Source of the DNA: Chrysochromulina tobinii
Lineage: Eukaryota
NCBI GenBank assembly: GCA_001275005.1
Contig: JWZX01003152.1
Span: 1 to 63,023 of the forward strand
Direction of reading: 5' to 3'
Length of the DNA stretch: 63,023 nt
In this document: positions 1 through 63,023 of the stretch, piece by piece
Layout of the letters: each line of letters begins with the position of its first letter
How positions within the stretch are numbered: position 1 is the first letter of the stretch
Translations under genes and position numbers: made by a program
The notes under the pieces: model-generated
What the model was told of the DNA's origin: nothing
Databases searched by the model: none
What the model saw: the letters and a program-made list of their open reading frames with translations, nothing else

Positions 1-788
1 AGGCGCCTCGACCGAGGATCTCGAGGCCGGTCGGTGCCGCGTCACGCTTGTTGAGAAGACCAGCACGAGAGATCAAGCCCTCGCTGCAGTCGCGTGAGCA
101 ACGCGGTAAGGATACCCTTTCTCTCGCGTAGATCAACTCAACTCCCGCTCGCGTCATCCGCCGCCGGTCGTCGCCCTCGAGCATTCGTCGAGCCTCGCTG
201 CTTCTGCCGCCCGCGCCGTCGCCGTCCTGCCTGTCACACCCTGCAGGCACCTCCCTCTGCTGCTCCCGCCACCCGTCTGCCTCTCGCGCCGCAGTCAACG
301 ACACACCTGTATGACGCGAGCGCGCGCATGCGTGAGACGGGGTGCTGTGGCGCGCACCGCAGAAACGCCCTCGACCACTCTTGCCGCCGCAGTATCAGCC
401 GCCCTTGTTGCCTGGCCAAAATCGATTGACGTGCCCTTGTCAGGCCCAAAACGCCAAAACTCGTCGAAGAAAGGCCGCGCGTGCTCGACGCGCGGCGCCG
501 GCGGTCGCCAGGCCCAGCTACCGACATCTTGGCCCGTCGGAACAGCCATCGCGCATGTCCCCGATCGCTCCCATCGTCGGCCTGGAGCCGTGTTGCATTG
601 CCGTACTGTAGACTTCCTGAAAAAGGCACGATGTTGAAGCCCCGGTGCGCCGCGATGATCAAGAGCAAGAAGATGGGGATGATGCCCCGACTCGGGGCTA
701 TCCAGTGGTGCCGGTTGCGCCGAGATCTGCCCTCCCGATCGCTCGCGCCAGCGTTGGGCACCAAAGGCGGCGGAAAGGCGACCGCCAT
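1..788 (-). CDS. Hypothetical membrane-anchored protein, runs off the left edge; exon 1 788-307, intron 306-231, exon 2 230-<1
   Basis: ATG at 788, hydrophobic stretch IIPIFLLLIIAA; AG|GTGTGT donor and GACAG|G acceptor join to a frame that stays open to position 1. Confidence 0.5.
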
Positions 789-796
789 TTTGAATC

Positions 797-839
797 ACTT
801 GACTTGACTTGACTTGACTTGACTTGACTTGACTTGACT
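797..839. repeat. (ACTTG)8 microsatellite in a divergent intergenic gap
   Basis: Eight perfect pentamers plus ACT between ATGs at 788(-) and 901(+). Confidence 0.95.
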
Positions 840-900
840 ATTTGCGCAAGTCTCCGTTGTAACTCCGTTGCATGCGTGAACGACGCTGCGAAGCTGTTCA

Positions 901-2511
901 ATGCAGGCCACGATGGCTGCGCCCTCCACGGCGCCGCCGACGGCGCCGCAGCGCTTTGACCCGTCGGTCGATCTCGTCACCGCGGCGGACGCGCTCTTCG
1001 AGGCGCTCTTTCCGCTGCTCGACCGCGACGGAAGCGGCTGGGCCTCGGAGGAGGACGTCATCGCGGCGCTGATCTGCTCGGTGGGCACCGAGGAGCGCGC
1101 GCGCGTGGCGCTCGCTCGCGTGACCGAGTCGGGCCACGTCGATCAGCGATGCCTGCGCGAGCTCATCGAGGCGCAGATGCCGCCGCAGACGGGCGAGAAC
1201 GGCGCGCAGTGGCACGTGCGGCTCGTCCGCTTCGTGCTCGCGATCATCCGCGACTTTGAGAAGCGCGCAATCGACCGCGGCGACTTCGTCGCGTCGGCCG
1301 AGGGCCGCGAGGTCGCGCGCCACGTGCGCGAGATGGAGCAGCGCCGCGCCTTCGCGACGCTCGAGGCGCTCAAGAGGGAGCAGCACGGCGGCCTCCGGCG
1401 CGGCCAGGTGGCCGAGGCGCGCCAGTTCAACAAGGAGTGGACTGTGCGCATGGCGGAGTTCAACAACCACGCGCGGCGCGCGGTCGCCGAGCTGCGCGCG
1501 CGCCACGAGGCTGCCGTCGAGGGCTTCATCGCCGAGCATCGCCCGCAGATGCACGATCAGTTTAAGCGCACGCACCACGCGCAAGAGACGCTGGACGCCA
1601 AGTTCACGCTCACGCGGCTCACCCTCGCGGAGGAGTTCACCGAGGCGAACAAGTACGCGAAGCGCGTGCAGCAGCTGACACGGCGCGACGCCGAGGAGGC
1701 CGCCACGCTCAGCGAGCTCGCACTGCAGAAGAAGCTCGACGTGCTGCGCTGGCAACAGAACCTCGAGCTCCGCGGGCTCCTTGCCAAGGTCGCGCGGCTG
1801 CTCGAATGAGGGCTGGAGACCCCCCTGCCTACCCCCTGCCTTGCATGCAACTGCTCACCACGGCGCCTCGTCCCTCGTTCACACCTCGTCCCTCGTTCAC
1901 ACCTCGTCCCTCGTTCACAGGTCGCGAGGCTGCGCTCGGAGCACCGGGGCGCTTGGGAGGAGGGGCTGTCGCGGCTGGTGCTGAGTCAGCGAAACACGCT
2001 GCAGGCGCTCGATGCCAAGCAGAAGGTCGATTCGAGGCACGCTGCTGAGGCCGTCCGCAGGATGCTCGAGCCCGCGGCGACGCCCAAGGCCGAGCCAGCT
2101 GCACCCGTGCGTTCCAATCTCGCACTGCTCTCGCCGCGCGGTGGGGTCTATCGCGCCGTGGCGCCTGCCCACGCAGCAGCCGTGGCGCCCGTGCAGAGGC
2201 CCAGCCGAATGGTCGCCGCCGCCTCGGCGCGCGCCTTCTCAGCCGCCAGTGGGCGCGGCGGCGGCGTCGACATGAACACGCCGGCGCCGCCTAAAATATT
2301 CCTCACCGGGACAAGCGAGCTACGCCCGCCCTCGCCGCCCTCGCCCACAGCCGTTCACCCGCCGCGCCCGATCTCGAGCTTTCACGAGCCCGTGCAACTC
2401 GCACCACCTCCTCGACCCATCGGCTACTCCGCTGCCTCGCCGCGCACGCCGCGCACGCCGCGCGCTGGCAGCGTGCAGCTCCGAGCTCGCGTGCGTGGGA
2501 TCGAGATGTGA
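901..2511 (+). CDS. Coiled-coil protein with N-terminal EF-hand-like loop; exons 901-1788 and 1921-2511
   Basis: DRDGSGWASEED loop; phase-0 intron AAG|GTCGCG...TTCACAG|GTC joins ORF 901 to ORF 1978..2511 in frame. Confidence 0.75.
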
Positions 2512-2872
2512 TCATGCGGTCTCCCGTCCCTCAGTCTCGAGTCTGCCGGGGCGGGGGCAACTCACTAGAGCAACTCCTCTCTGTCACTCTGTCTCAGATG
2601 AGGAGCGGATATCTCCGATTTCAAGATACCCTGTTGACTGCGTGACTGTGGCCGCACACACCCCATGAATCGCACATGGCGCGCGCGAAACTTTTGTTTG
2701 CTTCTGGGGGGCCGGGGGCAAGTCTCCCTCCGGTGTCTTCCTGACTCGACCTGACTTTTTGTTAAGGGACCCAAGAGCCAACCTTGCAACTTTTCATCAT
2801 GTTTGGAGACGCCTCACGCGAGAGACCTCGCGCCATTCACTGAAGCGCGCCGTACCTCGTCCAAAAAGCCGC

Positions 2873-3118
2873 ATGGCCAACTCCGGCGACAACTACTTTG
2901 GCGAGCAGCTCGTTAACTACATCGAGGTTCACTTCACGGCACCATGCCACAAGATCCTTCCCCTGGGATATCCAGGCCACGGACTTTGCCAGACCCTTCC
3001 GGCGTTTATGATCTTTCCGTTCATCATCCTGCCAGTCGTACTTCTGGCGTGGTGGGAGCAGAGGTCCAAAGCGAAGGCGGCGGCAGAGGCCAACATGGGG
3101 GGGAAGAAGGCCAATTAG
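2873..3118 (+). CDS. 81-aa single-pass membrane protein with C-terminal KKxx (KKAN) ER-retrieval motif
   Basis: ATG at 2873, TM segment FMIFPFIILPVVLLAWW, ends GGKKAN*, codon usage like neighbouring genes. Confidence 0.65.
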   Translation: MANSGDNYFGEQLVNYIEVHFTAPCHKILPLGYPGHGLCQTLPAFMIFPFIILPVVLLAWWEQRSKAKAAAEANMGGKKAN

Positions 3119-3799
3119 GCGGCGCCGTCGGCGTCGGCGTCGCGCTCGTCGTGGGCACGGCCGTGCGGTGGACGGCGGTGATGCTCACCTCGGGGCTGGA
3201 TGTGACGGCGCTCGAGGACCACCCGCTGCTTGTGACCACCGCAACATCGGCGCCGTGCCGGCGTGAGGCGGCCTTCCTGAAGCCGCTCGGCTTGCTCCCT
3301 GGCGACGCGTGCGCGGGCCCTCCGAATCTCTGGATGTCGCCCACGCTGCCATCACCACTGACCTCACTTCTGACCTCACTTCCGCTGCCCTCACTTCCGC
3401 TGCCATCGCTCTTCACATTGTCGTCGGAGGGCGCGGCGCTCGGTGCGCTCTTCGCGATCGACTTGGGTTGCGTGCACCTTCTGCTGCTGCTCCGCCGTGC
3501 GACTGCCTCCTCGAGCTCCCGCTCCTTTTATGGCGCCCCCCTCCCTCTGCTGGGCATCGGTCGCCTCGCGTGCCTCGCTCCTCTCGTCTCTCCTCCAAAT
3601 CTTGCCGCCGCCGTCGCCTCCAGCACGGCGCCCTGCCCCTGGCTGCTGCTGCTGCTCGCTGCCTGGCTAGCGGCCCACGCGCACGCTCTCGTCGCGGGCG
3701 CGTGCCTCGCGCTTGCGACAGCCCTATCCCTTGACTGGTTGTGGATGCTCCCAGCCCTCATGGTGCTCGCCGCACACGCCCCGTGCCTAGCTACCGCCA

Positions 3800-3831
<32 letters not shown>

Positions 3832-4716
3832 GGCGGCAACGACGGCGGCGGCGGAAGCGGCAGACGTCATCAGCGTCATCGACACCAGCTCCGGGCTGGT
3901 GGCACCATGTCCGCGGTGCGCTGCTGTTGCGCCTTCAGCCTGACGCTATGCGGCGTCGTGTGGGGTACTCTACACGGCGAGCCGCCAGGCGCCGCGGCGG
4001 CCGGCGGGGGCGCCGCGCGTGCGTTCCTCGTGTGGCTCCGTGGCGGGCCGTGGCACAGTGCGCCCAATGTGGGCGTCTGGTGGTATCTCATGTGCCTTGC
4101 GTTCGGTCCCGACCGCCCCACGTTTGCATTCGCGCTCCACTTGCTTCCACGGCTGTGCGTGCCTGCGCTCGCGACCCTTGCTCTGCATTCGCCATGCGGC
4201 GAGGAGGAGGGCGGTGAGGAGGGCGGCGAGGAGGGCGGCGAGGAGGGCGGCGAGGAGGGCGGCGAGGACGGTGCTGAGGGCAACACGAGCACCACGAGCA
4301 CCCTCAAGCCGCCGCTCCGGCCCACGACGACGCTCCGGCCCACGACGACGCTCCTGCGGCCCCCGCTGCCGCTGCCGTCACCGCCGCCTTCGCCTTTTTT
4401 GCCGTATGCTCTGTGCGCCGCCGTGCTCACGGCCACGGCGCAGACGCCCACGCTGCCCGACATAGCGCTTGCAGTCGCATTCGTCCTTTCACAGCTCGAT
4501 GTGCACGTACTGAGCCGAACGAGTCGGCTGCTGCCCGCCGCCCTCGGCGCGCTGCTCGTGGGCGGCGCAGCGAGCGCGCCGCTGCTGGCAGCGTGGGTCG
4601 AGCAGCGGCAGCTCAACGCCAACTTCTTCTACCTGGCGACGCTGGCCGTTGGCGCTGGCCAGCTGCTGTTCGTGTACGACGTGAGTGCGGCGGTCGTGGA
4701 TGGATCGGGGTTTTGA
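2944..4716 (+). CDS. PIGU: GPI transamidase subunit PIG-U (GAB1) family; start uncertain (ATG 2944 or 3181)
   Basis: Multi-TM protein with PNVGVWWY (cf. PNIGLFWY) and C-terminal NANFFYLATL (cf. NSNFFYAITL) motifs. Confidence 0.8.
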
Positions 4717-5153
4717 GGGCACGGGCAAAGAGGGATGAGTAAGGTTGAAAGCGGACACTAAGGCTCACTTTTGCATCGTGACAGATTTGGACAGAAACCA
4801 ACAAATCTGGGGACCGGGTAATCACAAACTTGTCGAGAACCCGAGCTTCAAGCTCCCCGAGCACATTTTCAAACCAAACCCAAAGGTGCAACTCGCCGAC
4901 GCGCTTCTCGCTTGCCGCCTCACGCTCGCCGCCTCATCAGCGACCCGGCCCCACGACCCGCCCAGTCGCCCTCGTGCCTACCATCTTTCTGCCCATAGCC
5001 TCACGACCCCCCGGAATCCGCGCGATCTCCATGCGACCGCCCGATTCGCCTTGTACGGTGCTCGCGCTTCCGTCACACCCGACCTCCGCTCATCCGTCGC
5101 GCGCGCTTGCCCCCTTCCCTCCCGCAGAACCAAAGAGTTCAACAGCAACCAAA

Positions 5154-6572
5154 ATGACCAACTATACGACATCCAACAACCTCGCACTCGAGTCCACCTT
5201 CGATGTGCTCTGCGGCTCACCGCAGATCAAGCGCCAGCCGTCCTCGGCCAAGGGCGACCGCTTCCTTCCCCGGCGCGCCGCGATGGACCTTGACGTGTCC
5301 CGCGACGAGCTCTACAACGACTCCAACGCCGAGAACGCCGATGCCAACGGCTCCGTCGCGGGCAACGTCGTGACCGCCTCGCCGGCCAAGGAGGAGTACA
5401 ATTCGCAGCTCGCCAAGGTCCTGGGAAAGGACCGGACAGCCAAGGTGCTCGCCTTCAAGGAGAAGGCGCCCAAACCCGCGGAGGACCACCAGCAGTCGAT
5501 GCGCGCGCTCTACACGCAGAACCGCGAGGCGAGCGCGCAGCCACGCAAGTTCTCGCGCCACATTCCGAACGCCCCCGAGCGCATCCTGGACGCTCCCGAG
5601 CTCCTCGACGACTACTACCTCAACCTGCTCGACTGGTCCTCAACGAACGTGCTCGGCGTGGCGCTGGGCGCGTCGGTCTACCTGTGGAACGCGAATGACG
5701 GCTCGATCGACCAGCTCATGGAGACGTCGGCCGACTCGCACGTGACCTCTCTCAGCTGGATCGAGCAGGGGCACTACATGGCCGTTGGCACCTCGGACCA
5801 CAAGGTCCAGATCTGGGACGTGGCGAAGAAGAAGCAGCTGCGCTCGATGGATGGGCACTCGCAGCGCGTCGGCGCGCTCGCTTGGAACGGCCCGATGCTC
5901 TCTTCAGGCGGGCGCGACGCGCGCATCGTGCAGCACGACGTCCGGGCGCAGCAGCACCTGACCGCCACGCTCAAGGGCCACACGCAGGAGGTCTGCGGCC
6001 TCAAGTGGTCGGCCAACGGCACGATGCTCGCCTCCGGCGGCAACGACAACTTGCTCAACATCTGGGATGACCGCTACCTGAGCGCATCGACCAACGTCTG
6101 CGAGACGCCGCTCCACCGCATTGAAGCACACCGCGCCGCTGTCAAGGCTATCGCGTGGTGCCCGTGGCAGAAGAATCTGCTCGCGAGCGGTGGCGGCACG
6201 GCCGACCGTTGCATCCGCTTCTGGAACGCGACAACCGGCGCGTGCCTGAACCAGATCGACACGCACTCCCAGGTGTGCGCACTGCAGTGGTCCAAGCACG
6301 AGAAGGAGATTGTCTCGTCGCACGGCTACTCGCACAACCAGCTCATTCTGTGGAAGTACCCCTCGATGGTCAAGGCGGCTGAGCTGACCGGCCACACTGC
6401 GCGTGTGCTGCACATGGCCCAGTCGCCCGACGGCCAGACCATCGTCTCCGCTGCCGCCGATGAGACCCTTCGCTTCTGGAAGATCCTCTCCGGCGGCGAG
6501 CAGGCGAAGAAAGAGAAGATGCTCTCGCATGTCTCGTCGCTGACCAACCCCCACTTGACCTCGATCAGGTAA
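5154..6572 (+). CDS. CDC20: APC/C activator CDC20/Fizzy (WD40); probable 5'UTR intron 4886-5127
   Basis: C-box DRFLP, KVLAFK Mad2-binding-like motif, ERILDAPELLDDYYLNLLDWS, WD40 repeats, C-terminal IR tail. Confidence 0.96.
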   Translation: MTNYTTSNNLALESTFDVLCGSPQIKRQPSSAKGDRFLPRRAAMDLDVSRDELYNDSNAENADANGSVAGNVVTASPAKEEYNSQLAKVLGKDRTAKVLAFKEKAPKPAEDHQQSMRALYTQNREASAQPRKFSRHIPNAPERILDAPELLDDYYLNLLDWSSTNVLGVALGASVYLWNANDGSIDQLMETSADSHVTSLSWIEQGHYMAVGTSDHKVQIWDVAKKKQLRSMDGHSQRVGALAWNGPMLSSGGRDARIVQHDVRAQQHLTATLKGHTQEVCGLKWSANGTMLASGGNDNLLNIWDDRYLSASTNVCETPLHRIEAHRAAVKAIAWCPWQKNLLASGGGTADRCIRFWNATTGACLNQIDTHSQVCALQWSKHEKEIVSSHGYSHNQLILWKYPSMVKAAELTGHTARVLHMAQSPDGQTIVSAAADETLRFWKILSGGEQAKKEKMLSHVSSLTNPHLTSIR

Positions 6573-7204
6573 GTTGCCCACACGGTTACGCGCGCGCCCG
6601 ATTGTGCTGCTTGCGCTCACCGCTCAGACTCTCTCTCGGCCCTGCCGCTTTTCGCATGCCCTCTGGCAGCCTTAGCCCAGAATCTAGCCCAGCGTTGATA
6701 GCCCTGCTCGCCAGCCTTGTGAGCCCTTGTACCCTCTTCCCTCGGCAACCCTCGCGTTTCTCAACGCGCGGGTCACCAATTCAATCGCGGGCCGATCACG
6801 GCTGCGCTGCCCACTTGCCTTAAGTGCGCATTCCACTAGCCTCCACGGATCCAGCCCCCCTCGATGCAACGATGCGCGCTGTCCACAAAAGGGCCTCCAT
6901 GAGAAACGTCAGCTGTGACCTACAACTTGGGGATTCTCGTCGGAATAGGAAAGTTACTTCACGCCGATTACGTGAGCTTGGTGTGAATCGTAAAAAGGTA
7001 CACAGGCTGCACGTCGCCCATGCTTCTGTCTCCTTGGAAGCCGACCGCTGCCGCACAGGCCGAACCGGTGGCCGCAGCGCGCGCCTGAGGTGCTCAGCGG
7101 CTTGCTGGCAGCGATGTGCTGTTTTTTTGTCATCTACGCATCGGCTGACTCGCACTGTGCATCGACTCGTGTGCGACCGCAGGTCAACTCCGAAGACAGG
7201 ATCC

Positions 7205-8185
7205 ATGGTGGCGAAAGCAAAGAAAATCGCCTACTTTGCGCACCTCGAGGAGTGCCTGAACAAGTACCCGCGCGCGTTCATCGTTGATGCGGACTTCGTC
7301 GGCTCGAAGCAGATCTCGGACATCCGCATTGCCCTCCGCGGCAAGGCGGAGCTCGTCTTTGGCAAGAACACCATGATCCGCAAGTGCATCCGGAACATGT
7401 GCGAGAAGGATCCGGAGGATCCGCACCCCGAGTGGGAGTCGATCATTCCGTACATGGTCGGCAACGTCGGTTTCATCTTCACGACCGGCGACCTTGACAA
7501 GATCGAGGACGTCGTCAAGGAGTTCGTCAAGCCGGCGGCCGCCAAGGCTGGCGTCATCGCGCCGAACGGGTGCAAGATCGAAAAGGGCCCGACCGGCCTT
7601 GACCCGGCCCAGACCGCCTTCTTCCAGGCCCTCAACATCGCCACCAAGATCAACAAGGGCTCCATTGAGATCGTCAACGACGTCGAGGTGATCAAGACTG
7701 GCCAGAAGGTTGGCTCGTCTGAGGCGGCGCTTCTCGCCAAGCTCGGTGTGAAGCCGTTCAAGTACGGGCTGCGCATTCTCTACGTGTACGAGGGCGGCGT
7801 CTTCCCCACCGACGTGCTCAAGATCACCGAAGAGACGCTCATGTCCAAGTGGTCCGACGGTCTCGGCAACGTGGCGGCGGTCTCGCTTGCTCTCAATCTG
7901 CCCAACGACGCCTCGTTCCCGCACATGTTCATCAAGGGGGCGAAGAACGTGGTTGCGGTGGCACTCGAGGCGGGCTTCATCGAGTTCGACGTGGTCAAGA
8001 AGATCAAGGACATGCTCGACAACCCCGACAAGTACTCGGGCGGCGGCGGTGGCGGAGGCGGCGGCGCGGCTCCGGCGCCGGCGGCGGCGAAGGGAGGCGC
8101 CCCTGCCCCTGCGGCCGCGGCCAAGGCGCCTGAGCCGGAGCCCGCGGAGGAGGAGGAGGCTGCGGCCTTCGACCTCTTCGATTAA
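7205..8185 (+). CDS. RPLP0: 60S acidic ribosomal protein P0 (uL10); probable 5'UTR intron 6998-7182
   Basis: GKNTMIRK, GNVGFIFT, GPTGLDP..T.FFQALNI.TKI.KG.IEI, Ala/Gly hinge, C-terminal EEEEAAAFDLFD. Confidence 0.97.
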   Translation: MVAKAKKIAYFAHLEECLNKYPRAFIVDADFVGSKQISDIRIALRGKAELVFGKNTMIRKCIRNMCEKDPEDPHPEWESIIPYMVGNVGFIFTTGDLDKIEDVVKEFVKPAAAKAGVIAPNGCKIEKGPTGLDPAQTAFFQALNIATKINKGSIEIVNDVEVIKTGQKVGSSEAALLAKLGVKPFKYGLRILYVYEGGVFPTDVLKITEETLMSKWSDGLGNVAAVSLALNLPNDASFPHMFIKGAKNVVAVALEAGFIEFDVVKKIKDMLDNPDKYSGGGGGGGGGAAPAPAAAKGGAPAPAAAAKAPEPEPAEEEEAAAFDLFD

Positions 8186-8647
8186 AGCCGTCATGCTCCT
8201 CGACCGGCGACGATCCCGCCGCGCTCGCCCAAGACAGCGCCCGACCTGCGCTCTGAGAACTGGCGGCGCCGCCACTGCCGCATGATGCGGGCGCCCGGTA
8301 GATGAAAAGGCCGGGCTGCCTGGGATTTGCGGAGATGCGCGCGCGCGTGACATGACGAGCCAGATGTCGGGCCGGTGAGAGCGGTCGCGAAGACCTTAGT
8401 GTAGGACCAAGATCGTGCCTACCGACCCTAGTACAGTACAGCGCATGTTCCGTACAGCCCTTCAACTCCTTCTATCCACAGGCGCACATTGTTCATGACG
8501 CGAACCCCGGCGTCCCAACGAGGTATTGGAGACCGCGTCAGTCGGCACGACGCACGCAGGGCCCAGAGCAAGCACAGACGTGTGTGTGCGGGAGCGCGCG
8601 CGCGCGCGCGGGCGAGGCACGCGAATTCGGCGCTTCTGATCGTCGCG

Positions 8648-9796
8648 ATGTGTCGAATGACGATCCTCCTCCTGATCGCGGCGTCGGTGGAAGCGTTCGG
8701 GGCCACGTTGCGTGGGCAGCTCCGCCGCATCGCGCCGGCGCCTCGCGCAGCCCTCGAAGCGGTCGTTGCGACTCCTGCTGCTGATGTCGATGCCTCACTC
8801 AAAAAGGGAATTGCGTCCTTCTATGATGCCTCCTCCGGCGTGTGGGAGACGGTGTGGGGCGAGCACATGCACCATGGCTACTACGGGCTTGAGGGTGGCG
8901 AGCGCAAGGATCACCAGCAGGCGCAGGTCGACATGGTGGATGAGGCGCTCGCGTGGGCAGGCGTGGATTCGGGCGTGCCACCCGTGCGTGTTCTCGACGT
9001 GGGCTGCGGCATCGGCGGCTCGTCGCGGCACATTGCACGTACGTACGGTGGGTCGGGCGTCGGCATTACGCTCAGCCCCGTGCAGGCGGCGCGCGCGAAC
9101 GCGCTCAGCCAGGCTCAGGGCTTCGGAGACCGGCTCCAGTTTACCGTGGCGGATGCTCTTCAGATGCCGTTTCCTGACAATAGCTTCGACCTCGTTTGGT
9201 CGATGGAGAGCGGCGAGCACATGCCCGACAAGCAGAAGTTCGTATCGGAACTCGTGCGCGTGTGCAAGCCCGGCGGACGCGTCATTGTCGTCGCGTGGTG
9301 CCATCGTGACCTCGCGGCAGGTGAGACCACCCTGCGGCCGTCCGAGGAACGTCTGCTCGACAGGATCAGCCGCGCCTACTACTTGCCTCGCTGGTGCTCG
9401 GGGGCGGACTACGTGCGCCTGGCGTGTACCCACGGGCTGCGTAACGTCGTCACCGCCGACTGGACCAAGAGTGTGCGGCGCTTCTGGCCGGCAGTGATCC
9501 TGTCGGCGCTGCGGCCTCGTAATCTATGGCGCCTATTCCGCTCTGGCGAAGCGACTCTGCGAGGCGCGCTCGTCATGCCTCTGATGATCCATGGGCAGAA
9601 GCGCGGCACGATCAAGTTTGCGCTCATGTCGGGCGTGAAGGCCAAGCCGGGCGACCCACGTGACGACCTGTCGCCTGTGCTGCCACCGCCAGCCGCTGTC
9701 GCCGAGCCTGAGTCCAAGCCCCCGTCGCCCAAACCGGCGACCTCCTCGTCCGCGTCCCCGTCGCCCAACGGCTTCGTGTGGGGCAACACCTATTGA
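8648..9796 (+). CDS. VTE4: Gamma-tocopherol methyltransferase, plastid-targeted (start 8648 or 8657)
   Basis: FYDASSGVWE.VWGEHMHHGYY, SAM motif LDVGCGIGGS, FDLVWSMESGEHMPDK, WCHR; signal peptide ending VEA-F. Confidence 0.92.
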   Translation: MCRMTILLLIAASVEAFGATLRGQLRRIAPAPRAALEAVVATPAADVDASLKKGIASFYDASSGVWETVWGEHMHHGYYGLEGGERKDHQQAQVDMVDEALAWAGVDSGVPPVRVLDVGCGIGGSSRHIARTYGGSGVGITLSPVQAARANALSQAQGFGDRLQFTVADALQMPFPDNSFDLVWSMESGEHMPDKQKFVSELVRVCKPGGRVIVVAWCHRDLAAGETTLRPSEERLLDRISRAYYLPRWCSGADYVRLACTHGLRNVVTADWTKSVRRFWPAVILSALRPRNLWRLFRSGEATLRGALVMPLMIHGQKRGTIKFALMSGVKAKPGDPRDDLSPVLPPPAAVAEPESKPPSPKPATSSSASPSPNGFVWGNTY

Positions 9797-10415
9797 ACAA
9801 TCCCACGTCAGGAGCACACAAAAGGTGCATCACGCGGCGTCCACACGCGCGAGGCCGATGCGCGAGGAGTCGGGGTTGCGTCGGGGACCACGGGGCGGCA
9901 CCTGTCGTGTGCGATCGGATCGTCGACGTATCTCGCAGGGCCCGGGCGCGAGGGGTTGCTTCGTCTTTCCGCGTGTTAGCCCGCATCTCTGCGCGAGGGC
10001 CCGGGCGCGAGGCATGGCGCGAGGGGTTGCTTCGTCTGACCCGTCTCTCGCGACCACCGCGCGTAACCACCGCCGGCCACGGTCCGGTGACGGGCGTGTT
10101 AGCTGTAAATTTTAGCCCGGCTGTGAAAGCGCGCAGATTTGTATTGTGAAACTTCAAGGGACGTACTTTTGTCCATTTCATATGTGTATTCACGTGTTTA
10201 ACGGTAGTACCCTGCGCGCCGTCGAGCCGACGGCGCGAGTCGGCGGACACGAGCGGGGAGGGAAGCAACGCTGCCGTGCCGCTAGCCCCAAGACCGGCGC
10301 GGCACAACCGCATGCTTCTCGGTGTGGCCTTTGCGCCTTGCGCCTCAGCCGGGGAGGCAGCCTCGGGGCGCGTGCAGGCCGTCTCGACTCAGCCCCTGCT
10401 CTTGCCCTAATCTAA

Positions 10416-10837
10416 TTAGGCCAACTCCTTCATCAGATACTTCACCGAGCACTTGTCGATGCACCTGAGCACGGGCGCGAGGCGTTAGAGGCAGCGGCAG
10501 GGAGGGGAGGAGAGAGGAATGAGGGGGGAGGGTGGGGGGGCAAGCTGGTGGTGCGGCGCAAGACCGCGCTTGCGACGCGATGGTTGCATTCCGCTTACTT
10601 GTGATAGTCCATCATGTAGCCAGCGCAGTTGCCCGAGCCCTGTGGAGAGCGAAGAGTCGGTGATCGTGAGAGCCCCGCGCGCCATGCAAATGATTGTGGG
10701 CGCCGCGCGCGGCTGGCTTCGCGTACCTTCTCCTCGATCCGCTTCGCGCATTCCTTGTAAGTGTCCATGACTGCAGCGCACTTGGGACTGCACTTCGCTT
10801 CGATCGCGGTCTTGGGATCATTCAACTCCATAACCAT
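10416..10837 (-). CDS. QCR6: Cytochrome bc1 hinge subunit; exons 10837-10727, 10639-10599, 10464-10416
   Basis: Spliced product MVMELNDPKTAIEAKCSPKC...YKECAKRI...GNC...DYHKCIDKC...* has the hinge-protein Cys pattern; both introns GT..CAG. Confidence 0.9.
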
Positions 10838-11177
10838 GGGAATGTATGCACCACCGTGCCTGCGGCAATACGGGTGGGGTGACTGCGTCTGCTCCGTGCG
10901 AAGACTTGCGCGCGCGCAGAAGCGGGCAAGAAAATGCTTACCGAGGGTCCGACATTGCGTCACCGAGACTCAACTTGTGCTTTGTAGAAAGTGTTCAACA
11001 CAACGCTTTCGCGGACCTTTCGGTCTCGTAACGTAAGAGCTGGCCGATGCACGCCGGCCACGCGGATGCCGACGGCGCGATGGGTCGCGTGCGCGCGCTG
11101 CCGCCGGCGGTGCGCCGCGGAGCCGGAGGGTGTCGCGCGCGGGCGGTGTCTTTGCTCTTTCACCTGTTTCTCAACTT

Positions 11178-11395
11178 AGAGTAATCTCAAGTCGTTGCGC
11201 GCAGAAGACAGCCGCTACCAGAAATCACGTTACGAGACTGGACAAAGTTTAGGCGCCACCGCACTCGTTCTCGTTGACTCTTCTCATCCAAAATGTTCTC
11301 ATCTTAGAGTTTAAGAGTAATCTCAAGTCGTTGCGCGCAGAAGACAGCCGCTACCAGAAATCACGTACGAGACTGGACAAAGTTTCGGCGCCACC
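11178..11395. repeat. Near-perfect ~83-bp direct repeat (11178-11260 and 11314-11395)
   Basis: AGAGTAATCTCAAGTCG...GGCGCCACC twice, with one indel and one substitution, 53-nt spacer. Confidence 0.92.
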
Positions 11396-11463
11396 ACTTT
11401 CTCTCTCTCTCCCTAGCCACACATGGACGACACCTTAAAATTCGGAGCTCTTCGACCTGTAGG

Positions 11464-11832
11464 TTATCGTCGCCGGACTCCGACTCGCCTCTCATCGTCG
11501 TCACCGCTCGCCAGTCGCTCAAGCTCGGCGGCTGCAGTTCGCAGATCAGTGGGCAGCGCGGCGCGCGCGAGATCAATTGCGTGGCTGACCTGCTCTTCGA
11601 GGTTGGCTAGCGCCGACAGGGGTGCTTCCATTCGCATCGCCCATTCGGCCTCTAGCCCGCGCAGCGCCTGCTCCGCCTCGGCCGACGAATGATCCGGGGC
11701 CATCGTCGTCTGCGTCTCGAGTGGCTGCAGCTTTAGGCTGGTGGTCGCAGCTGAACGAACGACGGATGGCAGACCATCGTTTCGAGACGACGAGACGTCG
11801 AAGAGGCGGCGGGCCGTGTCATCGGTCGTCAT
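11464..11832 (-). CDS. Hypothetical helical protein, 122 aa
   Basis: ATG-started ORF divergent from the DSP gene, amphipathic heptads. Confidence 0.5.
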   Translation of the reverse strand: MTTDDTARRLFDVSSSRNDGLPSVVRSAATTSLKLQPLETQTTMAPDHSSAEAEQALRGLEAEWAMRMEAPLSALANLEEQVSHAIDLARAALPTDLRTAAAELERLASGDDDERRVGVRRR

Positions 11833-11969
11833 CGTTTGTGAAATCGGTCGTTACTTTGGACGACTTCTGGACGAAATTTTGTGGGTTTGGTGTGAGCCTT
11901 CCTAAGGTTGAACCAAGGAGTATCTATTCTCCTTGATCGATCAAGTTTCGCCCGAGACAACGCAAGACG

Positions 11970-12575
11970 ATGGCGTCCTCTGCGCCGATTCACGCGGCAG
12001 TCGACGAGCACGTCGCGCTTCACATCTCTTCGGCGGCTGCTGCCACGCCGGAGGCTCTCGATGCCCTGGGCGTCACGCACGTCGTCAACGTGTCCGTAAA
12101 CGGACCAATGCCGCTGCGGTCAACGGAGCCACAGTACGAGAGCATGCACATTGCTATCGACGATGATCTGAGCGCCCCGTTGCATGAGCATCTTGACGCT
12201 GCGGCAGACTTCATCGACGCCGCGCTGAGCAGTGGTGGGCGTGTGTGCGTCTTCAGTGCCAACGATCAATGTGCTGCATGCGCCGTTGCCGCCTTCTACC
12301 TCATGCGGCAACATGGGCGCAGTCTTGCTGAGGCACTTGGCGCGATGCAGGCACGCCCCAACGTCGGCTTTTGGCAGCGGCTCATCGAGGCAGAATCTTG
12401 GCTCCGTGCTGCCCCCCCCAGCATGAGCATTCAGCAGTATCGCTGGGCGTACTTGGAGGCGAGCAGACCGACCGAAGATCGGGGAGCGCTCTTGCAACAA
12501 TTAGAACTCGGACTGCAGGAGGTGCAAGCACTGGTGCATCGGCACAGCTTCACCCCGGTGCAGAAGAACATATAG
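11970..12575 (+). CDS. Dual-specificity phosphatase-fold protein, probably inactive
   Basis: LGVTHVVNVS, HLDAAADFIDAAL..GGRV.V, YLM, PN.GFWQRL; the HCxxGxxR loop is replaced by FSANDQCA. Confidence 0.85.
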   Translation: MASSAPIHAAVDEHVALHISSAAAATPEALDALGVTHVVNVSVNGPMPLRSTEPQYESMHIAIDDDLSAPLHEHLDAAADFIDAALSSGGRVCVFSANDQCAACAVAAFYLMRQHGRSLAEALGAMQARPNVGFWQRLIEAESWLRAAPPSMSIQQYRWAYLEASRPTEDRGALLQQLELGLQEVQALVHRHSFTPVQKNI

Positions 12576-12928
12576 TGCAGAAGAATATTCATATTTTTGC
12601 CAAAAGGTTGGCGTTGACCACAGCAAAATCAGGGATTCGCCCACTGTGACCCTCCACGTGAGCTCAGACGCCGTGGGGCTCGGGCTCGGCTTGTCGGGAC
12701 GCGGCGCCACCGGCCCACCGCTAGGCTGGGTGGGGGACACACATCCGCAGGCCGTCACGTGCCATGCGCCGGTCTCGAGGGACGCGTCCATGAGACGCAA
12801 CGAGAGGGAGAGGGACATCCCGGCGGCGGCCAGATGCTGTGTCACTCGTCGGGCAATTGGTTCTCCCTTTCATGCCCCGCGCAGGCAGCCCAAGCCGGTC
12901 CCTCGCTCTCTTGGCCTCTCACTTGGCT

Positions 12929-13795
12929 TCAATCCACAGCCTTATGCTCTGTTGAGACCATCCCCCCCCCGAGCGGATCCGCCTCAAGCGCCGCGTCGAG
13001 TTCTGCGTCAAGCGCCGCGTCGAGCTCAGCGTCGACGGTCGAGGCGCCAAGCGGCTCTGGCGCTTCGAGGCTCACGTCTTCCAAGTAGCCATCCGCCGTC
13101 GGGCTCTCGATCGCTGATCCAGCCTCGAATACCATGGTGGCCACTTGCACAGGCGCAGGGGGCGGCGGTGGCGCCTTCGATCCGACGTCAGCACTCGTCT
13201 TCCAGCCGCCCTTGCCGTCAGCGAGCGGGGTCTGGTCGCGAGGCATCATCGGCTCGGCGTCGTCGGCTTCGATGGAGGTTCTCACGATTGTCACCGACGG
13301 CGTGCGAGCAATCGGAACTTGGCTCCGCGCTGGAGGCGGCGGGGCGCTCGGTGGTGGTGGCGCAAGTACCTCCTCCTCCTCATCCTTGGAGAGCTTTGCC
13401 AGTTCCGCCTGTGCTTGCTCGATCTGCGCCTCCAAGTCGAGCACCGTGAGCTTGGCACGCTCAAAAATTACACGAACAGATTCGAGGTCGCCTGCGTCCA
13501 TTGATGCCCACGATGCGCTGCCCCACTTGCGCTTTATGCGTTCGATTTCCTGCTCTAACGCAGTGATGTGCTCCTCGAGCCGAAAGCGCTCGGCCACACG
13601 CCATCCCTCCGCTGCCGCTGTCCCAGCCGTCTCAGCGAGTTGTGCCGCCGTCTCTGTGAGGTTGTCCTTAATTGAAGATAGAATCTCAGACTGGTTAACT
13701 GTTGTGGCCACCTGCTCCCCAAGGGCTGTGGCTGCAGACGCGAGGGAATCAAAGGTTGGATACTTGACGGCGTTCCACGCCGCGCTCCATGCCAT
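12929..13795 (-). CDS. Hypothetical coiled-coil/Pro-rich protein
   Basis: 288-aa ATG ORF with heptad segments. Confidence 0.7.
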   Translation of the reverse strand: MAWSAAWNAVKYPTFDSLASAATALGEQVATTVNQSEILSSIKDNLTETAAQLAETAGTAAAEGWRVAERFRLEEHITALEQEIERIKRKWGSASWASMDAGDLESVRVIFERAKLTVLDLEAQIEQAQAELAKLSKDEEEEVLAPPPPSAPPPPARSQVPIARTPSVTIVRTSIEADDAEPMMPRDQTPLADGKGGWKTSADVGSKAPPPPPAPVQVATMVFEAGSAIESPTADGYLEDVSLEAPEPLGASTVDAELDAALDAELDAALEADPLGGGMVSTEHKAVD

Positions 13796-13876
13796 ATTTG
13801 CGGCGAGACGAATGAGGGCGCGGGGCGGGTGTGACGAAACGAACGGAGCGTTGCGAACATCCTTTTTTGGGGCATC

Positions 13877-14036
13877 ATACCTTACTTAAACTCTTGCCCG
13901 CTGGGTGGGTATCTCTGCGCGCAGAGTAACCGTAGGTTGAGGTGTATATCCGCGTGCTGCCAGTCGGCAGCAGGTCCGAGGGACGTGTGGATACATGTAT
14001 GAACCCGCACAGTGTGGTCTGTGCTCTGTGTGGTAT
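13877..14036 (+). ncRNA. Candidate structured non-coding RNA, family unassigned
   Basis: Several adjacent or nested helices with G-U pairs favouring the + strand, closed by ATACC/GGTAT. Confidence 0.3.
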
Positions 14037-14877
14037 TCTTACTTGTAGATGATCAAATGATGTTCGTTCGTTCGATTTTCGTTTTGCGACGACCGACGTG
14101 ATCTCCCCTTGGTCACTCGGCTCACTTGAAAGACAGAGAGCCCGGCCACCGCCCGCCGCTCACTCTCTACACACGATCCTCACTGACAAATATTGACGCG
14201 AGAATGAGAGAGAGGAGTGAACTGTGCGGTTGTCCGGTGAGAGATACGTTCGGTTGAGGGTTGTGCTCCTGTCCCTGCGGCTGAGTCGCGCTGCTGCCGA
14301 AGTGCGATCGGCCGAGGGCCGTGCCCCGCGGGCGCGCGCGCGTCCGACGACGAGCTCGTCGACGTCTTGGTCGACGTCGCAGGGCGAAGCAGGGTGTTCC
14401 GGACTCAGTGTGCTCCCAGCACCCCGCCGGCACTCCCGACCGTCCCCCAGGGGGGTGCGTCTCGCGCACTCTCCACGGTCTCCAGAGTCCGTCCACCTGG
14501 TTCCTAACCTGGTCGACCGATCTTCGACGTACCGACGATCTAATATTAATAATTAAAAGCTCGTTTTCTCTCAGTGCGCAGGGCTTTCTTTGGCAGCGTC
14601 TTCAAGGTTTCAAAACACACCTGATACGCTCATCGGCTAGCCCTACACGCACAGACCCACTCGTCGCGATGCACTAACTTCTTTTGGAGCCCCGGTCTAG
14701 CCTCTGATTTCTCGAGACCGCTGCTCCCCGCACGCTTGACGAACTATGGGTCATGACTTTCCTCTGCAGAGCCGCAGCGCACCGTGCGTGCGACTGTCCT
14801 CTGAGTCTCTCTGGGACGGAGGCACAAAGATGAGCTCCGGCGCCAGCACGTGAACGTCGTGCGACGACGCATCCAGC

Positions 14878-15396
14878 TCATGCGTCCTTCTTCTGGAACT
14901 TGTTGACGATGTTCTCCTGCACCCAAGGCGTGGTGCCGAGAGCGAGGCCGATGCGCAGCGGGACGGCGAAGCGCGCGACGTTGACGAAGGCGAACGCCTC
15001 CGCGCCAAGCTTCTGAAGATCCTCGCTGTTGCTGAAGTCGGGATAGTGGCCCGTGACCTCGTAGAAGCCAAAAAGAGAGACCGGCACGGACACACCCCAG
15101 AAGGCCCACTCCCAGAAAATGTACGAGATGATGCCGGCAACGCCCGCATCCTTGACCTTCTGCATCATGCTCTTCGAGTCTTCCACCACCGGTTCCACCT
15201 CCTTCTTGCTCTCAGTCTTCACGATCACGCCACGCATGCGATCCAGGAAGCTCGGTGCCTTCTGCTCTGTCTCGATCATATTAACGATGGGCGAGGAGGC
15301 TGCGAGCGCAGCGGCGCGGCGAGGAGCGACGACCGCGCCCAGCTGGAAGCAGGAGACCAGCGCCGGAAGTGCAAGCAACAAAACGGAAGTGCGCAT
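14878..15396 (-). CDS. Plastid-targeted membrane protein of unknown function
   Basis: Bipartite presequence MRTSVLLLALPALVSC-F, TM segments, PLRIGLALG motif. Confidence 0.8.
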   Translation of the reverse strand: MRTSVLLLALPALVSCFQLGAVVAPRRAAALAASSPIVNMIETEQKAPSFLDRMRGVIVKTESKKEVEPVVEDSKSMMQKVKDAGVAGIISYIFWEWAFWGVSVPVSLFGFYEVTGHYPDFSNSEDLQKLGAEAFAFVNVARFAVPLRIGLALGTTPWVQENIVNKFQKKDA

Positions 15397-15629
15397 TTGC
15401 GCCTTGGTGGGTTGTGCGAGCGTAGAGCTTCGAGCCGCTTCTCTCGACCTTCCTGATCTGGCACGTTGAGATCAAGGTGCTTTCAACAACAAAAAATAGT
15501 ACCCCGTCCCTATCAGGACCGAGCTACTCGCGCGTTGGTCTCATCTAGGTCTCATACAGGTCTCATAGTGTGCCGGCGCTTGATTAGCGCTTGATGAAGC
15601 CTCACAGCATTGCACTGCTCAGGCACTCG

Positions 15630-16697
15630 TCAAGCGTCAAGCTGCACGCCATTGCCAGCCTTGAGCAGCTTTCGAAGCTCTTCTATCTGCGCGTCATCCT
15701 CGCTCTGCCAATTATCTGATCTCTGCGCATAGTCCTGTCGCAGCATCTCCTTCCACTGCTGGATGGAGCTTGCGCCGAGCTGGCCTTTGACGTCCATTGG
15801 CCGCACGTAAGCTTCAGGGTGGTACCCACCTGAGGAGAATGCGGTGATGTCCGCAAAGGTGTTCATGTGGTGTATCTCGTACGAGCGCGACATCCTCGCG
15901 AACCCGTCGAGGTTGGCCCATTCAGCCGGGTGCTTGGCGGGTTTGTACTTGGCGTACGAGTCGCCTGGCTTCCAGCCGGCGTCTTGGAAGTAGGCGCGCG
16001 CTGTTAGGCTCTGGTAGGCAGGCTGCGGCCTGACCTGTGGTCGGCTTGAGCGTTCGGCGCCATTCTTAGCGCCCTCGGTCTCCTCCCAGTTTTCATCGAG
16101 CAGGATGCCACTGCCATCGACGCTGGCAACTGTGCTCTCCGGTGGCGGCTTCTCCCCCGATGTTGGCAGGACCGCCGGCTGGCCTTTGCGGCCGCCCAGA
16201 CCCATCCAGGTCGCCTCATCCTTAGGTATGGGGGCACTGCGGGCGCGCAGCCTCGGCTTTGGTAGCTCGCGCGCCACCTCGACTTTGAAGGGGGAGGCTA
16301 TCGCCATCTCACCCGTGTCGAGCATGTGGCCCAGATTAGTCGGTGTCTTGGACCGCGGCGGTGAGGAAGAGCGATACAGGCGCTCGCGCGCCTCCTCACG
16401 CTCTTCGCGGGGCATTGCCTCCCCAGTCTTTCGACGCATTAACCCTTCCGAAGGGTGAAAGTTGGACCGTGCCCGGCGTATTGTTGCGATCCGGGCCAGC
16501 TCGTCTCTTTTCTCCTGGTCTGATAAGATCTTTAGCCGCTCTTCATTGGAGCGTTCCTGCGGCACCCTTTTGGGCATGTGTGCATTTGGGTCTTGGACCT
16601 GTAACCAGATCTCCTGCAGCTGCGAATGGCCTCTTGGTGGCCCACCAATAGCGCCAGTGCCACGCTTGATCGAAGAGAGCATGGCTATCCCAGGCAT
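15630..16697 (-). CDS. Hypothetical protein (~355 aa)
   Basis: Long ORF with protein-like composition; first in-frame ATG at 16697. Confidence 0.7.
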   Translation of the reverse strand: MPGIAMLSSIKRGTGAIGGPPRGHSQLQEIWLQVQDPNAHMPKRVPQERSNEERLKILSDQEKRDELARIATIRRARSNFHPSEGLMRRKTGEAMPREEREEARERLYRSSSPPRSKTPTNLGHMLDTGEMAIASPFKVEVARELPKPRLRARSAPIPKDEATWMGLGGRKGQPAVLPTSGEKPPPESTVASVDGSGILLDENWEETEGAKNGAERSSRPQVRPQPAYQSLTARAYFQDAGWKPGDSYAKYKPAKHPAEWANLDGFARMSRSYEIHHMNTFADITAFSSGGYHPEAYVRPMDVKGQLGASSIQQWKEMLRQDYAQRSDNWQSEDDAQIEELRKLLKAGNGVQLDA

Positions 16698-16946
16698 CGG
16701 CGCCACACCAGGAGACCCGCAAGCAGTCCGACGTTTTGGCCGTACGACTTCGATGAAGAAACCACGGGTCGCGTCGCGAGCATATTAATTGTCTATTTTA
16801 AGCTGCGTCACTGTTCACGTTCACGTTATTCAGCCTCATTCCTTTCGCGCAACCTGCGTGTACCACACATCCTGCCTCATTCGGGCAATATCAATTTATA
16901 TTCATGACACGGTTTTTGGCGTTCAGGGGAGGGAAACATTACCAAA

Positions 16947-17934
16947 ATGGAATCCTGTGGCGCGGTCATTGGCTTCAGCCTGATCGCGCTCGCGCTCGCT
17001 TTGGCGTTGGATTTTGGTAATGTTTCACAACAGCTATCCGCCGCACGTGCCATGCAGTCACTGGCCATGCGCACCCTCGAGCGAGAGCAGTGGCCTGAGA
17101 AAGGCAGCAGCCTGCTTCACGGCCAGCGGCCCCGTCTGTTTGCTGCATCGAACTCGCCAGTTTCATCGCTGCCGTGCATGCGTTGGAACGCATCATACCT
17201 GCGCACGCGCGGAGCGGAAATTTGGCTGAGCGCCTTTGCGTCTAATATCAGCGATTCTGTGATGGGTAGTGCTGAGTTTGTGTTGGCCCGTGGCCGGGAA
17301 TCAGAGTTTCAGCGATCAGCGACGGTGGCACCGATACCGGACATAAGCCTGTCCGAGCTGCTCACGCCACGTGCAGAGCGGACAACACTTACCGCTGATC
17401 GGCTCATTTACTATGCCGGCTCGATGGACAGCTGGGCCGACCTTGGCGCCGAGGCGAAAGGGCTGATGCAGAACTTCGACACACACGACGGGCCAACGCA
17501 AGCGGCTGGCGGCGCGTGGCCAGCTTCGGCCATCAACGGCTGGCTCGGCTCGCGTGGCGTACTGGCCACGCCGCACTACGACCCCTCGCACAATGTGGTG
17601 GTCCAGGTCTTTGGGTCTAAAATTTGGCTCCTATGGCCACCCGAGGTGTTGCCCGCACTGCGTCTGCATCCAGCGTCGCACCCTTCGCGTCGGCAGACAC
17701 GCCGGCAGCTGCTGCAGATGCTCCAAAGTCCGTATCTCAATGAAGCCAGCGCATCGCAGGAAGCGCCTGACGCGCTCGAATCGGCGGCCGATCGGGCCCT
17801 TGCGCGGCATGCAATCTCATTTGAGTTGCATGCGGGCGAGTCGCTCTACGTACCGCCCTTCTGGGCACATGCGGTGCTCGCGACCGGTGACGAAACCGGT
17901 GATGACGACGGCAGCAGCGGTAGCGGCGGCAGCA

Positions 17935-17985
<51 letters not shown>

Positions 17986-18014
17986 GGCTCGTCTTCGTCG
18001 GCGACGGCTGCTGA
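16947..18014 (+). CDS. JmjC/cupin-8 2-oxoglutarate dioxygenase-like protein with N-terminal anchor; 3' end questionable
   Basis: WLG...TPHYD..HN..VQV.GSK.W.LWPP and L.AGE.LYVPPFWAHAV give the HxD...H triad. Confidence 0.85.
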
Positions 18015-18852
18015 GGAGAGATCCGCAGCAGAAGCTCGGTACTGCGCAGAGACGAGGAAGCTCGTCTTCGATGTGGTCGAGGGGCTGGCCGGTCACCACT
18101 ACGAGCGGCGCGCCGAGGGGCGCGAGGCGGCTACCACGCAGCTCGCCGCACGCACCAAACGCCTGACCCTCGAGGCGGCCGACATGATGGGGGAGGGGGC
18201 CCTACCGGTAAGCGCCTCATCGTCCATTTGGATCCGAATGGCCGAGGAGCAGATCCAGCTGTGGCGTGCGATGATCACAGGGCCCGAAGGCACGCCGTAT
18301 AGCTCGGGCTGCTTCGTCTTCGACATCCTCGCCCCCGCCGAGTATCCCAATGTCGCCCCCAAGGTGAATCTGCAGACCACGGGCGGCGGCTCCGTGCGCT
18401 TCAATCCGAACTTGTACAACTGCGGCAAGGTGTGCCTCTCGTTGCTGGGTACGTGGCAGGGAGACGATGGTGAGTCTTGGCATCCGAAGACGTCGACGCT
18501 ACTCCAGGTCCTCATGTCCATCCAAGCACTCATCCTCGTACCGGACCCCTTTTTCAATGAGCCCGGCTTCGAGCGCAACCGAGGCACGCCGGAGGGCGAC
18601 AGGCAGAGCCGCCAGTACAATGAGACGATTCGAGAGGGCACCGTGCGTTACGCGATGATCTCGCAGCTGCATAGCCCGCCGACGGAGCTCAAGGAGGCCA
18701 TCTACACGCACTTTCGGCTGCGGCGCACGGCGGTGCTCGAGCAGGTACGCGGCTGGGCGGCTGAGAAGGAGAACTCGCCGAGGCATGCGGAGGCGATGAA
18801 GGGGCTGGTCAAGGAACTTGAGGCCGCGCTCGATAAGCACGTGCCTGAGTGA
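17902..18852 (+). CDS. Ubiquitin-conjugating enzyme, BIRC6/UBE2Z-type UBC domain; N-terminus uncertain
   Basis: ITGPEGTPY..GCF.FD, TTGGGSVRFNPNLYNCGKVCLSLLGTW (active Cys), DPFFNEPG. Confidence 0.9.
17936..17983. repeat. (GGC)n trinucleotide tract
   Basis: ~16 GGC units at the JmjC/UBC overlap. Confidence 0.95.
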
Positions 18853-19335
18853 GAGAGCGCCGCGCTCAAACCGCGATGTGCAAATTTACCATGTGGTGTG
18901 GGTACTTTGGCAAAAGCCCTTGTTGGTTTGAGAGATGTTCACGTTCACACAGGACACTTCACATTTAGCGTCTTTGAAGACGAGATATGCCGGGTCGTTG
19001 ACATGCGCGAGGACGGACGGAGCCAGCGTCTCTTCAGGGGGCGGTTAGTATATTTTTCCTGGCAGCCCCCTGGCGCGCCCATCTGGGGGTTCACCGCCCA
19101 TGTCGGCGGGCGCGCTCCCTCCCGAGTTCATATTTGGGTCTCGCCGATCTTCTCTTATATAGGCTGTTTCTCAGCTCTCTGCCTGCATGTGTCTCAGTTG
19201 AGGCCTGGCCTGTATTGTATTGTTTTGTCTTCACGGCTGTACTGCTTACGTGTTGTGTGTATTAACATGAACGTTGTGAGAGGTCTGCGACAGGTCTGCG
19301 ACTTGAGACACTACGAGAGAGCCGCGCGGAAGAAC

Positions 19336-20334
19336 ATGGTCTATGCCGAGCCGCGCAAGGTCGATTCGAAGTGGTTCACGAAATTTGAGTCTGGCCTGCC
19401 CGACCTTACGGGTAAGGTTGTTGCGATCACGGGCTGCACCACGGGCACGGGCTTTGTGTGCGCGTTGACTTGCGCACGTAAAGGAGCGCATCTGGTGATG
19501 CTCAATCGCAAGTCCTCCAGGAGTTCTGACGCCGAGCGCCGCATCAAGGATGCTGCCCCAGGTGCGACTGTGGAGACTATCGAGTGCGATCTAATGAGTT
19601 TCGCGAGTACGCGCGCAGCGGCGGCTTCTCTCACGCAAAAATTCTCGGTTAACGGCATCGATGTGCTCTGCTGCAATGCTGGAGTCATGGCGCTCGAGGA
19701 CGTAGCGACCACGGATGGCTTCGACGTACAGATTCAGACCAATCATCTCTCACACTTCCTCCTGACGAAGGAGACGTTCCCTCTTCTCGAGAAGGCGGCA
19801 TCGTTGCGCGGCGAGGCCAGGATTGTCAACCACTCGTCAGGAGCGCGCCACATGTCGCGGGGGCTCGAAGATAAGTACTTCGGCCCGAATGGTGGCCATC
19901 TCGGTGGCAACTCAAGCTCGATGCTCTGCGGCGGCGCTCGCTGGGTACGCTACAGCCAGACGAAGCTCGCAAATTCTGTGTGGACACAGGCGCTTGCCGC
20001 GCGGCTGGCGGCTGCTGGTTCGAAGGTCAAAGCGGTTTGCGCCGCGCCCGGCCTCGCCGCGACCAACCTGCAGGTGACGACGAACCAGAACGGCGGCATG
20101 AAAGAAACGTGGATTATGCGGTTCGCCCAGTCTGCAGAGGACGGGACGATGCCGCTGCTACAGTGCTGCATTGGCAGCGGCGTCGCGTCGGGCGCGTTCG
20201 TCGAGCCGTCTGGTGCCGGCAACATGTGGGGGCCACCGACGGAGGTCAAGCTGACGAAGAAGGAGAACGACCCCGCCACTATGGAGATGCTCTGGGCAGC
20301 CAGCGAGATCGCCTGCGGGGAGTGGAAGCTTTGA
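19336..20334 (+). CDS. Short-chain dehydrogenase/reductase (retinol dehydrogenase-like)
   Basis: ITGCTTGTG cofactor loop, CNAG, TNHLSHF, catalytic YSQTK. Confidence 0.92.
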   Translation: MVYAEPRKVDSKWFTKFESGLPDLTGKVVAITGCTTGTGFVCALTCARKGAHLVMLNRKSSRSSDAERRIKDAAPGATVETIECDLMSFASTRAAAASLTQKFSVNGIDVLCCNAGVMALEDVATTDGFDVQIQTNHLSHFLLTKETFPLLEKAASLRGEARIVNHSSGARHMSRGLEDKYFGPNGGHLGGNSSSMLCGGARWVRYSQTKLANSVWTQALAARLAAAGSKVKAVCAAPGLAATNLQVTTNQNGGMKETWIMRFAQSAEDGTMPLLQCCIGSGVASGAFVEPSGAGNMWGPPTEVKLTKKENDPATMEMLWAASEIACGEWKL

Positions 20335-20977
20335 ATTTCGGCAATAATCGGCCCCTCTTTCCCTCTGTGGGGGGGCATGTATGTACGGATCCGCGATACC
20401 GGACGTGCTTTCCTCTGGGGACGCATACGTGATAGCGGAGTCAAGAGCGGACGGGCACCAGAGCACCAAGTCGCACAGCGGGATGGCGGAAGTCATCACA
20501 CCCGCTGCCGCGGTAGGTTACGAGCACAAGTGGAAGTATGAGATGTAGGGCACATATCTCAGATGCAGATGGCAAGGAAGATCGTTCCCGCGGGCACAAG
20601 GTGGGTTCTAGCGCCGAAGGCGCTAGATTAGTTGTCTTCTGGGGCGAGCAACGTAACTGGGGCGGAGGCGCGGCTGCCCTTCGAGCAGAGCGCGCCGGCG
20701 GGCGGGGTATGAACCATACGCATGCATGCAGGAGGATACATACCATAAAGCCCACAGTCCGAACAGTTACTGTGGAAAGGAGGCGCGTGACCGAGCGTTT
20801 GGTCAACCCTTCTGTCCCCGGTCCATTGACATCGTGAGTGTAGAGAGTGTCGTGGTTTTTCACCTCGGCACGGGACCGAGAATGGAGTTAACTTTCAAAC
20901 TTTGGGTATTTTTTGCTTGCATGGCTCTGTTGTGTTGTTCGCAGTTCGGTACGGCGTAGCGGCGTCGGTATAGAAGT

Positions 20978-22828
20978 TCATCTATCGCCCGCGCCCGCCG
21001 TCCGATTCCACGCCTGCATCGCGCCGAGCCACGCGCGCCACGCAGGATCCGAGCAGAGCCCACCACAATACCGTGGCTGACTCGCGGCCTCGCGACAGGT
21101 GAGTTCTCTGCGCATACGCGCCTGCAGGGACTTGGGCCGCAGCTTGCCGTACTGATGCACCATCGCAAACGGGAGGCCCGTGGCGATACCGCCGCTGCTC
21201 GCCAAGGGATCCGAAACCGCCGCTGCCACGGGATCTGAAACCTCCGCTAAGGGATTTGAGGCCGCCGCTCCCACAGCGCCGCCGCCCTTGTCAGACGAGG
21301 GTCGTTGGCCACCTTGACCGAGGGTCATCAGTCGTTGGCTTCGAACGGTCCAGAAGGTCGCGTGCTGGTATCCAAAATGACGGCCGGCGCGCGCCCCGTT
21401 GCCATGGAGCACAGGCCCGCCGAGGAGCGCGAGCACACGCGTGCTCACGTTCAAGCCGGCGAGGCCCAGGTGGAGGCTCTCACCTCGGCTGTCACCTCGG
21501 CTGTCACCTCGGCTGTCACCTCGGCCCTCAGAGCTTCGCGCTTTGTTGAGCTCATTGTGTACCCCTTGATCGAGGACCCCGTGATCGAAGCCACGCGACT
21601 CGTCGCGCCCGTACCTGCGCGTGAGGCTCTCGATGCGCCCAGCCTGGCGCAGCCGGCCCATACGTTCGCGCAGCGCGAGCAAGTACAGCTCGATCGGATG
21701 CGCGTGACCCATCGTGAATCCCGAGCAGCGCCCCGGTGCCTTCTGCGTGCGCTCGAGCACACGGGCGCTGGAGAGCTGACGAACCCAGAGCGCATTGGCG
21801 GGCTGTTGGCCGATGGTGTCCTCGCGGCTCTCCTCGGTGAAGTACAGGTGCTCGCGCTCGTCACGCGCCTCGGCGGCGGCTAAATAGGCAAACGGATCGC
21901 TCTGAAAGATGACATCCGTCGCGTCGACGAGTAAGACACGTTCAGGCCGGCCGGCCGACGAGGCCGTCAGAGTGCGCAGGTGGTTGAGGTAGGCCGTGTA
22001 GCGCGAGTGCTGGAGGGCCGAGTGCTGGAGGGCGCCCGCCCTTCGCTCAAGGTCCACCTCGAGCCGCAGCAACTCGACCCGCGGATGCACGACGTGCGCC
22101 GAGAGCAGCGCGGTCGACTCTGGCGGATGAGTGAACAGATAGAGACGCGCTGAGGGCACGTTGGCGACAAAGGAGCAGACGAACGCTCGAAAGAAGGGAC
22201 TCGACTGCAGAAAGGGACTCGGCGAGTGGTCCAGTGTTGCGTAGACCGCGTTCGGCGGCAGCGGCGGCAGCGCCAACGGTTCGGAATCGTGGGTAGCGGC
22301 TGCCAACTGCCTACCCCAACTGCCAGCGCCACGCGCTTTACTCCTGTCCGCCCTTGGCCTTGGGCCTCTGACATTGCTCGCCCGCAGTGGTGCCTGGCGC
22401 TTCGTTTGGTAGTCGTCTACATCTCTCACGTCCCTCGCGGCCACACATTTCGTGCCTTGCATGACGCACTCGCCCGCGCACTGATGTGAACGGCGGTGAT
22501 CCAAGCACTGAGCGCAGCTTGGAGCGTGATCGCCGCCGCCGCACGACACGCCAGCGGAAGAAAACCACGCGTCGCCCATTTTGGTAAGCCGAACCTTGTC
22601 GGCGAGCTCTGGCCATTTCGGTGCTGTCATTCCAAATGACTTGACACGGTAAGGGTTCACCCGACGAGAAGCGCAACTGTGGCCCATCCAAAATTGCTCG
22701 CAAAGGCAGATGGCAGGGAACTGCGGCGAAGCGAGATGGGCCATACAGCGGCCATGGCCCGAACAGTTCAACTGGCACTGTTCAACTGGGACGGTGGCCA
22801 GAGACGAGATCGACGGGCCTAGCGGCAT
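20978..22828 (-). CDS. EGF-like Cys-rich N-terminus plus GT-A-like glycosyltransferase domain
   Basis: CSGHGRC...C.CEQFWMG.SC; LLVDATDVIFQSDPF, DQGVHN, VHQY motifs; GDSR x3 repeat at 21481-21524. Confidence 0.7.
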   Translation of the reverse strand: MPLGPSISSLATVPVEQCQLNCSGHGRCMAHLASPQFPAICLCEQFWMGHSCASRRVNPYRVKSFGMTAPKWPELADKVRLTKMGDAWFSSAGVSCGGGDHAPSCAQCLDHRRSHQCAGECVMQGTKCVAARDVRDVDDYQTKRQAPLRASNVRGPRPRADRSKARGAGSWGRQLAAATHDSEPLALPPLPPNAVYATLDHSPSPFLQSSPFFRAFVCSFVANVPSARLYLFTHPPESTALLSAHVVHPRVELLRLEVDLERRAGALQHSALQHSRYTAYLNHLRTLTASSAGRPERVLLVDATDVIFQSDPFAYLAAAEARDEREHLYFTEESREDTIGQQPANALWVRQLSSARVLERTQKAPGRCSGFTMGHAHPIELYLLALRERMGRLRQAGRIESLTRRYGRDESRGFDHGVLDQGVHNELNKARSSEGRGDSRGDSRGDSRGESLHLGLAGLNVSTRVLALLGGPVLHGNGARAGRHFGYQHATFWTVRSQRLMTLGQGGQRPSSDKGGGAVGAAASNPLAEVSDPVAAAVSDPLASSGGIATGLPFAMVHQYGKLRPKSLQARMRRELTCREAASQPRYCGGLCSDPAWRAWLGAMQAWNRTAGAGDR

Positions 22829-23164
22829 CGCCGCTCAACCCTGATTGCCACGCGCACGTCGGCCTCAGGTCGCAGGCCGCAGGTCGCAGGATACGAGCTC
22901 AATGGCGAGCCCGCAGATTCGGGCACGGGCGTGTGAGCCACCAACGCGCGATCTCTCCCGCGCCCGCGCTTCGAAAAATTCGTGAACTTCGTTGAACTCT
23001 ACACCGTTCACGTGAATTCTCGGTCGACCTTGCGTTTCCCGCGGCCAACGATACAGACACAACTAAACAGTCGGCGATTGCGATTCGATCTGCCCGGGCC
23101 CACCAGACGCTGTGGCTGTGTGCATCCACCAGTGCCTTGCCCCCACCACCCCACGGCCTCAGCC

Positions 23165-24205
23165 TCACGGCGAGTCGCTGTAGCTGCTGCCCGATGGGCG
23201 CCGTGATGGGCTGCCCTGTTCGACTCGCCGCCGCGGCTCCTCCGGCCTCATCGGGCGCTCAGGCTCGCGGCGTTCACTTGTGACACCCCGCGGGCGCCCA
23301 TCGCCCTGGTCGCGCCCCTCGTGCCCATCACGGCGCCCATCGCCCAGCCGTTGGCTCAGCTGCGCACCGCGCTCGGCTGGGCGAGGTGGGCCTTCACCAC
23401 TGAGCCCACGGCCCGCCCAGGATGCATGAGGCTCCCACCCGTCGTGCCTGCCACGCCCGTCGCTGCGCGCGCCGCCACGCCCGCCGTCGCGCCCGTCGCG
23501 CCCGTCGCCGCGCTCATCCCGAAGGGGCGGGGAGGACCGATGGCGGGGCGGGCTGCGTCGTGAGTGAGGGTAGTGTGGCGGCGGTGGCGGCGGCGGCGGC
23601 ATGCCTCGAGCTGGCGGCGGCGGCCCACCTCGCCGCCCGCCGTCGCGCCAACCGTCGCGCCAACCGTCGGGCGGCGGCCGATGCTGTTGCGGTGGATGGC
23701 CATAGGGTGGTCCCGGGCCCGGCCCACGGCGGCCATACTCCCAGCGCGGCGGCGGCGGCGGTGGCACGCTGCCAGGCCCGGGACCGTCGAAGACGACGCG
23801 CACGACGAGACCGTCTATCTCGGCGCCGTCGAAGACGTCAATCGCTTCGAAGGCGACGCGGCGTGTCTGGAACTCTACCTCGGCGTGCGACTTGGAGCCG
23901 TTTGCACCGCTGAAAACTTTGGCACGCTGCACGAAGCCACAGTGCCCAAATATTTCGCGCAGATGTGCGTCGGTCACATTGCGCGAGAGGTTGCGCACGA
24001 GCAGCACCGCCGGTGGCTCTCTGCGGGGTGATCGCGAGCGGCCGCGACGAGGGGGCGGAGAGCGTGAGCGTGGCCGCTCATCCCGGCCGCCTCGATTGCG
24101 ACCATTGTAGCCCGGCGGCGATGGTGACCGCGATGTCGAGTACGACGAATAGGACGAGTACGACGAGTACGACGAGCGCGATGGCGATCTGCTGCGATCG
24201 GGCAT
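23165..24205 (-). CDS. SR-rich RRM protein, RNPS1/SR45-like
   Basis: RS-rich N-terminus; RRM V.NLSRNVTDAHLREIF...DGAEIDG. Confidence 0.8.
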   Translation of the reverse strand: MPDRSRSPSRSSYSSYSSYSSYSTSRSPSPPGYNGRNRGGRDERPRSRSPPPRRGRSRSPRREPPAVLLVRNLSRNVTDAHLREIFGHCGFVQRAKVFSGANGSKSHAEVEFQTRRVAFEAIDVFDGAEIDGLVVRVVFDGPGPGSVPPPPPPRWEYGRRGPGPGPPYGHPPQQHRPPPDGWRDGWRDGGRRGGPPPPARGMPPPPPPPPHYPHSRRSPPRHRSSPPLRDERGDGRDGRDGGRGGARSDGRGRHDGWEPHASWAGRGLSGEGPPRPAERGAQLSQRLGDGRRDGHEGRDQGDGRPRGVTSERREPERPMRPEEPRRRVEQGSPSRRPSGSSYSDSP

Positions 24206-24375
24206 CGTGCGCTGGCGAGGTTCGACGACCGAAATGTCGAGAAAAATAAAGTTGCGTTTGAGCGACCCTTGCCTTGGGCTAGACTTGGTTTCGCATGGAA
24301 TGTGTGCTCGCAGAGACTCCTCTCAAGAATCCTCTCAAGGTTTCTCAACTTTTTTGATCGGGCCCGTCCACTCCG

Positions 24376-25059
24376 ATGGCATCAGCACCCCGCGCACCCC
24401 GCCCGCCGCGCACTTGCCGCGCATATTACAAGGTGGTTGCTGCCATGCCTGCCAGAACGGACCAACCGCGGCTGCTTTCAATCTTTGATGGTGTCACCTC
24501 CTACACCCTCGGCATGGTGACCTCGCCGACAGGCGGCGTATGGGTATGTCCCGATGTGCTAACGTGTGTGCGGCACGCAGACCAGCTACCTCTTGCAGCC
24601 GCACTTGGCACTGCGCCTCGAGCGATTATCAAGGCGCTGTGCTGGGGCACGCCGCCCGCCAGCGCCCACCCTCCCACCGCCACGAAGCAGTGCTTTGCAC
24701 ATTGCTTGACGGTGGCGTTGCTTCCTTACACGGCGGCCCTGCAGCCCAACACGCCAGTGGGCGTAGATCTCACAGGCGATACCGTATGCGCCCTCGACGA
24801 CCCGCGCCCAAATAGCGCCCCACCGCCACGGCCGCCCGCACTGCGCCTGAACGCCGGGACAGCGGCTCGTACATTTGGCACAGACGGCGGGACTCGGCTG
24901 CAGGCGATGACGGCGACACTGCACGAGGATGTGCTCTACGCCGAGGCGCGGCTCGAGCGCCTACGAGCGATCTCGCGCACGGCCCGCAGCAGAAGCCAAG
25001 AACCAGGTGTGGAAAACCAAAGGCCCGCGTGGATACGCCGCGCGCTCGCGAGGGCCTAG
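24376..25059 (+). CDS. Hypothetical protein, 227 aa
   Basis: ATG ORF divergent from the RRM gene. Confidence 0.65.
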   Translation: MASAPRAPRPPRTCRAYYKVVAAMPARTDQPRLLSIFDGVTSYTLGMVTSPTGGVWVCPDVLTCVRHADQLPLAAALGTAPRAIIKALCWGTPPASAHPPTATKQCFAHCLTVALLPYTAALQPNTPVGVDLTGDTVCALDDPRPNSAPPPRPPALRLNAGTAARTFGTDGGTRLQAMTATLHEDVLYAEARLERLRAISRTARSRSQEPGVENQRPAWIRRALARA

Positions 25060-25158
25060 GGCGCGTCGGCGCGTGGGCAGCTCTGTGAGAGCACAACACC
25101 TTATCACAACTCCTACTGTGTTGAGCCAAGTTTTCACAGCAACACCAAAAACCTTCGA

Positions 25159-27120
25159 ATGGAGTTGGGCCTCGGCACCATGCCGATACTGCGCATGCTG
25201 GCGCTGCTTATTTCCGCTGTGCCGCGCGCAAGCGCATACACGCCGTGGAACCTCGAGTCAGACTACTTCACCAGCACGCTCGTCGGTGGCAACATGGGCG
25301 ACTTGGACGGTCGGCAGACCAACGCATTATTCAACCGGCCGGATGGACTGGCGATTGATGAGCAAGCACAGGAACTCTACATCGCTGACCGCGGCAACCA
25401 TCGCATCCGCCGCGTGCGCATCGGCCATCCTGATGCTTCGGACTACGTCACGACGTTCGTCGGCTGGTACCAGGGCTTCGCAGACGGCTTCGGCACGAAT
25501 GCCCGCTTTGATGAGCCGATCGGCCTGGCGGTCGACGGCTACACTCGGCTGCTCTTCGTGGCCGACTCGGCCAACATGGTGATCCGGCAGGTGGATCTGA
25601 ACACTGCGCGCGTGACCACCCTCGCCGGCTCGCCCGGCGTCCAGGGCTTCGTCAACGGGCGCGGAGGCGCGGCTGCCTTCTCGCGGCCGGCGGGTCTCGC
25701 GCTCGCGCTGCACTCCCGGCAGCTCTTCGTGTGCGATCCGTACAACCACGCGGTGCGCGTGGTCAACGTGGTGACACGCGAGGTGCGCACCCTCGCCGGT
25801 TCCGGCATCCAGGGCTCCGCCGACGGCAGAGGCGAGATTGCGAGCTTTGAGCTTCCACACGCGGTGGCCGTCGACGCCGACGAGCGGACCGTCTATGTAG
25901 CCGAGCGCTCGCCGCGCGTGCGCGCGATCGAGACGGCGTACGAGCCGGCGTCGACGACGACCGTGAGCACCGGCGGCGGCTCGCCGCCGCCTCAACAGGT
26001 TCGGTTCAACTTGACCAACGGTACTGGTATGAGTGCTCCGCCGCCGCCGCCCATCAACCGCAACCCTTTCTCGCCGCGCGTGAGCACTCTCGTGGACGAC
26101 TCTGGACCGTCGAGTGCGAATCTTCAGGAGGTGAGTGGCATCGCGTACGCGTACGACTGGCCCGGCGGCGGCCTCGTACTCGCCGACAGCCGCCGCAATC
26201 GGCTGTACATCGTCTCTCTCACCATGTCCGGATCCGGTCTCTCACGATGGGCTCTCCGAAGACGACTCTCACAAGATGTTGCCCAGGATGATGCTCAGGA
26301 CGGCGCTCCTTCACCGTCACAATCTGTCGCCGAGGACGATGCTCCCTCACCATCAGAAGATGTCTCCGACGGTGGTAGTGGTGGGCTCTCATCGTCGTCT
26401 GGACGGCAGCTGATGCATCGGCTGACTACCAATGCCACCGCCGCGCGTCTCTTCGGAACCAATGCCACGCTCGGCCATCTCAACCCCTGCGATGCCTTCG
26501 ATTTCGCCACGTGGCTCAATAGTGGCGCGAATGGCACAAATCCCGTGACGGTGCTCGCGGCGGCGCTCTCGGCAGCCCGGGCCACCAACAACACCAACAT
26601 GACCCGCGCGCTCGCGAACTGCACCGTCTATGCTCCGCCGCCTCCGCCGTACGTGTCGCCCTATGAGCGGGCAGTGAGTGCGGCGACGCGCGTGTGCGCG
26701 CACGGAGTGGACGCACCCGAGGGCGAGACGTGCCACCCAACGCTGCGACTACTCGCCGGCTCCACTCCGGGGCTGATGGACGGCATGAACGTGAACACAC
26801 GCTTCTACCGGCCGCGCGGCCTCGCGCTCGACCCGAGCACGCAGTTGCTCTACGTGGCGGATTCGTACAACCATCGAGTGCGGCTCATCGACCTGACCGA
26901 TGTGGTCGTGACGGGCGAGGGGAGGCCAGAGACAGATTCCGAGCGCATGGTGCGTGCGTTCCGGCAGAACTTCGCCTTCATCATCATGATCATCGTGGGT
27001 GGCCTCGGCTTCGCGCTCTGCACCTTCTTGTGCTGTCGCTACTTCCCGCTCTGTCCCTGGGCTAAGGAACGTTATCACCAGGAGCAGCTACGCAAGATGC
27101 GAATGGGATCGCGCGCCTGA
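25159..27120 (+). CDS. NHL-repeat beta-propeller type I membrane protein
   Basis: Signal peptide, repeated F..P.GLA.D...LY.AD..NH.IR units, C-terminal TM followed by Cys cluster. Confidence 0.9.
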   Translation: MELGLGTMPILRMLALLISAVPRASAYTPWNLESDYFTSTLVGGNMGDLDGRQTNALFNRPDGLAIDEQAQELYIADRGNHRIRRVRIGHPDASDYVTTFVGWYQGFADGFGTNARFDEPIGLAVDGYTRLLFVADSANMVIRQVDLNTARVTTLAGSPGVQGFVNGRGGAAAFSRPAGLALALHSRQLFVCDPYNHAVRVVNVVTREVRTLAGSGIQGSADGRGEIASFELPHAVAVDADERTVYVAERSPRVRAIETAYEPASTTTVSTGGGSPPPQQVRFNLTNGTGMSAPPPPPINRNPFSPRVSTLVDDSGPSSANLQEVSGIAYAYDWPGGGLVLADSRRNRLYIVSLTMSGSGLSRWALRRRLSQDVAQDDAQDGAPSPSQSVAEDDAPSPSEDVSDGGSGGLSSSSGRQLMHRLTTNATAARLFGTNATLGHLNPCDAFDFATWLNSGANGTNPVTVLAAALSAARATNNTNMTRALANCTVYAPPPPPYVSPYERAVSAATRVCAHGVDAPEGETCHPTLRLLAGSTPGLMDGMNVNTRFYRPRGLALDPSTQLLYVADSYNHRVRLIDLTDVVVTGEGRPETDSERMVRAFRQNFAFIIMIIVGGLGFALCTFLCCRYFPLCPWAKERYHQEQLRKMRMGSRA

Positions 27121-27303
27121 GACCGTGTTGAGCGTCCTTAGACGAGCATTCCCCACATGGCACCGGGGCGCCACCTATACCCTGACGCCCGGCCCGAGTA
27201 TAGCCTGGGGATTCCTCAGAAGGCCTCCATGTATCATAGACAATTGTAAAATACTGTTAAGGTAGCCCTAACCCAACCCAGGTCAAGGTTTGCTTTTTGA
27301 AAA

Positions 27304-27386
27304 TGACGTCTGTGGGATTCGAACCCACGCCCCTTTTCAAGACTACGACCTGAACGTAGCGCCTTAGACCGCTCGGCCAAGACGTC
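27304..27386 (-). tRNA. trnL-CAG: tRNA-Leu(CAG)
   Basis: 83-nt cloverleaf: acceptor GACGTCT/AGACGTC, D-arm TGGCCGAGCGGTCTAAGGC, anticodon arm CTACG-TTCAGGT-CGTAG, long variable arm, GGTTCGAATCC, followed by TTTT. Confidence 0.97.
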
Positions 27387-27519
27387 GTAATGATCTTCGG
27401 TGGCAAGCTACAGCTTATATTTGCGCATTTCCAAAAGCGAATAGGCAAAAGGCAAGCTCTTCTGACTCGTCTCTCGCGGGTGCTGTCCAAGAAGAAGCGA
27501 TCTGTGCTGTCGTCCAAAA

Positions 27520-28701
27520 ATGCCGCCCGCCTGGTCGAGGTACCCCAAGATCGCTGATTCATCGGCCCCGATCATGAGTCGCGCACTCCTCTCCACCGAG
27601 TGGCTCTGCACTGAGAAGGCGCACGGCGCCAACTTCTCCGCCGCGGTGGCCTGTGATGGCCAAGTTCACTTTGCAGCGCGGTCGGGACTGCTCGCGGCGA
27701 GCGACAACTTCTACGGATACAAGAGCCAGGGGCTCGATGCCTATCTTGTGCCACGTGTACTTGCGCTGCGCACTGCGCTCGTGCGTGATGGCTTCGTCAC
27801 CGCCAATGATACTCTGATTGTGTATGGTGAGCTGTGCGGAGGTCATTACCCGCACCCTGCCGTGCCGGCAGTGGCCGGCGGAGTCGGGCCTGTGCAGCGC
27901 GGCGTCTGGTACTCGCCCGCACTTGTCTTCATCGCCTTCGACATCGCCGTCGTGCCCGTTGCGGCGGACGCCGCCGCTGGGGACGGGCGGTTAGCAGACA
28001 TGGCGCTGTCGTCTTCTCACCAGCGCACACGCTTCCTCGACTTTGACGTGGCGCGCGCCGCCTCAATCGCGGCCGACCTGCGTTTCACGCAACCCCTCAG
28101 ACGTGGCACGCTCGCGCACTGCCTCGACCTCGACGTGCGCTTCGCGTCGACGATCCCGACCACCCTCGGGCTGCCGACGCTGCCCGCCGAGCACTCAAAC
28201 TGGGCTGAGGGCCTCGTGGTACGCCCGGTGCGCGAGCCGCCGCCCGATGGCGGCCGTGGCCTCGTGAAGCGTAAGATCCCCGAATTCTCCGAGAAGCAGT
28301 ACTCGCACGACCACTGGCGCGGCGCTCGGCACGGCGCGGTCAGTTCGAGAGGCAGCGCCGGCATGAGCTGGGTGGAGGCCGTGACGCTGCTGCGCTACGA
28401 GATGCTCGCGGCGGTCAACCAGCAGCGTCTCGACAGCGTGCTCTCCAAGAGCGCGCGCGTAGATGCGGCCGACAAGGCGGCATGCCGACGGCTTCTCCAT
28501 GACTTTAAGGTCGACGTGGCCGAGGCGCTTGCCGAAGACGGGCTGCTACAGCCTGCCACGACGGAGCGCAACATGCCCGCGCTGCAGCAGCTTGCTGTGC
28601 GTCACGCGCCGCTGCACGCCGAGCTTGAGGCGGCGAGCCGCACGCTGATCACCAAGTTTCTAAGAGGTATCGGGGCGTCGCTAACCGGTCCTTCGCGTTA
28701 G
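27520..28701 (+). CDS. Rnl2-family ATP-dependent RNA ligase (T4 Rnl2/REL-like)
   Basis: Motif I EKAHGANF, III YGELCGG.YPH, IIIa FIAFDI, IV AEGLVVRP, V VKRK..FSE, plus C-domain VNQQRLDSVLSK. Confidence 0.9.
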   Translation: MPPAWSRYPKIADSSAPIMSRALLSTEWLCTEKAHGANFSAAVACDGQVHFAARSGLLAASDNFYGYKSQGLDAYLVPRVLALRTALVRDGFVTANDTLIVYGELCGGHYPHPAVPAVAGGVGPVQRGVWYSPALVFIAFDIAVVPVAADAAAGDGRLADMALSSSHQRTRFLDFDVARAASIAADLRFTQPLRRGTLAHCLDLDVRFASTIPTTLGLPTLPAEHSNWAEGLVVRPVREPPPDGGRGLVKRKIPEFSEKQYSHDHWRGARHGAVSSRGSAGMSWVEAVTLLRYEMLAAVNQQRLDSVLSKSARVDAADKAACRRLLHDFKVDVAEALAEDGLLQPATTERNMPALQQLAVRHAPLHAELEAASRTLITKFLRGIGASLTGPSR

Positions 28702-29343
28702 CACGGCTGCGTCGCCAAGCGGCTAGCGGCTACTAGCGGGGCTACCGTACCATAGTAGGAGTGGGCTGTGTACGAAGCGTACCCAGGTCCACGGAATCGC
28801 CCGCGCACCCGGCACCGGTATCCCTGGCGGCGCGCTGCGTTGTGTTTTTCTACTTTTTGGTTCGCTTAGCGGAAAAGGCGTGCTTTTTAGAGCGGAGTCC
28901 GGAGAGAGCACAGCACTCAGCGCAGAGCGAGCGGGGCGGGGCGCCTCGGGCGGGGCGGGCGTCGCCCCGTCGCGTCGTGGCGGTGTAAGGGCGTAAATCG
29001 ACAGCGAGTTCAGCGACACACCGTCTCCTCTCGTCTCGATCCGCGCACGAACGATAAAATGCCGTCGGCGTCGCGCGGCGGGGGCCGGACCGGGGTCGAC
29101 ACGAATATCACAAAATGAGGTTGCGAGCCGCGTGCTGGCGTGCTCCGGGTACGCGCGGTCTAAGGTGCGTAAGGACCGTGTTCGTCTATACCGGTACCGG
29201 CACAGAGCCGAGAGCGCCAGTGGACAGGACTTGGGTAAGGGGACCGGATGCAGTGCCACAGCGCACAGGGGCAGACCATCCGCCCATCAGTCAGCTTTGC
29301 GCGCGCGCTACAGTCGAAACAGTCCACCGCTCCACCGCGCGCG

Positions 29344-29423
29344 CTGCAAGCTCCGCGCCGCTCAGCGCTCTAAGCGCTCATCTCAGCGCTCTGAGTGCTC
29401 CTCTCAGCGCTCTAAGCGCTCAC
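29344..29423 (-). repeat. Predicted 3'UTR intron filled with three ~21-nt tandem units
   Basis: TAA-AG|GTGAGC donor directly after the stop, CTTGCAG acceptor, (CTCAGCGCTCTAAGCGCTCA)-like x3 on +. Confidence 0.6.
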
Positions 29424-29425
29424 CT

Positions 29426-30853
29426 TTAGCCCTCATCAGAGCTCGCGGGCCCTCCGGCGACGGCGACGCGGCTATTGACGTGAACGTGATGGTTGGGGTG
29501 GCACGAGGGCGGCACAAACTGAAAGAACTCTTGCCTGAGAGCAGGCTCCGTGGCGAAGAGGGGGGCTAGGCGTTCGTACAAAGCAGCTCCCCATGGCGAG
29601 GGCACCGCCGGCGTCGAGAGCGCCTTGAGCGTGGCCATTTTGGTCACCGCTGGCTCCGGCGTGGCACTCGGCGCCGTAGGCTCGGGGCTCGTGGCAGAGG
29701 TGAGGATGGCATGCAGCTCGAGGAGTGTGCCAGGGTCGTTGGCAAATCGTCTAAGGACGCGCCGTAGGAAGCCATGCGCAAGGGACTCGGCCAGGGCGGG
29801 GCTGAGCGGCTCCGGCCCGTAGCACGCATGGTAGGCGCACAGCTCCGGCTGCAGCGTCTCGATGCGAAAGCCCTCCGGGAGCAGACGGTTGAAGCTCCGG
29901 AGGAGGGCAGGGTGGCCGTCGAGTAGCTGGGCTGCTTGCTCCATCACCTCAATAGTGTCGAGAGCACCGTCCTCGAAGGCGATGAGCATCGCCATGAAGA
30001 GGTACTCCTGCCGCACCGCCTCGGGCGCCGCAAAGGTCGTTCGAAGCTCCTCGAGAAACGCCGACGCTTCCTTTTCCAGATTCGCCTCCTCCAATGCCGC
30101 ACGCGACAGCAGAGCGGCTGGGGGTGCAGCAGCAGCAGTCGCGGTGGCGGCGGCGGCGGCGCCGTCGACGGCGGTGCCAGCCACCGGGCCGCTGGGGCGG
30201 CCGCGCACGAACGGGCCGAGGCGTTCCTTGGCGGTTGTCCCGCCCTCGCGTGTGCCGCCCTCGCGTGCGACGACGCCCTCTCGTGCACCTCCCTTGCCGC
30301 CGTTGCCACCAGTGCTGCCGACCGCCTCACTCGTACGGTCGCTAGGCGCGCCCGCCGCAGCCATGGTGAGCCTCACGCTGGGAGCCGGTGCCCCACGAGC
30401 GACCCCCTGCACGCTGAAGGCCTGGCACCGGAACTCGAATTCATCGATGAGCACCGATTCGATGGTGAATATCGGTGCATCGCTCAGCCATCGCCGTGCA
30501 GCTGCTGTGGCCGGACGCTTAGCGTCGCTCCCTGATGAAGCTGCGACACCTGCACGTTTGCGCTCGCCCGAGCCGCGACCCCTGCCAGCAGTTGGCCCGC
30601 GTGGCGCTGCAGGACGCTTTGCCTCGATTCGCGAGGCGCACAGGTCGGCGTGCTCACTAAGAACGTCGAGGCGGAAGCTCTTGGCACAAATGGGGCACTG
30701 GCCCATGCCCAAGTTGATCCGTGGCGCACGTCGCAGCTCGCGATCGGGCTGCTGACCGGCATGCATCGTGACGAGCGCAATGAGCTCGCACAGCGCGAGC
30801 GCGTGGGTGGGCCTCTTTCTCAAAACTTGACACACGCGCAATCTCTGCTTCAT
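29426..30853 (-). CDS. UBZ-type zinc finger plus Sin3-like PAH domain protein (start may be 30706)
   Basis: CPICAKSF...EHADLC; AFLEELRTTF...QLLDGHPALLRSFNRLLP and a second PAH-like unit ending LRQEFFQFVP. Confidence 0.75.
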   Translation of the reverse strand: MKQRLRVCQVLRKRPTHALALCELIALVTMHAGQQPDRELRRAPRINLGMGQCPICAKSFRLDVLSEHADLCASRIEAKRPAAPRGPTAGRGRGSGERKRAGVAASSGSDAKRPATAAARRWLSDAPIFTIESVLIDEFEFRCQAFSVQGVARGAPAPSVRLTMAAAGAPSDRTSEAVGSTGGNGGKGGAREGVVAREGGTREGGTTAKERLGPFVRGRPSGPVAGTAVDGAAAAATATAAAAPPAALLSRAALEEANLEKEASAFLEELRTTFAAPEAVRQEYLFMAMLIAFEDGALDTIEVMEQAAQLLDGHPALLRSFNRLLPEGFRIETLQPELCAYHACYGPEPLSPALAESLAHGFLRRVLRRFANDPGTLLELHAILTSATSPEPTAPSATPEPAVTKMATLKALSTPAVPSPWGAALYERLAPLFATEPALRQEFFQFVPPSCHPNHHVHVNSRVAVAGGPASSDEG

Positions 30854-31225
30854 GCGAAAATTGCATGCTTCATCAGACGAGGATGGAACGTGGACCCCAG
30901 CGCAGGTAAGCGCGAGAACGGAGCGGTCTTGCCGGCGGATGCGTCGCCCGGCGCGTTAGGTATTAGGTCCTCCGGTGAGACAAAACCATCCTGGACAAAA
31001 CTTTAACGGAATAACACAAAATTTCTCTTGAAATTTCTACGATTACGTTACTATGCTACATGTAACGGGGGCTGCGCCGAGTCGTGTGATGCTCACGCCG
31101 GCCTCAGTCTTCAGTAGCCAACTAGCCATTTCGTCTCCAGGTCCAGTCACGCGCTGTCGTCCGCTCGGCGCCCCACACTCCTGCGCATCCTCATGACATC
31201 TCCTACGAGACCTCACTGTCCGACC

Positions 31226-32554
31226 TCACTGTCCGGGGTAACGCGGCGGCTGCGGCGCACGGTCGCGCTCGACGGGGATGGGGATCGCTTGTCGCTGTAG
31301 GGAGCCCTGCATGCGTCGGTCGGCCGTTGGGATCAGAAGCCCGCCGGTGCAGCACACGGTGGCGAAGAGGAGGTCGCAGCAGACCATCGGCGCGTCGCAG
31401 TCATACGAGGTCTCACAGGACTGCGGCCCCGTGAGACCGAAGAGGTCCACGCCGCTCTTCGGCGCCGTCTTGGGCGTGCGCAGGTCGCGCAGCCGCTGCT
31501 GCTTGGCCGCATCCTCCGCGCGCTCGCGTGCCGCACGCTCGAGGGGCGTCTCATCGTCAGAAGCCGAGGCCTGCGGGGGTGGCGCGCGCCGCGTTGGGGC
31601 GGCGCGACGACCGTCCTCGCTCTCGGTGCCCTCGGTGCCGGCCTCGCTCGCGCCGCTGCTCGTGCTGCTGAAGCCAAAGTTGAGCAGCGCGTCGGCAAGC
31701 GGTTGGAAGAAAGGCACCGCGGCCTGCGGCGTGGCGTAGCCAGTGGCAGGCCATGCGAAGGCCAGCTGGATGGGCGTCGCGAGGGGCTCCTGGCCCGTCA
31801 GCACGATGTTCTCGAGCCGGTGCTGCCGAATCAAACCATCCTTGTCAAGGTCGTAGACGGACACGCCGTCGATGTGCACGAGCGCGGGCTCACCGTTGAC
31901 GAGGGTCGTGAGGCCAGTGGCCGGGTCGCGCATCCAGAGCTTGGCATTCCAGCGCACGCGGATCTGCGTTCAAGGGAGCGGCAACGGCAGGGTGAGGAAA
32001 TAGACAGGCGAGCGAGCTGACGCCGGGGAGAGGTGTAGGGAGGGGGGGGAAGGGGCCTCAGAGGCGAGGGTGACGGTTCTCACCGACTTGTCGTCCGCAA
32101 CGAGGCGGATGCCGACCTGCGCGTCCTGCATGGTCGTGCGCCGCAGAAAGCGCAGGGCGTCGAAGACGCGCTCGTACTGCTTCTTGCCCGCGAGCCGCTT
32201 GCCCGAGGGGTCGTGCAGTTCGATGTTGTCGGTGAAGATTGACATGTCGGGCCTTTCGGTGAAGAGGCGCGGGTAGTCGTGGCGCAGCACGTCAATCGCA
32301 CGCCCTTGATTGAGCTTGAAGACGGATGGGCCACGCTGCTCCGGCGGCGGCGGCAGGCCCCAAAGGGGCAGGGGCTCTGGCGTGGACTCCTTCTTGGGCG
32401 TGGCGCGTGGCACGGCGGCGATCTCGAGGCGGTCGAGGCGTGCGTTCGACGAGTCGGACGATGAGCTCGTGCTCGACACCCCCGTCGGCGGTCGTGCGCC
32501 GCCGGAGAAGGCCGCCACCGACTCGAGGGCGAGGAAGAGGGCAAGCAAACGCAT
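31226..32554 (-). CDS. Plastid-targeted SnoaL/DUF2358-like protein with Cys-rich tail; intron 31964-32083
   Basis: Presequence ..ESVAA-F; LRHDYP.LF..PD.SIF..I.L.DP..G.K.Y; DGVSVY.LD..G.I..H; G|GTGAGA..CGCAG|ATC joins frames. Confidence 0.8.
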
Positions 32555-32752
32555 CCAGTTTCTACGAAGATGCTCAACCCTGCAATTTTCGTCAATTCGG
32601 TTTCACAGTTCAATCGGAGGACTCGCTCCCTTCCCAAAAGTTGGGTCAATAACTGGCTCACCTCAAACATGTTACACTGACATCTTGTTGGCAAACTTAA
32701 CTTTTATGCATGTGAGCCCATCCGATCTCGAGCCCGACGAGCTCAAGGCGCA

Positions 32753-34109
32753 ATGGCGATCACGCCGACGCTCCTGCTCCTTGTCGCTCCGACCGCTTTC
32801 GCCTTCGTGCCTGCACCTCGACTGGTGCCACGTACCGCGCATTTCTCGCCTCGGCTTGCCATTCGCACCCCGGTGGCGCCCGTCGCCTTTGCCGACCAGG
32901 CGGGCACTCTGGCCGGCACGTTTTTCCAGGCGAGCTTGCTGCCGTACATCGGCTTCCTCTACTTTTTGGGCTATGCGCCCAACAACACGCCAAAGCAGGC
33001 GCTCTTTGGCTTCCAGTTTCTGCTGCTCTTCGTGCTGTCGACCGTCTTCACTGGCATCGTGACCAAGTCGGTCTATGGAGCCTCACTCGCCGACACCGAC
33101 TGGCTTCACGGCGCCGCCGAGGCGCTCCTCACGACGAGCAACCTGTACGTGGCCTCCGGGTTTCGGAACGCGCTTGCCGGCGAGGCGGCGCCCGAGGGCC
33201 CGTCGTTCCGCTTTCCGGCGCTCGCGATCTTTGCGCTCGTCGTGGCGGCGACGGCAGCCGGCCCATCACTGGGCGTCGAGCAGCACAGCGCATTCCTCTA
33301 CGGCATCGGCAACCTCGGCGAGAACCCGCTGGCCGGCGTGCTCGACAGCGTGCGCTCCGAGCCCATCAATGCGCTCTCGCTGCCCACGTGGGCCATCCAC
33401 TTTTCGAGCGTCTTCGAGTGGCTCTTCGCCATGAGTATGCGTCGCTCGAGCACCCTTCCACTCATCTCCACTCATCTCCACCCTGCCTCAGTTCTCCACT
33501 CATCTCCTCTCGCGTGCCCCAAGTCGCGTGCGTTAAGGTTCTCCCTTGACGAGTTTGGCATGCCCCTCCCCTTCCCCCCTACTCGTAGGCTTCGTCGCGC
33601 AGTATGCACAGGCCACGGGCAACGAGCGCTGGCGCTGGCTCACGTACGGCATGCTGCCCCTCCACGCGTCAGGAGTGGCAGCATGCACGTACCATTTCTT
33701 CTACAACTCGGCCGACGTGAGCTTCCTCGTGGCGCTCCAGGCGGGGCTCACCCTCCTCGGCAACTCGACGGTGTGCATCGCCGCGCTGCTCATCGCCCTA
33801 TCCAACGGCTGGACAATCTCCGAACTGAACCCGTTTAAGCCCAAGGGTGAGGCCGGTGAGGCCGGCGAGGCCGCTGCGCCGGCGGCGGCAGTGGTCCCGC
33901 AGCCCGTGATCGCCACTCCGCTGCTCGCCGGTGAGCTGGTGCTGCTCACCGCAGTGTTCAGCTACCTGGTGAAGTATGGCGAGCCGGCGCTCACGCTGCC
34001 ATTCGAGCCGAACGCGCTCGTGGGCTGGGCACTCGTGCTCGGCATCCCTACCTTCGTCGGGTTCCGCTTTGTCGCCGGTGCGTCTGACTCAAACGCGGCA
34101 AGCGCGTAA
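32753..34109 (+). CDS. Plastid membrane protein, DUF3593 + DUF2499 (Ycf49-like) fusion; intron 33435-33588
   Basis: Presequence ..TAFAF; SLLPY.GFL, DWLHG.AE..LT; NALS.PTW.IH.SSV.EW; H.FYN. Confidence 0.85.
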
Positions 34110-34385
34110 ACCTTTAGGTTCAATAGCGTGTGTACTTGCGATGCAAACGTCTAACGTGTGCGTGTGGCCGTGCGGGTGGTGTATCTAAGATACTTGTGGA
34201 ACCGGGCGTCCGGCACAGCGTCGCTTTAATTAACCGAGCCCGGCGCTTTCGCGCTTTGTTTATCCGCAACCCGCATCCGCCGATCCGGACGACGGCAGAA
34301 ACCGCCGACCGCGAACCGGTCGTACCCGCGGCGTTCACAGCAAGTTCACAGCGGTTTCGTCCCAACAGGGCATCACAACCCTGGC

Positions 34386-35411
34386 CTACATTTGTGTCGC
34401 TTCGGGGGATTCTGGCGGCCAGGACGTGTATCGTGTAGCGCTAGCGGCGTGGCGCGGCGAGCTGCTCGCGCCGCCGAACCACTGGCCACGGCCCCAAGCC
34501 GGCGGGTTGAGCCTGGCGAGCCACGCAGCCTTGGCGGCAGCCTCGTAGTTGTCGGCCTGCGCCGGCGGCGGCGCGGCGTCTCTGGTCCGCTCGGCGTCTC
34601 TGGTCCGCGCGGCGTCTCTGGTGGTCTCGGTCTCGTCGGTGAACATCGCAATGAGCCGGTCCTCCACTTCCTCCGCCGACCGGCACGGCGTGTCGTAGAG
34701 GACGGAGCCCGACCAGCGGAAGCGCTTCAGGACTCCTCCGAGTTCCTCGTCGCCGAGCAGGATGGTCTCGCACTCGAGCGAGAGACCCTCGAAGTTGAGC
34801 TGCGAGAGAGTCGCCTTCTCGAGTTGCTCTGTGGGCGCGAACGCGTCGCGCAGATGCCGCAGCGCGTAGAACTTGAGCAGCTTACCGAACTGCCTGTTCA
34901 TCAGCGCCATCTCAGCGTCCAGCTGACGCTGCTGGTCGGCGTAGACCGGAGGGAGCTCTGTCTGATGGGCGTCGAGGGCGCGCATGCTGAGCTGAGCGAA
35001 CGCCGTGCGCATATCGGCAGCACACTGCGGGCATGGGAAGGTTGGCCAGTCCACGTGCAGTGGCACCGCGATGCAGCGCTGATCATGTGACGAGCACAAT
35101 ACCTCTTCCACCGTGATGCCGTAGTCATCGACTCCCACGATTCGAACTGCCGCGAGCGCCTCTTTGGACCAATCCACGCCGTCAAAGTCTCCAATGCTCC
35201 TCGCAATCCGCAGCAGCTCCTCGTGGTGCTCAGCCGAGTTGAACTCTCTCAAAAAGTCGTCCTCCATTTGCTTCGAGTATGGCATCATTTTAGGCGACGG
35301 AAAGCTGCGAACTGCGCTCGAAGGCAGCGCCGCATGAAGTAGTGCCCCGCCGAGCAACAGCCCGACGGGGCTGGCGTCGCCGCGCGTTGGCGTAATTGTG
35401 GGTCCTTTCAT
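34386..35411 (-). CDS. Hypothetical protein with two DUF2470-like (HugZ N-domain-like) units
   Basis: Two units of pattern (F/M)N..(H/F)..L..A ... (V/L)(D/N)..G; hydrophobic N-terminus. Confidence 0.5.
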   Translation of the reverse strand: MKGPTITPTRGDASPVGLLLGGALLHAALPSSAVRSFPSPKMMPYSKQMEDDFLREFNSAEHHEELLRIARSIGDFDGVDWSKEALAAVRIVGVDDYGITVEEVLCSSHDQRCIAVPLHVDWPTFPCPQCAADMRTAFAQLSMRALDAHQTELPPVYADQQRQLDAEMALMNRQFGKLLKFYALRHLRDAFAPTEQLEKATLSQLNFEGLSLECETILLGDEELGGVLKRFRWSGSVLYDTPCRSAEEVEDRLIAMFTDETETTRDAARTRDAERTRDAAPPPAQADNYEAAAKAAWLARLNPPAWGRGQWFGGASSSPRHAASATRYTSWPPESPEATQM

Positions 35412-35705
35412 GCGTAATTGCGGACTTGTGGTTCGTCAAATTTTGTTCACACATTCACACAAATGAGCGCATTCTAATTCTCGGATTTCGCTTCTCGGTG
35501 TCGTACATCCGAGCGTCCATGTATTCATCTTTTGACCGACAAGCGTGTAACGTCAATTCCGGCGTACACTTTTCGCAAAAGCGACGGCGGAGGCAATCTC
35601 TTAAGCCACCGGCATTTACAGGACGCCAATTGAATTTCCCAACGAGCAACGTTGAATGAACTTGAGCAGCGGTAGGGCGTCGCACGGCGTGGCCACACTG
35701 GCTCT

Positions 35706-36116
35706 TCACACCGACTTGTTCTTCGCGAACGACAAGACGTGGAGCACCGCGAGCATTCCCGTCAGCGCGCCGATCATCCCAGTTTGGAGCCAGTAGGCGC
35801 TAGTCGACGCGCCCGCAGGGAGGACCTTGCGAAGGTCGTCCGAAGCGTTTATCGCGCTGAGGCCCACCGTCGTGAGCGCAAGCGACGCAACAACATACGG
35901 TACGACGGCGCGGTGGCGCGCGGCCGCGAGGTTCAGGATCGCATACGTGCCCGCGCAGAAGGAGATGATCTTGTCTTGGTAGGGGTGAAATGGCGTGTCA
36001 TAGTAGATAAAGAGTATGGGCACTTTGAAGCCCACCCAGTGCGCAGCTGACATGGCGACAAAGTAACCGATGTTTGCGTACAGCGCGAGCGAGAGGAGGC
36101 CCGTCGGTGGCTCCAT
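35706..36116 (-). CDS. Small multi-TM hypothetical protein
   Basis: 136-aa ATG ORF, about four TM helices, P.LFIYY..P...YQDKIISF motif. Confidence 0.75.
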   Translation of the reverse strand: MEPPTGLLSLALYANIGYFVAMSAAHWVGFKVPILFIYYDTPFHPYQDKIISFCAGTYAILNLAAARHRAVVPYVVASLALTTVGLSAINASDDLRKVLPAGASTSAYWLQTGMIGALTGMLAVLHVLSFAKNKSV

Positions 36117-36358
36117 CGAGCGCACGCTGCGTGTGTGCGTGTGGGGGCGGGTAAGAGTGGAGAGGGAGGAACGGGAAGCGTGGGAGGCGAGCCACCGCGC
36201 CACGTGTTCGCGAAGGCATCCATGCGTGTGGCGCACCCCTCTTTGTGTGTGCTCGGGTTGTGAAATAAGGTGGCGGAGTGTGGAGAATTTTTATCAAATC
36301 ACACGGGCAAGGGATCGACAAATTTTCCGCGTTCACATCTTCGCGTTCACTTTTTGCG

Positions 36359-36982
36359 ATGGTGCGACTCATCGTGGTGCTCCTGTGCAGCGCGCGAGCA
36401 GACGCGTTCCGATTTCTTGCGGGCCGCTTTGCGACCAGCACGCAACTCACGACCGTAGTCTCAAGGACGCATCCGAAAATGTTTCCGAACAGTCTCGACA
36501 CTGAGAGTAATACTGGCGATGCGTGCGCTCTCCTGCCGTACCCGCCGTACCCTGGCGTGGCTCCTGGGTTGATCTTCGGCGAGGTGGAGCTGGCCGAAAT
36601 GGAGGACAGTCAGGAAACGCGCACGCAACTGTTTCTGCATGGGGATGGCACCGTCAAATCCGGTGCGACCAATGGGCCTCCGCCTGTGGCCATGTGCGGC
36701 CTTTGGCAGTGCGGCAGTATTGGGTTCCAAATGGTCCTCCAGCGCACGTTTACCGCCTCGCGGGGTACCAGATATACGGTGACGCGCGTGTACACGGGCG
36801 CCGTGAACGCGGACAGCAAAGGCGTCGACGCGGTGCTCGGCAGGATGGGCTTCTATCCTACCGATGAGGAGCTGGAGGGCGTGAGCATCTTCGGTGACAA
36901 CGGACTGGGCGGTGCGACGGCCATCGGCTACTTCTCCATCGACGGGAATACGCAGGCCGAATTGCAACGGAAGAATGCTTGA
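36359..36982 (+). CDS. Plastid-targeted hypothetical beta-rich protein
   Basis: MVRLIVVLLCSARADA-F presequence; clean ORF. Confidence 0.75.
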   Translation: MVRLIVVLLCSARADAFRFLAGRFATSTQLTTVVSRTHPKMFPNSLDTESNTGDACALLPYPPYPGVAPGLIFGEVELAEMEDSQETRTQLFLHGDGTVKSGATNGPPPVAMCGLWQCGSIGFQMVLQRTFTASRGTRYTVTRVYTGAVNADSKGVDAVLGRMGFYPTDEELEGVSIFGDNGLGGATAIGYFSIDGNTQAELQRKNA

Positions 36983-37358
36983 TATCGCTATCCCGTATGC
37001 TCTGGATGCCCATGCAGACTATGGATAGAATGGATTACAGACGGGATTACACAACGTTCTTTGCGCTTTGATTCGCTCCGGCCTGTGATTACCTCCCCTG
37101 CTGGCTTCCGGAGCACATTCGATAGGCTTCCGTATGGTTGTCTGTTGTTTATGTAGTAACTGAACTGAACTGCGGAAGGAGTACCGGTAGATACCCATTA
37201 GAGAGACTCTTAATCTTTAAAAGAAAAGAGCACTTCTGCGGCAAATACCCTGACCGTCACTTCCAGGCCAATGCATCTCGCACTTTGACGAATTCCCTGG
37301 CTGCACAGCACACGAGCATCCACTCAGGGCCTCTGTGTGTGAGAGAGAGTGCCAGGAC

Positions 37359-39182
37359 ATGCGACCATGGCTTCTGCTTGTGAGCACGTTCTGCGCCGCA
37401 ACTGCGTGCACGCCCAGCCGTCCGCAGCTGCAGCTCCACACGCCGAATGTCGTGCTGCTCGCCGCCACGAGTCGAGAACGGAACCAGAATGTCCGTCGTC
37501 AGCAGTCAGAATCGCCACTTAACCGTGCGCTAGACAACGTTCTGGCCGACCCTGTGCCTGCCCTGGGTTTAGCAGCACTCGTCGCCGCTGCTGGGCCTGC
37601 TGTGTATCGGGCGGCATTCAACGGCAGACCTCGCACGCTGTGGTGGCCGTCCACGAGCCGGCGTGGCAGCCTCGCTGGGGCACGGAGTGCTCGCACAGTC
37701 GATGGTGCCCTAGATGACGCGAAGACAGTCGCGTTAGCGCGTGCGTTGCTCGCAGCATGGGACGCCGGCAGCGCTGATCAGGCCGAGAGCACGGCTACCG
37801 TCGAGGCGGCACTTGGCTTGCTAGCACTCGAGTTTGCGCAGCGCGGCGGTGAGGACGCGGCGCAACTCCGACGCCTGATGCGCTTGGTTGCGGCGCACAG
37901 CAGTGGCACACAGCAGACCGTCAGCGCGTTGCGCAAGGCGACGACGGCCGCCGCACGCATGGCATTCGGGAGCGGCCGCGATGGCAACGCCTTCGCTATC
38001 AGCCAACGGGACGGCGCGTGCGGCGCCTTGCTGCTGCTCTGTCAATCTTTGTTTCCCCGGGAGACGCTCGAGGCCCTTTCCCGGGAGGTCGTGGCGCTCG
38101 AGGCGGGTGTGCGACGCGCCTTCTTCGGCTTCGAGGGCGAGGAGGAGCGTGGCGTACGCTTGCGTGACGAGTGCGCGCGCAGGTTGTTCACGCTCGAGGC
38201 GCGCCGCGTGCTCCGTGCCTCGGGAGCCGGCTCTGGCGGGGCACGCGCCGTCTTGAGCACGCCCACGTGGCGAAGGCCGCTCGATGAGCTACCCGGCCTG
38301 ATGCGCTTGGCCCCTTCGATGTTCGTTGGGCCGCTGCTGCTGATCGTGCAGGAGCTGCTGCAGACGGAGCTCGAGCGCGCGCTTGCGGCATGGCTCCAAG
38401 CTCGCGGACGCACCGGGGGAAGGCTTCCGGAGCTCTCGGAGATCTCCACGGAGATTGCGAGCTCGTCCACGGAGATTGCGAGTTCGGTGCCGTCCGTGGA
38501 GCTACCAGTACAGACCCCTGCGGCTGCCGCGATGGAGCGCGCCGCGTTTGCGATGGCTTCGAGTGCCGCGCGGCTGGCACGTAGCTGCCTCGAGCTCGGC
38601 GGTCCCTCGACGGCCGTTGCTTCGACGGAGCCGCAGCTGCCTTCCGGCGTGACGCTCAGCGACGCGACCAAAGCGGCACTCGCAACCCTGCCTGACGCGG
38701 CGAAGAAGGAGCTGCTTGAAAAGTTCGGCGCTCTCGCGGCGAGCCCAGGAGCTGATGATGAAGAGGGCGATCTGGCCATGCGAGATTGCGATCTGACCGC
38801 TCGAGATCGCGACCTGCGCCTCGAGAAGCTGCGGAGCGTCGGCGTGCTGTCACCCGCGCGCCATCGCTTCTACCAGGCGGCCGTGCGAGTTGCCGTCCTC
38901 GAGGAGGTGGCGCGCGTGGCGTCGGGTGGCGTGCGGCCTGCGGCAGCCGAGGGGACTGGGTCTGATGATACCATTGGGCTATCCATCGAGGATTGCGTCG
39001 TGCTGCGCCGGCTGCTTGCGGTGCTGCCTACCAGCGCCGCCGCAGGCGCGAGTGCCGCCTTGAAGGCTGCGGCGGGGACGGTGGAGATGGCAACCGTCGA
39101 CCTCACGTCGATTGAGCGCAGGCTCGAGCTCACACAGCAAGATTTCTACCCGGGTGACTACCGGGGTTTCTATGGGCTTTGA
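37359..39182 (+). CDS. Hypothetical helical protein with signal peptide
   Basis: MRPWLLLVSTFCAATA; 607-aa ORF. Confidence 0.65.
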   Translation: MRPWLLLVSTFCAATACTPSRPQLQLHTPNVVLLAATSRERNQNVRRQQSESPLNRALDNVLADPVPALGLAALVAAAGPAVYRAAFNGRPRTLWWPSTSRRGSLAGARSARTVDGALDDAKTVALARALLAAWDAGSADQAESTATVEAALGLLALEFAQRGGEDAAQLRRLMRLVAAHSSGTQQTVSALRKATTAAARMAFGSGRDGNAFAISQRDGACGALLLLCQSLFPRETLEALSREVVALEAGVRRAFFGFEGEEERGVRLRDECARRLFTLEARRVLRASGAGSGGARAVLSTPTWRRPLDELPGLMRLAPSMFVGPLLLIVQELLQTELERALAAWLQARGRTGGRLPELSEISTEIASSSTEIASSVPSVELPVQTPAAAAMERAAFAMASSAARLARSCLELGGPSTAVASTEPQLPSGVTLSDATKAALATLPDAAKKELLEKFGALAASPGADDEEGDLAMRDCDLTARDRDLRLEKLRSVGVLSPARHRFYQAAVRVAVLEEVARVASGGVRPAAAEGTGSDDTIGLSIEDCVVLRRLLAVLPTSAAAGASAALKAAAGTVEMATVDLTSIERRLELTQQDFYPGDYRGFYGL

Positions 39183-39660
39183 GGTAGAAACCACTTTCTA
39201 CCCACCTTTCTACCAGGTAGAAACTCCCGGACCAGGGGTTGAAAGGTCAGGGGCACGGCTATAGGCAGTTACAGCTTTACCATAATAGGCAAGATACTTG
39301 AAGACGGTTCTGTGACATGAGTCGGTACCATGGTAGCTGTGTTCCGGTGCGGAATGCGCGCGGTGGGTGTTTTCAATTACATGTTGTGTTCACCATCACC
39401 TGCACTTCCTTGTACTAGATTCGAGGCGGATACATGTACTTTTATGCAGGTATGTTCTCGCGCGCGGCGCCTTCAAGCCATTCCTTATCGCAATGATAGA
39501 ACCACGCATCAGCATCACATTGGCGCATTGGGGTTTTGGGGAGATGCTCTCCAAGTACAGAAGAAAGGCATCCTCCTCAGCGGCGTTTCAACCCGTGCAG
39601 CAGTCCTGCCCCCAAGCTTTTTGGGGCGCAGCAGCTCCCCCGTGAGATTGGCGATGGCTC

Positions 39661-41346
39661 TCACACGTCCGCAGCACTGCCTCCGGCCGCCGCCGCCGGG
39701 GCCGCTGCACCGCCGCCGCCACGTCCGCTGCCGCCTCGGCCGCCGGCGCTTCTGCCGCCGCCGCCACCGCCGCCTCTGCCATCTGCCGGCGGCAGAGGCT
39801 GGCAGATGTGGTTCAGGCGCTCGGCGTGCTGCCGATTGTGGATCTGCGTGCGGCAGCCGATGCCGTGCCAGCAGTCTGATCGGCGCGTCACTGCGTCGGG
39901 CAGATCAGCAGCCGGCAGTTCGGCACGGTATTGGAACACGAGAGCATCGAAGATCTGCTCGAAGCACCGGTGGCACGTCAGTCCGTCGAGATCCGACACC
40001 GCGACGCCGGGCCCCATGCCGACGATGTCTCTCACAATCATGGTGCCCGCCTCCGCGCGCGCGAGGCACTCGATGTACAGGTCAGCGATGCCCTTGCCCT
40101 TGCCAGAGAGGTACGTGGTAAGCACATCGCGCTCGAAGCCGTTACCGAGAGCGCTCGTCGTTAGCACAGGCGGGCGGCGGGTGCGCAGTGGCGACATTAA
40201 GTGGGTCTCAGTGGGATGCCGGCACTGCGCGCACGGAGTCCGCTGCGCGCGGCGCATCTGCTGCTGCATCAGGAGCATCTGAGCCATGAGGTAGCCCGGC
40301 GGGAGGCCGTCGTAGTCATCGTCGTCCTCGTCCTCGCCCTCGCCGTCGTCGTCGTCGTCGTCGTCGTCGCTGAGCTCGCCCAACTCGCCGCCGTCGGCGC
40401 GGTCCCGCTTGCGCAGCTGCTTAGGCTGGTTACCGAGCGTGTCTTCCTTGTCAAGGCGCGCAAGCTCCTCGGGGTCGCGACGCTTGTCAGGGTGCGTGCT
40501 CAGATACATATCCACGATGTTCGCCAGCGCGTGGTTGCGCGAGACGACGCGCACTGGCTGCCGGCACTGGGGGCACTCGATCTTGCGCTTCATCCACTCG
40601 GAGAAGCACGCGCCGCAAAAGGAATGCATGCACGGCTGCAGGGCCACCGGCCGATGCATTAGGTCTTGGCAGATGCCGCACATGAGCTCCTTTTCGAGCG
40701 CTGAGCCATCGTCCACCGGGGCAGAGCCAGAGGCGGCGGACGAGGAGGCGGCGACCATCGTTGCACTCCCAGCCCCGGAGGACGCGCCCGCGCCCGAGGC
40801 CGCGGCGGCCGAAGGCGCGGCGGCGCTCGAGATGCCTGCGGCGGCGGCAGTGGCCGCCGCCGCGACTGCTGCACTGGTCGCTTCGGCTGCCGCGCCGGCG
40901 AGCAGCACGAATCTGAACTTTGTGGATGAGTCGCTGGCGACTGACGGCGCGACGATGGCGATCTCGTCGTCATCGAGCAGCACGCGCAGCCGTCCCTTGC
41001 CCACCTTGGTTCCATTCACAAAGGTTCCGTTTGACGAGAGGTCCTCGAGGATGGCGTTGGCGCCGTCGTGCGAGAGGCGCGCGTGCACCCCGCTCACCTT
41101 GTTGTCGGTGAGACGGAGCGTGCAGCTCTCGGCGCGGCCCAGCGTGTACGGCCCACCGTCCATCTCCAGCACCAGCGCGTCGCCACTGGCCGCGCGCAGC
41201 TGGCCCCACGCTGGCTTGGGTGCGTGGCCAGACTCAGGAGACACCTCGTCGTCTTCGGTGCCGCCGTCAAGGCCGTCGTCGTCGCACTGGGTCGAAGGGA
41301 GCGCGGCTGGGGCTGGGCTGGGCTCGTCCGGCTGCGTGTCGCCCAT
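39661..41346 (-). CDS. CHFR: CHFR-like E3 ligase (FHA + RING + Cys-rich/PBZ)
   Basis: FHA LGR..C...VS..H...DLSSNGT; RING CGIC...C.H.FC..C...CPQC; PBZ DCWHG..CRTQ.H...HA....HIC. Confidence 0.9.
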   Translation of the reverse strand: MGDTQPDEPSPAPAALPSTQCDDDGLDGGTEDDEVSPESGHAPKPAWGQLRAASGDALVLEMDGGPYTLGRAESCTLRLTDNKVSGVHARLSHDGANAILEDLSSNGTFVNGTKVGKGRLRVLLDDDEIAIVAPSVASDSSTKFRFVLLAGAAAEATSAAVAAAATAAAAGISSAAAPSAAAASGAGASSGAGSATMVAASSSAASGSAPVDDGSALEKELMCGICQDLMHRPVALQPCMHSFCGACFSEWMKRKIECPQCRQPVRVVSRNHALANIVDMYLSTHPDKRRDPEELARLDKEDTLGNQPKQLRKRDRADGGELGELSDDDDDDDDGEGEDEDDDDYDGLPPGYLMAQMLLMQQQMRRAQRTPCAQCRHPTETHLMSPLRTRRPPVLTTSALGNGFERDVLTTYLSGKGKGIADLYIECLARAEAGTMIVRDIVGMGPGVAVSDLDGLTCHRCFEQIFDALVFQYRAELPAADLPDAVTRRSDCWHGIGCRTQIHNRQHAERLNHICQPLPPADGRGGGGGGGRSAGGRGGSGRGGGGAAAPAAAAGGSAADV

Positions 41347-41750
41347 CGTAAGTGGAGCCGTGACACGGCGGCAGCCAGGAAGGTCCAGGCCGCGCTGACT
41401 AGACGGGCTGCGTCAGGCGCACACCTTCAAAAGGATTTCATGTGTGAACACTCTTGTGCATGCAAGAGGGGGAAGGGGGGAAGTTTTTCTCGGCGTTGAT
41501 ACGCCAGGTTCCCCAACGCACGCGCTGTGCGTTCGCCTCACCTATCATGGCATCCCGCGGGAGAGGACATATCATGCGAGGGCCGAGATGGATCGCCGCG
41601 AGATGTGCGAGCGTCGCCCGAGCGCCGAGCCGGACGTTCCGCCTCGAGCACGGATCTCTGCACACGCACCTGCTCCTAGGCGGTCCTGTGTGCTCATGGG
41701 CGGCATGTGCGGCGTCGAGAAGCCATAGGGGCCGCGCTTGCCCTTGGGCT

Positions 41751-42567
41751 TCAGGCCATCCACGTGCACCCCGACGGCGGCGGCGACGACCACTTGTAGA
41801 CGACCACCGGGCCCCAGCACTCTCGGCCAAAGACGCGTGCGCCGAGCTTGCCCTCAGGCTGCACGAGCCAGACCGTGTACCCGAGTGCTTCCTTGTTGGT
41901 GACGCGCGCGAGATCCTCCTTGGTCATCCCGCCCGCTTCCAGTATGGAGAGCCCTTGCTTCTTACTGCGCACTGAAATCGGGGCAGCCTTGGAAGAGGGT
42001 GTTGAAGGCGTGTGTGAACGCCCAGCCGTCGCTGTTGGTGTCCAGCTTCATGATGTAGTAGATCCACGCGTCAAAGCCCGCCATGGTGTTCGGGGAATAT
42101 GGTGCCGGAAGATGCCAGCCAGCGTAGCACCAATAGCGTGCCACAATGTTGACCGCCTCTCCTCGATGAGCGTGTTCGCGTTCTAGCTTGCGCGCCACCC
42201 CCTCGCCTCGAGAACTTTCTTCTTCGTGCTCATGAGCACGGCATCAGAGCGAGTCAAGGAGCGAGTTGCGCGTGCAGGCGCGAGTAGTGAGGGCGGCAGG
42301 TGCTGCAGCCGCGCACTGCCTGCCTGATTGCCCGTGCACGATGTGTACGAGCGTAACTCCGCGTAGACCTCGCCGGCCCGATACGTGACAACCACCCCAC
42401 CGCCTTCGATGAAGCGGGGCCACCCGGAGTCCCGGACCATCGGTCATCCCCATGGTATCCCCACATGTCGTAGTTCGAGCCAGGAGCTCCTTGAGCATGG
42501 TCTCGACGTTGCTGTTCTCTGCAGCGATGCCTGAAGCGTTTGCGGCACCAGAAGGAGTTCCCGACAT
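41751..42567 (-). pseudogene. Fragmented, frameshifted coding relic (pseudogene or decayed element)
   Basis: Four abutting or overlapping protein-like ORF pieces in different frames on one strand. Confidence 0.35.
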
Positions 42568-42581
42568 GGTGCGGCCTAGGT

Positions 42582-42717
42582 GCGCTGTTCCTGTTGCGGC
42601 CTGAGGTTGATCCTTCTCGGATCATCGGATTTAGGATCATCGGATTTAGAGTTCGGCGCTGTTCCTGTTGCGGCCTGAGGTTGATCCTTCTCGGATCATC
42701 GGATTTAGAGTTCGGCG
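42582..42717. repeat. Tandem duplication of a ~60-nt unit with an internal 15-nt duplication
   Basis: GCGCTGTTCCTGTTGCGGCCTGAGGTTGATCCTTCTCGGATCATCGGATTTAG twice; GATCATCGGATTTAG extra copy. Confidence 0.9.
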
Positions 42718-42882
42718 ATGCGCTTCTCGCAGTGCCAGTTGTATGTCCTGTGGACGCGCGGGCCTTGGCCTCAAAGGGCGCGGATGCGTCGCTGCCTCGA
42801 CTTGAGGCGCTCGCGACGACTCCCCGGGAACCTGTTCCACACAGAATGTTTCGTCGGGACCAGTCACAATCCGCAACCTAGA

Positions 42883-45192
42883 ATGCTGCCCGAGGCCAGC
42901 GAGGACATTCTGAAGACACTGGACGCGACCCACGCCTCACTGGAGCAGCAACGAGCTTGCGGACCGGCAGCGACACCAGCTAGAGCGACCATGGATGTGA
43001 TGCTCTCCTCTCCAGACGCGGCTGCATCGCCACAGGCGGCTACCGCTGATATCGCCATGCTTCTGCGCGCAGCGGAGCAGCACCGCAAGCTCGCGCAGCT
43101 CCTTCCCGACGAGGACATGCGGCGTGAGATGCTCGCCGAGGCCGACAAGCAGGAGGCGCAGGCGCAAGCGCTCATGCGTCGCGGAGCGGCTGGAGCTGGT
43201 GGCACGTGGCAAGACCTCGACGCGCAGCGGCTCTCTGTCGGTCCACAGCAGCCGCCGCCGCCGGCCCCTGGCGTCGGAAGTTTCGTCGACCGCAACGGCC
43301 GAGTCGTCGAGTTCCAGAAGGGGCCTGTGGTCGAGCCGGCCGTGGCGTCCGCGCCGCCCCCGGGCGTCGGCAACTTCGTCGACCGCTACGGCCGTGTCGT
43401 CGAGTTCCACAAACGGCCTGCAGACGAGCCGATCGGCGCGGGGAGCTCCGAGCTGGCTGCGAGCGTGGGGGGGGCACCCGCGCCGGCCGGCTCGACGGTG
43501 CGTGCGGTGCTGCGTCGCGACTCGGGCGGCCTCTTCAAGCTCGGCCTGCGCGAGGGCGCAGGAGGCGTGCTCATCGGCCGTCTGCCGTTGTCGGACGCGG
43601 AGGGCGACGAGCGCACGCGGCTGTGCGAGGGCGACCTGGTGCTCGCGATCAACGGGCTACGAACGAATACGATGAGCTTCGAGCAGCTCCGAAGCTACGT
43701 CAAGGAGTGCCCGGGAGCTCTGCATCTCGAAGTGCGCCGCATGCCGGGCGGCGTGCCGGGAGGGGCACCCACTCGCGATACGGTCGGCGGCGGCATGGGC
43801 GGCGGCGGCGGCGGCATGGGCAGCGGCGCCGAGCCGGATCCCCTCGAGGCCGTTGCTGGCGGCGTCATACACGGCCTCGAGTCGCTCAAAAAAGGGTTTC
43901 GGCAGCTCGTGGACTCGAGAGAATCTCGGGAGAATCTCGAAAAGCTCCGCGATCTGGGCGACGAGCTCAAGGAGAAGACCAAGGGCTTTTTCGAGCAACT
44001 GGGCGGCCTAGGCCAGGGCGGCAGCGATGTGGGCGGCGGCGCTAAGGGCGGCGGCGGCATGGGCGGCGGCGGCATGGGTAGCGGCGGCGGCATGGGTGGC
44101 CGTGGCGCCTCGACTGGCGGCGACCCTGATGCCCGTTACGGTTCCCACAATGTGGATGAGCTGACCGCGCGAGCGGAGGCGGCCGCGCGCGCCGCGCGCG
44201 CTGTGGCGAGCACTGCGCCAGCTCCGGGCTCCCTTGGAGGAGTAGGGGCGGTCGCATCGCCGCTGCTGCACTCCAATGCCGCAGATAGCACCTCGATCTT
44301 ACCGGTACCGCACAGCGCCGGCACCCGCCCTGCCGTGCAAGCCCCTCCGATGGGTGCGCCCTCCAGCGGCGCGCGTGCGGGCCTGTTTGTGGACCGCTAC
44401 GGCAATCCTGTCGAGTTCCAAATTCGGCCGCCCGCCGCACCCGCCGACCCTTCATTCTTCCCATCGAGCTCCCCAATGAGCTCGATGGGCGGCGGCGTAG
44501 GCTTGGTGGATGGACCCCATCACGGCGCCGCCGGCTTGGTCAACACCGGGCGCATGGGCGGCGCCGGCGTGGAGCTGCTCGATGAGGCCACACAGCTCGC
44601 TCTCGCTCTCTCTCTCTCTGAGGCTGAGTTTGCAGCCAGCGCTCATCACGGCGCCTCCGGGGTGCCGAGACCAGTGCCGTCTGCGGAATATCTCGGCGGT
44701 CTGTACCCCACATCGCCGCCGCCGCCGCCGCCGTCTGACGGATCGATGCCGCCACCTTCGATGCCGCCGCCGCCACTGGACAGCATGGCTGCACTCTACT
44801 CAATGACGCCACCATCGCAGCCGCTGCCTTTTCCAGGGGTGTACGGGGGCAACGGCAACGACCACTTTCCCCAGGCTAGCCCGCCTCCGCCGCCCATGTA
44901 CCCACCGCCACCACCCGGCCCGCCGCCGCCCGACGGCATGTACAGCGGAGCCATGTCCGAGGAGGAGCTGCTGCAAGTCGCGATGCACCTCTCGCTCGCA
45001 GAGGCGCAGGCGCAGCAGGCGGCGGAGCGTGCGGCGCTCGAGACGGCGCTCCGAGCCTCCGCCACCGAGACGCCTGTGGGCGACCTCCACGGCGAGCTTG
45101 GTGCCCAGCCGCCCACGATCGCCGAGGACCTCGCCACCGTGTTTGCCGGTCGGGTGCCTGCCCCTGCGGTGGAGCCACCAAACTTCTGCTAG
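42883..45192 (+). CDS. PDZ + UIM-containing Pro/Gly-rich adaptor (start 42883 or 42991)
   Basis: PDZ: LCEGDLVLAING..T..MSFEQL...LHLEVRR; UIM-like DEATQLALALSLSE, EEELLQVAMHLSLAE. Confidence 0.75.
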   Translation: MLPEASEDILKTLDATHASLEQQRACGPAATPARATMDVMLSSPDAAASPQAATADIAMLLRAAEQHRKLAQLLPDEDMRREMLAEADKQEAQAQALMRRGAAGAGGTWQDLDAQRLSVGPQQPPPPAPGVGSFVDRNGRVVEFQKGPVVEPAVASAPPPGVGNFVDRYGRVVEFHKRPADEPIGAGSSELAASVGGAPAPAGSTVRAVLRRDSGGLFKLGLREGAGGVLIGRLPLSDAEGDERTRLCEGDLVLAINGLRTNTMSFEQLRSYVKECPGALHLEVRRMPGGVPGGAPTRDTVGGGMGGGGGGMGSGAEPDPLEAVAGGVIHGLESLKKGFRQLVDSRESRENLEKLRDLGDELKEKTKGFFEQLGGLGQGGSDVGGGAKGGGGMGGGGMGSGGGMGGRGASTGGDPDARYGSHNVDELTARAEAAARAARAVASTAPAPGSLGGVGAVASPLLHSNAADSTSILPVPHSAGTRPAVQAPPMGAPSSGARAGLFVDRYGNPVEFQIRPPAAPADPSFFPSSSPMSSMGGGVGLVDGPHHGAAGLVNTGRMGGAGVELLDEATQLALALSLSEAEFAASAHHGASGVPRPVPSAEYLGGLYPTSPPPPPPSDGSMPPPSMPPPPLDSMAALYSMTPPSQPLPFPGVYGGNGNDHFPQASPPPPPMYPPPPPGPPPPDGMYSGAMSEEELLQVAMHLSLAEAQAQQAAERAALETALRASATETPVGDLHGELGAQPPTIAEDLATVFAGRVPAPAVEPPNFC

Positions 45193-45519
45193 TTGTCGCT
45201 GCTCAAACACTTTACGCATTTCCCTTGCAGCGCGTCGCATCCATTAGTTTGGAGTGTAGTAATAAGTCCTCTCTAGATTGGCCACTGCACACATGCCACA
45301 GCACACAGGCCGGGCGCCACTGCCCGACTCGGACTACTGCCCCGAGTGTCGAGTGCCGGGACGCGTGGGCGGCTACTAACCGAACTCGTAACTGGAAACT
45401 GCACTTAATCGAGCTAGAGGTACAAAGCTGGACCTGTGCCAAGCGACCGGCCCACACTCCAAGGGACCGTCAGCAACGGCAAGCACGCCGCGAAGCCTCA
45501 ATTCCTGCCCGACGGCGCT

Positions 45520-46089
45520 TCAGTGCTCGAGAGCCGTGACGAAGAGGACCGAATAGTCCTGCTTTAAGCAGCCTTCGACTGCCGGCATGGGTCCGCCCGG
45601 CTTTACGGGAAAGGCGTTGGGATTGGCGTTCGCCGGTGAGCCACCAGTGTACAGAGCCGAGCGGCACGGCAGATGCGTCACGTCGTACAACGTCGCACCA
45701 CCAGAGAGCTCCCAAGAGCCATCAGCTCTCACGCTCAGGATGCTTGTGGTTTCGCGTCCGCCAGTCACCTGGTATTTCATCGGCGGCAGCGGGAACTCTG
45801 GCGCCTCCATGATGAGGCCATGCTCCTCCAGCCACCAGCTGTGGCTGTCGAAGCTCCAGCCCGCTGGCGCTCTTCCAGAGCCGAGGTCCTTGTTGAACCG
45901 CTGAAGCCGAACACCTCGAGGCCCTGGATCTATTCTCCAGATGCCCCAGAGGTGCGCGTCCTTGCCGCTCGTTGCGCGGTTGCCAGGCCCCGTCGGATCG
46001 ATCGCCGCAGCAATGAATTGGATGTCGCGCAGGGCCTTCATCTCTTGCGCTGAGACGACGAGTGCGAAAGCCAGGAAAGCTCCAGCCAT
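45520..46089 (-). CDS. Secreted/targeted hypothetical protein
   Basis: Signal peptide; Trp/Gly-rich globular motifs WR.DPGPRGV, WWLEEHGLIME.P, LYDVTHLPCRSA. Confidence 0.75.
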   Translation of the reverse strand: MAGAFLAFALVVSAQEMKALRDIQFIAAAIDPTGPGNRATSGKDAHLWGIWRIDPGPRGVRLQRFNKDLGSGRAPAGWSFDSHSWWLEEHGLIMEAPEFPLPPMKYQVTGGRETTSILSVRADGSWELSGGATLYDVTHLPCRSALYTGGSPANANPNAFPVKPGGPMPAVEGCLKQDYSVLFVTALEH

Positions 46090-46235
46090 GCACTGGTCCA
46101 GGAAAGTTCCGAGGAATTTCGAAGGGGAAGCCTTGTTGAGGGGTTCCCCCAAATTTCTCCAAATTTCCCCAAATTTTGTCGCGTGTGCGTTTGATCTCGC
46201 GCCGCGCTTCGGATTCGTCGCTGGCCGCGCTTCGG

Positions 46236-47582
46236 ATGTCGTCGCATGTGCGACCAGTCTTCGGGCAACTAGATGGAACGCGCAGCTCGTTGTGGGAATC
46301 TCTCAGGCTCGAACTGCAGCTCCTGATCTTGGAGTCAAGCCCCGGGCTCACGCTCACAACCATCTACAGCGCGACTGCTACTTGCAAGCACTGGCGGCCG
46401 GTTCTTGCGCAAGTGCGCCACGCATACCTCCGAACTCCGAGCGAAGCGAATGCAGCAGCATTGCGGCTGTGCCCCTCCATCGATCACGTTGCGTGCTGCA
46501 TCATAGACGATCCAGCGTGTGAGCGTGAAGATGGTCCAACTCGTGACGAAGAGGAAATGTCGGCACGTATTCCGTTTGCACTCACGGCCCTGCCTGCTCT
46601 CCGTTACATTACGATCGGCCATTGGGATACCAACCACAACGGATCGCATCCAGACTCTTCTGATCTGGGCACGAAAGTGCTCTTGGCGATTTGCCATGCG
46701 CGCCGTGCAGGCGCTTTGAATGCGCTCGAGCACATTGAGCACGGCTGTCACGTCTGTCGAGTGGTACAAGTGCGAATTTGCCGTCAAGTCCTCGCCGAAG
46801 GGCACACGCACATCGATCCTGCGGACGCCGATGGCTACGCGATGTCCGCGGCAAAGCAGAGCTGCATTTGCAAGGAACTGGTTCGGTCGTTGCCTGCGCG
46901 CAACTGTCTTCAGTATCTCACGGAGCACAGTCTGTGCCTGCCTAAACCCCAGATAGCTCAACACGCCATCCGAGCGGGGGCAAAAGACCTCCTCAACAAG
47001 GTGCACCTTGGGTGCTCACGGAATGGAAATGGCAGGCACCGCCCTCCTGACGGGTTTGTGGGAAATTGGGTCGGAAAAGAGTCAAGCGAGACTGGCGCGG
47101 GACCTGGACCCTCCTACTTCGCAGAAAGCATGAATTGGGCACCGCTTTTCGCAGACAGCGCGGGCGCCACCTACTTCGACGTCGTGGTGCTGACTGCCGG
47201 CTATGGTTGTAAAGATGCCGAGGAATACGTGGCCACGGTCAACCTGTTTGTTCGACATGGTGGTGTGCCCAGTGAGCCGTTACGTACAGCAGCCCGCGAG
47301 GGTCGGGTCGCAACGATGCTGGCCGAGTGGGCAGATGGATCTCCGGAGGCAGGCCGATTGGATTGCCTGGCGGTGGAGAAGTGGCTGGCGGGCCCGATTG
47401 GCACAGCTCTTTTGACGAAGGAGTGTCTTCGGACGGTGGAGGGCGCTGAGGATGAGGGCGAGGAGGAGGAGGGCGAGGAGGAGGAGAGTGAAGAGGAGGA
47501 CGAGGACGAGGAGAGTGAAGAGGAGGGCGAGGAGGACGAGGACGAGGCCGTGGACGAGGACGAGGACGAGGACGAGGAGTAG
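46236..47582 (+). CDS. F-box-like protein with acidic C-terminal tail
   Basis: WESLRLELQLLILE...ATCKHWR F-box pattern; E/D tract 47449-47579. Confidence 0.6.
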   Translation: MSSHVRPVFGQLDGTRSSLWESLRLELQLLILESSPGLTLTTIYSATATCKHWRPVLAQVRHAYLRTPSEANAAALRLCPSIDHVACCIIDDPACEREDGPTRDEEEMSARIPFALTALPALRYITIGHWDTNHNGSHPDSSDLGTKVLLAICHARRAGALNALEHIEHGCHVCRVVQVRICRQVLAEGHTHIDPADADGYAMSAAKQSCICKELVRSLPARNCLQYLTEHSLCLPKPQIAQHAIRAGAKDLLNKVHLGCSRNGNGRHRPPDGFVGNWVGKESSETGAGPGPSYFAESMNWAPLFADSAGATYFDVVVLTAGYGCKDAEEYVATVNLFVRHGGVPSEPLRTAAREGRVATMLAEWADGSPEAGRLDCLAVEKWLAGPIGTALLTKECLRTVEGAEDEGEEEEGEEEESEEEDEDEESEEEGEEDEDEAVDEDEDEDEE

Positions 47583-48258
47583 GGGTAGGGCGAGGGGGAC
47601 GAGGCTCCTTTGGAGGAGATGGCGAGATGCACATTCAACATTGCACTGCTGTCGTGTAGACTGCGCATCAAATCGTATCTGGCTACGGCGTGCCGACTCG
47701 CGTCGAGCGCCCGTCTAGCGGCCCGAATGCAATGCGGGCGGGGCGTGTCATGAGTAAGATCGTGTAAAACGCACGTGCATTAATCGTATGCCGGAAGTGT
47801 GAGGCCGCCGGAACGCCGATTTACTAAAAATACGATAAACGCCGGCTACGGCTGGGTACGCCTATTCTCGCCCTACGCGTGCGCCGCTGCCTCGTTGGAT
47901 GCGCCGTGACCCGTGTGTAAGTCCGTGTGTGATCGCTGATCCGCCTAAAGCTGAATCCCGAGAGGCGCTAAAGCCTGATCGGCGCGGATCGTACCGCGAA
48001 TGCATCCAAGCCGTGGCAGTCGTGTTGGCTGTTGCTGAGTCGACTGACGACCCCTGAGAGCCTCTGCGCTGACCGCTGTGAACCTCTATGCGCTGTGTGA
48101 GCCTCGGTGCGCTGTGAATTCCAATGAGAGAGGCTTCTGGTCGCAGCGCCACAGTGGGTGGGTCCCACACCGCTTTGAAGCTACGGCCTAGCCGTAAGGC
48201 TACGCACTCGCCTGCTTCCGTCTCCCCCAGACCGGATGAGAGTTTGACCGGACGTTTC

Positions 48259-48954
48259 TCACGGCAGCGCGCCCGCGAGATAGCTGTTGAGCTCACTCAT
48301 GCTGATGCTTGCGCTGCCATCCGTGTCCATCTTCTGAAACGCGGCTTCGAACTTATCCTTTCCCTCGCCATCGCTCACATTGTCCATGCCCAAGGCGGCG
48401 CGGACCGATTCATTCTTGCGCAGAGCGATCAACAGCTCTGCCTTGGACAGGCGGCCGTCTTGGTTCTTGTCGATGAGGTTGAACACCTCAGTCACCCGAG
48501 GATCGATGGCGCTCACCGGCGTCTCCACGATGGGAGCGGCGGCGATGGCGACGGCACGCTCGTGCTCCGGAGCAGAGGTGACCTCGCCGCCAGATATTGA
48601 CTTGGCAGGCGGCGGAGCGTTCTTCTTCGCGGCGAGGTGAGCGAGAACATCCTCCATCTCCTTCTTGAAAGTGGCGTCGTCTGACCCAAGCAACGCCATT
48701 CCCTTGATAAATTCGTCGAGTTCAAGCTTTCCATCGCTCTTCTTCTGGCTATCCAGCATGTGAAAGAGCATCGTCGCCTCCATCGGATCGTCTCCGCCCT
48801 TTTGTGTCGCCATGAACTCGTTGATGTCCACATAGCCATCGCCATCAGAGTCCATGGCCTGAAAGACCTTCTTGCACAATCCCTTGCGGTCGACTTTGCC
48901 AGGTGGCTTGTCGCCGCTCGGCGCCGCGTTGGATGTTGACGCTGCACAGCCCAT
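48259..48954 (-). CDS. N-acylated four-EF-hand calcium-binding protein
   Basis: MGCAAS (myristoyl/palmitoyl-type start); DSDGDGYVDINE, DKNQDGRLSKAE, DTDGSASISMSE. Confidence 0.88.
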   Translation of the reverse strand: MGCAASTSNAAPSGDKPPGKVDRKGLCKKVFQAMDSDGDGYVDINEFMATQKGGDDPMEATMLFHMLDSQKKSDGKLELDEFIKGMALLGSDDATFKKEMEDVLAHLAAKKNAPPPAKSISGGEVTSAPEHERAVAIAAAPIVETPVSAIDPRVTEVFNLIDKNQDGRLSKAELLIALRKNESVRAALGMDNVSDGEGKDKFEAAFQKMDTDGSASISMSELNSYLAGALP

Positions 48955-49066
48955 GGTCGCGACGGCGGCGAGGGAGGCCCTCGATGGACGCAAAAACGAC
49001 CCTCGAGCGAAACGTCGTCCTCCCGCGCGCTTTCGCGGCTCTCCACTTCCGCGCGAGCGAGCACAC

Positions 49067-49585
49067 ATGAGCACGAAGGCGTCGCCACGCAAGCGCGCAT
49101 CACCCGGGTCGTCCAAGAGCGGCTCAAAGGCCTCCAAGATCACACGCGCCGATGGCTCTCCAGGCACGCTCGGAGCCCTCTTCCGGAAGGCACGCACGGC
49201 GCCGCCCTCAGCCGAGCGGTCGAAGCTGGCCGCCACCGCTGCTGAGCCCGAGCATGAGGACCCCGCCGCGCTCGAGGACGAGGATGATGAGCCAGTGCTC
49301 TCGCCCGCCACCCCCGCCGCCGCCGCCCCAGATGCCTCATCCGTGGCGGGCCCCGCGGCTTCACTGCTGCTGCCGCTGCCACCACTGACCGAAGCCGAGG
49401 AGAAAGAGCTCAAGGCCTTTGACCTGAACATGAAGTGGGGACCGTGTGCTGGGATCTCGCGCATCTCGCGTTGGGAACGTGCCAACGACTTCAACCTCGA
49501 CCCGCCCGCGCGCGTCATGGAGCTTCTGCGCGGGCGCGAGAACGACAAGTTCAACAAGTCGCTCCTCACGCGACTGGGCATCTGA
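49067..49585 (+). CDS. POLD4: DNA polymerase delta subunit 4 (p12/Cdm1)
   Basis: L..FDL..KWGPC.GISR..RWERA....L.PP..V. Confidence 0.88.
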   Translation: MSTKASPRKRASPGSSKSGSKASKITRADGSPGTLGALFRKARTAPPSAERSKLAATAAEPEHEDPAALEDEDDEPVLSPATPAAAAPDASSVAGPAASLLLPLPPLTEAEEKELKAFDLNMKWGPCAGISRISRWERANDFNLDPPARVMELLRGRENDKFNKSLLTRLGI

Positions 49586-50091
49586 TCGGTCAGATGTCTG
49601 TCTGAGATCTCGACGTCGGGCAGCTGAAGTGACGATCAGCCGACGGGGTGCATACAGGTGTACGAGTAGTCGTGCAGCGTGTTCCGAGGCTGAGTACCGC
49701 GCGTGTTGAACACCAGAGTTACACAAAGAGAAAGACGGATCGAGGATTTTAGGATACAACCACGCGCCCACACCATGAGTCCGGTCGAACAAACCAACCG
49801 CGAACACTGAATACGAACACACCGATCGCCGTCCTCTACATTTACGACCTCGTCTTCATGTACCCGTGTCGCGCCGGCGCCGCGTTCACTTCTGCCTCTC
49901 TGTCCATGCACACTGTCGTCACTCAACAAGCTACTCGCTCCATTGTCAGCCTGCTGCTGAAACTAAAGCTGTTCAAGACACCGCACGAGCCGCTCGGACC
50001 CCGAAGCACGGAAGCCGCACTCGCTCTCGCACTTGATTAGGAAGTTGTTGGTGGTTGATTTGTGGACTTGCCACATGAGGAAAAAGGTTCA

Positions 50092-52650
50092 ATGCCAGCC
50101 GACGAATCGCTAGTCGAGGCGTCCGTGAGCGACATCAAACGCGTGCTCAACCTCGAATCCATGGAGGTCTACCACAAATCGCTCACACCGTTGAAGAGCA
50201 GTTCGTTAGATAGCGCGCCAGATGAGGGCGAGCTGCGTGAGGTGATCGAGGAGCTTATCCGCACAGAGAGCACGTTCCTGCGAGACATGCGCTTCACTGT
50301 GAGGAATTTCGCTCTGCCGCTGCGCGAGTTGCTCGACGCGGCACAGGCAAGAGCCATCTTCTCCAACCTTGCGCAGATCCTCGAGCTGCACGCGCGCCTC
50401 GTGAGCGCGCTGCCAGAGCCGGAGGCACGCACCAACCTGCCGACGAGCTCTGCTGCGCGCTTCAGCAGCCACGCCACGTCGCTCGGCTCGCGGACGAGCG
50501 GCGGCGACGACGGCTGTGGCGGCGTGTGCGGCGCGCACGGCACGAGCTCTTCGTCTGTCGCGGCCAAGGCGCAGATCGTTGCGAGCGCCTTTGTCAAGCT
50601 ACAGCCCTTTTTCAAATGCTACACCTCGTACTGCGGCAACTACCCGTACGTGTCGGGGGCGCTGCTCAAGGCACGCAGCAGCCTTCGCGTGTCCTCCTTT
50701 TTGGAGGGCATGGAGCTCACGCACTCGATATCGCTCCAGGCCCTCTTGTTTCGACCGGTGCAGCGCTTGTGCGCCTACCCGCTGCTGCTGCAGCGGGCTC
50801 TCAAGCACGTTCCTCAGGCACACCGGCTGCATGCGCCGGTGGAGGAGGCCTTCAGCGTGATGCAGCAGATGGTGACGCAGGTGAACGAGCAGATGCGCGC
50901 ACAGGAGGCGCAGGTGCGCATGCTGTGCGCCCTCCTGTCCGACGTCACGAACGCGCCACCTGTCGAACATCTTCTAGCGCCCGATCGCTCTCTTGTGCGC
51001 GAGGCAGTCGTCCACATGAAATTGACGAAACTGACCAGCGGCAGCGCCTCTGGCAGCGCCTCAGGCAGCGCCTCTGGCAGTGCCTGTGCAGCAGCGGGGT
51101 GGCAGAGCGGCAGCTGGCTTGAGGGCGAGGATGACGACGCCTCGATCAGCGCTGCCCACCACGACGCCTCGATCAGCGCTGCCCACCACGACGCCTCGAT
51201 CCGCGCTGCCCACCACGACGCCTCGATCAGCGCTGCCCACCACTCGTTCAAGCGCTGCACCAGTACTCCCAAGCCCCTTGGCACGCCCTTGGCCGATGCG
51301 CTGCAGTGGGGGCGGCGGCGCGAGTACAGATGGTACGTGTTCAGCGACATGCTCATGGTCTGCCAGCCGCAGCTGAGCCTCTTCGGTGGCGAGAAGAAGA
51401 AGCTGGCGTGCCGAACCTTCTTTGAGCTGGCCGATCTGCGCGTCGTGCCGAGCACGGGCTCCACCCTCTTCCCACAGCCGGCTGCAGGCGTCGTGCCGAG
51501 CACGGGCTCCTCCCTTTTCCCACAGCCGCCTTCATCTCCATCGCAATCTCCATCGCAAACTCCATCACGAGAGGCTGATGGCGCCGTGTCGGGCCTCTTC
51601 GGGAGCATCAGCGCCACGGACGCCCAACACGGCGCCAAAGACGAGCCATGGACGCCCAACACGGCGCGGGGCACACCCGCAGGCTTGAGCCGCGTGCCTT
51701 CGAGCTTGAGCGCTCTCTCTCGGAGCGCCTCGATGAAGAGCGTCATCAGTGAGTGCTCGCGGAGCGCCTCGATGAAGAGCGTCATCAGTGAGTGCTCGAG
51801 GAGCGCCTCGATGAAGAGCGTCATCAATGAGTGCTCGAGGAGCGCCTCGATGAAGAGCGTCATCAGTGAGGATGAGGAGCTAGCCGAGGCGGGCGGAGGC
51901 AAGGCGCAGAAGCCCGAGGTCCTCCGCCTGATCTACCACGGCGCCGAGTACAAGTGCTGGGCCACCTCCGAGGCCGAGATGGCGGCCCTTGTGCACCAGA
52001 TTAGCCAGCTGCAGCGAGAGCATGCAATGCGGGTAGAGCGCAACTCGCGACGCTCGTTCTCGTTCAGCTCAGCCGATCGGCAAATGAGGGCCGCCGCAGA
52101 TTGTGATGCGCTTTGGACCCCCCCGCAGAGCCATGTGCCCGACGACACGCCGTCCCAGGGGCTTCCCAAGAGCCCGCACCACCCTGGACCCTCACCGCGA
52201 CATTCACATTCACATTCACACCACCCTGGACCCTCACCGCCCAACAACCTGCGGTTGCGGTGGGGCGGTATAGCTCGGCATGCGTTGCCCGCGTCGCTCG
52301 CATCCTCTCGGCCTGTGAATGTGAATGAGGCCTCGCTTGCATGCATCCGTTGCCCGCATGCATCGCTTGCATCCGAGGCCACGGTCGATGGCGCCGCCAC
52401 TTCCGCTGCACGCTGGCAGGCCGCGCATGCCACCGTCGCTGCGGCCCCCGAAGAGGAGACTCTACTAGACGTCCTTGCTGAGGCGGCCACCGCTTCTCGG
52501 CGTGCAAAGCGGACGAAGCACGCGGCAGCCATTCGAGTGCAAGCTGCCTACCGTGGCAGTTCATGCCGCCAGTCCGCCGCCACATTCACATTCACATCCA
52601 CTGGCCGCCAGTCCGCCGCCGTTGGCCGCCACTGCGCCATGCTGCATGGT

Positions 52651-52715
<65 letters not shown>

Positions 52716-55700
52716 TGAGGATGAGGACGAGGACGAGGACGAGGACGAGGATGAGGAGGGGGCGGCGGCGGAAGACGTGATTCTAGCCGTTGAGCCGGCG
52801 CCCACGGCGGCGCCCACGCCGCTGCGGCCGCCGTTTCGAAGGACGTCGATCTCCCTCGATCTCCCTCGCGGCGTCCATCAGAGCTCTCGATCTCCCCCGC
52901 GATCTCCTCGGAGGTTGACGCATGAGCTCGGGGAGCAGATTGCCAGATTAGGCGAGCTGCGTATCCGTCCGCTGCCGCCCGCAATGCCCGAGCCCCCGCC
53001 GGGGTATGAGCGCCGCCTCGGCGTGATGCCTCCGCCCAGGCTCTTCCCGTTACCCGTCGACAAGTGCGCGTCGGAGGGTTCCGTTCCCTCTCGGCCTGTG
53101 AATGTGAATGAGGCATCGCTTGCATGCATCGAGGGCTACATTCCCTCTCGGCCTGTGAATGTGAATGAGGCATCGCTTGCATGCATCGAGGGCTCCGTTC
53201 CCTATCGGCCTGTGAATGTGAATGAGGCATCGCTTGCATGCATCGAGGGCTCCGTTCCCACTCCCGCGCCAACGAGCGGCTCGGCGGCTTCCCCACTCGC
53301 TGCGATGCCCTCGATCTCCCACGATCTCCCTCGATCTCCCACGGCGCCACCGCCACTCCTCTCCGAGCTCGGCATCTCCCACGATCTCCCTCGATCTCCC
53401 GCGGCGCCACCGCCACTCCTCTCCGAGCTCAGCCGCTCGCCCGGCTCGTCGCCTCGAGCGTCGCCTCGGGCGTCGCCACGGGCGTCGCCTTGGGCTTGGC
53501 CACCGACGGATTGTGTATGGAGCATGCCCGGACACCCCTCGCCAACAAGAGCCTCACTTGATCTCCCACGATCTCCCTCGCCAACAAGAGCCTCACTTGA
53601 TCTCCCACGATCTCCCTCGCCAACAAGAGCCTCACTTGATCTCCCACGATCTCCCTCGCCAACAAGAGCCTCACTCGATCTCCCACGATCTCCCTCGCCA
53701 ACAAGAGCCTCACTTGATCTCCCACGATCAGTGGACACGCGCTTCGTTCATGCATCCATGCGCTTCGTTAATGAGGCCGACGATCGCCCATCAGTGGGCA
53801 CGCGCTTCGTTAATGAGGATGACGATGGCCCATCAGTGGACACGCGCTCGTGTATCATCCATGACGACGCATACGAAGCATCCGCCGCCGCGACGCGCGT
53901 GGCGGCGGCGACACGTGCGGAGAAGGCCAAGCACGAGCGCCGTAATGAGCGCCGAGCGTGCCGAGCGGCGGCAGAACGAGGCGCTGTACCGAGCACATCA
54001 GCGCCGCCCTTGTGGATGACGTTTGCGATCCAGACGCTGCAGCACGCGCAATCTCAATCCAATCTGGAGCACGCGCAGCTGAGCGTGCGGCTGGAGGAGG
54101 CACGTCGGCTCCTCGAGAGCGAGAGACAGGCGGCCGCTCGGCGCGAGGCTGCGCTGCGCTTCGTCAACAGGCTTCGTCAACAGGCGGCCGCGCGGCGCGA
54201 GGCTGAGCTGCGCCGCCAGATGCGTGAGCGCAGTGAAGCTGCAGAGGAGCGCGAGGCTTCGGTGCTCGCGGCGGCGCGCGCCCGGGAGCACGCGCTTCGT
54301 CAACAGGCGAGTGCCCGGGAGCACGCGCTTCGTCAACAGGCGAGTGCTGCCAAGCTGAGGGCTGAGGAGGCGAACGGCGCTCGGGATGACGCTCAGGACG
54401 GCGCTCGCGTGCCTGGCATTCGCGACGAGCGCCTTCGCGCGCTCCGAGCGTACTTCTCGCCTTCATACTCGACGCTCAGCACGACGCGCAAGAGCCCCGG
54501 AGGCCCGTCGAGCGCCGTCTCGAGCGCCGGCTCCGGCTCCTCCGCCTTTACGCCAGCGTCCTCTGCCACCTCACCGGATGCCTCGATGCCGCCCGAGTGG
54601 CCGGGATCTACAAGAGGTTCGTCAAGAGGTTCGTCATCGACGCCACCCGAGTGGCCGAGTTCGTACTGTGCGCCGCCCGCGCACCCTTGGAACGTACCGG
54701 TCGCTCTGCATGCAAGTGCTCACGATGACGCCCGCGCACCCTTGGGACGTACCGGTCGCCCTGCATGCAAGTGCTCACGACGGCGCCCTCCCCCCTCTCC
54801 CCACAGGTGCGCACCCTTGGGACTGGGTCGTGCCGGTAGTGCCGGTAGTACAGGTCGTGGACTTGTGGCTCCAGTACGCCGCGGCGACGCTCGTGCAGGC
54901 CCGTTGGCGCGGGCGTCTCACACGGCGCGCGCTCCCGAAGCATGAGCGCCGTGCTGAGCACGAGCGTCGTGCTGAGCATGAGCGTCGTGTCGAGCATGAG
55001 CGTCGTGCTGAGCATGAGCGCCGTGCTGAGCGGCCTTCTGTGCTCTTCGAGCAGTTGGAGCAGCTCCGGAAGTTTGTGCCGCCGGACCCGGGGCGATGGT
55101 TCACAGCCCTCTTCACACGCGTACCCCCCGCACTCGCGCGCTGCTGGCCGCCGCCTGCGGAGGCAGCCGTCCCCCTCCGAGCGCGCCGTGGTGAGCACTT
55201 GCATGCAGGGCTTTGGGAGGCAGCCGCCCCCCTCCGAGCGCGCGAGATCGTCGGCGAGATCGCCGGTGAGTCGTTCAAACCCCACAGCCTCGGTCTGGGC
55301 GCCGTCTCGGGCGACCTTCGCGATGTACTCTCTACCGGTACCGCCTCAGGCAGCACCTTGGAGGGCAGCTGCTCAAGTGCGAGCGCCGTCTCGAGCGTTC
55401 ACGGATTGGACTCGAGGGCGATCTCGCGGGCAATCTCGAGGGCAATCTCGCCAGACGGCGGCGCGCTGTCCAACGCCTCGCCCCGTGGTGCTGATGGCCT
55501 GCATGCAAGTGCTCACCACGGCGCGATGTCCAACGCCTCGCCCCGTGGTGCTGATGGCCTGCATGCAAGTGCTCACCACGGCGCGATGCCCAACGCCTCG
55601 CCCCGTGGTGCTGATGGCCTGCGTGCAAGTGCTCACCCCGGCGCGTTATCCAACGCCTCGCCCCGTGGTGCTGATGGCCTGCGTGCAAGTGCTCACCACG

Positions 55701-56138
55701 GCGCGCTGTCCAACGCCTCGCCCCGTGGTGCTGATGGCCTACATGCAAGTGCTCACCACGGCGCGCTGTCCAACGCCTCGCCCCGTGGTGGATCGCTGCG
55801 TGCCTCGCCGTGCGACACGGCCGAAGATGCGCTCGGGCTCGGCGCTCGACCTCGATGCCGGAGATGAGGCGCTTCTGTGGAAGGAGGACTGCCTGTGGAA
55901 TCAGAGGCAATCCGAGGCAATCAGAGGCAATCAGAGGCAATCAGAGGCAATCACGGACCTGCTGTGGAAGGAGGACTGCCTGTGGAACGAAGCGCTTCTC
56001 TCGGGCCGTATGACGCTCGCGAGCGCCGTCTCGAACGCCGAGGAGGAAGCGCCGTCGCGAGCGCTCGAGTGGAGCATCACCTCCGAAGTCTACCAGGCGA
56101 GCGACAGCAAGGTGACCTCGTATTACACTTTGGCCTGA
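50092..56138 (+). CDS. Dbl-family RhoGEF (DH + PH-like) with IQ motifs and many tandem repeats; predicted intron 54668-54806, 3' frame junction unresolved
   Basis: EELIRTE..F, IFSNL, Y..YC.NY, L.RPVQRL..YPLLL; IQ motifs AAIRVQAAYRG and AATLVQARWRG. Confidence 0.75.
53074..53259. repeat. 57-nt x3 tandem; the minus strand reads like an intron 3' end; extra copy at 52304-52347
   Basis: Minus strand TGCATGCAAGCGATGCCTCATTCACATTCACAG|GC. Confidence 0.9.
53536..53728. repeat. 39-nt x5 tandem built on GATCTCCC units
   Basis: Encodes PSPTRASLDLPRS x5. Confidence 0.92.
55460..55790. repeat. 60-nt x5.5 tandem carrying the TGCATGCAAGTGCTCACCACGGCG cassette
   Basis: Units are directly visible at 60-nt period. 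Confidence 0.95.
55875..55987. repeat. (AATCAGAGGC)n filler flanked by a perfect 26-nt direct repeat
   Basis: CTGTGGAAGGAGGACTGCCTGTGGAA at 55875-55900 and 55962-55987. Confidence 0.95.
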
Positions 56139-56313
56139 ACAGCTGCCTCCACTGTGAAGACGAGAGTAGTCTCTAGAGCGAGCGCACATGTAGGCGCGTA
56201 GTGGTGCGTTCTCTTCTGTAGGTAACGTCTGAGCCTAAGGATGCATGCATATCCAGACTTCAACATGCACACGAAGTCATCCTCACGAAGTTGTGTGTTT
56301 TTCCGGTTTGGAA

Positions 56314-57879
56314 ATGGAGCATCGGTCTTCATGTGGCAGTGGTGGCGGCGGCGGCCGGGTTTGGCTTGGCCTCGCTTTTGAGCGGCGTGGCCACGTCGGG
56401 CGCCCCCCATCATCGTCGCCCGAGGCGCTTCCCACGCCGCCTACAACCCTGCCAGAGCCGCCGCCGACCAGAAAGTCAAAGTGGTCCTTCCAGCCGGAGC
56501 TGATCGGTGACACTCCCCAATTTCCCGTGCCACTCCTGGGACGGGAAGGCGTCCGAGCACGGAACAAAATCCTACGGGTGGTCATCTCCCGCGAGGAGCT
56601 CCAAAGCGCGGCCGCGCAATTGAGAGCCCTTGTATCCGAGCTCGAGGTGCAACACGAGAAGCCAAGCCTCGAGCTCCAGATCGGGTACAAGCTTCTGGAT
56701 GGCGTCATCACCGTCCCACAATGTTTGAAAGCGTGGGACATCAAGAATAATGGCGAGATTACCAGGGTCGGCATACGCAATAGCCTGCGCAGCCTGGGGT
56801 TCACGGGCCTCCCGAGCGACGGCGATGCTCTCTTTGACCAATGGAACGGGCATCAGGGTATGTCACTGCTTGCATCACTGCTTGCGGAGCCTCCGATGGC
56901 TATTGATTGTGTTGTCCATTGTTGATTGCTACCAGCTTTTGGTTACTGTTGAGTGCTATGGAGTGCCCTTTGGTTACTGTGTTCGTTGCTGTTGATGGCT
57001 GAGTGCATTGCCTCCAATTACCTCTCCCTGCGAACAAGGCCGTCACCGATCCTGATCACTTAATGAACACTGCCCACTGCCACTGATTACCACTGATCAC
57101 TGTCTACTGCCACTGATCGCTGCTCCTTGCCAGGCGTCTTTCTCGACTCGAAGACAGTGACCAATAGCCTGAGCTTGGCGCAGGCGAAGGCTCAGAAGAA
57201 GAGGCAGGCGTTTGACCAAAGACGCAACAAGACTGAGGCGCTACGGGCCGTGGCGGCAAAGGCGGAGGAGGCGGCCAGTCTGTCTGACCGGGCTACTGTG
57301 CTCGAGGAGGAGCTGAGGCAACTGATCGCCCGCATAGACGAGCGTGCTGACATTCGCCTCGGCGCATTACTGCAGGCCCGTATGGTAAAGCCGAGCGCCG
57401 TCGTGACCAGCTGGGGCTCGAGCCGTGTTGAGCACATCGGCGAGCTCTCGAAGAGGGACTTTCGGCGCGCCGTGCTCCGGCTCTTCAACGGGCTTGATCC
57501 GGTCGGGAAAACAAGAGAGGACAGCAAAGGCTCGGTGAAAACGCCCGCCACCGCGAGACTAGCGCGTTCAGCTTCCCAAAGGACGTACCAGTCGGAAGCT
57601 GAGCTAGCGGCGGAGGAAGCTGCGCTTGCGGCGGAGATTGACGGTGTCTTCGATACGTTCGACGCGGACCGTAACGGCTGGCTGGATGCGGACGAGACCT
57701 TGAGCATGGTCAGGACACTACAGGGCGCCGCCAACCAAGCAACGGGCGAGCGGCGCATGAAGGAGAAAGAGTCGCGGTCGGTACGCTCGAGAGCTGATCG
57801 GCTCGGGGTGGTCGCGCTTCGCGAGGTGAGGGATGCTGTATGTGAACATTCGTCGAGACACACCGATTTCGAATGCTGA
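56314..57879 (+). CDS. EF-hand/coiled-coil protein; intron 56858-57133
   Basis: WDIKNNGEIT, DADRNGWLDADE; G|GTATGT..GCCAG|GC joins two ORFs in frame; intron has CCACTG-type repeats. Confidence 0.75.
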
Positions 57880-58265
57880 ATCGTTGTGCGTGGTCTAGGA
57901 TTCGATTTGTGCATGATACACTGTCAGTGTGCCGACGATCCGACTCAGTGTCGAAACCTCCGAGAAAGACGTAGAATAACACGGCAATCGAATGGGCAAA
58001 TGTGAAATGAACCCCGATGCATCGTGTGACTGTAATCTTCTGGTCACTTGTGCTGTACCACACTGTCGAATGTGTGTTTCGGCTCACGAGTGAACACCCC
58101 CTGCGGCTGACGGTGCGAGCCCAGGTGCGTGCACAAGAAATATTTGCGTGAACAGACTGTGTGCATGCGCTTACAACGCTAACTATAAAAACGGTACTGA
58201 ACCACAGGAATCCTAACATTCTCAAACATATGAAAGGCGTGCGACGCACTCCGCGTCACATTTCC

Positions 58266-59642
58266 ATGACAAAGAATAGCAAGTCGTCAGCGACCCACAA
58301 GGGTAAGAAACCGTCGCGCCGAGCCGCAAGCGAGGAAGAGCTGCAGGGTCTCAACGATATCGACGAATTGGCTGCAGCTGGCTCACAAAGGAGTGGACTG
58401 AGCACCACGATATCGTTTGGGATTGTGGCCGTCCTGCTCGCAGCTGCGGGATGGATAGCATCACGCCCATACCTGTATCATGATCGACTGCCGCCGGGCT
58501 CTGTGGTGGCCTTGAGGAGTGCTGTCGCACTGCAAACTCAGCCGCCAACATCATCATTGTGGGCATCGGCGGATGCAGAAAATGCATCGGCCGTGTTGGC
58601 AGTGGCAAGCGCCATCACCGCAGCCTCGCCGCCAATGGCAAGGCAGCTAGCCCCCCCGCCTCTGCCGCCGCCGCCTCCTCCACCCCCTTCACCTCCTTCT
58701 CCGTCACCTCCGCCGCCGCTGCCATCAACACCGCCGCCATCGCCGCCACCGTCAGCATCTCCTTTGGCGCCGCCAACGGTCTTACCTGCTGCGCCGCTGG
58801 CTGCGACGCTGAACGCGCGCTTCAACCGCGATGTGACCAAGTTCGCCTCGCTCGAGGCGGGAGTGCTCATCCATCAGCTTGATGGGTTCCAGGATGCAGA
58901 GCTGCCGTGGGCACCCTGCTCGGGCTCGAGTCACAGCCACAACTGTCAAGGCACGCGCACCTCGTCGCGCAGGCACCGCGTCTCTTGCTCCGTGATTTTC
59001 GCGGGGCTCCATCGCAAGGATGCGAGCATACCCACCTTCAGCGTCGATGCGGGCGTCGTGCTTCGGCCCTCGATGGCGAACGTGCTGTGCGGCTACGGCA
59101 ATGACGGCTCGATCGACGATAACCGTCCGCTGATGTGCGAGGGCGGCTACCCATACTCCGAGTCGAGGTGTGTGCCTGGCTGCGGTTCGCCGCCCGCCTT
59201 CTGCGACCCGCGCAACCCCCACGACGAGGGCTCATGGACGACCTGTGGCGTGAGCTGGGGTGCCAAAGGCATTCGGCCTTGGCGTGGCGTGGACCTGCCC
59301 GGCTTACTCGACGTGTTCGCCTCGAAAGGAGAGCCGTTCACCGGCGTAGGCAACTTCAAGGGGTACAATGAGATTGTCGTGGACCCTGTGCCGTGGCTGG
59401 AGCACCTGCCGCACAGCGTCGAGGCCATCTTCATGGTCGACTGCACCGCGGGTAGTGCCCAACTACATTATGGCGCCGCGGACGGCATGGCGACCGCCAT
59501 GGACTGTGCCGAGGCCCAGGCCGCCGCACGAACCATGCACGCGGCCTTTCTGCGCACATATCCTGAGGTCGACCCGGCCACGTTCCCGCTGCTCAAGCTG
59601 CGCACGAATCTGTGGGACGAGCCATTCGAGGAGATCAGATGA
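58266..59642 (+). CDS. Type II membrane protein with Pro-rich stalk and Cys-rich extracellular domain
   Basis: Basic N-terminus, TM FGIVAVLLAAAGWIA, SPPP stalk, globular domain with YNEIVVD and VEAIF. Confidence 0.75.
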   Translation: MTKNSKSSATHKGKKPSRRAASEEELQGLNDIDELAAAGSQRSGLSTTISFGIVAVLLAAAGWIASRPYLYHDRLPPGSVVALRSAVALQTQPPTSSLWASADAENASAVLAVASAITAASPPMARQLAPPPLPPPPPPPPSPPSPSPPPPLPSTPPPSPPPSASPLAPPTVLPAAPLAATLNARFNRDVTKFASLEAGVLIHQLDGFQDAELPWAPCSGSSHSHNCQGTRTSSRRHRVSCSVIFAGLHRKDASIPTFSVDAGVVLRPSMANVLCGYGNDGSIDDNRPLMCEGGYPYSESRCVPGCGSPPAFCDPRNPHDEGSWTTCGVSWGAKGIRPWRGVDLPGLLDVFASKGEPFTGVGNFKGYNEIVVDPVPWLEHLPHSVEAIFMVDCTAGSAQLHYGAADGMATAMDCAEAQAAARTMHAAFLRTYPEVDPATFPLLKLRTNLWDEPFEEIR

Positions 59643-60182
59643 TGTTAATGTGTTGGCTGTTGGGGTGACGGATGGGTTAGTCAAGGCGCACAAGGCTCAA
59701 GGGCGATGTGTGGATGTCTCACGAATGCAGCACGAATGGCATATGACGAATGAATATGTTCACTTGGTCTGTGTCCTTGTTTGTTTACATCCTGGTAGAT
59801 TTCCTACCTACGAACGGTACGAACCATGGTACCCGCGGGTCGGCCGGTCTTTGAGATCTCCGTCTATGTGAACCGTGTGTGTCATGGTGTGTGTACACGT
59901 TCGCTTTGCTTAACGTTTGCTGTTTGCGTCCGGCTCCCCCCGGCAATTGCCCCCCGGGGTCTCCGAGCGACGTGATATGTTGGAGTGGGACGGGACTCGA
60001 GCACCATGCTTAACATGCTGTCGAGTACTGACTCACGGTGACCGGACCCTGCCGACAGTGACTCCCGGCAGTACATGCCGACAGCCTATCCGCCGTTTTG
60101 TCGTTAAAGGGTTCACACACGACAGTGCCATAGCACTCACCGGTGTTAACGTTCACACGAACTCTGTCGGGCGCTCGGGAAA

Positions 60183-61184
60183 ATGGAGGCTCGCCTCCTT
60201 GCGGACCTGGAGCGGTTGCAGCTCCACGCTCCGTGCGAATCCACGGACGTGCACGCGCTGCACTACTGGGGCCTCTTCTCAATGTTGAATCAGCTCGTCC
60301 GTGCCACCATCCACTCATTTGCGCACGGGCGACGTGCCTGCTTTCGGGTCCCAAATTTGTGGTCGTATCAGCCAGCGCGCGGCTGTCGAGAGTCACTGCT
60401 GACCAACCAGAGCAGTGCATTCAGCTGCTACTTTGCGAGCGCGTTTTCTTGCGATCGCCAGTGCCGACGTGCGCCTCTTGAGCCCTTTCGCGGCGTGGTC
60501 GATGAGGCCAAGGGCATCTGGCGTTTCGAACACGGTTGGCCACAGGCGGGCGAGATCGAATACGTCGTCGGAGGTGAGATGCGGATTTTGGCTGCGCGCT
60601 ACACTGGCCTCGATTTCCACGCGATTCGGTCCGCGGTCACGCGGTGGGCCTTTCGACTATCGCCTCGGGTGGAAGCTCATTTGCAGTCGCTGCGCCATGC
60701 GAACCATCTCACTCCTCATGGCTATGTAGCGGTGCACCTGCGCTTGAGTGACAAGCTGCTTCTGGCCTCCGAACGGGCAAGGAAGGTGCCACTCTCGGCC
60801 TTCGTCGCTGCGGCCGCGGAGCTCGCGGCGACACGAGCGACGCCGATCCTGCTCTTCACCATCTCTGCCGCGGAAGTGATTGCGGACCTCAACCACATCC
60901 CAGACACTCCGACGCTCAACCTGTCGCGCTTCCGCGTGCCAGCGCATCTCGCGAATACCGCGGAGCGCACATCGTGGATCGTCAAGTCGACTGACGTTCA
61001 CGCGAACGCATTCAACGCGCTGGCCGACATGAAACTGCTCTCCGAGGCTGCCGGTGCCGTGGTGACCTTCTCTTCGAACATGGGTCGTTTCCTTCATTAT
61101 CTCACGCTCTCAGAGCAGCGGGAGGGCCGGATGCGTGTGCGCTCGATGGACTGGACCTCGTTTGCGCCCGAAGAGGTCACCTGA
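60183..61184 (+). CDS. GT23-like (alpha-1,6-fucosyltransferase/NodZ-like) protein; 5' end may be incomplete
   Basis: VAVHLRLSDK (cf. VHVRRTDK), D..LLS.A...V.TFSSN.GR, V.SMD. Confidence 0.7.
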   Translation: MEARLLADLERLQLHAPCESTDVHALHYWGLFSMLNQLVRATIHSFAHGRRACFRVPNLWSYQPARGCRESLLTNQSSAFSCYFASAFSCDRQCRRAPLEPFRGVVDEAKGIWRFEHGWPQAGEIEYVVGGEMRILAARYTGLDFHAIRSAVTRWAFRLSPRVEAHLQSLRHANHLTPHGYVAVHLRLSDKLLLASERARKVPLSAFVAAAAELAATRATPILLFTISAAEVIADLNHIPDTPTLNLSRFRVPAHLANTAERTSWIVKSTDVHANAFNALADMKLLSEAAGAVVTFSSNMGRFLHYLTLSEQREGRMRVRSMDWTSFAPEEVT

Positions 61185-62481
61185 GAGTCTCGGCGCAGCT
61201 CGAGCAGCATAAGGCAGATAGGCGCAGGCGGAGGCTCGCGCGCAGGCGGAGGGCGTTTCATAAAAGCAAAGGTTCGCCGCCACCCGGTACTTTCCCGGTA
61301 CATCGTGTCGTTAACAACAACACCATCGCTTCATGTATCATTCAGATTCATCATGCACTAGGGCTTTGAGCTCATTTGTCCTCCGTGTGGAAGGGGATCG
61401 TGCGCTCTGAAAACCATAGAAAGAGATTGGTGCTCTTCATTCGTTCACGTATTCGGCTCTACCCTCTACCATGTCGAAAACTATGTACCCTTGTTTGCTT
61501 GTACCGATGCGAGGTGCCTTGTAGCTTGTTAAGCGCCGAGTTCGGGCGCGCAGCAGCCCGACGACGACGCGAAACGGCGTGCCACTCGGAACACTTTGTT
61601 GATGGTGTTGAGCGTGGTTTCCTCGCCATATCTACCACCGATCGGATCCGACGCGGCTATGTGTCATGTCCTCGACCGTGGTCGTACATTTTACATAGCT
61701 GGTCGCACGGGTTACGCCGACGTTCTTGGACGTACGCGCGACGCTCGTAACACGTTTCTTTTTCTGTTTTCATTTTCAAATGTGTATAATGTTGCTGAGG
61801 CAAGTGCGGGCGCAAGGCAAGCCGCATGGCAAGCCGCCTCCTGCACCGCTCGCGCCGTCCCGTCCCGCTGCTGCTGCTGCTGCTACTGTACTCATCAACA
61901 CGACGCGCAACAGACGACCTCTCCCGGACCCCCAAGCACACGAGGGCCACGCAACAATCCATCACCAATCGAATGCCACAAGACAATCACCATGGACAAT
62001 CACATGGACGGACAGGTGTAACCGAATGGGCGGGGGCCCGTTCACGACAATGTCACGTCGCGGTACATGTGTCGATCCACGATCGAAGACAGCCGTGCGC
62101 GTGCCATCGGTAACGGTACGGCCGAGAACCCGAGTAAGGGCCGAGATTGGGGCCGAGATTGGGGCCGATCGTATTTGCGCGTGCCATCGGCACGGCCACA
62201 ATGTGCAAACATCATGCTGACATGAATGGAATCCGCACGCACAGATCTCGAATTGAGATCTGAATGAGGGTTGAGGGCACACAAGGAGCCATAGGTGCAC
62301 ACGGCCGAGCTACTGCTGTGCGACACCACATGAAGGTTGTCTGGACAAGGTGCCAGCTGGGCGTGGCTCACAATCACAAACCCGTCGCCCACCCTGCTGC
62401 TCGGCTCCACCGGTCGCCTGCCAGTGCGGCGATACCATTCGCTTCACACCTTACACGCTCACAGTAGGATTAGGCGGTTCT

Positions 62482-63023
62482 TCAGACATCCGGAAGCTCG
62501 AGCGTCTTGTCGGAGCTTTGCCCTCGCCGCCGCCACTGCGTTACAGGTGCAGGCGCCATTGAGAGAGGGCTCATCGCATCGATGACCGAAGATGGCGTAC
62601 AAGCTGACGACGAGATCCCCCCAGACTGTGGCGTCGGGTCCGAGAATAGAACCTCCGGCTGATCTCGCCCAGTTGCCACGATAGTCTTGGCCGTGCCGCC
62701 GCCTTCCCCATCGGTGCCACCTTCTGCTCCGCCCCCGTCGCCTCCGCCATCTCCTCCTCCATACCCACCGCCCCCTTTTCCACCGCCGCCATCTCCGCCT
62801 CCACCTTCGCCGCCGCCATCATCCCCACCACCACCACCATCCCCACCACCATCCCCACCACCACCATCTCCTCCGCTCGTTGCGCGTCCTCCCTCGGCTT
62901 CGCGTTGCGAGAGCTCCTCCCATGCCTGCAGGTGTGCTTGCACGCGTAGCCAAGGCAGCATGGTTGGGTCGATGAGGTCCGCCACGATCGAGTAGAATGG
63001 CACGCAGATGAACTTGAAGAAGC
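62482..63023 (-). CDS. C-terminal end of a class I cyclic-nucleotide phosphodiesterase-like protein, entering from the right edge
   Basis: (G)FFKFICVPFYSIVADL...L.AW resembles the last PDE catalytic helices, followed by a Gly-rich tail. Confidence 0.6.
   Translation of the reverse strand, partial: FFKFICVPFYSIVADLIDPTMLPWLRVQAHLQAWEELSQREAEGGRATSGGDGGGGDGGGDGGGGGDDGGGEGGGGDGGGGKGGGGYGGGDGGGDGGGAEGGTDGEGGGTAKTIVATGRDQPEVLFSDPTPQSGGISSSACTPSSVIDAMSPLSMAPAPVTQWRRRGQSSDKTLELPDV

Follow-up and report, generated by a model that had tools for sequence, protein, structure and literature searches.

A Chrysochromulina tobinii intron composed of a copy of the next exon and sequence of a dispersed cassette family

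A 132-nt intron of Chrysochromulina tobinii, located in a 63,023-nt stretch of contig JWZX01003152.1 (the window), begins with a copy of the start of the following exon and otherwise consists of sequence belonging to a dispersed cassette family. The intron works like an introner yet fails the test of end-to-end likeness, and its sources are unusually directly evidenced. Our best reading is that selection for clean splicing filters the products of microhomology-guided template switching during break repair. We assign a probability of roughly 0.6 to one-step intron birth, in which a repair polymerase switches by microhomology onto an existing intron and back. The origin of new spliceosomal introns is a long-standing open question, and most gained introns have no traced source; in the cassette family, the source, the target and the junctions can be resolved to the single base, and parent can be paired with daughter. 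Empty alleles exist in lakes, and the alga is culturable.

Structure, splicing and age of the focal intron

The host gene encodes a 492-aa haptophyte protein that sources name EF-hand domain-containing, with no Pfam family above cut-off. The original prediction described an intron whose 5′ end copies the start of exon 2 and which holds a shared cassette and a triplicated acceptor region, and each of these elements was recovered. The near-repeat of AGGTCGCGCGGCTGC (1787–1801) and AGGTCGCGAGGCTGC (1919–1933) is identical at 14 of 15 positions, 12 of the 13 after the AG. Both the donor copy and the exon-2 start encode VARL, the sole difference lying in the Arg codon (CGG/AGG). The window contains 6,662 13-mers that begin with GT, of which only 3 agree with the exon-2 start at 12 or more of 13 positions (exon 2, the donor and a single unrelated position), so the likeness of the donor to exon 2 is not due to chance. 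The cassette pattern at 1842–1864 gave eight window matches at up to three mismatches, against 0.00 expected from 100 shuffles. The 18-nt acceptor unit is present 3.0 times at 100% identity (1866–1919), with no AG between the cassette core and position 1919.

Splicing was assessed in assembled RNA contigs, not reads, from lake samples, so that an intron-less allele is a conceivable, though not a likely, source of the contigs. The predicted junction 1788^1921 was found in two of the four RNA runs compared (X12 and X13, from studies P11 and P12), whose contigs skip 132 nt with GT..AG ends; no joint was found at this intron in runs X11 and X14. The X12 and X13 contigs reach 220–255 nt on the short side and cover 411–428 nt of exon 1 without a difference from the window. 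Retention of the intron leads to an in-frame stop, and its removal gives a frame of 492 aa. The near-identical predicted proteins listed that reach the site all run into the intron, except for the annotated C. tobinii protein P0015, which is the spliced 492-aa sequence.

The exon-2 copy accounts for 13 of the 132 nt, and about 119 nt are family sequence. Positions 1802–1841 align with the upstream part of the copy at locus L056, which has the same core variant as the focal intron (Table 1). The putative branch A of the focal intron is at 1857, 63 nt away from the AG; in the family, the branch-motif A lies mostly 22–30 nt before the acceptor. An interpretation of 1802–1824 as a gapped, longer copy of exon 2 was rejected, with 31% of other exons scoring equally. 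An Rfam scan of 1700–2000 returned three matches, all with E of 5.5 or worse, and the six pairs of inverted repeats found in 1500–2300 include none at the intron ends. No parent copy was found among the compared family copies, and no other core occurs within 50 kb to the right of the intron.

Table 1 Features of the host gene and further family sites in the window
Feature	Position	Strand	Basis
Exon 1	901..1788	+	Translation, RNA contigs over most of the exon, homologues
132-nt phase-0 GT-AG intron, in-frame stop at 1807–1809	1789..1920	+	RNA joints; absent from P0015
Target duplication copying nt 1–13 of exon 2, source of the GT donor	1789..1801	+	Sequence repeat
Family-derived 5′ part of the cassette, with 11-nt slippage repeat at 1821–1841	1802..1841	+	Alignment with L056 copy
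Cassette core, AACT variant, with motif GCTCAC at 1853–1858	1842..1866	+	Family matches
Pyrimidine tract, 18-nt unit triplicated in the window allele, single in a related strain	1866..1919	+	Repeat analysis, read-through proteins
Acceptor AG	1919..1920	+	RNA joints
Exon 2, coding part to stop codon	1921..2511	+	Translation, RNA, P0015
Family site with two cores in 55-nt tandem, tract to 54806, next sequence repeated upstream (candidate intron)	54674..54823	+	Sequence
Family core between direct repeats of ~30 nt ending in CAG (candidate intron)	55150..55240	-	Sequence
60-nt tandem array of 5.5 units, unit of local sequence plus core	55459..55790	+	Sequence

Homologues with 43–67% identity read through the intron site with no insertion, as judged from predicted proteins on long contigs rather than from their DNA (P0036, up to 12,016 nt; P0052, 11,050 nt; P0054/P0127, 8,846/9,154 nt; P0049, 4,504 nt). 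Since proteins predicted by the same sources end at the intron stop in intron-bearing strains, we infer that the homologues are gene calls made on genomic DNA without splicing. At the DNA level, 57 pattern matches in genome contigs yielded 0 confirmed orthologues. Judged from these protein sequences, the intron is a gain of this lineage. The proposal that it is young holds in a relative sense only: it is common to strains about 3% apart in protein, and its exon copy is already one base off. Only a single acceptor unit is present in this intron in a strain with 97% protein identity (read-through proteins P0002, P0025, P0026, P0030, P0033 and P0034), and the triplication is therefore allele-specific, later slippage.

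The cassette family and its flanking exon copies

The family was characterized in at least 121 loci (at least 128 stretches) from a metagenome scan together with the window, comprising 705,311 nt of Chrysochromulina-type DNA. At up to four mismatches, 356 cassette matches were obtained, 308 with distinct flanks, some of which are alleles of one site; a reduced set of 225 copies in 98 loci was obtained by dropping 24 redundant loci and collapsing arrays. As with introners, similar sequence is thus found in the introns of unrelated genes. Away from the search seeds, 37 copies were present in 330,668 nt (~1 per 9 kb), a density that may run high because contigs were picked for containing one copy; the window is sparser. 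The C. tobinii genome is described as 59 Mb with 16,777 genes and about one intron per gene, and the available part of that description makes no mention of the cassette repeat (PMC4580454). If about one copy per 9 kb held over 59 Mb, there would be several thousand copies. The cassette pattern gave 0 matches in the viral contigs and 0 in the genome contigs collections.

Each cassette consists, in order, of a 25-nt core containing a branch-point motif, a pyrimidine tract and CAG. The first AG after the core is preceded by CCCCAC in 131 cases, and is followed by GT in 159 and GC in 32. The branch-motif positions of the core are nearly invariant across copies, and the 185 acceptor-type copies have 170 different pyrimidine tracts. 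Both cassette ends vary between copies, with cuts falling even within the core, and 6 of 300 copies were classed as keeping both family ends. Orientation is sense in 137 of 140 neighbour calls. Of 5 sites with the AACT core, 3 have one particular tract type, which is found at 3 of 302 other sites. A short palindrome in the core, GCATGC, is intact in 140 of 158 non-seed copies, a count anchored on the right half; under such anchoring, 108 of 266 non-seed matches lack the left half, and many are probably chance matches. This weakened an initial suggestion of strong selection on GCATGC. A predicted hairpin fold of the cassette was given no weight. Splicing was also shown at locus L005, where run X13 has four joints that take out cassette introns (81, 71, 133 and 79 nt) with ends as predicted. 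Among the joints listed for this locus, 11 of 15 are cross-repeat artefacts, and the 3 of 8 cores without a joint among those listed are no evidence either way.

The 185 acceptor-type copies, defined by full flanks and a pyrimidine tract, were scored for an upstream copy of their own next-exon start, with a threshold score of 10 or more. Such a copy was found in 120, compared with 0.4% of mismatched pairs. It also occurs at 12% of 345 AG|GT sites away from cassettes, and this DNA is accordingly rich in short duplications anyway. When any flank was considered, a duplication was present in 203 of 288 scored copies, against background rates of 0.8% in mismatched pairs and 7.3% at 1,380 random sites. 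The exon copies in 100 single-copy introns are 10–44 nt long (median 26) and start with GT in 80 cases and GC in 10; perfect copies of up to 37 nt directly abut the cassette. The introns themselves measure 60–95 nt in 97 of the 100, and their lengths modulo 3 (31/36/33) show no bias toward multiples of three. A mirror type was also observed, in which a family donor module at the 5′ end is followed by a 13–31 nt copy of the end of the previous exon (12 of 22; control 0%).

One end of these introns is therefore a locus-specific exon copy, and likeness to the family does not extend to both exon-intron boundaries. Features of MITE-type elements are also missing, as the focal intron has no terminal inverted repeats, the family ends vary and the duplication length is not fixed. 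For the 64 of 94 introns with a confident frame, exon-copy mismatches amount to 3.4, 3.3 and 6.6% at codon positions 1, 2 and 3, and 33 of 37 third-position mismatches are synonymous. This pattern is that of ageing, and an error-prone enzyme making the exon copies is unsupported. Core mismatches do not rise with exon-copy mismatches and so cannot serve as a clock.

Parent copies, alleles and the origin of the introns

The introns at the unrelated loci L021 and L111 have 69 nt in common at 100% identity, including 18 nt of upstream flank that is mostly L021's own exon copy. The block opens with 5 bases present in both exon copies and closes with 7 that the two next exons share, and no other likeness to L021 was found outside the cassettes in the 623 nt of L111. 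Non-consensus flank of 9–23 nt is common to 19 pairs among 300 copies (~12 independent; 7 within one locus), and further parent-daughter cases are L028 (two sites), L049 (two sites, 9 shared exon bases) and L118/L077. In four pairs, the flank is one copy's own exon duplicate, which identifies that copy as the parent. Of 4,595 random pairs, 0.7% have seven or more exon-start bases in common; sharing of exon starts is raised by the need for donors to resemble each other. As the identical sequence extends into the exon of the parent, copying would have been from DNA or unspliced RNA and not from an excised lariat.

At the 19 junctions where the duplicate abuts the core, microhomology of at least 3 nt is present in 6 (3.2% expected) and absent in 7. 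Neighbouring copies are also related: 32 neighbour pairs less than 3 kb apart have the same core variant, versus 17.1 ± 3.9 in 2,000 permutations (maximum 31; 225 copies), and within the same locus upstream flank is shared by 14.8% of pairs at less than 1 kb and by 3.3% beyond 3 kb.

Among 10 allele pairs, one site shows presence or absence of a whole intron, with L082 filled and L013 empty in sequences 97.6% alike. In the 63-nt L082 intron, a 10-nt copy of the exon is followed by filler, core, tract and CAG, and a family donor is lacking; the same protein results after splicing. The empty allele reads GG|GT, not AG|GT. The empty allele could also be a precise loss. No full-length introner was seen on one side of an allele pair in the 10 pairs. 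L051 (position 706) and L091 have the same intron with the acceptor exchanged between two family types.

Other indels were noted between alleles. L004 and L074 (~170–240) differ by a 63-nt insert of 11-nt units between direct repeats, with a GT near its start and a repeat ending in CAG, which corresponds to a mirror-type build with another payload; a second indel of 65 nt lies nearby. Further indels of 96–97 nt and longer separate L040 from L057 and L013 from L044, one being an extra tandem cassette unit within an existing intron. L083 and L118 were dropped as alleles, as L083 joins the left side of L077 to the right side of L118 in the shared cassette. L083 is probably an assembly chimera and possibly a real recombinant; shared cassettes may cause mis-joins in short-read assemblies.

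The original prediction attributed the intron to duplication of an AG|GT proto-splice site. It correctly described a real intron, specific to this lineage, whose birth involved a duplicated next-exon start, but a plain tandem duplication does not account for it. Given the ~119 nt of family sequence in the focal intron, an AG before the donor in only 33 of 88 GT- or GC-starting copies and the GG|GT of L013, the acceptor comes with the cassette and the duplication gives the donor only.

Microhomology-guided template switching in break or fork repair is linked to polymerase theta and related pathways. In the pathway we propose, a 3′ end left by breakage or stalling within an exon, 10–45 nt past a GT, would anneal through a few bases to a family intron, often nearby. 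Synthesis would then copy the core, tract and CAG together with a variable amount of parent flank, as the shared blocks suggest, and the strand would return home at a G|GT match upstream of its departure point, thereby duplicating the exon piece. In the resulting introns, the GT of the first copy is the donor, the cassette AG is the acceptor, and splicing restores the old protein. The same geometry would yield the mirror product, with the cassette bringing donor and branch motif and the copy of the previous exon's end bringing the AG. Selection would retain only sense-strand products of 60–95 nt that splice cleanly, and later slippage would account for the triple acceptor and the tandem arrays. 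Since each survivor is a new template, the family would amplify itself without a dedicated transposase. Two features agree with break repair: the adjacent exon is directly repeated on the far side of the insert, and microhomology is present at switches. Against template switching, the shared blocks could equally stem from ectopic conversion between existing introns (cf. L051 and L091), the near-total sense orientation also fits an RNA intermediate, and 7 of 19 abutting junctions have no microhomology. The focal intron is itself less typical, with a short 13-nt copy and an AG before the donor.

The long variable duplications and ragged ends could alternatively be the signature of an enzyme, if a Replitron-like HUH Rep transposase, or a non-LTR reverse transcriptase priming on intron-containing RNA, mobilised a non-autonomous element. 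Replitron-1 of Chlamydomonas is described with variable duplications and a fuzzy end from the parent flank, both of which the cassette displays, and C. tobinii is reported to have one Replitron locus (10.1101/2022.12.15.520654). The largely intact GCATGC palindrome also speaks for an enzyme, variable 5′ truncation with sense bias would suit reverse transcription, and the tie of the AACT core to one tract type is as subfamilies would show. We nevertheless consider an enzyme unlikely. The family is variable at both ends, and target-primed reverse transcription needs a 3′ end that the mirror type does not have; with no tract, the mirror type also departs from SINE and non-LTR elements, whose fixed 3′ end with a poly(A) or simple-repeat tail was not found in the family. 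Copies cut within the palindrome still make introns of the same build, and the number of different tracts speaks against few master copies. The RG target and terminal direct repeats of Replitrons are missing as well: RG precedes the donor at only 50 of 100 sites, and no terminal direct repeats were seen. Later overwriting would instead start from an ordinary full-length introner of ~70 nt with both splice sites and a short duplication, its ends being replaced by conversion from spliced cDNA, the empty allele or other introns. Such a course could explain the copies that retain both family ends, the acceptors that differ between alleles at one site and the relic of the family 5′ part in the focal intron, and 70-nt introners with 4-bp duplications are reported in marine Chrysochromulina (PMC9860276). 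It is made improbable by the L082 intron, which is polymorphic, hence probably recent, and already has an exon copy in place of a family donor, by the lack of a full-length version in the 10 allele pairs, and by daughters that carry their parent's exon copy.

A plain tandem duplication of an AGGT exon segment that later decayed, with the cassette added afterwards, is a recognised kind of mechanism (PMC3443670) and agrees with the AG before the focal donor and with the abundance of short tandem duplications in the analysed DNA. We judge it very improbable, as the exon-2 match covers a tenth of the intron at most rather than its whole length, 55 of 88 copies lack the upstream AG, the empty allele reads GG|GT, and perfect copies abut the cassette. 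The nearly invariant branch-motif positions would also be expected of an old intron whose ends are alike by chance and which holds a conserved motif for splicing instead of a copied cassette. That account is scarcely credible when the site is uninterrupted in four homologue clusters on long contigs, the chance of such likeness is ~1 in 6,660, and unrelated loci have an exact 69-nt block in common.

Template switching of this kind would unite two proposed routes to new introns, break repair and intron transposition or introners. More tentatively, and at slightly less than even odds, the family may be a self-amplifying, transposase-free intron factory running on host repair, one that has made thousands of introns, is still at work and escapes introner screens, since every copy has host sequence at one of its ends.

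Relation to described systems and further observations in the window

A literature search, with subscription journals outside its coverage, found no description of the cassette family. In bins of marine Chrysochromulina, introners have been reported that include one bringing its own 5′ site and flanked by 4-bp duplications (PMC9860276); by their description they are set apart from the cassette, although the two may overlap. A large introner screen demands similarity up to the exon-intron boundaries and, in the portion available, lists 0 families for C. tobinii (PMC12130899). A probable route to mass intron gain would be absent from its C. tobinii results. The proposed process suggests that screens requiring end-to-end likeness undercount intron-making sequences. 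Like the cassette, the introners of these two reports are dispersed, intron-creating, ~70 nt long and nearly all in sense orientation, with one splice site carried and the other taken from the target duplication. Their duplications are 3–9 bp, as opposed to a variable 10–44 nt, and the cassette differs further in its ragged ends, its two mirror-image forms and the parent flank carried along. Family fam24 of Emiliania huxleyi (PMC12130899), compared by description, is similar in being from a haptophyte, ~69 nt long, co-opting its 5′ site and carrying its 3′ site. It has 5 copies only, and is described with '10bp terminal direct repeats' and a mechanism given as unknown.

Introns attributed to staggered double-strand breaks in Daphnia (PMC4202315) likewise end in a repeat of the adjacent exon, show repeated secondary insertions and are polymorphic. 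Their repeats are 4–12 bp, and the accessible description names no shared insert family, whereas the cassette is a recurring intron end with traceable parents. In AGGT tandem duplication (PMC3443670), as in the cassette introns, a duplicated exon gives the GT donor; the cassette, in contrast, brings acceptor and branch motif from outside, and most of the intron is not an exon copy. Replitron-1/N1 of Chlamydomonas also has a palindrome near its end. Replitrons differ in their size of 0.9–3.6 kb, defined terminal direct repeats and RG target, and the available text does not describe them as intron-forming (10.1101/2022.12.15.520654).

A second payload was observed in the form of decamer arrays of the CTGATTGCCT / CTGATGACCA type, with a branch-like motif per unit. 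There are 96 such arrays in the metagenome loci, and one in the window (55899–55953, minus strand) lies between direct repeats of more than 20 nt. The family donor module looks built from decamer-type units. The region 52300–55800 of the window is dense in tandem duplications of 10–60 nt; one of them, at 53074–53263, has a 57-nt unit that terminates in a motif containing GCATGC. The right half of the core resembles a 12-nt head-to-tail unit in coding-like sequence (ALTTA or APTTA) at L012, L014, L049, L072 and other loci, and a unit of this type is also found at 916–947, near the start of the host gene. A CDC20/Fizzy-like WD40 gene occupies 5154–6000 and beyond (PF24807, E 1e-51, partial sequence).

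What the first reader, a model, noticed from the sequence alone, without database searches (positions are those of the whole stretch)
2873..3183. Small ER membrane protein ORF overlapping the start of PIG-U: bicistronic, dual-coding or frameshift locus
Seen: an 81-aa TM ORF ending in KKAN* (a canonical KKxx ER signal) stops at 3118. The PIG-U-like first helix (VGVALVVGTAVR, cf. human VLVVAVTVR) begins immediately after in the -1 frame, upstream of the next ATG (3181). The only upstream in-frame ATG (2944, accATG) lies inside the small ORF, giving 175 nt of dual coding. The first ATG has C at -3, compatible with leaky scanning. A G7 run (ATG GGG GGG, ~3097-3103) could alternatively mediate -1 slippage into PIG-U. 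Inference: co-expression of an uncharacterised ER partner of GPI transamidase.
Basis: partly seen in the sequence, partly recalled or inferred. Interest (0 to 1): 0.7.

Follow-up and report, generated by a model that had tools for sequence, protein, structure and literature searches.

The report
Overlapping ER microprotein and PIG-U genes

Summary
The sequence features are as described. ORF1 (2873-3118, 81 aa) is a real gene: it belongs to an unnamed family whose 9 of 9 divergent representatives keep a C-terminal KKxx and six invariant residues, so it is likely an ER-retained membrane microprotein. The PIG-U frame (2944-4716) passes Pfam's cut-off. G7 is not an assembly error (7 of 7 loci, 4 of 4 RNA runs) and is unlikely to be a frameshift site (5 of 10 close variants cannot carry it; no stimulatory structure). 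In 4 of 4 RNA runs one gapless contig runs from 17-53 nt before ORF1 through the junction into PIG-U. AUG 2944 is the first AUG after ORF1's start, in the PIG-U frame, with A at -3 (0.7% in codon-shuffled nulls, post hoc). Best reading (0.57): a bicistronic mRNA, PIG-U started by leaky scanning, 175 nt dual-coded. Not shown: single full-length molecules, translation, the start site in other species. A second transcription start is the main rival. C at -3 is common here, so the 'weak Kozak' argument fails, and nothing supports a GPI-transamidase partnership. New member of a known kind, carrying an unnamed protein family.

The parts
2873..3118 (+). ORF1: 81-aa single-pass membrane microprotein of an unnamed eukaryotic family, likely ER-retained
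   Evidence: 19 close cluster members; 8 divergent relatives, 32-53% identical; GC3 0.75
2924..3001 (+). Conserved core of ORF1: invariant E18, P24, C25, G37, C39, P43 and near-invariant H36; C25-C39 disulfide or metal site is inferred, untested
   Evidence: alignments A2, A3; helix-loop-helix model pLDDT 73.6, pTM 0.39
2993..3049 (+). Predicted transmembrane helix of ORF1 (residues 41-59)
   Evidence: hydropathy 2.39
3104..3115 (+). C-terminal KKxx (KKAN), predicted COPI/ER-retrieval signal
   Evidence: KK at -4/-3 in 9 of 9 representatives with tails of 17-45 residues; meaning of the motif is established knowledge, recalled
2944..2946 (+). First AUG downstream of the ORF1 start, in the PIG-U frame, A at -3; formed by ORF1 codons GCA CCA TGC; proposed PIG-U start
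   Evidence: null model; present in 7 of 7 loci
2944..3118 (+). 175-nt overlap; would encode a 58-residue hydrophilic N-terminal extension of PIG-U in the -1 frame
   Evidence: GC3 0.74 in ORF1 frame against 0.43 in PIG-U frame; extension hydropathy at most 0.16
2944..4716 (+). PIG-U (GPI transamidase subunit) ORF, 590 aa, no intron seen in the covered parts
   Evidence: PF06728 profile positions 3-289 and 296-377; frame intact in L005 (586 aa) and L007 (588 aa) with in-frame indels only; no joints in RNA contigs
3097..3103 (+). G7 run; real, not conserved, not a likely frameshift site
   Evidence: G7 everywhere; variants M-G-V and K-G-E
3124..3180 (+). First hydrophobic helix of the PIG-U frame, upstream of AUG 3181
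   Evidence: hydropathy 1.71; GC3 1.0 over the 21 codons 3118-3180; Pfam match begins at 3154
3181..3183 (+). Second PIG-U-frame AUG; a start here would drop the first helix and needs four upstream AUGs to be passed
2820..4853 (.). Stretch covered by RNA contigs (outer limits over four runs), separated by uncovered gaps from the upstream gene and from CDC20; holes at low-complexity repeats
   Evidence: tables 2 and 8; contigs give neither strand nor true ends

Best explanation
The locus holds two overlapping protein-coding frames, a conserved 81-residue membrane protein that is likely ER-retained and PIG-U, which are likely translated from one unspliced bicistronic mRNA by leaky scanning. Shown: both frames, their overlap, ORF1's family and KKxx, G7, and gapless RNA contigs across the junction. 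Inferred: the transcript starts about 20-55 nt before AUG 2873; most scanning ribosomes start there and make the microprotein; some pass it and meet AUG 2944 (71 nt on, A at -3, no AUG in between), making PIG-U with a dispensable 58-residue hydrophilic, probably cytosolic extension followed by the first membrane helix. The two proteins would be co-expressed and both sent to the ER membrane, but are not inferred to bind.
For: RNA: 4 of 4 runs laid (of 6 RNA holders found) have one contig across ORF1, the junction and into PIG-U with 0 other letters and 0 gaps (2838-3787, 2820-3775, 2836-3605, 2856-3366); depth is zero at 4926-5127 in 4 of 4 runs and at 2704-2804 in 3 of 4, so the cover is gene-shaped rather than DNA carry-over. 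No room for separate units: GC of the 150 nt after the ORF1 stop is 0.75, above all 22 comparison 3' flanks (maximum 0.73), and GC of the 150 nt before AUG 3181 is 0.71, above all 22 5' flanks (maximum 0.69) (comparison genes hand-picked, ends unverified). AUG 2944 is the first AUG after 2873 and is built from two A-ending codons in a GC3-rich gene (GCA 12% of Ala, CCA 15% of Pro); first-AUG, open frame and A at -3 together occur in 0.7% of 200,000 recodings. Sister variants gain or lose ORF1 methionines only downstream of 2944 (F45M, M75K), none in residues 2-24 among 10 sequences. Upstream AUG 2799 changes frame between haplotypes and lies before all RNA contig starts. Architecture matches green-algal bicistrons: short ORF1, long ORF2, short leader, no AUG before ORF2 (PMC11892635, abstract and sections 6 and 12 read). 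A distant relative of ORF1 (P0022, 79 aa) sits on a 1,863-nt transcriptome contig, room for a second ORF, content not seen.
Against: Contigs cannot show a single molecule; two overlapping transcripts give the same contig (tool's own caveat). The RNA runs are all 2019 mixed cultures and may be one campaign. No translation data. C at -3 is not rare here (A 6, C 5, G 4, T 4 of 19 valid putative starts; one of 20 rows was mis-set) and AUG 2873 has G at +4, so weak context is not shown. The 0.7% figure is post hoc; the looser event (any open PIG-U-frame AUG in ORF1) is 10%. The extension shows no codon signature of its own (GC3 0.43). Homology support for the first helix is only 2-3 bits. AUG 2944 could be checked only in 7 loci whose ORF1 DNA is identical to the window's (4 identical throughout, perhaps the same source); no PIG-U relative was retrieved and none of seven tested PIG-U products is in the protein collection, so conservation of linkage and start is untested beyond a contig-length hint.
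Confidence: 0.57

Rival explanations
1. Two transcription starts: a longer RNA makes the microprotein, and a shorter one starting between 2876 and 2943 has AUG 2944 as its first AUG. The genes still overlap by 175 nt but no ribosome has to skip a start.
For: Compatible with the contigs; GC of the 150 nt before AUG 2944 is 0.57, like ordinary 5' flanks (mean 0.56 of 22); ORF1's start context is not demonstrably weak.
Against: All 4 contigs begin upstream of 2873, though contigs would hide a shorter form; no separate 3' end for an ORF1-only RNA is apparent, so the long RNA would still carry both ORFs.
Confidence: 0.17
2. Bicistronic but not dual-coded: ribosomes finishing ORF1 re-initiate at AUG 3181, or at a near-cognate GUG/ACG between 3151 and 3178, giving PIG-U without all or part of its first helix; AUG 2944 is incidental.
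For: An open PIG-U-frame AUG inside ORF1 arises by chance in 10% of recodings; the product from 3181 still scores 82 bits on PF06728; the extension has no coding signature.
Against: 3118-3180 is coding-like (GC3 21 of 21, hydrophobic helix, Pfam reaches profile position 3); human PIG-U has a 12-helix core (PMC9098846, passages read); re-initiation falls with longer upstream ORFs (PMC11892635 section 12).
Confidence: 0.12
3. A minor splice form joins the ORF1 start to the PIG-U frame, so PIG-U comes from a spliced RNA and the microprotein from the retained-intron form.
For: 20 GT/GC..YAG pairs would restore one frame; contigs drop rare variants.
Against: 0 joints in 4 of 4 RNA runs. The only two GT-donor candidates end at a purine-rich acceptor (pyrimidine share 0.27) whereas four inferred introns elsewhere in the window have 0.64-0.91; the two candidates with a good acceptor (3035, 0.77) have poor GC donors.
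Confidence: 0.07
4. Programmed -1 frameshifting on G7 makes a fused microprotein-PIG-U.
For: G7 exists in DNA and RNA and a -1 shift would enter the PIG-U frame with compatible predicted topology.
Against: 5 of 10 close ORF1 variants read M-G-V or K-G-E there, which allow at most five Gs; G GGG GGG does not fit the usual X XXY YYZ with Y = A or U (rule recalled); downstream folding is no better than shuffles (z -0.13 and -0.73); an upstream in-frame AUG makes a shift unnecessary.
Confidence: 0.03
5. Assembly error: the true sequence has another G count and one fused ORF.
For: Homopolymer runs are error-prone (general knowledge).
Against: G7 in 7 of 7 loci, 3 of another haplotype, and in 4 of 4 RNA runs; ORF1 ends at the same place in all 18 close sequences read and all 8 divergent relatives are free-standing small proteins ending in KKxx.
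Confidence: 0.01

Closest known systems
Green-algal nuclear bicistronic loci translated by leaky scanning (PMC11892635: abstract, sections 6 and 12, supplement search; PMC7896298: passages and supplement search)
   Same: Short conserved ORF1 of unknown function ahead of a long ORF2, short leader, no AUG between the two starts.
   Different: Those papers describe inter-ORF gaps (medians 183 and 40 nt); here the frames overlap by 175 nt. The organism is likely an alga with a complex plastid, not a chlorophyte (inferred from signal-peptide-plus-AF starts of several window genes). No PIG-U entry in their supplements (7 files each). Weak ORF1 context, single-molecule reads and translation are shown there, not here.
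Human bicistronic transcripts PYURF-PIGY, MIURF-MIEF1, ASDURF-ASNSD1, STREMI-SLC35A4 (named in PMC13303939, passages read)
   Same: A conserved microprotein upstream of a larger ORF on one mRNA; PYURF-PIGY also involves a GPI-pathway gene.
   Different: Unrelated proteins; in PYURF-PIGY the GPI gene is a small subunit of an early step and the upstream protein is mitochondrial (recalled), a warning that co-encoding need not mean shared function.
PIG-U / Gab1 / Cdc91 (Pfam PF06728), subunit of the five-subunit GPI transamidase (PMC9098846, passages read)
   Same: 83 bits against cut-off 24.5; profile positions 3-289 and 296-377 covered.
   Different: Very divergent, with low-complexity inserts (poly-Gly near residue 285-300, acidic repeats near 420-445) and a predicted 58-residue extension read from inside ORF1.
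UPF0542 (PF15086) small membrane proteins; the link to human SMIM15 is recalled
   Same: Similar size, one membrane helix and lysine-rich tail; weak hits in 1 of 17 members (E 0.046) and in the Atlas (score 0.79, 19% of cluster members).
   Different: 14 bits against a cut-off of 27; scores at chance level; a lead only.

Membership tests
Nuclear bicistronic locus, leaky-scanning type | Both ORFs on single mRNA molecules | tested here: inconclusive
   Gapless contigs across the junction in 4 of 4 RNA runs, but contigs cannot show single molecules
Nuclear bicistronic locus, leaky-scanning type | Both ORFs encode conserved proteins | tested here: met
   ORF1 family; PIG-U Pfam
Nuclear bicistronic locus, leaky-scanning type | Short ORF1 and no AUG between ORF1 start and ORF2 start | tested here: met
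   246 nt; 0 AUG in 2876-2943 if ORF2 starts at 2944; not met for a start at 3181 (three more AUGs)
Nuclear bicistronic locus, leaky-scanning type | Short 5' leader | tested here: inconclusive
   Contigs begin 17-53 nt before AUG 2873, but contigs do not show true starts
Nuclear bicistronic locus, leaky-scanning type | Weak start context at ORF1 relative to the organism's consensus | tested here: inconclusive
   C at -3 in 5 of 19 putative starts; sample small and unverified
Nuclear bicistronic locus, leaky-scanning type | Translation of both ORFs; ORF2 output inversely tied to ORF1 start strength | not testable with these tools
   Needs ribosome profiling, proteomics or reporters
Nuclear bicistronic locus, leaky-scanning type | Arrangement kept in other species | tested here: inconclusive
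   7 of 7 loci keep it but are the same species; sister variants of ORF1, CDC20 and RPLP0 share longest-contig lengths 38,311 and (ORF1, RPLP0) 15,516, an indirect synteny hint; their DNA was not seen
PIG-U (PF06728) | Score above the curated cut-off over most of the profile | tested here: met
   83.3 bits against 24.5
PIG-U (PF06728) | 12 membrane helices in two rings | tested here: inconclusive
   10 hydropathy peaks of 1.6 or more; single-sequence model unusable, pLDDT 45
KKxx-type ER-retrieved membrane protein | Membrane helix followed by a tail with lysines at -4 and -3 | tested here: met
   9 of 9 representatives; crude tail-shuffle product 5e-11
KKxx-type ER-retrieved membrane protein | ER localisation and COPI binding | not testable with these tools
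   Needs tagging and KK-to-AA mutation
Programmed -1 frameshift site | Conserved slippery heptamer of the usual form | tested here: not met
   G run broken in 5 of 10 close variants; form of heptamer rule recalled
Programmed -1 frameshift site | Stimulatory structure just downstream | tested here: not met
   z -0.13 and -0.73 against 200 shuffles; pseudoknots not modelled
GPI transamidase subunit (ORF1) | Sequence relationship to a known subunit or GPI-pathway small protein | tested here: inconclusive
   No such Pfam family among 14 weak hits for 17 members at E up to 10; no such PDB chain among 5 weak hits; remote homology not excluded
GPI transamidase subunit (ORF1) | Physical association with the complex | not testable with these tools
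   Needs co-purification
UPF0542 (PF15086) | Score above the curated cut-off | tested here: not met
   Best 14 bits against 27, 1 of 17 members

The most novel reading that the evidence does not exclude
An ancient overlapping bicistron in algae with complex plastids: the start codon of PIG-U is written into the invariant Pro-Cys of an undescribed ER microprotein, which fixes the ratio of the two, and the microprotein is a lineage-specific sixth subunit or assembly factor of GPI transamidase.
Probability: 0.1. Interest if true: 0.8.

Novelty: new member of a known kind. Interest (0 to 1): 0.5.

Why it matters
If confirmed it would extend leaky-scanning bicistrons, well documented in green algae, to another algal lineage and in an overlapping form; my searches found no paper on this (open-access library only). 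It explains why gene callers list the small protein on 44 contigs while none of seven tested PIG-U products is on record, so PIG-U may be mis-called or scored as missing in these organisms. Independently of the mRNA question, ORF1 defines an unnamed family of likely ER membrane microproteins with a strictly kept KKxx and Cys/His core, a ready target for tagging and knockout.

Tried and rejected
No whole genome is held for this window. Word-indexed searches for PIG-U relatives found none among about 8,000 candidates each, so relatives' N-termini were not seen; this is a sensitivity limit, not absence. ORF1 loci: none in viral contigs (0 of 88 candidates); one weak bacterial hit in genome contigs (L008, 34% over 56 residues) treated as chance. 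P0019 (2,373-aa repeat protein) and P0021 (36-aa fragment) were dropped from the 11 hits before counting divergent relatives; P0029, a 389-aa MFS transporter clustered with P0021, is a clustering artefact, not a fusion. ORF1 has no assignment by Pfam, PDB sequence, Atlas (best 0.84, chance level), Foldseek (no E up to 0.001) or VIA-align (best Z 5.5, generic helices); these blanks do not show a new fold. DPM2, PIG-P and PIG-Y were considered from memory as small GPI-pathway proteins; no call supported them. The complex prediction of PIG-U with ORF1 returned 'no answer' (score 0.00, both chains folded without alignment), which is no evidence either way. The single-sequence PIG-U model (pLDDT 45) was not used for a fold search. 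N-terminal extensions of ORF1 in P0001-P0004, P0011, P0014, P0018 differ in frame and sequence and are read as gene-caller overreach. RNA depth was not used to rank ORF1 against PIG-U. DNA of the sister lineage at AUG 2944, a DNA-run control and the two remaining RNA holders were not examined, which leaves conservation of the start codon open. Earlier-findings look-ups by sequence and by place were empty. bioRxiv supplements were not visible and could hold lists of bicistrons from other algae.

Full report
Setting. The window is GC-rich, intron-poor eukaryotic DNA. The locus lies between an unassigned gene (901-2511) and CDC20 (5154-6572), followed by RPLP0 and a methyltransferase. Several window genes begin with a signal peptide followed by an AF-like motif, which suggests an alga with a complex plastid; a haptophyte is my guess from memory, no call names the organism. 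No whole genome is held.

Observation. Two further ORF1-frame AUGs (3008, 3095) lie before 3181.

ORF1 is a real gene. It has coding-like GC3 (0.75; 0.74 within the overlap, where the PIG-U frame has 0.43). Its exact sequence is on 44 contigs and in a cluster of 16, with a second cluster of 3. A profile search of 1.84 billion representatives gave 11 hits; after dropping one repeat protein and one fragment, there remain its own cluster and 8 divergent relatives, 32-53% identical to it. E18, P24, C25, G37, C39 and P43 are invariant. All 9 representatives end with lysines at -4 and -3 although their tails run from 17 to 45 residues (crude shuffle product 5e-11, which ignores any drift of lysines to the end). 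This makes ER retrieval by COPI the likely fate (meaning of KKxx recalled). The model is a helix, a loop and a long helix that includes the membrane segment (pLDDT 73.6). No family, solved structure or fold could be assigned; UPF0542 is a weak lead only.

G7. It is the same in 7 of 7 metagenome loci (7 confirmed of 99 pattern matches; 4 identical to the window over 1800-5400, 3 of another haplotype differing by about 2% elsewhere) and in 4 of 4 RNA runs, so there is no assembly error. It is not conserved: 5 of 10 close variants read M-G-V or K-G-E, allowing at most five Gs. The downstream RNA folds no better than shuffles. A programmed frameshift is unlikely.

Transcript. Six RNA runs hold the stretch; four were laid. 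Each has one contig from 17-53 nt upstream of AUG 2873 through the junction into PIG-U, without mismatch, gap or joint; cover stops between genes. Contigs cannot prove single molecules, strand or true ends, and the runs may be one campaign. Base composition agrees with a single unit: the 150 nt after ORF1's stop and the 150 nt before AUG 3181 are more GC-rich than all 22 comparison flanks. Twenty splice pairs could join ORF1's start to the PIG-U frame, but none is seen in RNA and none has both a GT donor and the pyrimidine-rich acceptor of four inferred introns elsewhere in the window. Two other split or overlapping ORF pairs in the window are explained by such introns, which serves as a contrast.

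Where PIG-U starts. A start at 3181 would drop a hydrophobic, coding-like helix that extends the Pfam alignment from position 84-85 to position 3, although for only 2-3 bits, and a scanning ribosome would have to pass four AUGs. AUG 2944 is the first AUG after 2873, in frame, with A at -3, and is spelled by two A-ending codons. In 200,000 synonymous recodings of ORF1 with this window's codon usage an open PIG-U-frame AUG arose in 10%, with A at -3 in 1.0%, and as first AUG with A at -3 in 0.7%. This is modest, post hoc support for selection. The extension it adds is hydrophilic and probably harmless.

Conservation of linkage. Not established. PIG-U relatives were not retrieved. Hints only: sister-lineage variants of ORF1 (88% identical), CDC20 (99%) and RPLP0 (98%) share longest-contig lengths of 38,311 and, for ORF1 and RPLP0, 15,516, which suggests kept gene order; a distant ORF1 relative lies on a 1,863-nt transcriptome contig, but others lie on contigs of 521-572 nt, which could be fragments or stand-alone transcripts.

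Function of the pair. Both products are predicted ER membrane proteins, but nothing here ties ORF1 to GPI transamidase. The human enzyme structure has five subunits (PMC9098846, passages), and most green-algal bicistronic pairs are predicted to have unrelated functions (PMC11892635 section 12). I put a functional partnership at about 0.1-0.15.

Comparison and novelty. The architecture works like the green-algal leaky-scanning bicistrons (PMC11892635; PMC7896298, passages and supplements) and human pairs such as PYURF-PIGY (named in PMC13303939, passages). Membership is not proven because single-molecule and translation tests are missing. Searches for a haptophyte or PIG-U bicistron found nothing relevant in the listings (listings and abstract starts only; subscription papers are not covered). 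Two earlier AI notes describe similar overlapping arrangements in other eukaryotes, unchecked.

Verdict. Observation confirmed; bicistronic dual-coding by leaky scanning is the best reading (0.57), a second transcription start (0.17) and re-initiation (0.12) are the main rivals; frameshift and assembly error are effectively excluded. New member of a known kind, carrying an unnamed ER microprotein family. Interest 0.5.

Noticed in passing
window 901-2511: Upstream gene with no Pfam assignment; removing 1789-1920 (GT..AG, pyrimidine-rich, with a threefold short repeat) gives one 492-codon frame; the two ends of the intron are flanked by near-identical sequence.
   Followed up: partly
window 796-839: Tandem GACTT pentamer repeat just upstream of the gene at 901.
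   Followed up: no
window 32753-34109: DUF3593 + DUF2499 gene appears as two overlapping ORFs; the DUF2499 domain is split and a pyrimidine-rich acceptor lies at 33588, so an ordinary intron is likely.
   Followed up: partly
window 31226-32554, minus strand: DUF2358 gene split by a stop inside a likely pyrimidine-rich intron ending near 31964.
   Followed up: partly
window 5031-5154: CDC20: RNA contigs begin at 5130-5173, just after a pyrimidine-rich CAG at 5127; possible 5' UTR intron or start; the protein on record starts at 5154, not 5031.
   Followed up: no
window 3786-3870 and 4200-4370: Poly-Gly and acidic/Thr-Pro repeat inserts inside PIG-U vary in length between haplotypes by multiples of three bases.
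   Followed up: partly
protein P0029 (cluster of P0021): A 389-aa MFS transporter is filed in the same 90% cluster as a 36-aa ORF1 fragment: a clustering error in the collection.
   Followed up: yes
window 2873-3118 against 7205-8185 and 5154-6572: ORF1's exact sequence is listed from eukprot and NCBI but not UniRef or NCBI nr, unlike RPLP0 and CDC20, so it may be missing from a reference annotation.
   Followed up: no

Follow-up and report, generated by a model that had tools for sequence, protein, structure and literature searches.

Introns that share one half of a common sequence, and that owe their other splice site to a 10-44-nt duplicate of the adjoining exon, recur in unrelated genes of a haptophyte alga and its relatives. 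This half-intron phenomenon is real and widespread, and the sites that carry its conserved motif are probably found genome-wide. On balance, we favour, with no great confidence, an origin in which half-intron pieces were pasted by template copying during the repair of DNA breaks, and not by a transposase of their own. If true, introns would have been gained en masse by a route not described before. Introner transposons receive nearly all the credit for bursts of intron gain, and for tandem duplication and break repair scattered cases are known; the signatures of both are joined here at more than 100 sampled sites. Failed products (antisense inserts, inserts of 3n length and bare cores) lie beside successful ones and wild strains differ, making the origin of introns testable in a culturable alga. 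It is predicted that some young introns, as a class, escape screens needing end-to-end similarity, and that gene models of these algae frequently go wrong at half-intron sites.

Motif sites and host genes in the window

The window (the whole stretch of DNA that was analysed, 63,023 nt) contains nine copies of the motif, each with at most three mismatches, where 100 shuffles gave an expectation of 0. All nine had been located correctly by an earlier sequence-only reading, which took them for several stages of one process. They represent four independent sites (A to D), because the copies at 54707 and 54762 belong to one 55-nt tandem duplication and those at 55500-55763 to one 60-nt array (5.5 units); with four events rather than nine, no order of stages is readable. 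The duplication of local host sequence that had been described at each place was found at all four sites.

Site A (1789-1920, plus strand) is a predicted GT-AG intron of 132 nt, of the 3'-half type, that begins with a copy of the start of the next exon (14 of 15 nt, 1787-1801 versus 1919-1933). Behind its motif copy (1842-1865, plus strand, one mismatch) stand three copies of an 18-nt pyrimidine unit and then CACAG; an in-frame stop lies at 1807, and removal of the intron lengthens the ORF from 302 to 492 aa. Site B (54668-54806, plus strand) is likewise a predicted GT-AG intron of the 3'-half type (139 nt), with an interior duplicated once at a 55-nt period. It holds two plus-strand motif copies, B1 (54707-54730, three mismatches) and B2 (54762-54785, one mismatch, followed by a pyrimidine tract and CACAG), and its two host duplicates match the exon at 54809 over 14 of 15 nt (at 54679) and 15 of 15 nt (at 54734). 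Sense copies with a pyrimidine tract and CACAG do lie in predicted introns, as had been proposed.

The host of intron B is a RhoGEF gene, whose long first reading frame (50059-54667, plus strand) encodes the RhoGEF domain at aa 62-276 (Pfam PF00621, E 4e-31). The exon downstream of the intron (54807-54994, plus strand) opens with about 17 nt that are the template of the intronic copies. Removal of intron B shifts the frame and yields a 1889-aa ORF, and an IQ motif in the downstream exon (PF00612, E 1.9e-4, above the cut-off) is in frame only after this removal. Given this IQ motif on the plus strand, a candidate minus-strand gene over 54000-55400, with weak codon scores, was rejected as a shadow frame. 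The best match of the RhoGEF protein is from Prymnesium parvum (40%), a homologue that aligns over the N-terminal 640 aa only and does not settle the C-terminal frame by alignment. The best named matches elsewhere also indicate a haptophyte host (Prymnesium parvum ribosomal P0, 71%; Emiliania huxleyi, 67%), and GC content and relatives from freshwater suggest a Chrysochromulina.

At site C (55160-55243, minus strand), host duplicates of 27 nt (55160-55186 and 55217-55243), which match at 26 of 27 nt with a period of 57, enclose a motif copy in antisense (55184-55207); the site adds 57 nt and keeps the reading frame. Site D (55459-55790, plus strand) is an AG-less motif core with a 30-nt host duplicate (30 of 30 nt, period 60), grown to a 60-nt array of 5.5 units with five motif copies, across which frames 1 and 2 are both open. 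Antisense and AG-less copies had been read as multiples of three that stay in frame, which holds for site C and for the period of site D, the frame of the latter being ambiguous between the two. Two related cassettes lie on the minus strand: one shares TGCATGCAAG and a CACAG end and forms a 57-nt array of 3.3 units with a host duplication (53074-53263), and the other, a 10-nt-repeat cassette with an 87-nt period, lies between host duplicates of about 22-26 nt (55879-55988). A further copy of the cassette sharing TGCATGCAAG was observed near 52310-52375.

Half-introns and exon duplicates beyond the window

An exact 20-mer scan of metagenome contigs recovered at least 135 loci, a sample picked by the motif in which strains are mixed; viral contigs gave no exact motif match. 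Among the matches listed, 225 raw sites were reduced to 162 distinct ones (the 63 dropped either repeated another site or lay too close to the end of a locus), giving at least 162 distinct motif sites in the haptophyte and its relatives, within unrelated host genes of many Pfam families. The full intron of the motif family measures about 70-75 nt and turns up whole, as a 3' half, as a 5' half or as a bare core (104 sites with the 3' half only, 19 with the 5' half only, 10 with both and 29 with neither, among the matches listed). The unit is a variable-length fragment of this intron, in place of the 25-nt cassette of the sequence-only reading. The flanking duplication score reaches at least 16 at 92 of the 162 sites among the matches listed; the control values are 10% in the same loci (1000 positions) and 2.5% in the window (600 positions).

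The 3' half is composed of the motif, pyrimidines and CAG, and is preceded by a 10-44-nt copy of the start of the next exon, which is the source of GT or GC. An ungapped copy of this kind is present in 65 of 88 single-copy 3'-half sites among the matches listed, as against 5 of 1734 (0.3%) in a swapped-exon control, and with gaps allowed the count rises to 75 of 88 among these matches (control 0.6%). Exon starts at these sites, again among the matches listed, are GT in 71 of 88 and GC in 6 of 88, and GTRCG makes up 30 of the 71 GT starts versus 8% in the coding background. The duplicates of the matches listed spread continuously from 10 to 44 nt, with a mean identity of 95% (21 of 65 perfect), and the resulting introns measure 63-93 nt, with one of 123. 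In 85 of the 88 sites among the matches listed, a distance of 21-35 nt separates the A of CTCAC from the acceptor, which fits a putative branch point. After removal the frame is continuous in all 32 testable sites of the 65. Taking out one period of a duplication necessarily gives back what stood there before, and the informative result is the need to remove units other than 3n (19 of the 32).

At the inner end, 3' halves are variable, 47 of 58 sites containing 1-29 nt of filler, and 51 of the 88 sites among the matches listed retain no base of the canonical 5' half. The fillers are common to unrelated genes, and none of 27 checked runs on into a further exon. Compared with the consensus sequence, the inner junction displays no excess of microhomology (3 nt or more at 2 of 11 filler-free junctions), and divergence of the motif is not correlated with that of the duplicate (rho 0.04, n = 58), a weak test on sites picked by an exact 20-mer.

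That the motif is a mere common branch-point sequence, and that the duplications are slippage or short-read assembly artefacts, is very improbable and has been largely refuted. This explanation could draw on the 117 TRF rows for tandem repeats in the window, on arrays B and D, which are local expansions, and on a copy number that varies between assemblies (L074/L126), all data being short-read contigs. Against it, almost every position of the 23-nt motif is more than 90% conserved (among the matches listed), far exceeding a branch-point consensus, and the duplicates abut the splice site exactly, at a frequency more than 100-fold above controls. Duplicate and template differ by about 5%, with 18 differences at third, 11 at first and 9 at second codon positions, as in real diverging copies, and the same sites were found again in separate assemblies.

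The 5' half extends from GTACG to the motif and precedes a copy of the end of the previous exon, which is the source of AG. Among the matches listed, this exon end is copied in 18 of 29 sites with a GTACG-type donor half (control, 11 of 1107); the copy terminates in AG at 14 of the 18, and all 9 testable sites keep an unbroken frame once the unit is removed. The 5'-half sites begin sharply after AG, end fuzzily on the 3' side and have donor tails in common. These features speak for a very small non-autonomous element that depends on an unrecognised transposase, Replitron-like (HUH) or other, with a sharp end behind RG, a fuzzy end with donor flank and a variable target duplication. Replitron-1/N1 of Chlamydomonas (about 0.9-3.6 kb, with terminal direct repeats) moves by copy-paste, Replitron-1 displays the same four marks, and a Rep protein has been reported from Chrysochromulina tobinii, according to the available parts of PMC10288648. 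Nevertheless, we regard such an element as unlikely, since the sharp end is on the opposite side at 3'-half sites, bare cores have none, and full copies have no terminal direct repeat or hairpin in common. Moreover, Replitron-N1 is about 910 bp long and requires termini of about 50 bp, whereas the units found here measure 25-75 nt with either end sharp, and several unrelated cassettes behave alike; those parts of PMC10288648 do not report Replitrons as intron-forming. The RG-insertion mark is seen in 5' halves (14 of 18 after AG) and not in 3' halves, and AG is also demanded by splicing.

Splicing, strand and empty sites

In locus L069, which carries an ABC-transporter-family gene, RNA contigs of X15-X17 (possibly one strain from one campaign) skip nine introns at GT/GC-AG ends with no differing letters. 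Of these nine, three are motif introns, skipped at GT..AG, and one is a degenerate motif intron; the set includes a 3'-half intron of 88 nt that holds a 16-nt exon copy, as well as one intron with three motifs and one of composite build. Pieces of the window, too, are matched by X15 at every letter. The splicing that the sequence-only reading expected RNA to confirm is thus seen in L069; at intron B, RNA contigs gave thin cover of window positions 44000-63023 and contained no joint, and one short contig of X13, a related strain, runs over 54504-54731 unspliced or as DNA.

Strand and frame were called by a codon model for which these loci themselves had served as training data, with a check against Pfam for 72 segments. 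Among the matches listed, splice-competent sites are sense in 73 cases and antisense in one (59 unclear, n = 133), and a 3n length occurs in 10 of 14 splice-less inserts (p = 0.004) versus 27 of 68 3' halves; both biases had been foreseen. Splice-less sites lean sense too (9:2, p = 0.065). Antisense inserts of the same build are found at site C, 53074 and 55879 of the window and in L013, L044 and L097, so that this build is present where splicing cannot select.

Some of these observations agree with another order of events. Ordinary introner spread would first have given full-length introns, and one half of each would later have given way to a flanking-exon copy when gene conversion, with an allele lacking the intron or with cDNA of the spliced mRNA, was aborted. 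Full copies do exist (the 10 sites with both halves, among the matches listed), and both half types amount to a spliced junction joined to an intron remnant. Positions 339-548 of L069 consist of a 5' half, a junction copy and a 3' half, and exon copies occur in five of the nine RNA-defined introns of this locus, in some cases deep within the intron and in one case across the spliced junction, an arrangement that counts against repair copying because it fits copying from an intron-less template. The sense lean of splice-less sites counts against repair copying as well, because the remodelling of old introns predicts it. In addition, an intron shared by the homologous genes L037 and L053 differs internally, the copy in L053 matching the exon of L053 itself. 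Replacement of this kind is improbable as the main origin, given the inserts of this build that are antisense or non-coding, the empty sites in homologues, the 3'-half sites lacking any canonical 5'-half base, the fillers common to unrelated genes and the failure of all 27 fillers checked to enter a further exon. Repair copying and remodelling may operate together.

The sequence-only reading had called for a search for empty sites, and three were found in two locus pairs, one of them for this motif; such pairwise comparisons leave them unpolarised, as loss between direct repeats looks like gain. L053 lacks two inserts (one carrying the motif) that are present in L037, a homologous ornithine-decarboxylase-family gene 85% identical over 219 nt, and the two may be paralogues. 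L044 lacks a 42-nt insert of L097, composed of a duplicate plus acceptor, which is antisense and lies past a stop codon.

Known systems and a possible route by break repair

Splice-site-co-opting introners include a family of a marine Chrysochromulina sp. with a 4-bp TSD and no TIR (PMC9860276, Gozashti 2022, Fig. 2B,C, in the portion available), and ILEs of Polarella and Symbiodinium also recruit one splice site from the TSD, according to the accessible part of bioRxiv 10.1101/2020.10.14.339549. The present family resembles them in being non-autonomous, present in many copies and sense-biased, and in carrying one splice site while recruiting the other from a duplication. Similar introns occur in unrelated genes (at least 162 sites), and splicing is precise in the RNA contigs of L069. 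The differences are that introner TSDs are of 3-9 bp, fixed for each family, with fixed ends (in the available parts of these sources), whereas here the duplications vary continuously from 10 to 44 nt (n = 65, among the matches listed), one of the ends varies, and a single sequence is represented by its 5' halves as well as by its 3' halves. Similarity to both ends is confined to whole-copy subfamilies, since 104 3'-half and 19 5'-half sites of the 162 (among the matches listed) share one end. The motif family therefore works like a splice-site-co-opting introner but departs from one in its ends and its target-site duplication, and its whole-copy subfamilies may be such introners. A 2025 introner screen requires similarity at both intron ends and has 0 families for C. 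tobinii; haptophytes are represented in it by small families without an assigned mechanism, among them one with 10-bp terminal direct repeats, and it leaves about 72% of introner families with no assigned mechanism (PMC12130899, as far as its available parts extend).

No inverted repeats characteristic of MITEs were found, 1-2 of 10 terminal bases being complementary in three full copies and no inverted arms being shared by four regions, in agreement with the sequence-only reading. Features of SINEs and TPRT were not seen either, as both ends truncate and three full copies have a longest A run of 2 and no Pol III A/B box pattern. Rfam gave no match over the motif in five loci (sub-threshold matches only, away from the motif), and no notable fold was detected (z-scores -0.74, -0.19 and +1.53).

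Introns can also be gained when AG|GT is duplicated in tandem in the genome, as reviewed in PMC3443670 (in its available part), and this process is similar in that an exon duplicate lends a splice site and removal restores the mRNA. Here the duplicate gives one site only and a non-local shared cassette gives the rest: 38-97 nt of each intron are not duplicate, and AG precedes the donor in 25 of 65 sites, among the matches listed. Previously described inserts of foreign sequence between direct repeats share the repeats around the insert, but those repeats are short, the fillers unrelated and the unambiguous cases few, whereas here the repeats are long and one recurrent intron-derived filler occurs at more than 100 sites. 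Polymerase-theta and MMBIR templated insertions leave short templated patches with variable junctions, filler and microhomology, usually copied from beside the break and sporadic. The difference here is that introns are formed, and that a single family of distant templates serves again and again. An account of long variable duplicates with half-introns was not found in the literature searched (it could lie in supplements, sequence repositories or subscription journals beyond reach), and the 16-nt motif core returned 0 papers and appeared in none of the introner-survey supplements searched, which cover the 2022 and 2025 sets partially. Further related work, in the parts available, is given in PMC4580454 and PMC8469720.

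According to the repair-copying scheme, a break or staggered nicks would open a gene and a 3' end would copy part of an existing family intron at another locus. Synthesis would halt at a variable point and rejoin 10-44 nt back, leaving a duplication behind. The sequences show that a 3' half brings the presumed branch point, the pyrimidine tract and AG, the duplicate lending GT or GC, that a 5' half brings the donor, the duplicate lending AG, and that the frame is restored by removal of the unit. Selection would retain sense spliceable inserts, plus others that are 3n or non-coding; each surviving intron could become a new template, making the family self-feeding, and later slippage could multiply units into arrays. 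Counted against this scheme, neither a donor-recipient pair nor a responsible enzyme came to light, and neither the excess of microhomology at the inner junction nor the correlation between motif and duplicate divergence was seen. The sequence-only reading had proposed a non-autonomous splice cassette inserted during duplication or repair; the lack of TIRs and the long duplications stand, and the repair step itself is what we infer.

We suggest, more tentatively, that the haptophyte lineage harbours a transposase-free, self-feeding intron factory, in which half-introns and the 10-44-nt duplicates that complete them have produced thousands of new introns hidden from end-to-end screens. The window has a density of 4 sites per 63 kb (Poisson 1.1-10.2), from which thousands per genome follow only by extrapolation. 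Judging from their sequences, other intron-derived cassettes behave alike and the process is general.

Whole introns are copied as well. One 74-nt subfamily is present in five unrelated genes (among the matches listed), and in four of the five it lies directly after an exon end that matches its own last 9 nt (background, 6 of 5530 AG positions), indicating that copying extends to complete introns together with an older donor flank, and that this flank and short microhomology steer the insertion target. Two smaller subfamilies act like the 74-nt one.

Duplications and repeat inserts in the RhoGEF gene

The RhoGEF gene (window 50059-55867) is enlarged by more than 20 tandem duplications, mostly of 3n length, contains two IQ-like motifs, and has long insertions separating the blocks that are conserved in Prymnesium. 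According to codon scores, there is an apparent second change of coding frame somewhere between ~55350 and ~55950. An additional intron or a frameshift is likely in this region (55330-56138), which makes the predicted RhoGEF C-terminus provisional.

Two short inserts within the RhoGEF frame, both in sense orientation (52176-52240 and 52565-52620), consist of a CATTCA-repeat piece placed between host duplicates (copies of the local host sequence that flank an insert). This piece is also the tail of the related antisense cassette at 52310-52375 and 53074-53263. Past their CACAG these two cassettes have ~8 nt in common, a shared stretch which suggests that one of them was copied from the other.

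Inserts without the motif

Two further duplicate-plus-insert structures that end in CAG and lack the motif (the ~25-nt core with CTCAC, the presumed branch point) are present on the minus strand at 42601-42674 and 43325-43417. In the metagenome locus L069 (an ABC-transporter-family gene), an RNA-supported GC-AG intron (2146-2321) contains three copies of a TGATTGC-type cassette, distinct from the motif, which alternate with stretches, 21 and 38 nt long, copied from the exons on either side.

The neighbour genes at 3118-20328 and 48265-48930 are ordinary (PIG-U, CDC20/Fizzy, ribosomal P0, a methyltransferase, a ubiquitin-conjugating enzyme, a short-chain dehydrogenase and an EF-hand protein).

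Motif copies in metagenome genes

The metagenome locus L044 (1226-1277 and 1904-2083) carries a gene for a family-A DNA polymerase, whose top PDB match is polymerase nu (E 8e-12; theta, 1e-8) and whose stop codon is supplied by an antisense motif copy at the gene end. Motif sites look clustered by gene: the DEAH-helicase gene of locus L012, on the minus strand, contains four motif introns in ~800 nt (near 1500, 1750-1810, 1941 and 2305 of the reversed locus), one of which interrupts its GETGSGKT P-loop.

Follow-up and report, generated by a model that had tools for sequence, protein, structure and literature searches.

The locus at 55875-55987 of the window (the whole 63,023-nt stretch of DNA that was analysed, from a freshwater haptophyte alga, with a GC content of about 63%) is a backward, likely translated member of a prolific family of insertions, each made of a target duplication plus a filler, which likely makes new introns. 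The ribosomal P0 protein encoded in the window has its best species-named hits in Prymnesium parvum (71% identity) and Emiliania huxleyi (67%), which, with the GC content and the freshwater and culture sources, suggests a freshwater Chrysochromulina, probably C. tobinii or a sister. The reading that we prefer, with a probability of about one half (0.52), is that a recent 87-nt insertion, namely a 26-nt target duplication around a piece of intron repeat, was left here by the repair of a staggered break and lies backwards and in frame in its gene, where it is likely translated. A reading of the DNA letters alone (the sequence-only reading) had presented the site as a wrong-strand intron, a look that about a quarter of such inserts show (25.9%). 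The interest rests on the family and on the control that its backward copies provide; the single locus is minor and the wrong-strand splice signals are not the point. Long-standing questions on intron gain include the source of new intron sequence and whether the AG|GT preference reflects targeting or survival. Here, the source of the filler is recognisable, the events are many and polymorphic, and the backward copies serve as an internal control.

The insert and its host gene

The sequence CTGTGGAAGGAGGACTGCCTGTGGAA, 26 nt in length, forms an exact direct repeat at 55875-55900 and 55962-55987 (a period of 87, the copies lying 61 nt apart), as the sequence-only reading had described, and this repeat is far outside chance expectation. 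The tandem array at 55899-55953 has the period of 10 that had been read, over 5.5 copies, but its regularity is incomplete, with one deviating unit and 95% matches overall. A 16-nt array pattern has five matches in the window, all inside the array, against 0.60 expected, and none of 100 shuffles reached five. The features of the locus and of the gene around it are as follows.

50059..56138, plus strand: host gene as modelled, with a RhoGEF domain near the start, a long repeat-rich tail, a weak IQ motif and a stop at 56136-56138
54617..54806, plus strand: predicted intron with second-family filler (TGCATGCAAGTGCTCAC...CCCCACAG) and a donor at either 54617 or 54629, joining the 50059 frame to the 54359 frame
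55159..55243, minus strand: second backwards insert in the same exon, 57 nt (55171-55227) and in frame, with TGCATGCAAGTGCTCAC-family filler and a duplication
55835..55837, plus strand: extra base, GGG where protein P0001 implies GG, breaking the frame of the window 40 nt upstream of the insert
55872..55958, minus strand: predicted GT-AG register of 87 nt, with its donor at the joint of duplication and filler, as in many sense copies
55875..55900, plus strand: 26-nt target duplication copy encoding LWKEDCLW and part of N, present as a single copy in alleles P0002-P0011
55893..55979, minus strand: predicted GC-AG register of 87 nt, on paper only, the one given by the sequence-only reading
55901..55961, minus strand: 61-nt filler, a 9-nt lead CAGGTCCGT followed by about 5.5 units of GATTGCCTCT, its plus-strand reading QRQSEAIRGNQRQSEAITD being free of stops
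55962..55987, plus strand: other 26-nt duplication copy, matching for 3 nt onward with one mismatch

The insert lies in frame in the likely last exon of a plus-strand RhoGEF gene and, judged from the frame, is likely translated as 29 extra residues. That the plus strand is the coding strand, as first proposed, is likely on the basis of the Pfam domain, the alleles, the codon model and the frame joins. The gene matches PF00621 (RhoGEF) at E=4e-31 and PF00612 (IQ) at E=0.003, the latter under its cut-off, and the region of the insert has no Pfam match. The codon model was trained with 9850 codons from 52 domain stretches and called the strand correctly in 96.8% of 221 held-out 120-nt windows. 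In both flanks it weakly favoured the plus frame, which scored 1.5 and -3.4 where the best antisense frames scored -4.6 and -8.3; it mislabels some low-complexity flanks, such as those at 8717 in L022 and at 54708 in the window. Because the predicted second-family intron at 54617..54806 lies on the plus strand, this was taken as the transcribed strand. The extra G at 55835-55837 is likely an assembly error or a private allele; in P0001, which comes from another assembly, the frame continues through the insert to the stop at 56138.

A protein search with the 58 residues from the second duplication copy to the stop returned two proteins among 43 candidates. One of these, P0001, comes from an independent assembly and encodes the same insert. 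P0002 and nine other members of its cluster carry a single WKE(D/G)CLWN and no filler, so that 10/10 related alleles, which may derive from few populations, are empty at the protein level. The remaining indels of this cluster all preserve the frame. Presence and absence of the insert, with an empty allele, are thus polymorphic at the protein level, and the insertion is taken to be recent because all ten related alleles are without it.

Four unstranded metatranscriptome assemblies gave many short contigs that stack on the 10-mer array with unrelated flanks; among the pieces listed from them, no contig spanned 55875-55987. One contig of RNA run X13, from another population, is without the 57 nt at 55171-55227. 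Its ends there are CC..GC, and the absence is hence read as an allele and not as splicing.

The claim that removal from AG|GC to AG|GC on the minus strand (55979..55893, 87 nt) restores the single-copy host sequence was borne out, as was the claim that the insert is in frame on the plus strand: the excised frame reads LLWKEDCLWNEALLSG. A second minus-strand excision, GT...AG at 55958..55872, had escaped the sequence-only reading and gives the same protein with one synonymous change. At the 87-nt insert, no GT/GC-AG register exists on the plus strand. Donor, branch-point-like word and acceptor are thus present in register on the minus strand, in two registers, at chance frequency: 25.9% of random 26-nt targets with this filler have a minus-strand register, a figure that counts any register, two together being rarer by chance. 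The minus-strand splice signals at this locus are probably a by-product, perhaps aided by a donor-like CAG|GT brought along from the source of the filler.

Several other repeats were observed in the window. At 55459-55790, a 60-nt unit combining host sequence with forward second-family filler is repeated 5.5 times, in frame and free of stops; its copy count varies among related proteins, and it may be translated or be part of an intron. In-frame units of 27-60 nt are numerous in the tail of the RhoGEF gene (51134-54350). Some have other fillers, either (ACATTC)n in one direction or the other or GATCTCCCACGATCT, and together these observations suggest further filler families and a tolerant region. 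A hand-picked in-frame count (13/13 inside an open frame, made without the 32-nt period at 51618 and the intronic repeats) carries no evidential weight. Exact 53-nt duplications with no repeat-family filler are found at 11178-11366 and 42582-42708, with periods of 136 and 74.

A family of duplications with intron-repeat fillers

The family was sampled from metagenome contigs as at least 123 stretches, 80 of them with full flanks; many of these loci are probably from the same culture, and L027 (51% GC) may be from another organism. Among the matches listed in the 123 stretches, 477 arrays were reduced to 384 by the removal of same-site repeats and to 342 by the need for enough flank. A duplication adjoins 158 of the 342 arrays listed, compared with 29 of 300 random sites, which, together with the splice registers reported below, agrees with the early proposal that the filler is associated elsewhere with introns that have duplicated flanks. 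After collapsing, at least 137 duplication events were counted, or at least 135 once double calls were removed. The 123 loci and the window together hold at least 192 array sites. In 134 kb distant from the search seeds, 21 sites were counted among the loci listed, a rough density of about 157 array sites per Mb; the 63-kb window has only one 10-mer array, and the arrays seem clustered by gene. No match to the 10-mer family was found in viral contigs. The E. huxleyi genome paper is said to describe tandem repeats of 10-11 bp in introns.

Among events from the matches listed, the duplications are 11-89 nt long, with medians of 30 nt for sense and 20.5 nt for antisense events. Fillers begin and stop at many phases of the repeat and differ in length, and each intron is partly host-derived. 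Two builds recur among sense copies. In one, the end of the exon is duplicated and the filler begins at the donor or just past it; in the other, the start of the exon is duplicated and the filler finishes in its own acceptor, often CCTCCCTCATCAG (at least 61 distinct flanks). The second filler family, ending in TGCATGCAAGTGCTCACCACGGCGC...CCCCACAG, occurs at at least 48 sites, of which 25 are sense on both sides and one, likely a mislabel, is antisense on both sides. At least two filler families besides the 10-mer leave the same scars. The source intron of the 61-nt filler in the window was not found among the loci sampled. At L007 and L066, the same backwards site in two assemblies has different filler and re-duplicated units, an indication that inserts keep changing after arrival. 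Introner screens that require end-to-end similarity would overlook this family, and for annotation it should be noted that peptides of the QRQSEAIRGN type are filler.

Orientation, reading frame and splice registers

Among the 192 sites listed, 70 are sense on both sides, eight antisense on both sides, 66 sense on one side, 11 antisense on one side and 11 mixed, with no call for 26. The sense excess of 70:8 among survivors can be explained by selection, and a real insertion bias is also possible. Neighbouring arrays less than 150 nt apart run in the same direction in 138 cases against three among the matches listed, an agreement that could reflect either a real sense bias or re-duplication at the site. 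The statistics below cover 95 sense events and 16 hand-curated antisense events. Thirty of the 135 events, having no orientation label, were left out of the sense set. The antisense set excludes L008, which looks sense, L066, which shares its site with L007, and the second L041 unit.

Read forwards, the 10-mer unit has a TGA in each frame; read backwards, it is free of stops. The 95 sense events are spread over the three length classes (34/30/31 by length modulo 3), and stops occur in all three frames in 81/97, a total that counts two double calls. Of the sense events, 55/95 can be excised in register as GT/GC-AG (null 27.5%), and 47 of them with GT (null 10.3%). At L052, a 90-nt sense insert with in-frame stops divides a kinase domain between Pfam profile positions 23-138 and 140-200; since the stops fall inside the domain, this insert must be removed if the gene works. 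Forwards insertions likely become new introns, as their registers and stops predict.

Antisense events behave differently with regard to frame. Eleven of the 16 are in frame (p=0.004 against one third and p=0.014 against sense events), as are seven of the eight with an independent coding signal in a flank (p=0.003). The five that are out of frame comprise one seemingly intronic event, one behind a stop, one seemingly intergenic, one poor match and one real exception, L047. This last insert (1875-2000, plus strand) is backwards, 104 nt long, with AG|GT at its joint, and out of frame in an apparent exon, which could be due to splicing, to a broken allele or to the copy number in the assembly. 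The backwards array at L069 (270-315) lies out of frame, apparently within a forward intron, and such cases are rare.

The sequence-only reading had treated the minus-strand splice signals as informative. This did not hold up: on the filler strand, an excisable register exists in only 4/16 antisense events (null about 20%, p=0.40) and is lacking in the other 12. A GC-AG register on the host strand makes splicing possible for seven of the 16. Because the backward copies show AG|GT or AG|GC only at the chance rate, the AG|GT preference points to survival and not to targeting. A clear splice-like joint produced by microhomology is seen at L035 (5216-5330, plus strand), where a backwards, in-frame 93-nt insert has a filler ending in the family acceptor that matches the target's own TCATCAGG.

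That insertion is orientation-blind was upheld in so far as the filler lands against the direction of the host in 16 curated events, but not as equal rates, the survivors being 70 sense and eight antisense. The further step, from blindness to orientation to an event at the level of DNA, does not follow, since either orientation would also be expected if intron RNA were copied into a DNA break. The backward copies hence argue against reverse splicing into a host transcript and do not decide between DNA and RNA.

Mechanism, alternatives and known systems

Under the preferred reading, the break would arise from two offset nicks, and fill-in of its ends would duplicate 11-89 nt of the target (median 20-30). 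Before the ends are rejoined, a repair polymerase would prime on a few bases of homology and copy 20-200 nt from an intron elsewhere, most likely with DNA as the template, and the copied piece could land in either orientation. Selection would then sort the products. A forwards piece has stops in all frames but carries CTGAT words resembling branch points and, in many cases, a splice donor or acceptor; it would survive if the duplication supplies AG|GT or AG|GC, being spliced as a new intron or falling inside one. A backwards piece, which has no stop, would survive in exons if its length is divisible by three and the protein can accommodate the added residues. A fixed transposase cut is disfavoured because both duplication length and filler vary.

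At each end, the junctions match the fillers of other loci over more nucleotides than under a simulated null: 2.97 nt compared with 1.83 (n=59) at one end and 3.98 nt compared with 1.51 (n=65) at the other. In sense copies, this homology is inflated by selection for splice signals. Microhomology is stronger at the 3' end of the filler in 30/44 paired events (p=0.015). Among 25 isolated events, the 3' end had 2.1 nt against 0.68 nt (n=8) and the other end showed no excess (n=7). All six antisense events scored at the 3' joint have 4-7 nt, against null means of 1.7-2.7. This asymmetry, unexpected from double-stranded DNA, is the main weakness of a DNA template, and it is the main hint for an RNA one.

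The same scar and survival filter would also result if the template were intron RNA, either pre-mRNA or excised, reverse-copied from a nicked end as in target-primed reverse transcription, either a repair polymerase or an enzyme borrowed from a retroelement doing the copying. Target-primed reverse transcription typically leaves long and variable target duplications. We regard this route as unlikely. In its favour, the polarity of the microhomology follows the filler and not the host gene, with the 3' joint stronger overall and in all six antisense events scored, and several fillers begin exactly at GT (L036, L047, L050, L076, L100). On the other side, the 5' joint also has excess homology in the larger set (p=0.0009), and the asymmetry may stem from under-representation of intron starts in the comparison library. 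No poly(A), reverse transcriptase or source RNA was found, and some fillers, that of the window included, have bases upstream of GT that excised introns do not have. More speculatively still, the family could be an intron factory that works with no mobile element, in which repeat-filled intron RNA is reverse-copied into staggered breaks, primed at its 3' end and in either orientation; forward copies would become introns and then templates, and backward copies peptide insertions. If so, the backward copies would show the raw mechanism with no imprint of selection.

True introners, i.e. short non-autonomous mobile elements with conserved ends, a dedicated enzyme and a target duplication, are improbable as the source. 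Many related copies do lie in unrelated genes (at least 192 sites in the 123 loci and the window), and common ends exist among the matches listed: CCTCCCTCATCAG with 61 distinct flanks, a GTGAGT-type lead with eight and the second-family core with 30. Introners are also described from marine Chrysochromulina assemblies in the available text of PMC9860276, and some dinoflagellate classes act in both orientations according to the part available of bioRxiv 2020.10.14.339549. However, the duplications here measure 11-89 nt, compared with 3-8 nt, fixed per class, in published introners as far as the accessible text of these sources goes. Filler starts, ends and lengths differ among copies, so that end-to-end similarity is absent, and no terminal inverted repeats are apparent by eye. 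Furthermore, in the accessible part of a 2025 screen (PMC12130899), the count for Chrysochromulina tobinii is 0 families.

It is very improbable that the insert is an ordinary intron of a minus-strand transcript or entered one by reverse splicing. The two clean registers would suit this, and the next downstream genes are on the plus strand, so that a divergent promoter could send RNA leftwards across the site. However, a register arises by chance in about 26% of cases, 12/16 antisense events have none and 11/16 keep the host frame; a 26-nt target duplication is not expected of reverse splicing, and the codon model gives no minus-strand coding signal.

Addition of the repeat to broken ends by a telomerase-like enzyme with a fixed internal template would account for a short tandem unit of fixed polarity adjoining a break, but it is hardly tenable and was rejected: the commonest variant makes up only 501/1012 counted units among the matches listed, variants come in locus-specific runs, fillers include non-repeat intron ends, and at least two other filler families leave the same scars. 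Local slippage or an assembly artefact, thinkable in a gene rich in tandem repeats with a likely one-base error nearby, is the least credible and was likewise rejected, as the repeat occurs nowhere else in the 63 kb, is missing from the proteins of the empty alleles and is encoded in the same insert by the independent assembly (P0001).

With regard to known systems, polymerase-theta end joining makes templated insertions, in which short copied patches are joined by microhomology at repaired breaks; it does not account for the strong preference for intron repeat donors and the strand asymmetry seen here. Neointrons of Daphnia pulex, in the available text of PMC4202315, are attributed to the repair of staggered double-strand breaks, with direct repeats of 4-12 bp and mostly unknown insert sources. 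They share with the present family polymorphic inserts, a direct repeat of the adjacent exon at the opposite end and secondary insertions inside young introns, whereas our duplications are 11-89 nt long, the filler can be recognised as belonging to a few families of intron repeats with splice signals, and there is a backwards in-frame class. Tandem genomic duplication of AGGT-containing exon sequence, as the accessible part of PMC3443670 presents it, likewise takes the donor from one copy and the acceptor from the other, and removal restores the coding sequence. In the present case, by contrast, the copies are separated by foreign filler, which often contributes one of the splice sites together with words that resemble a branch point.

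Introners of Polarella, Symbiodinium and marine Chrysochromulina resemble the family in having repeated intron families with splice sites taken from the target duplication, some in both orientations, but the fixed duplications of 3-8 nt and the end-to-end similar copies given for them are not found here (bioRxiv 2020.10.14.339549, PMC9860276 and PMC12130899, each in its available part). One E. huxleyi family with '10bp terminal direct repeats' and 0 families for C. tobinii are given in the accessible part of PMC12130899. As in the introner elements of Micromonas, intron sequence spreads with no coding capacity; those, in the part available of PMC4540971, are described as inserting cleanly and only ever on the coding strand, in contrast to the target duplications and 16 antisense events described here. 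The accessible portions of PMC4540971 and PMC8469720 propose RNA routes with no target duplication.

No description of this duplication-plus-filler family was found in the literature searched, subscription papers being largely outside the search, and the use of a backwards class as an internal control appears new. Judging from the available text of both sources, the closest known precedent is intron gain at staggered breaks as in Daphnia combined with the tandem-duplication route (PMC4202315, PMC3443670).
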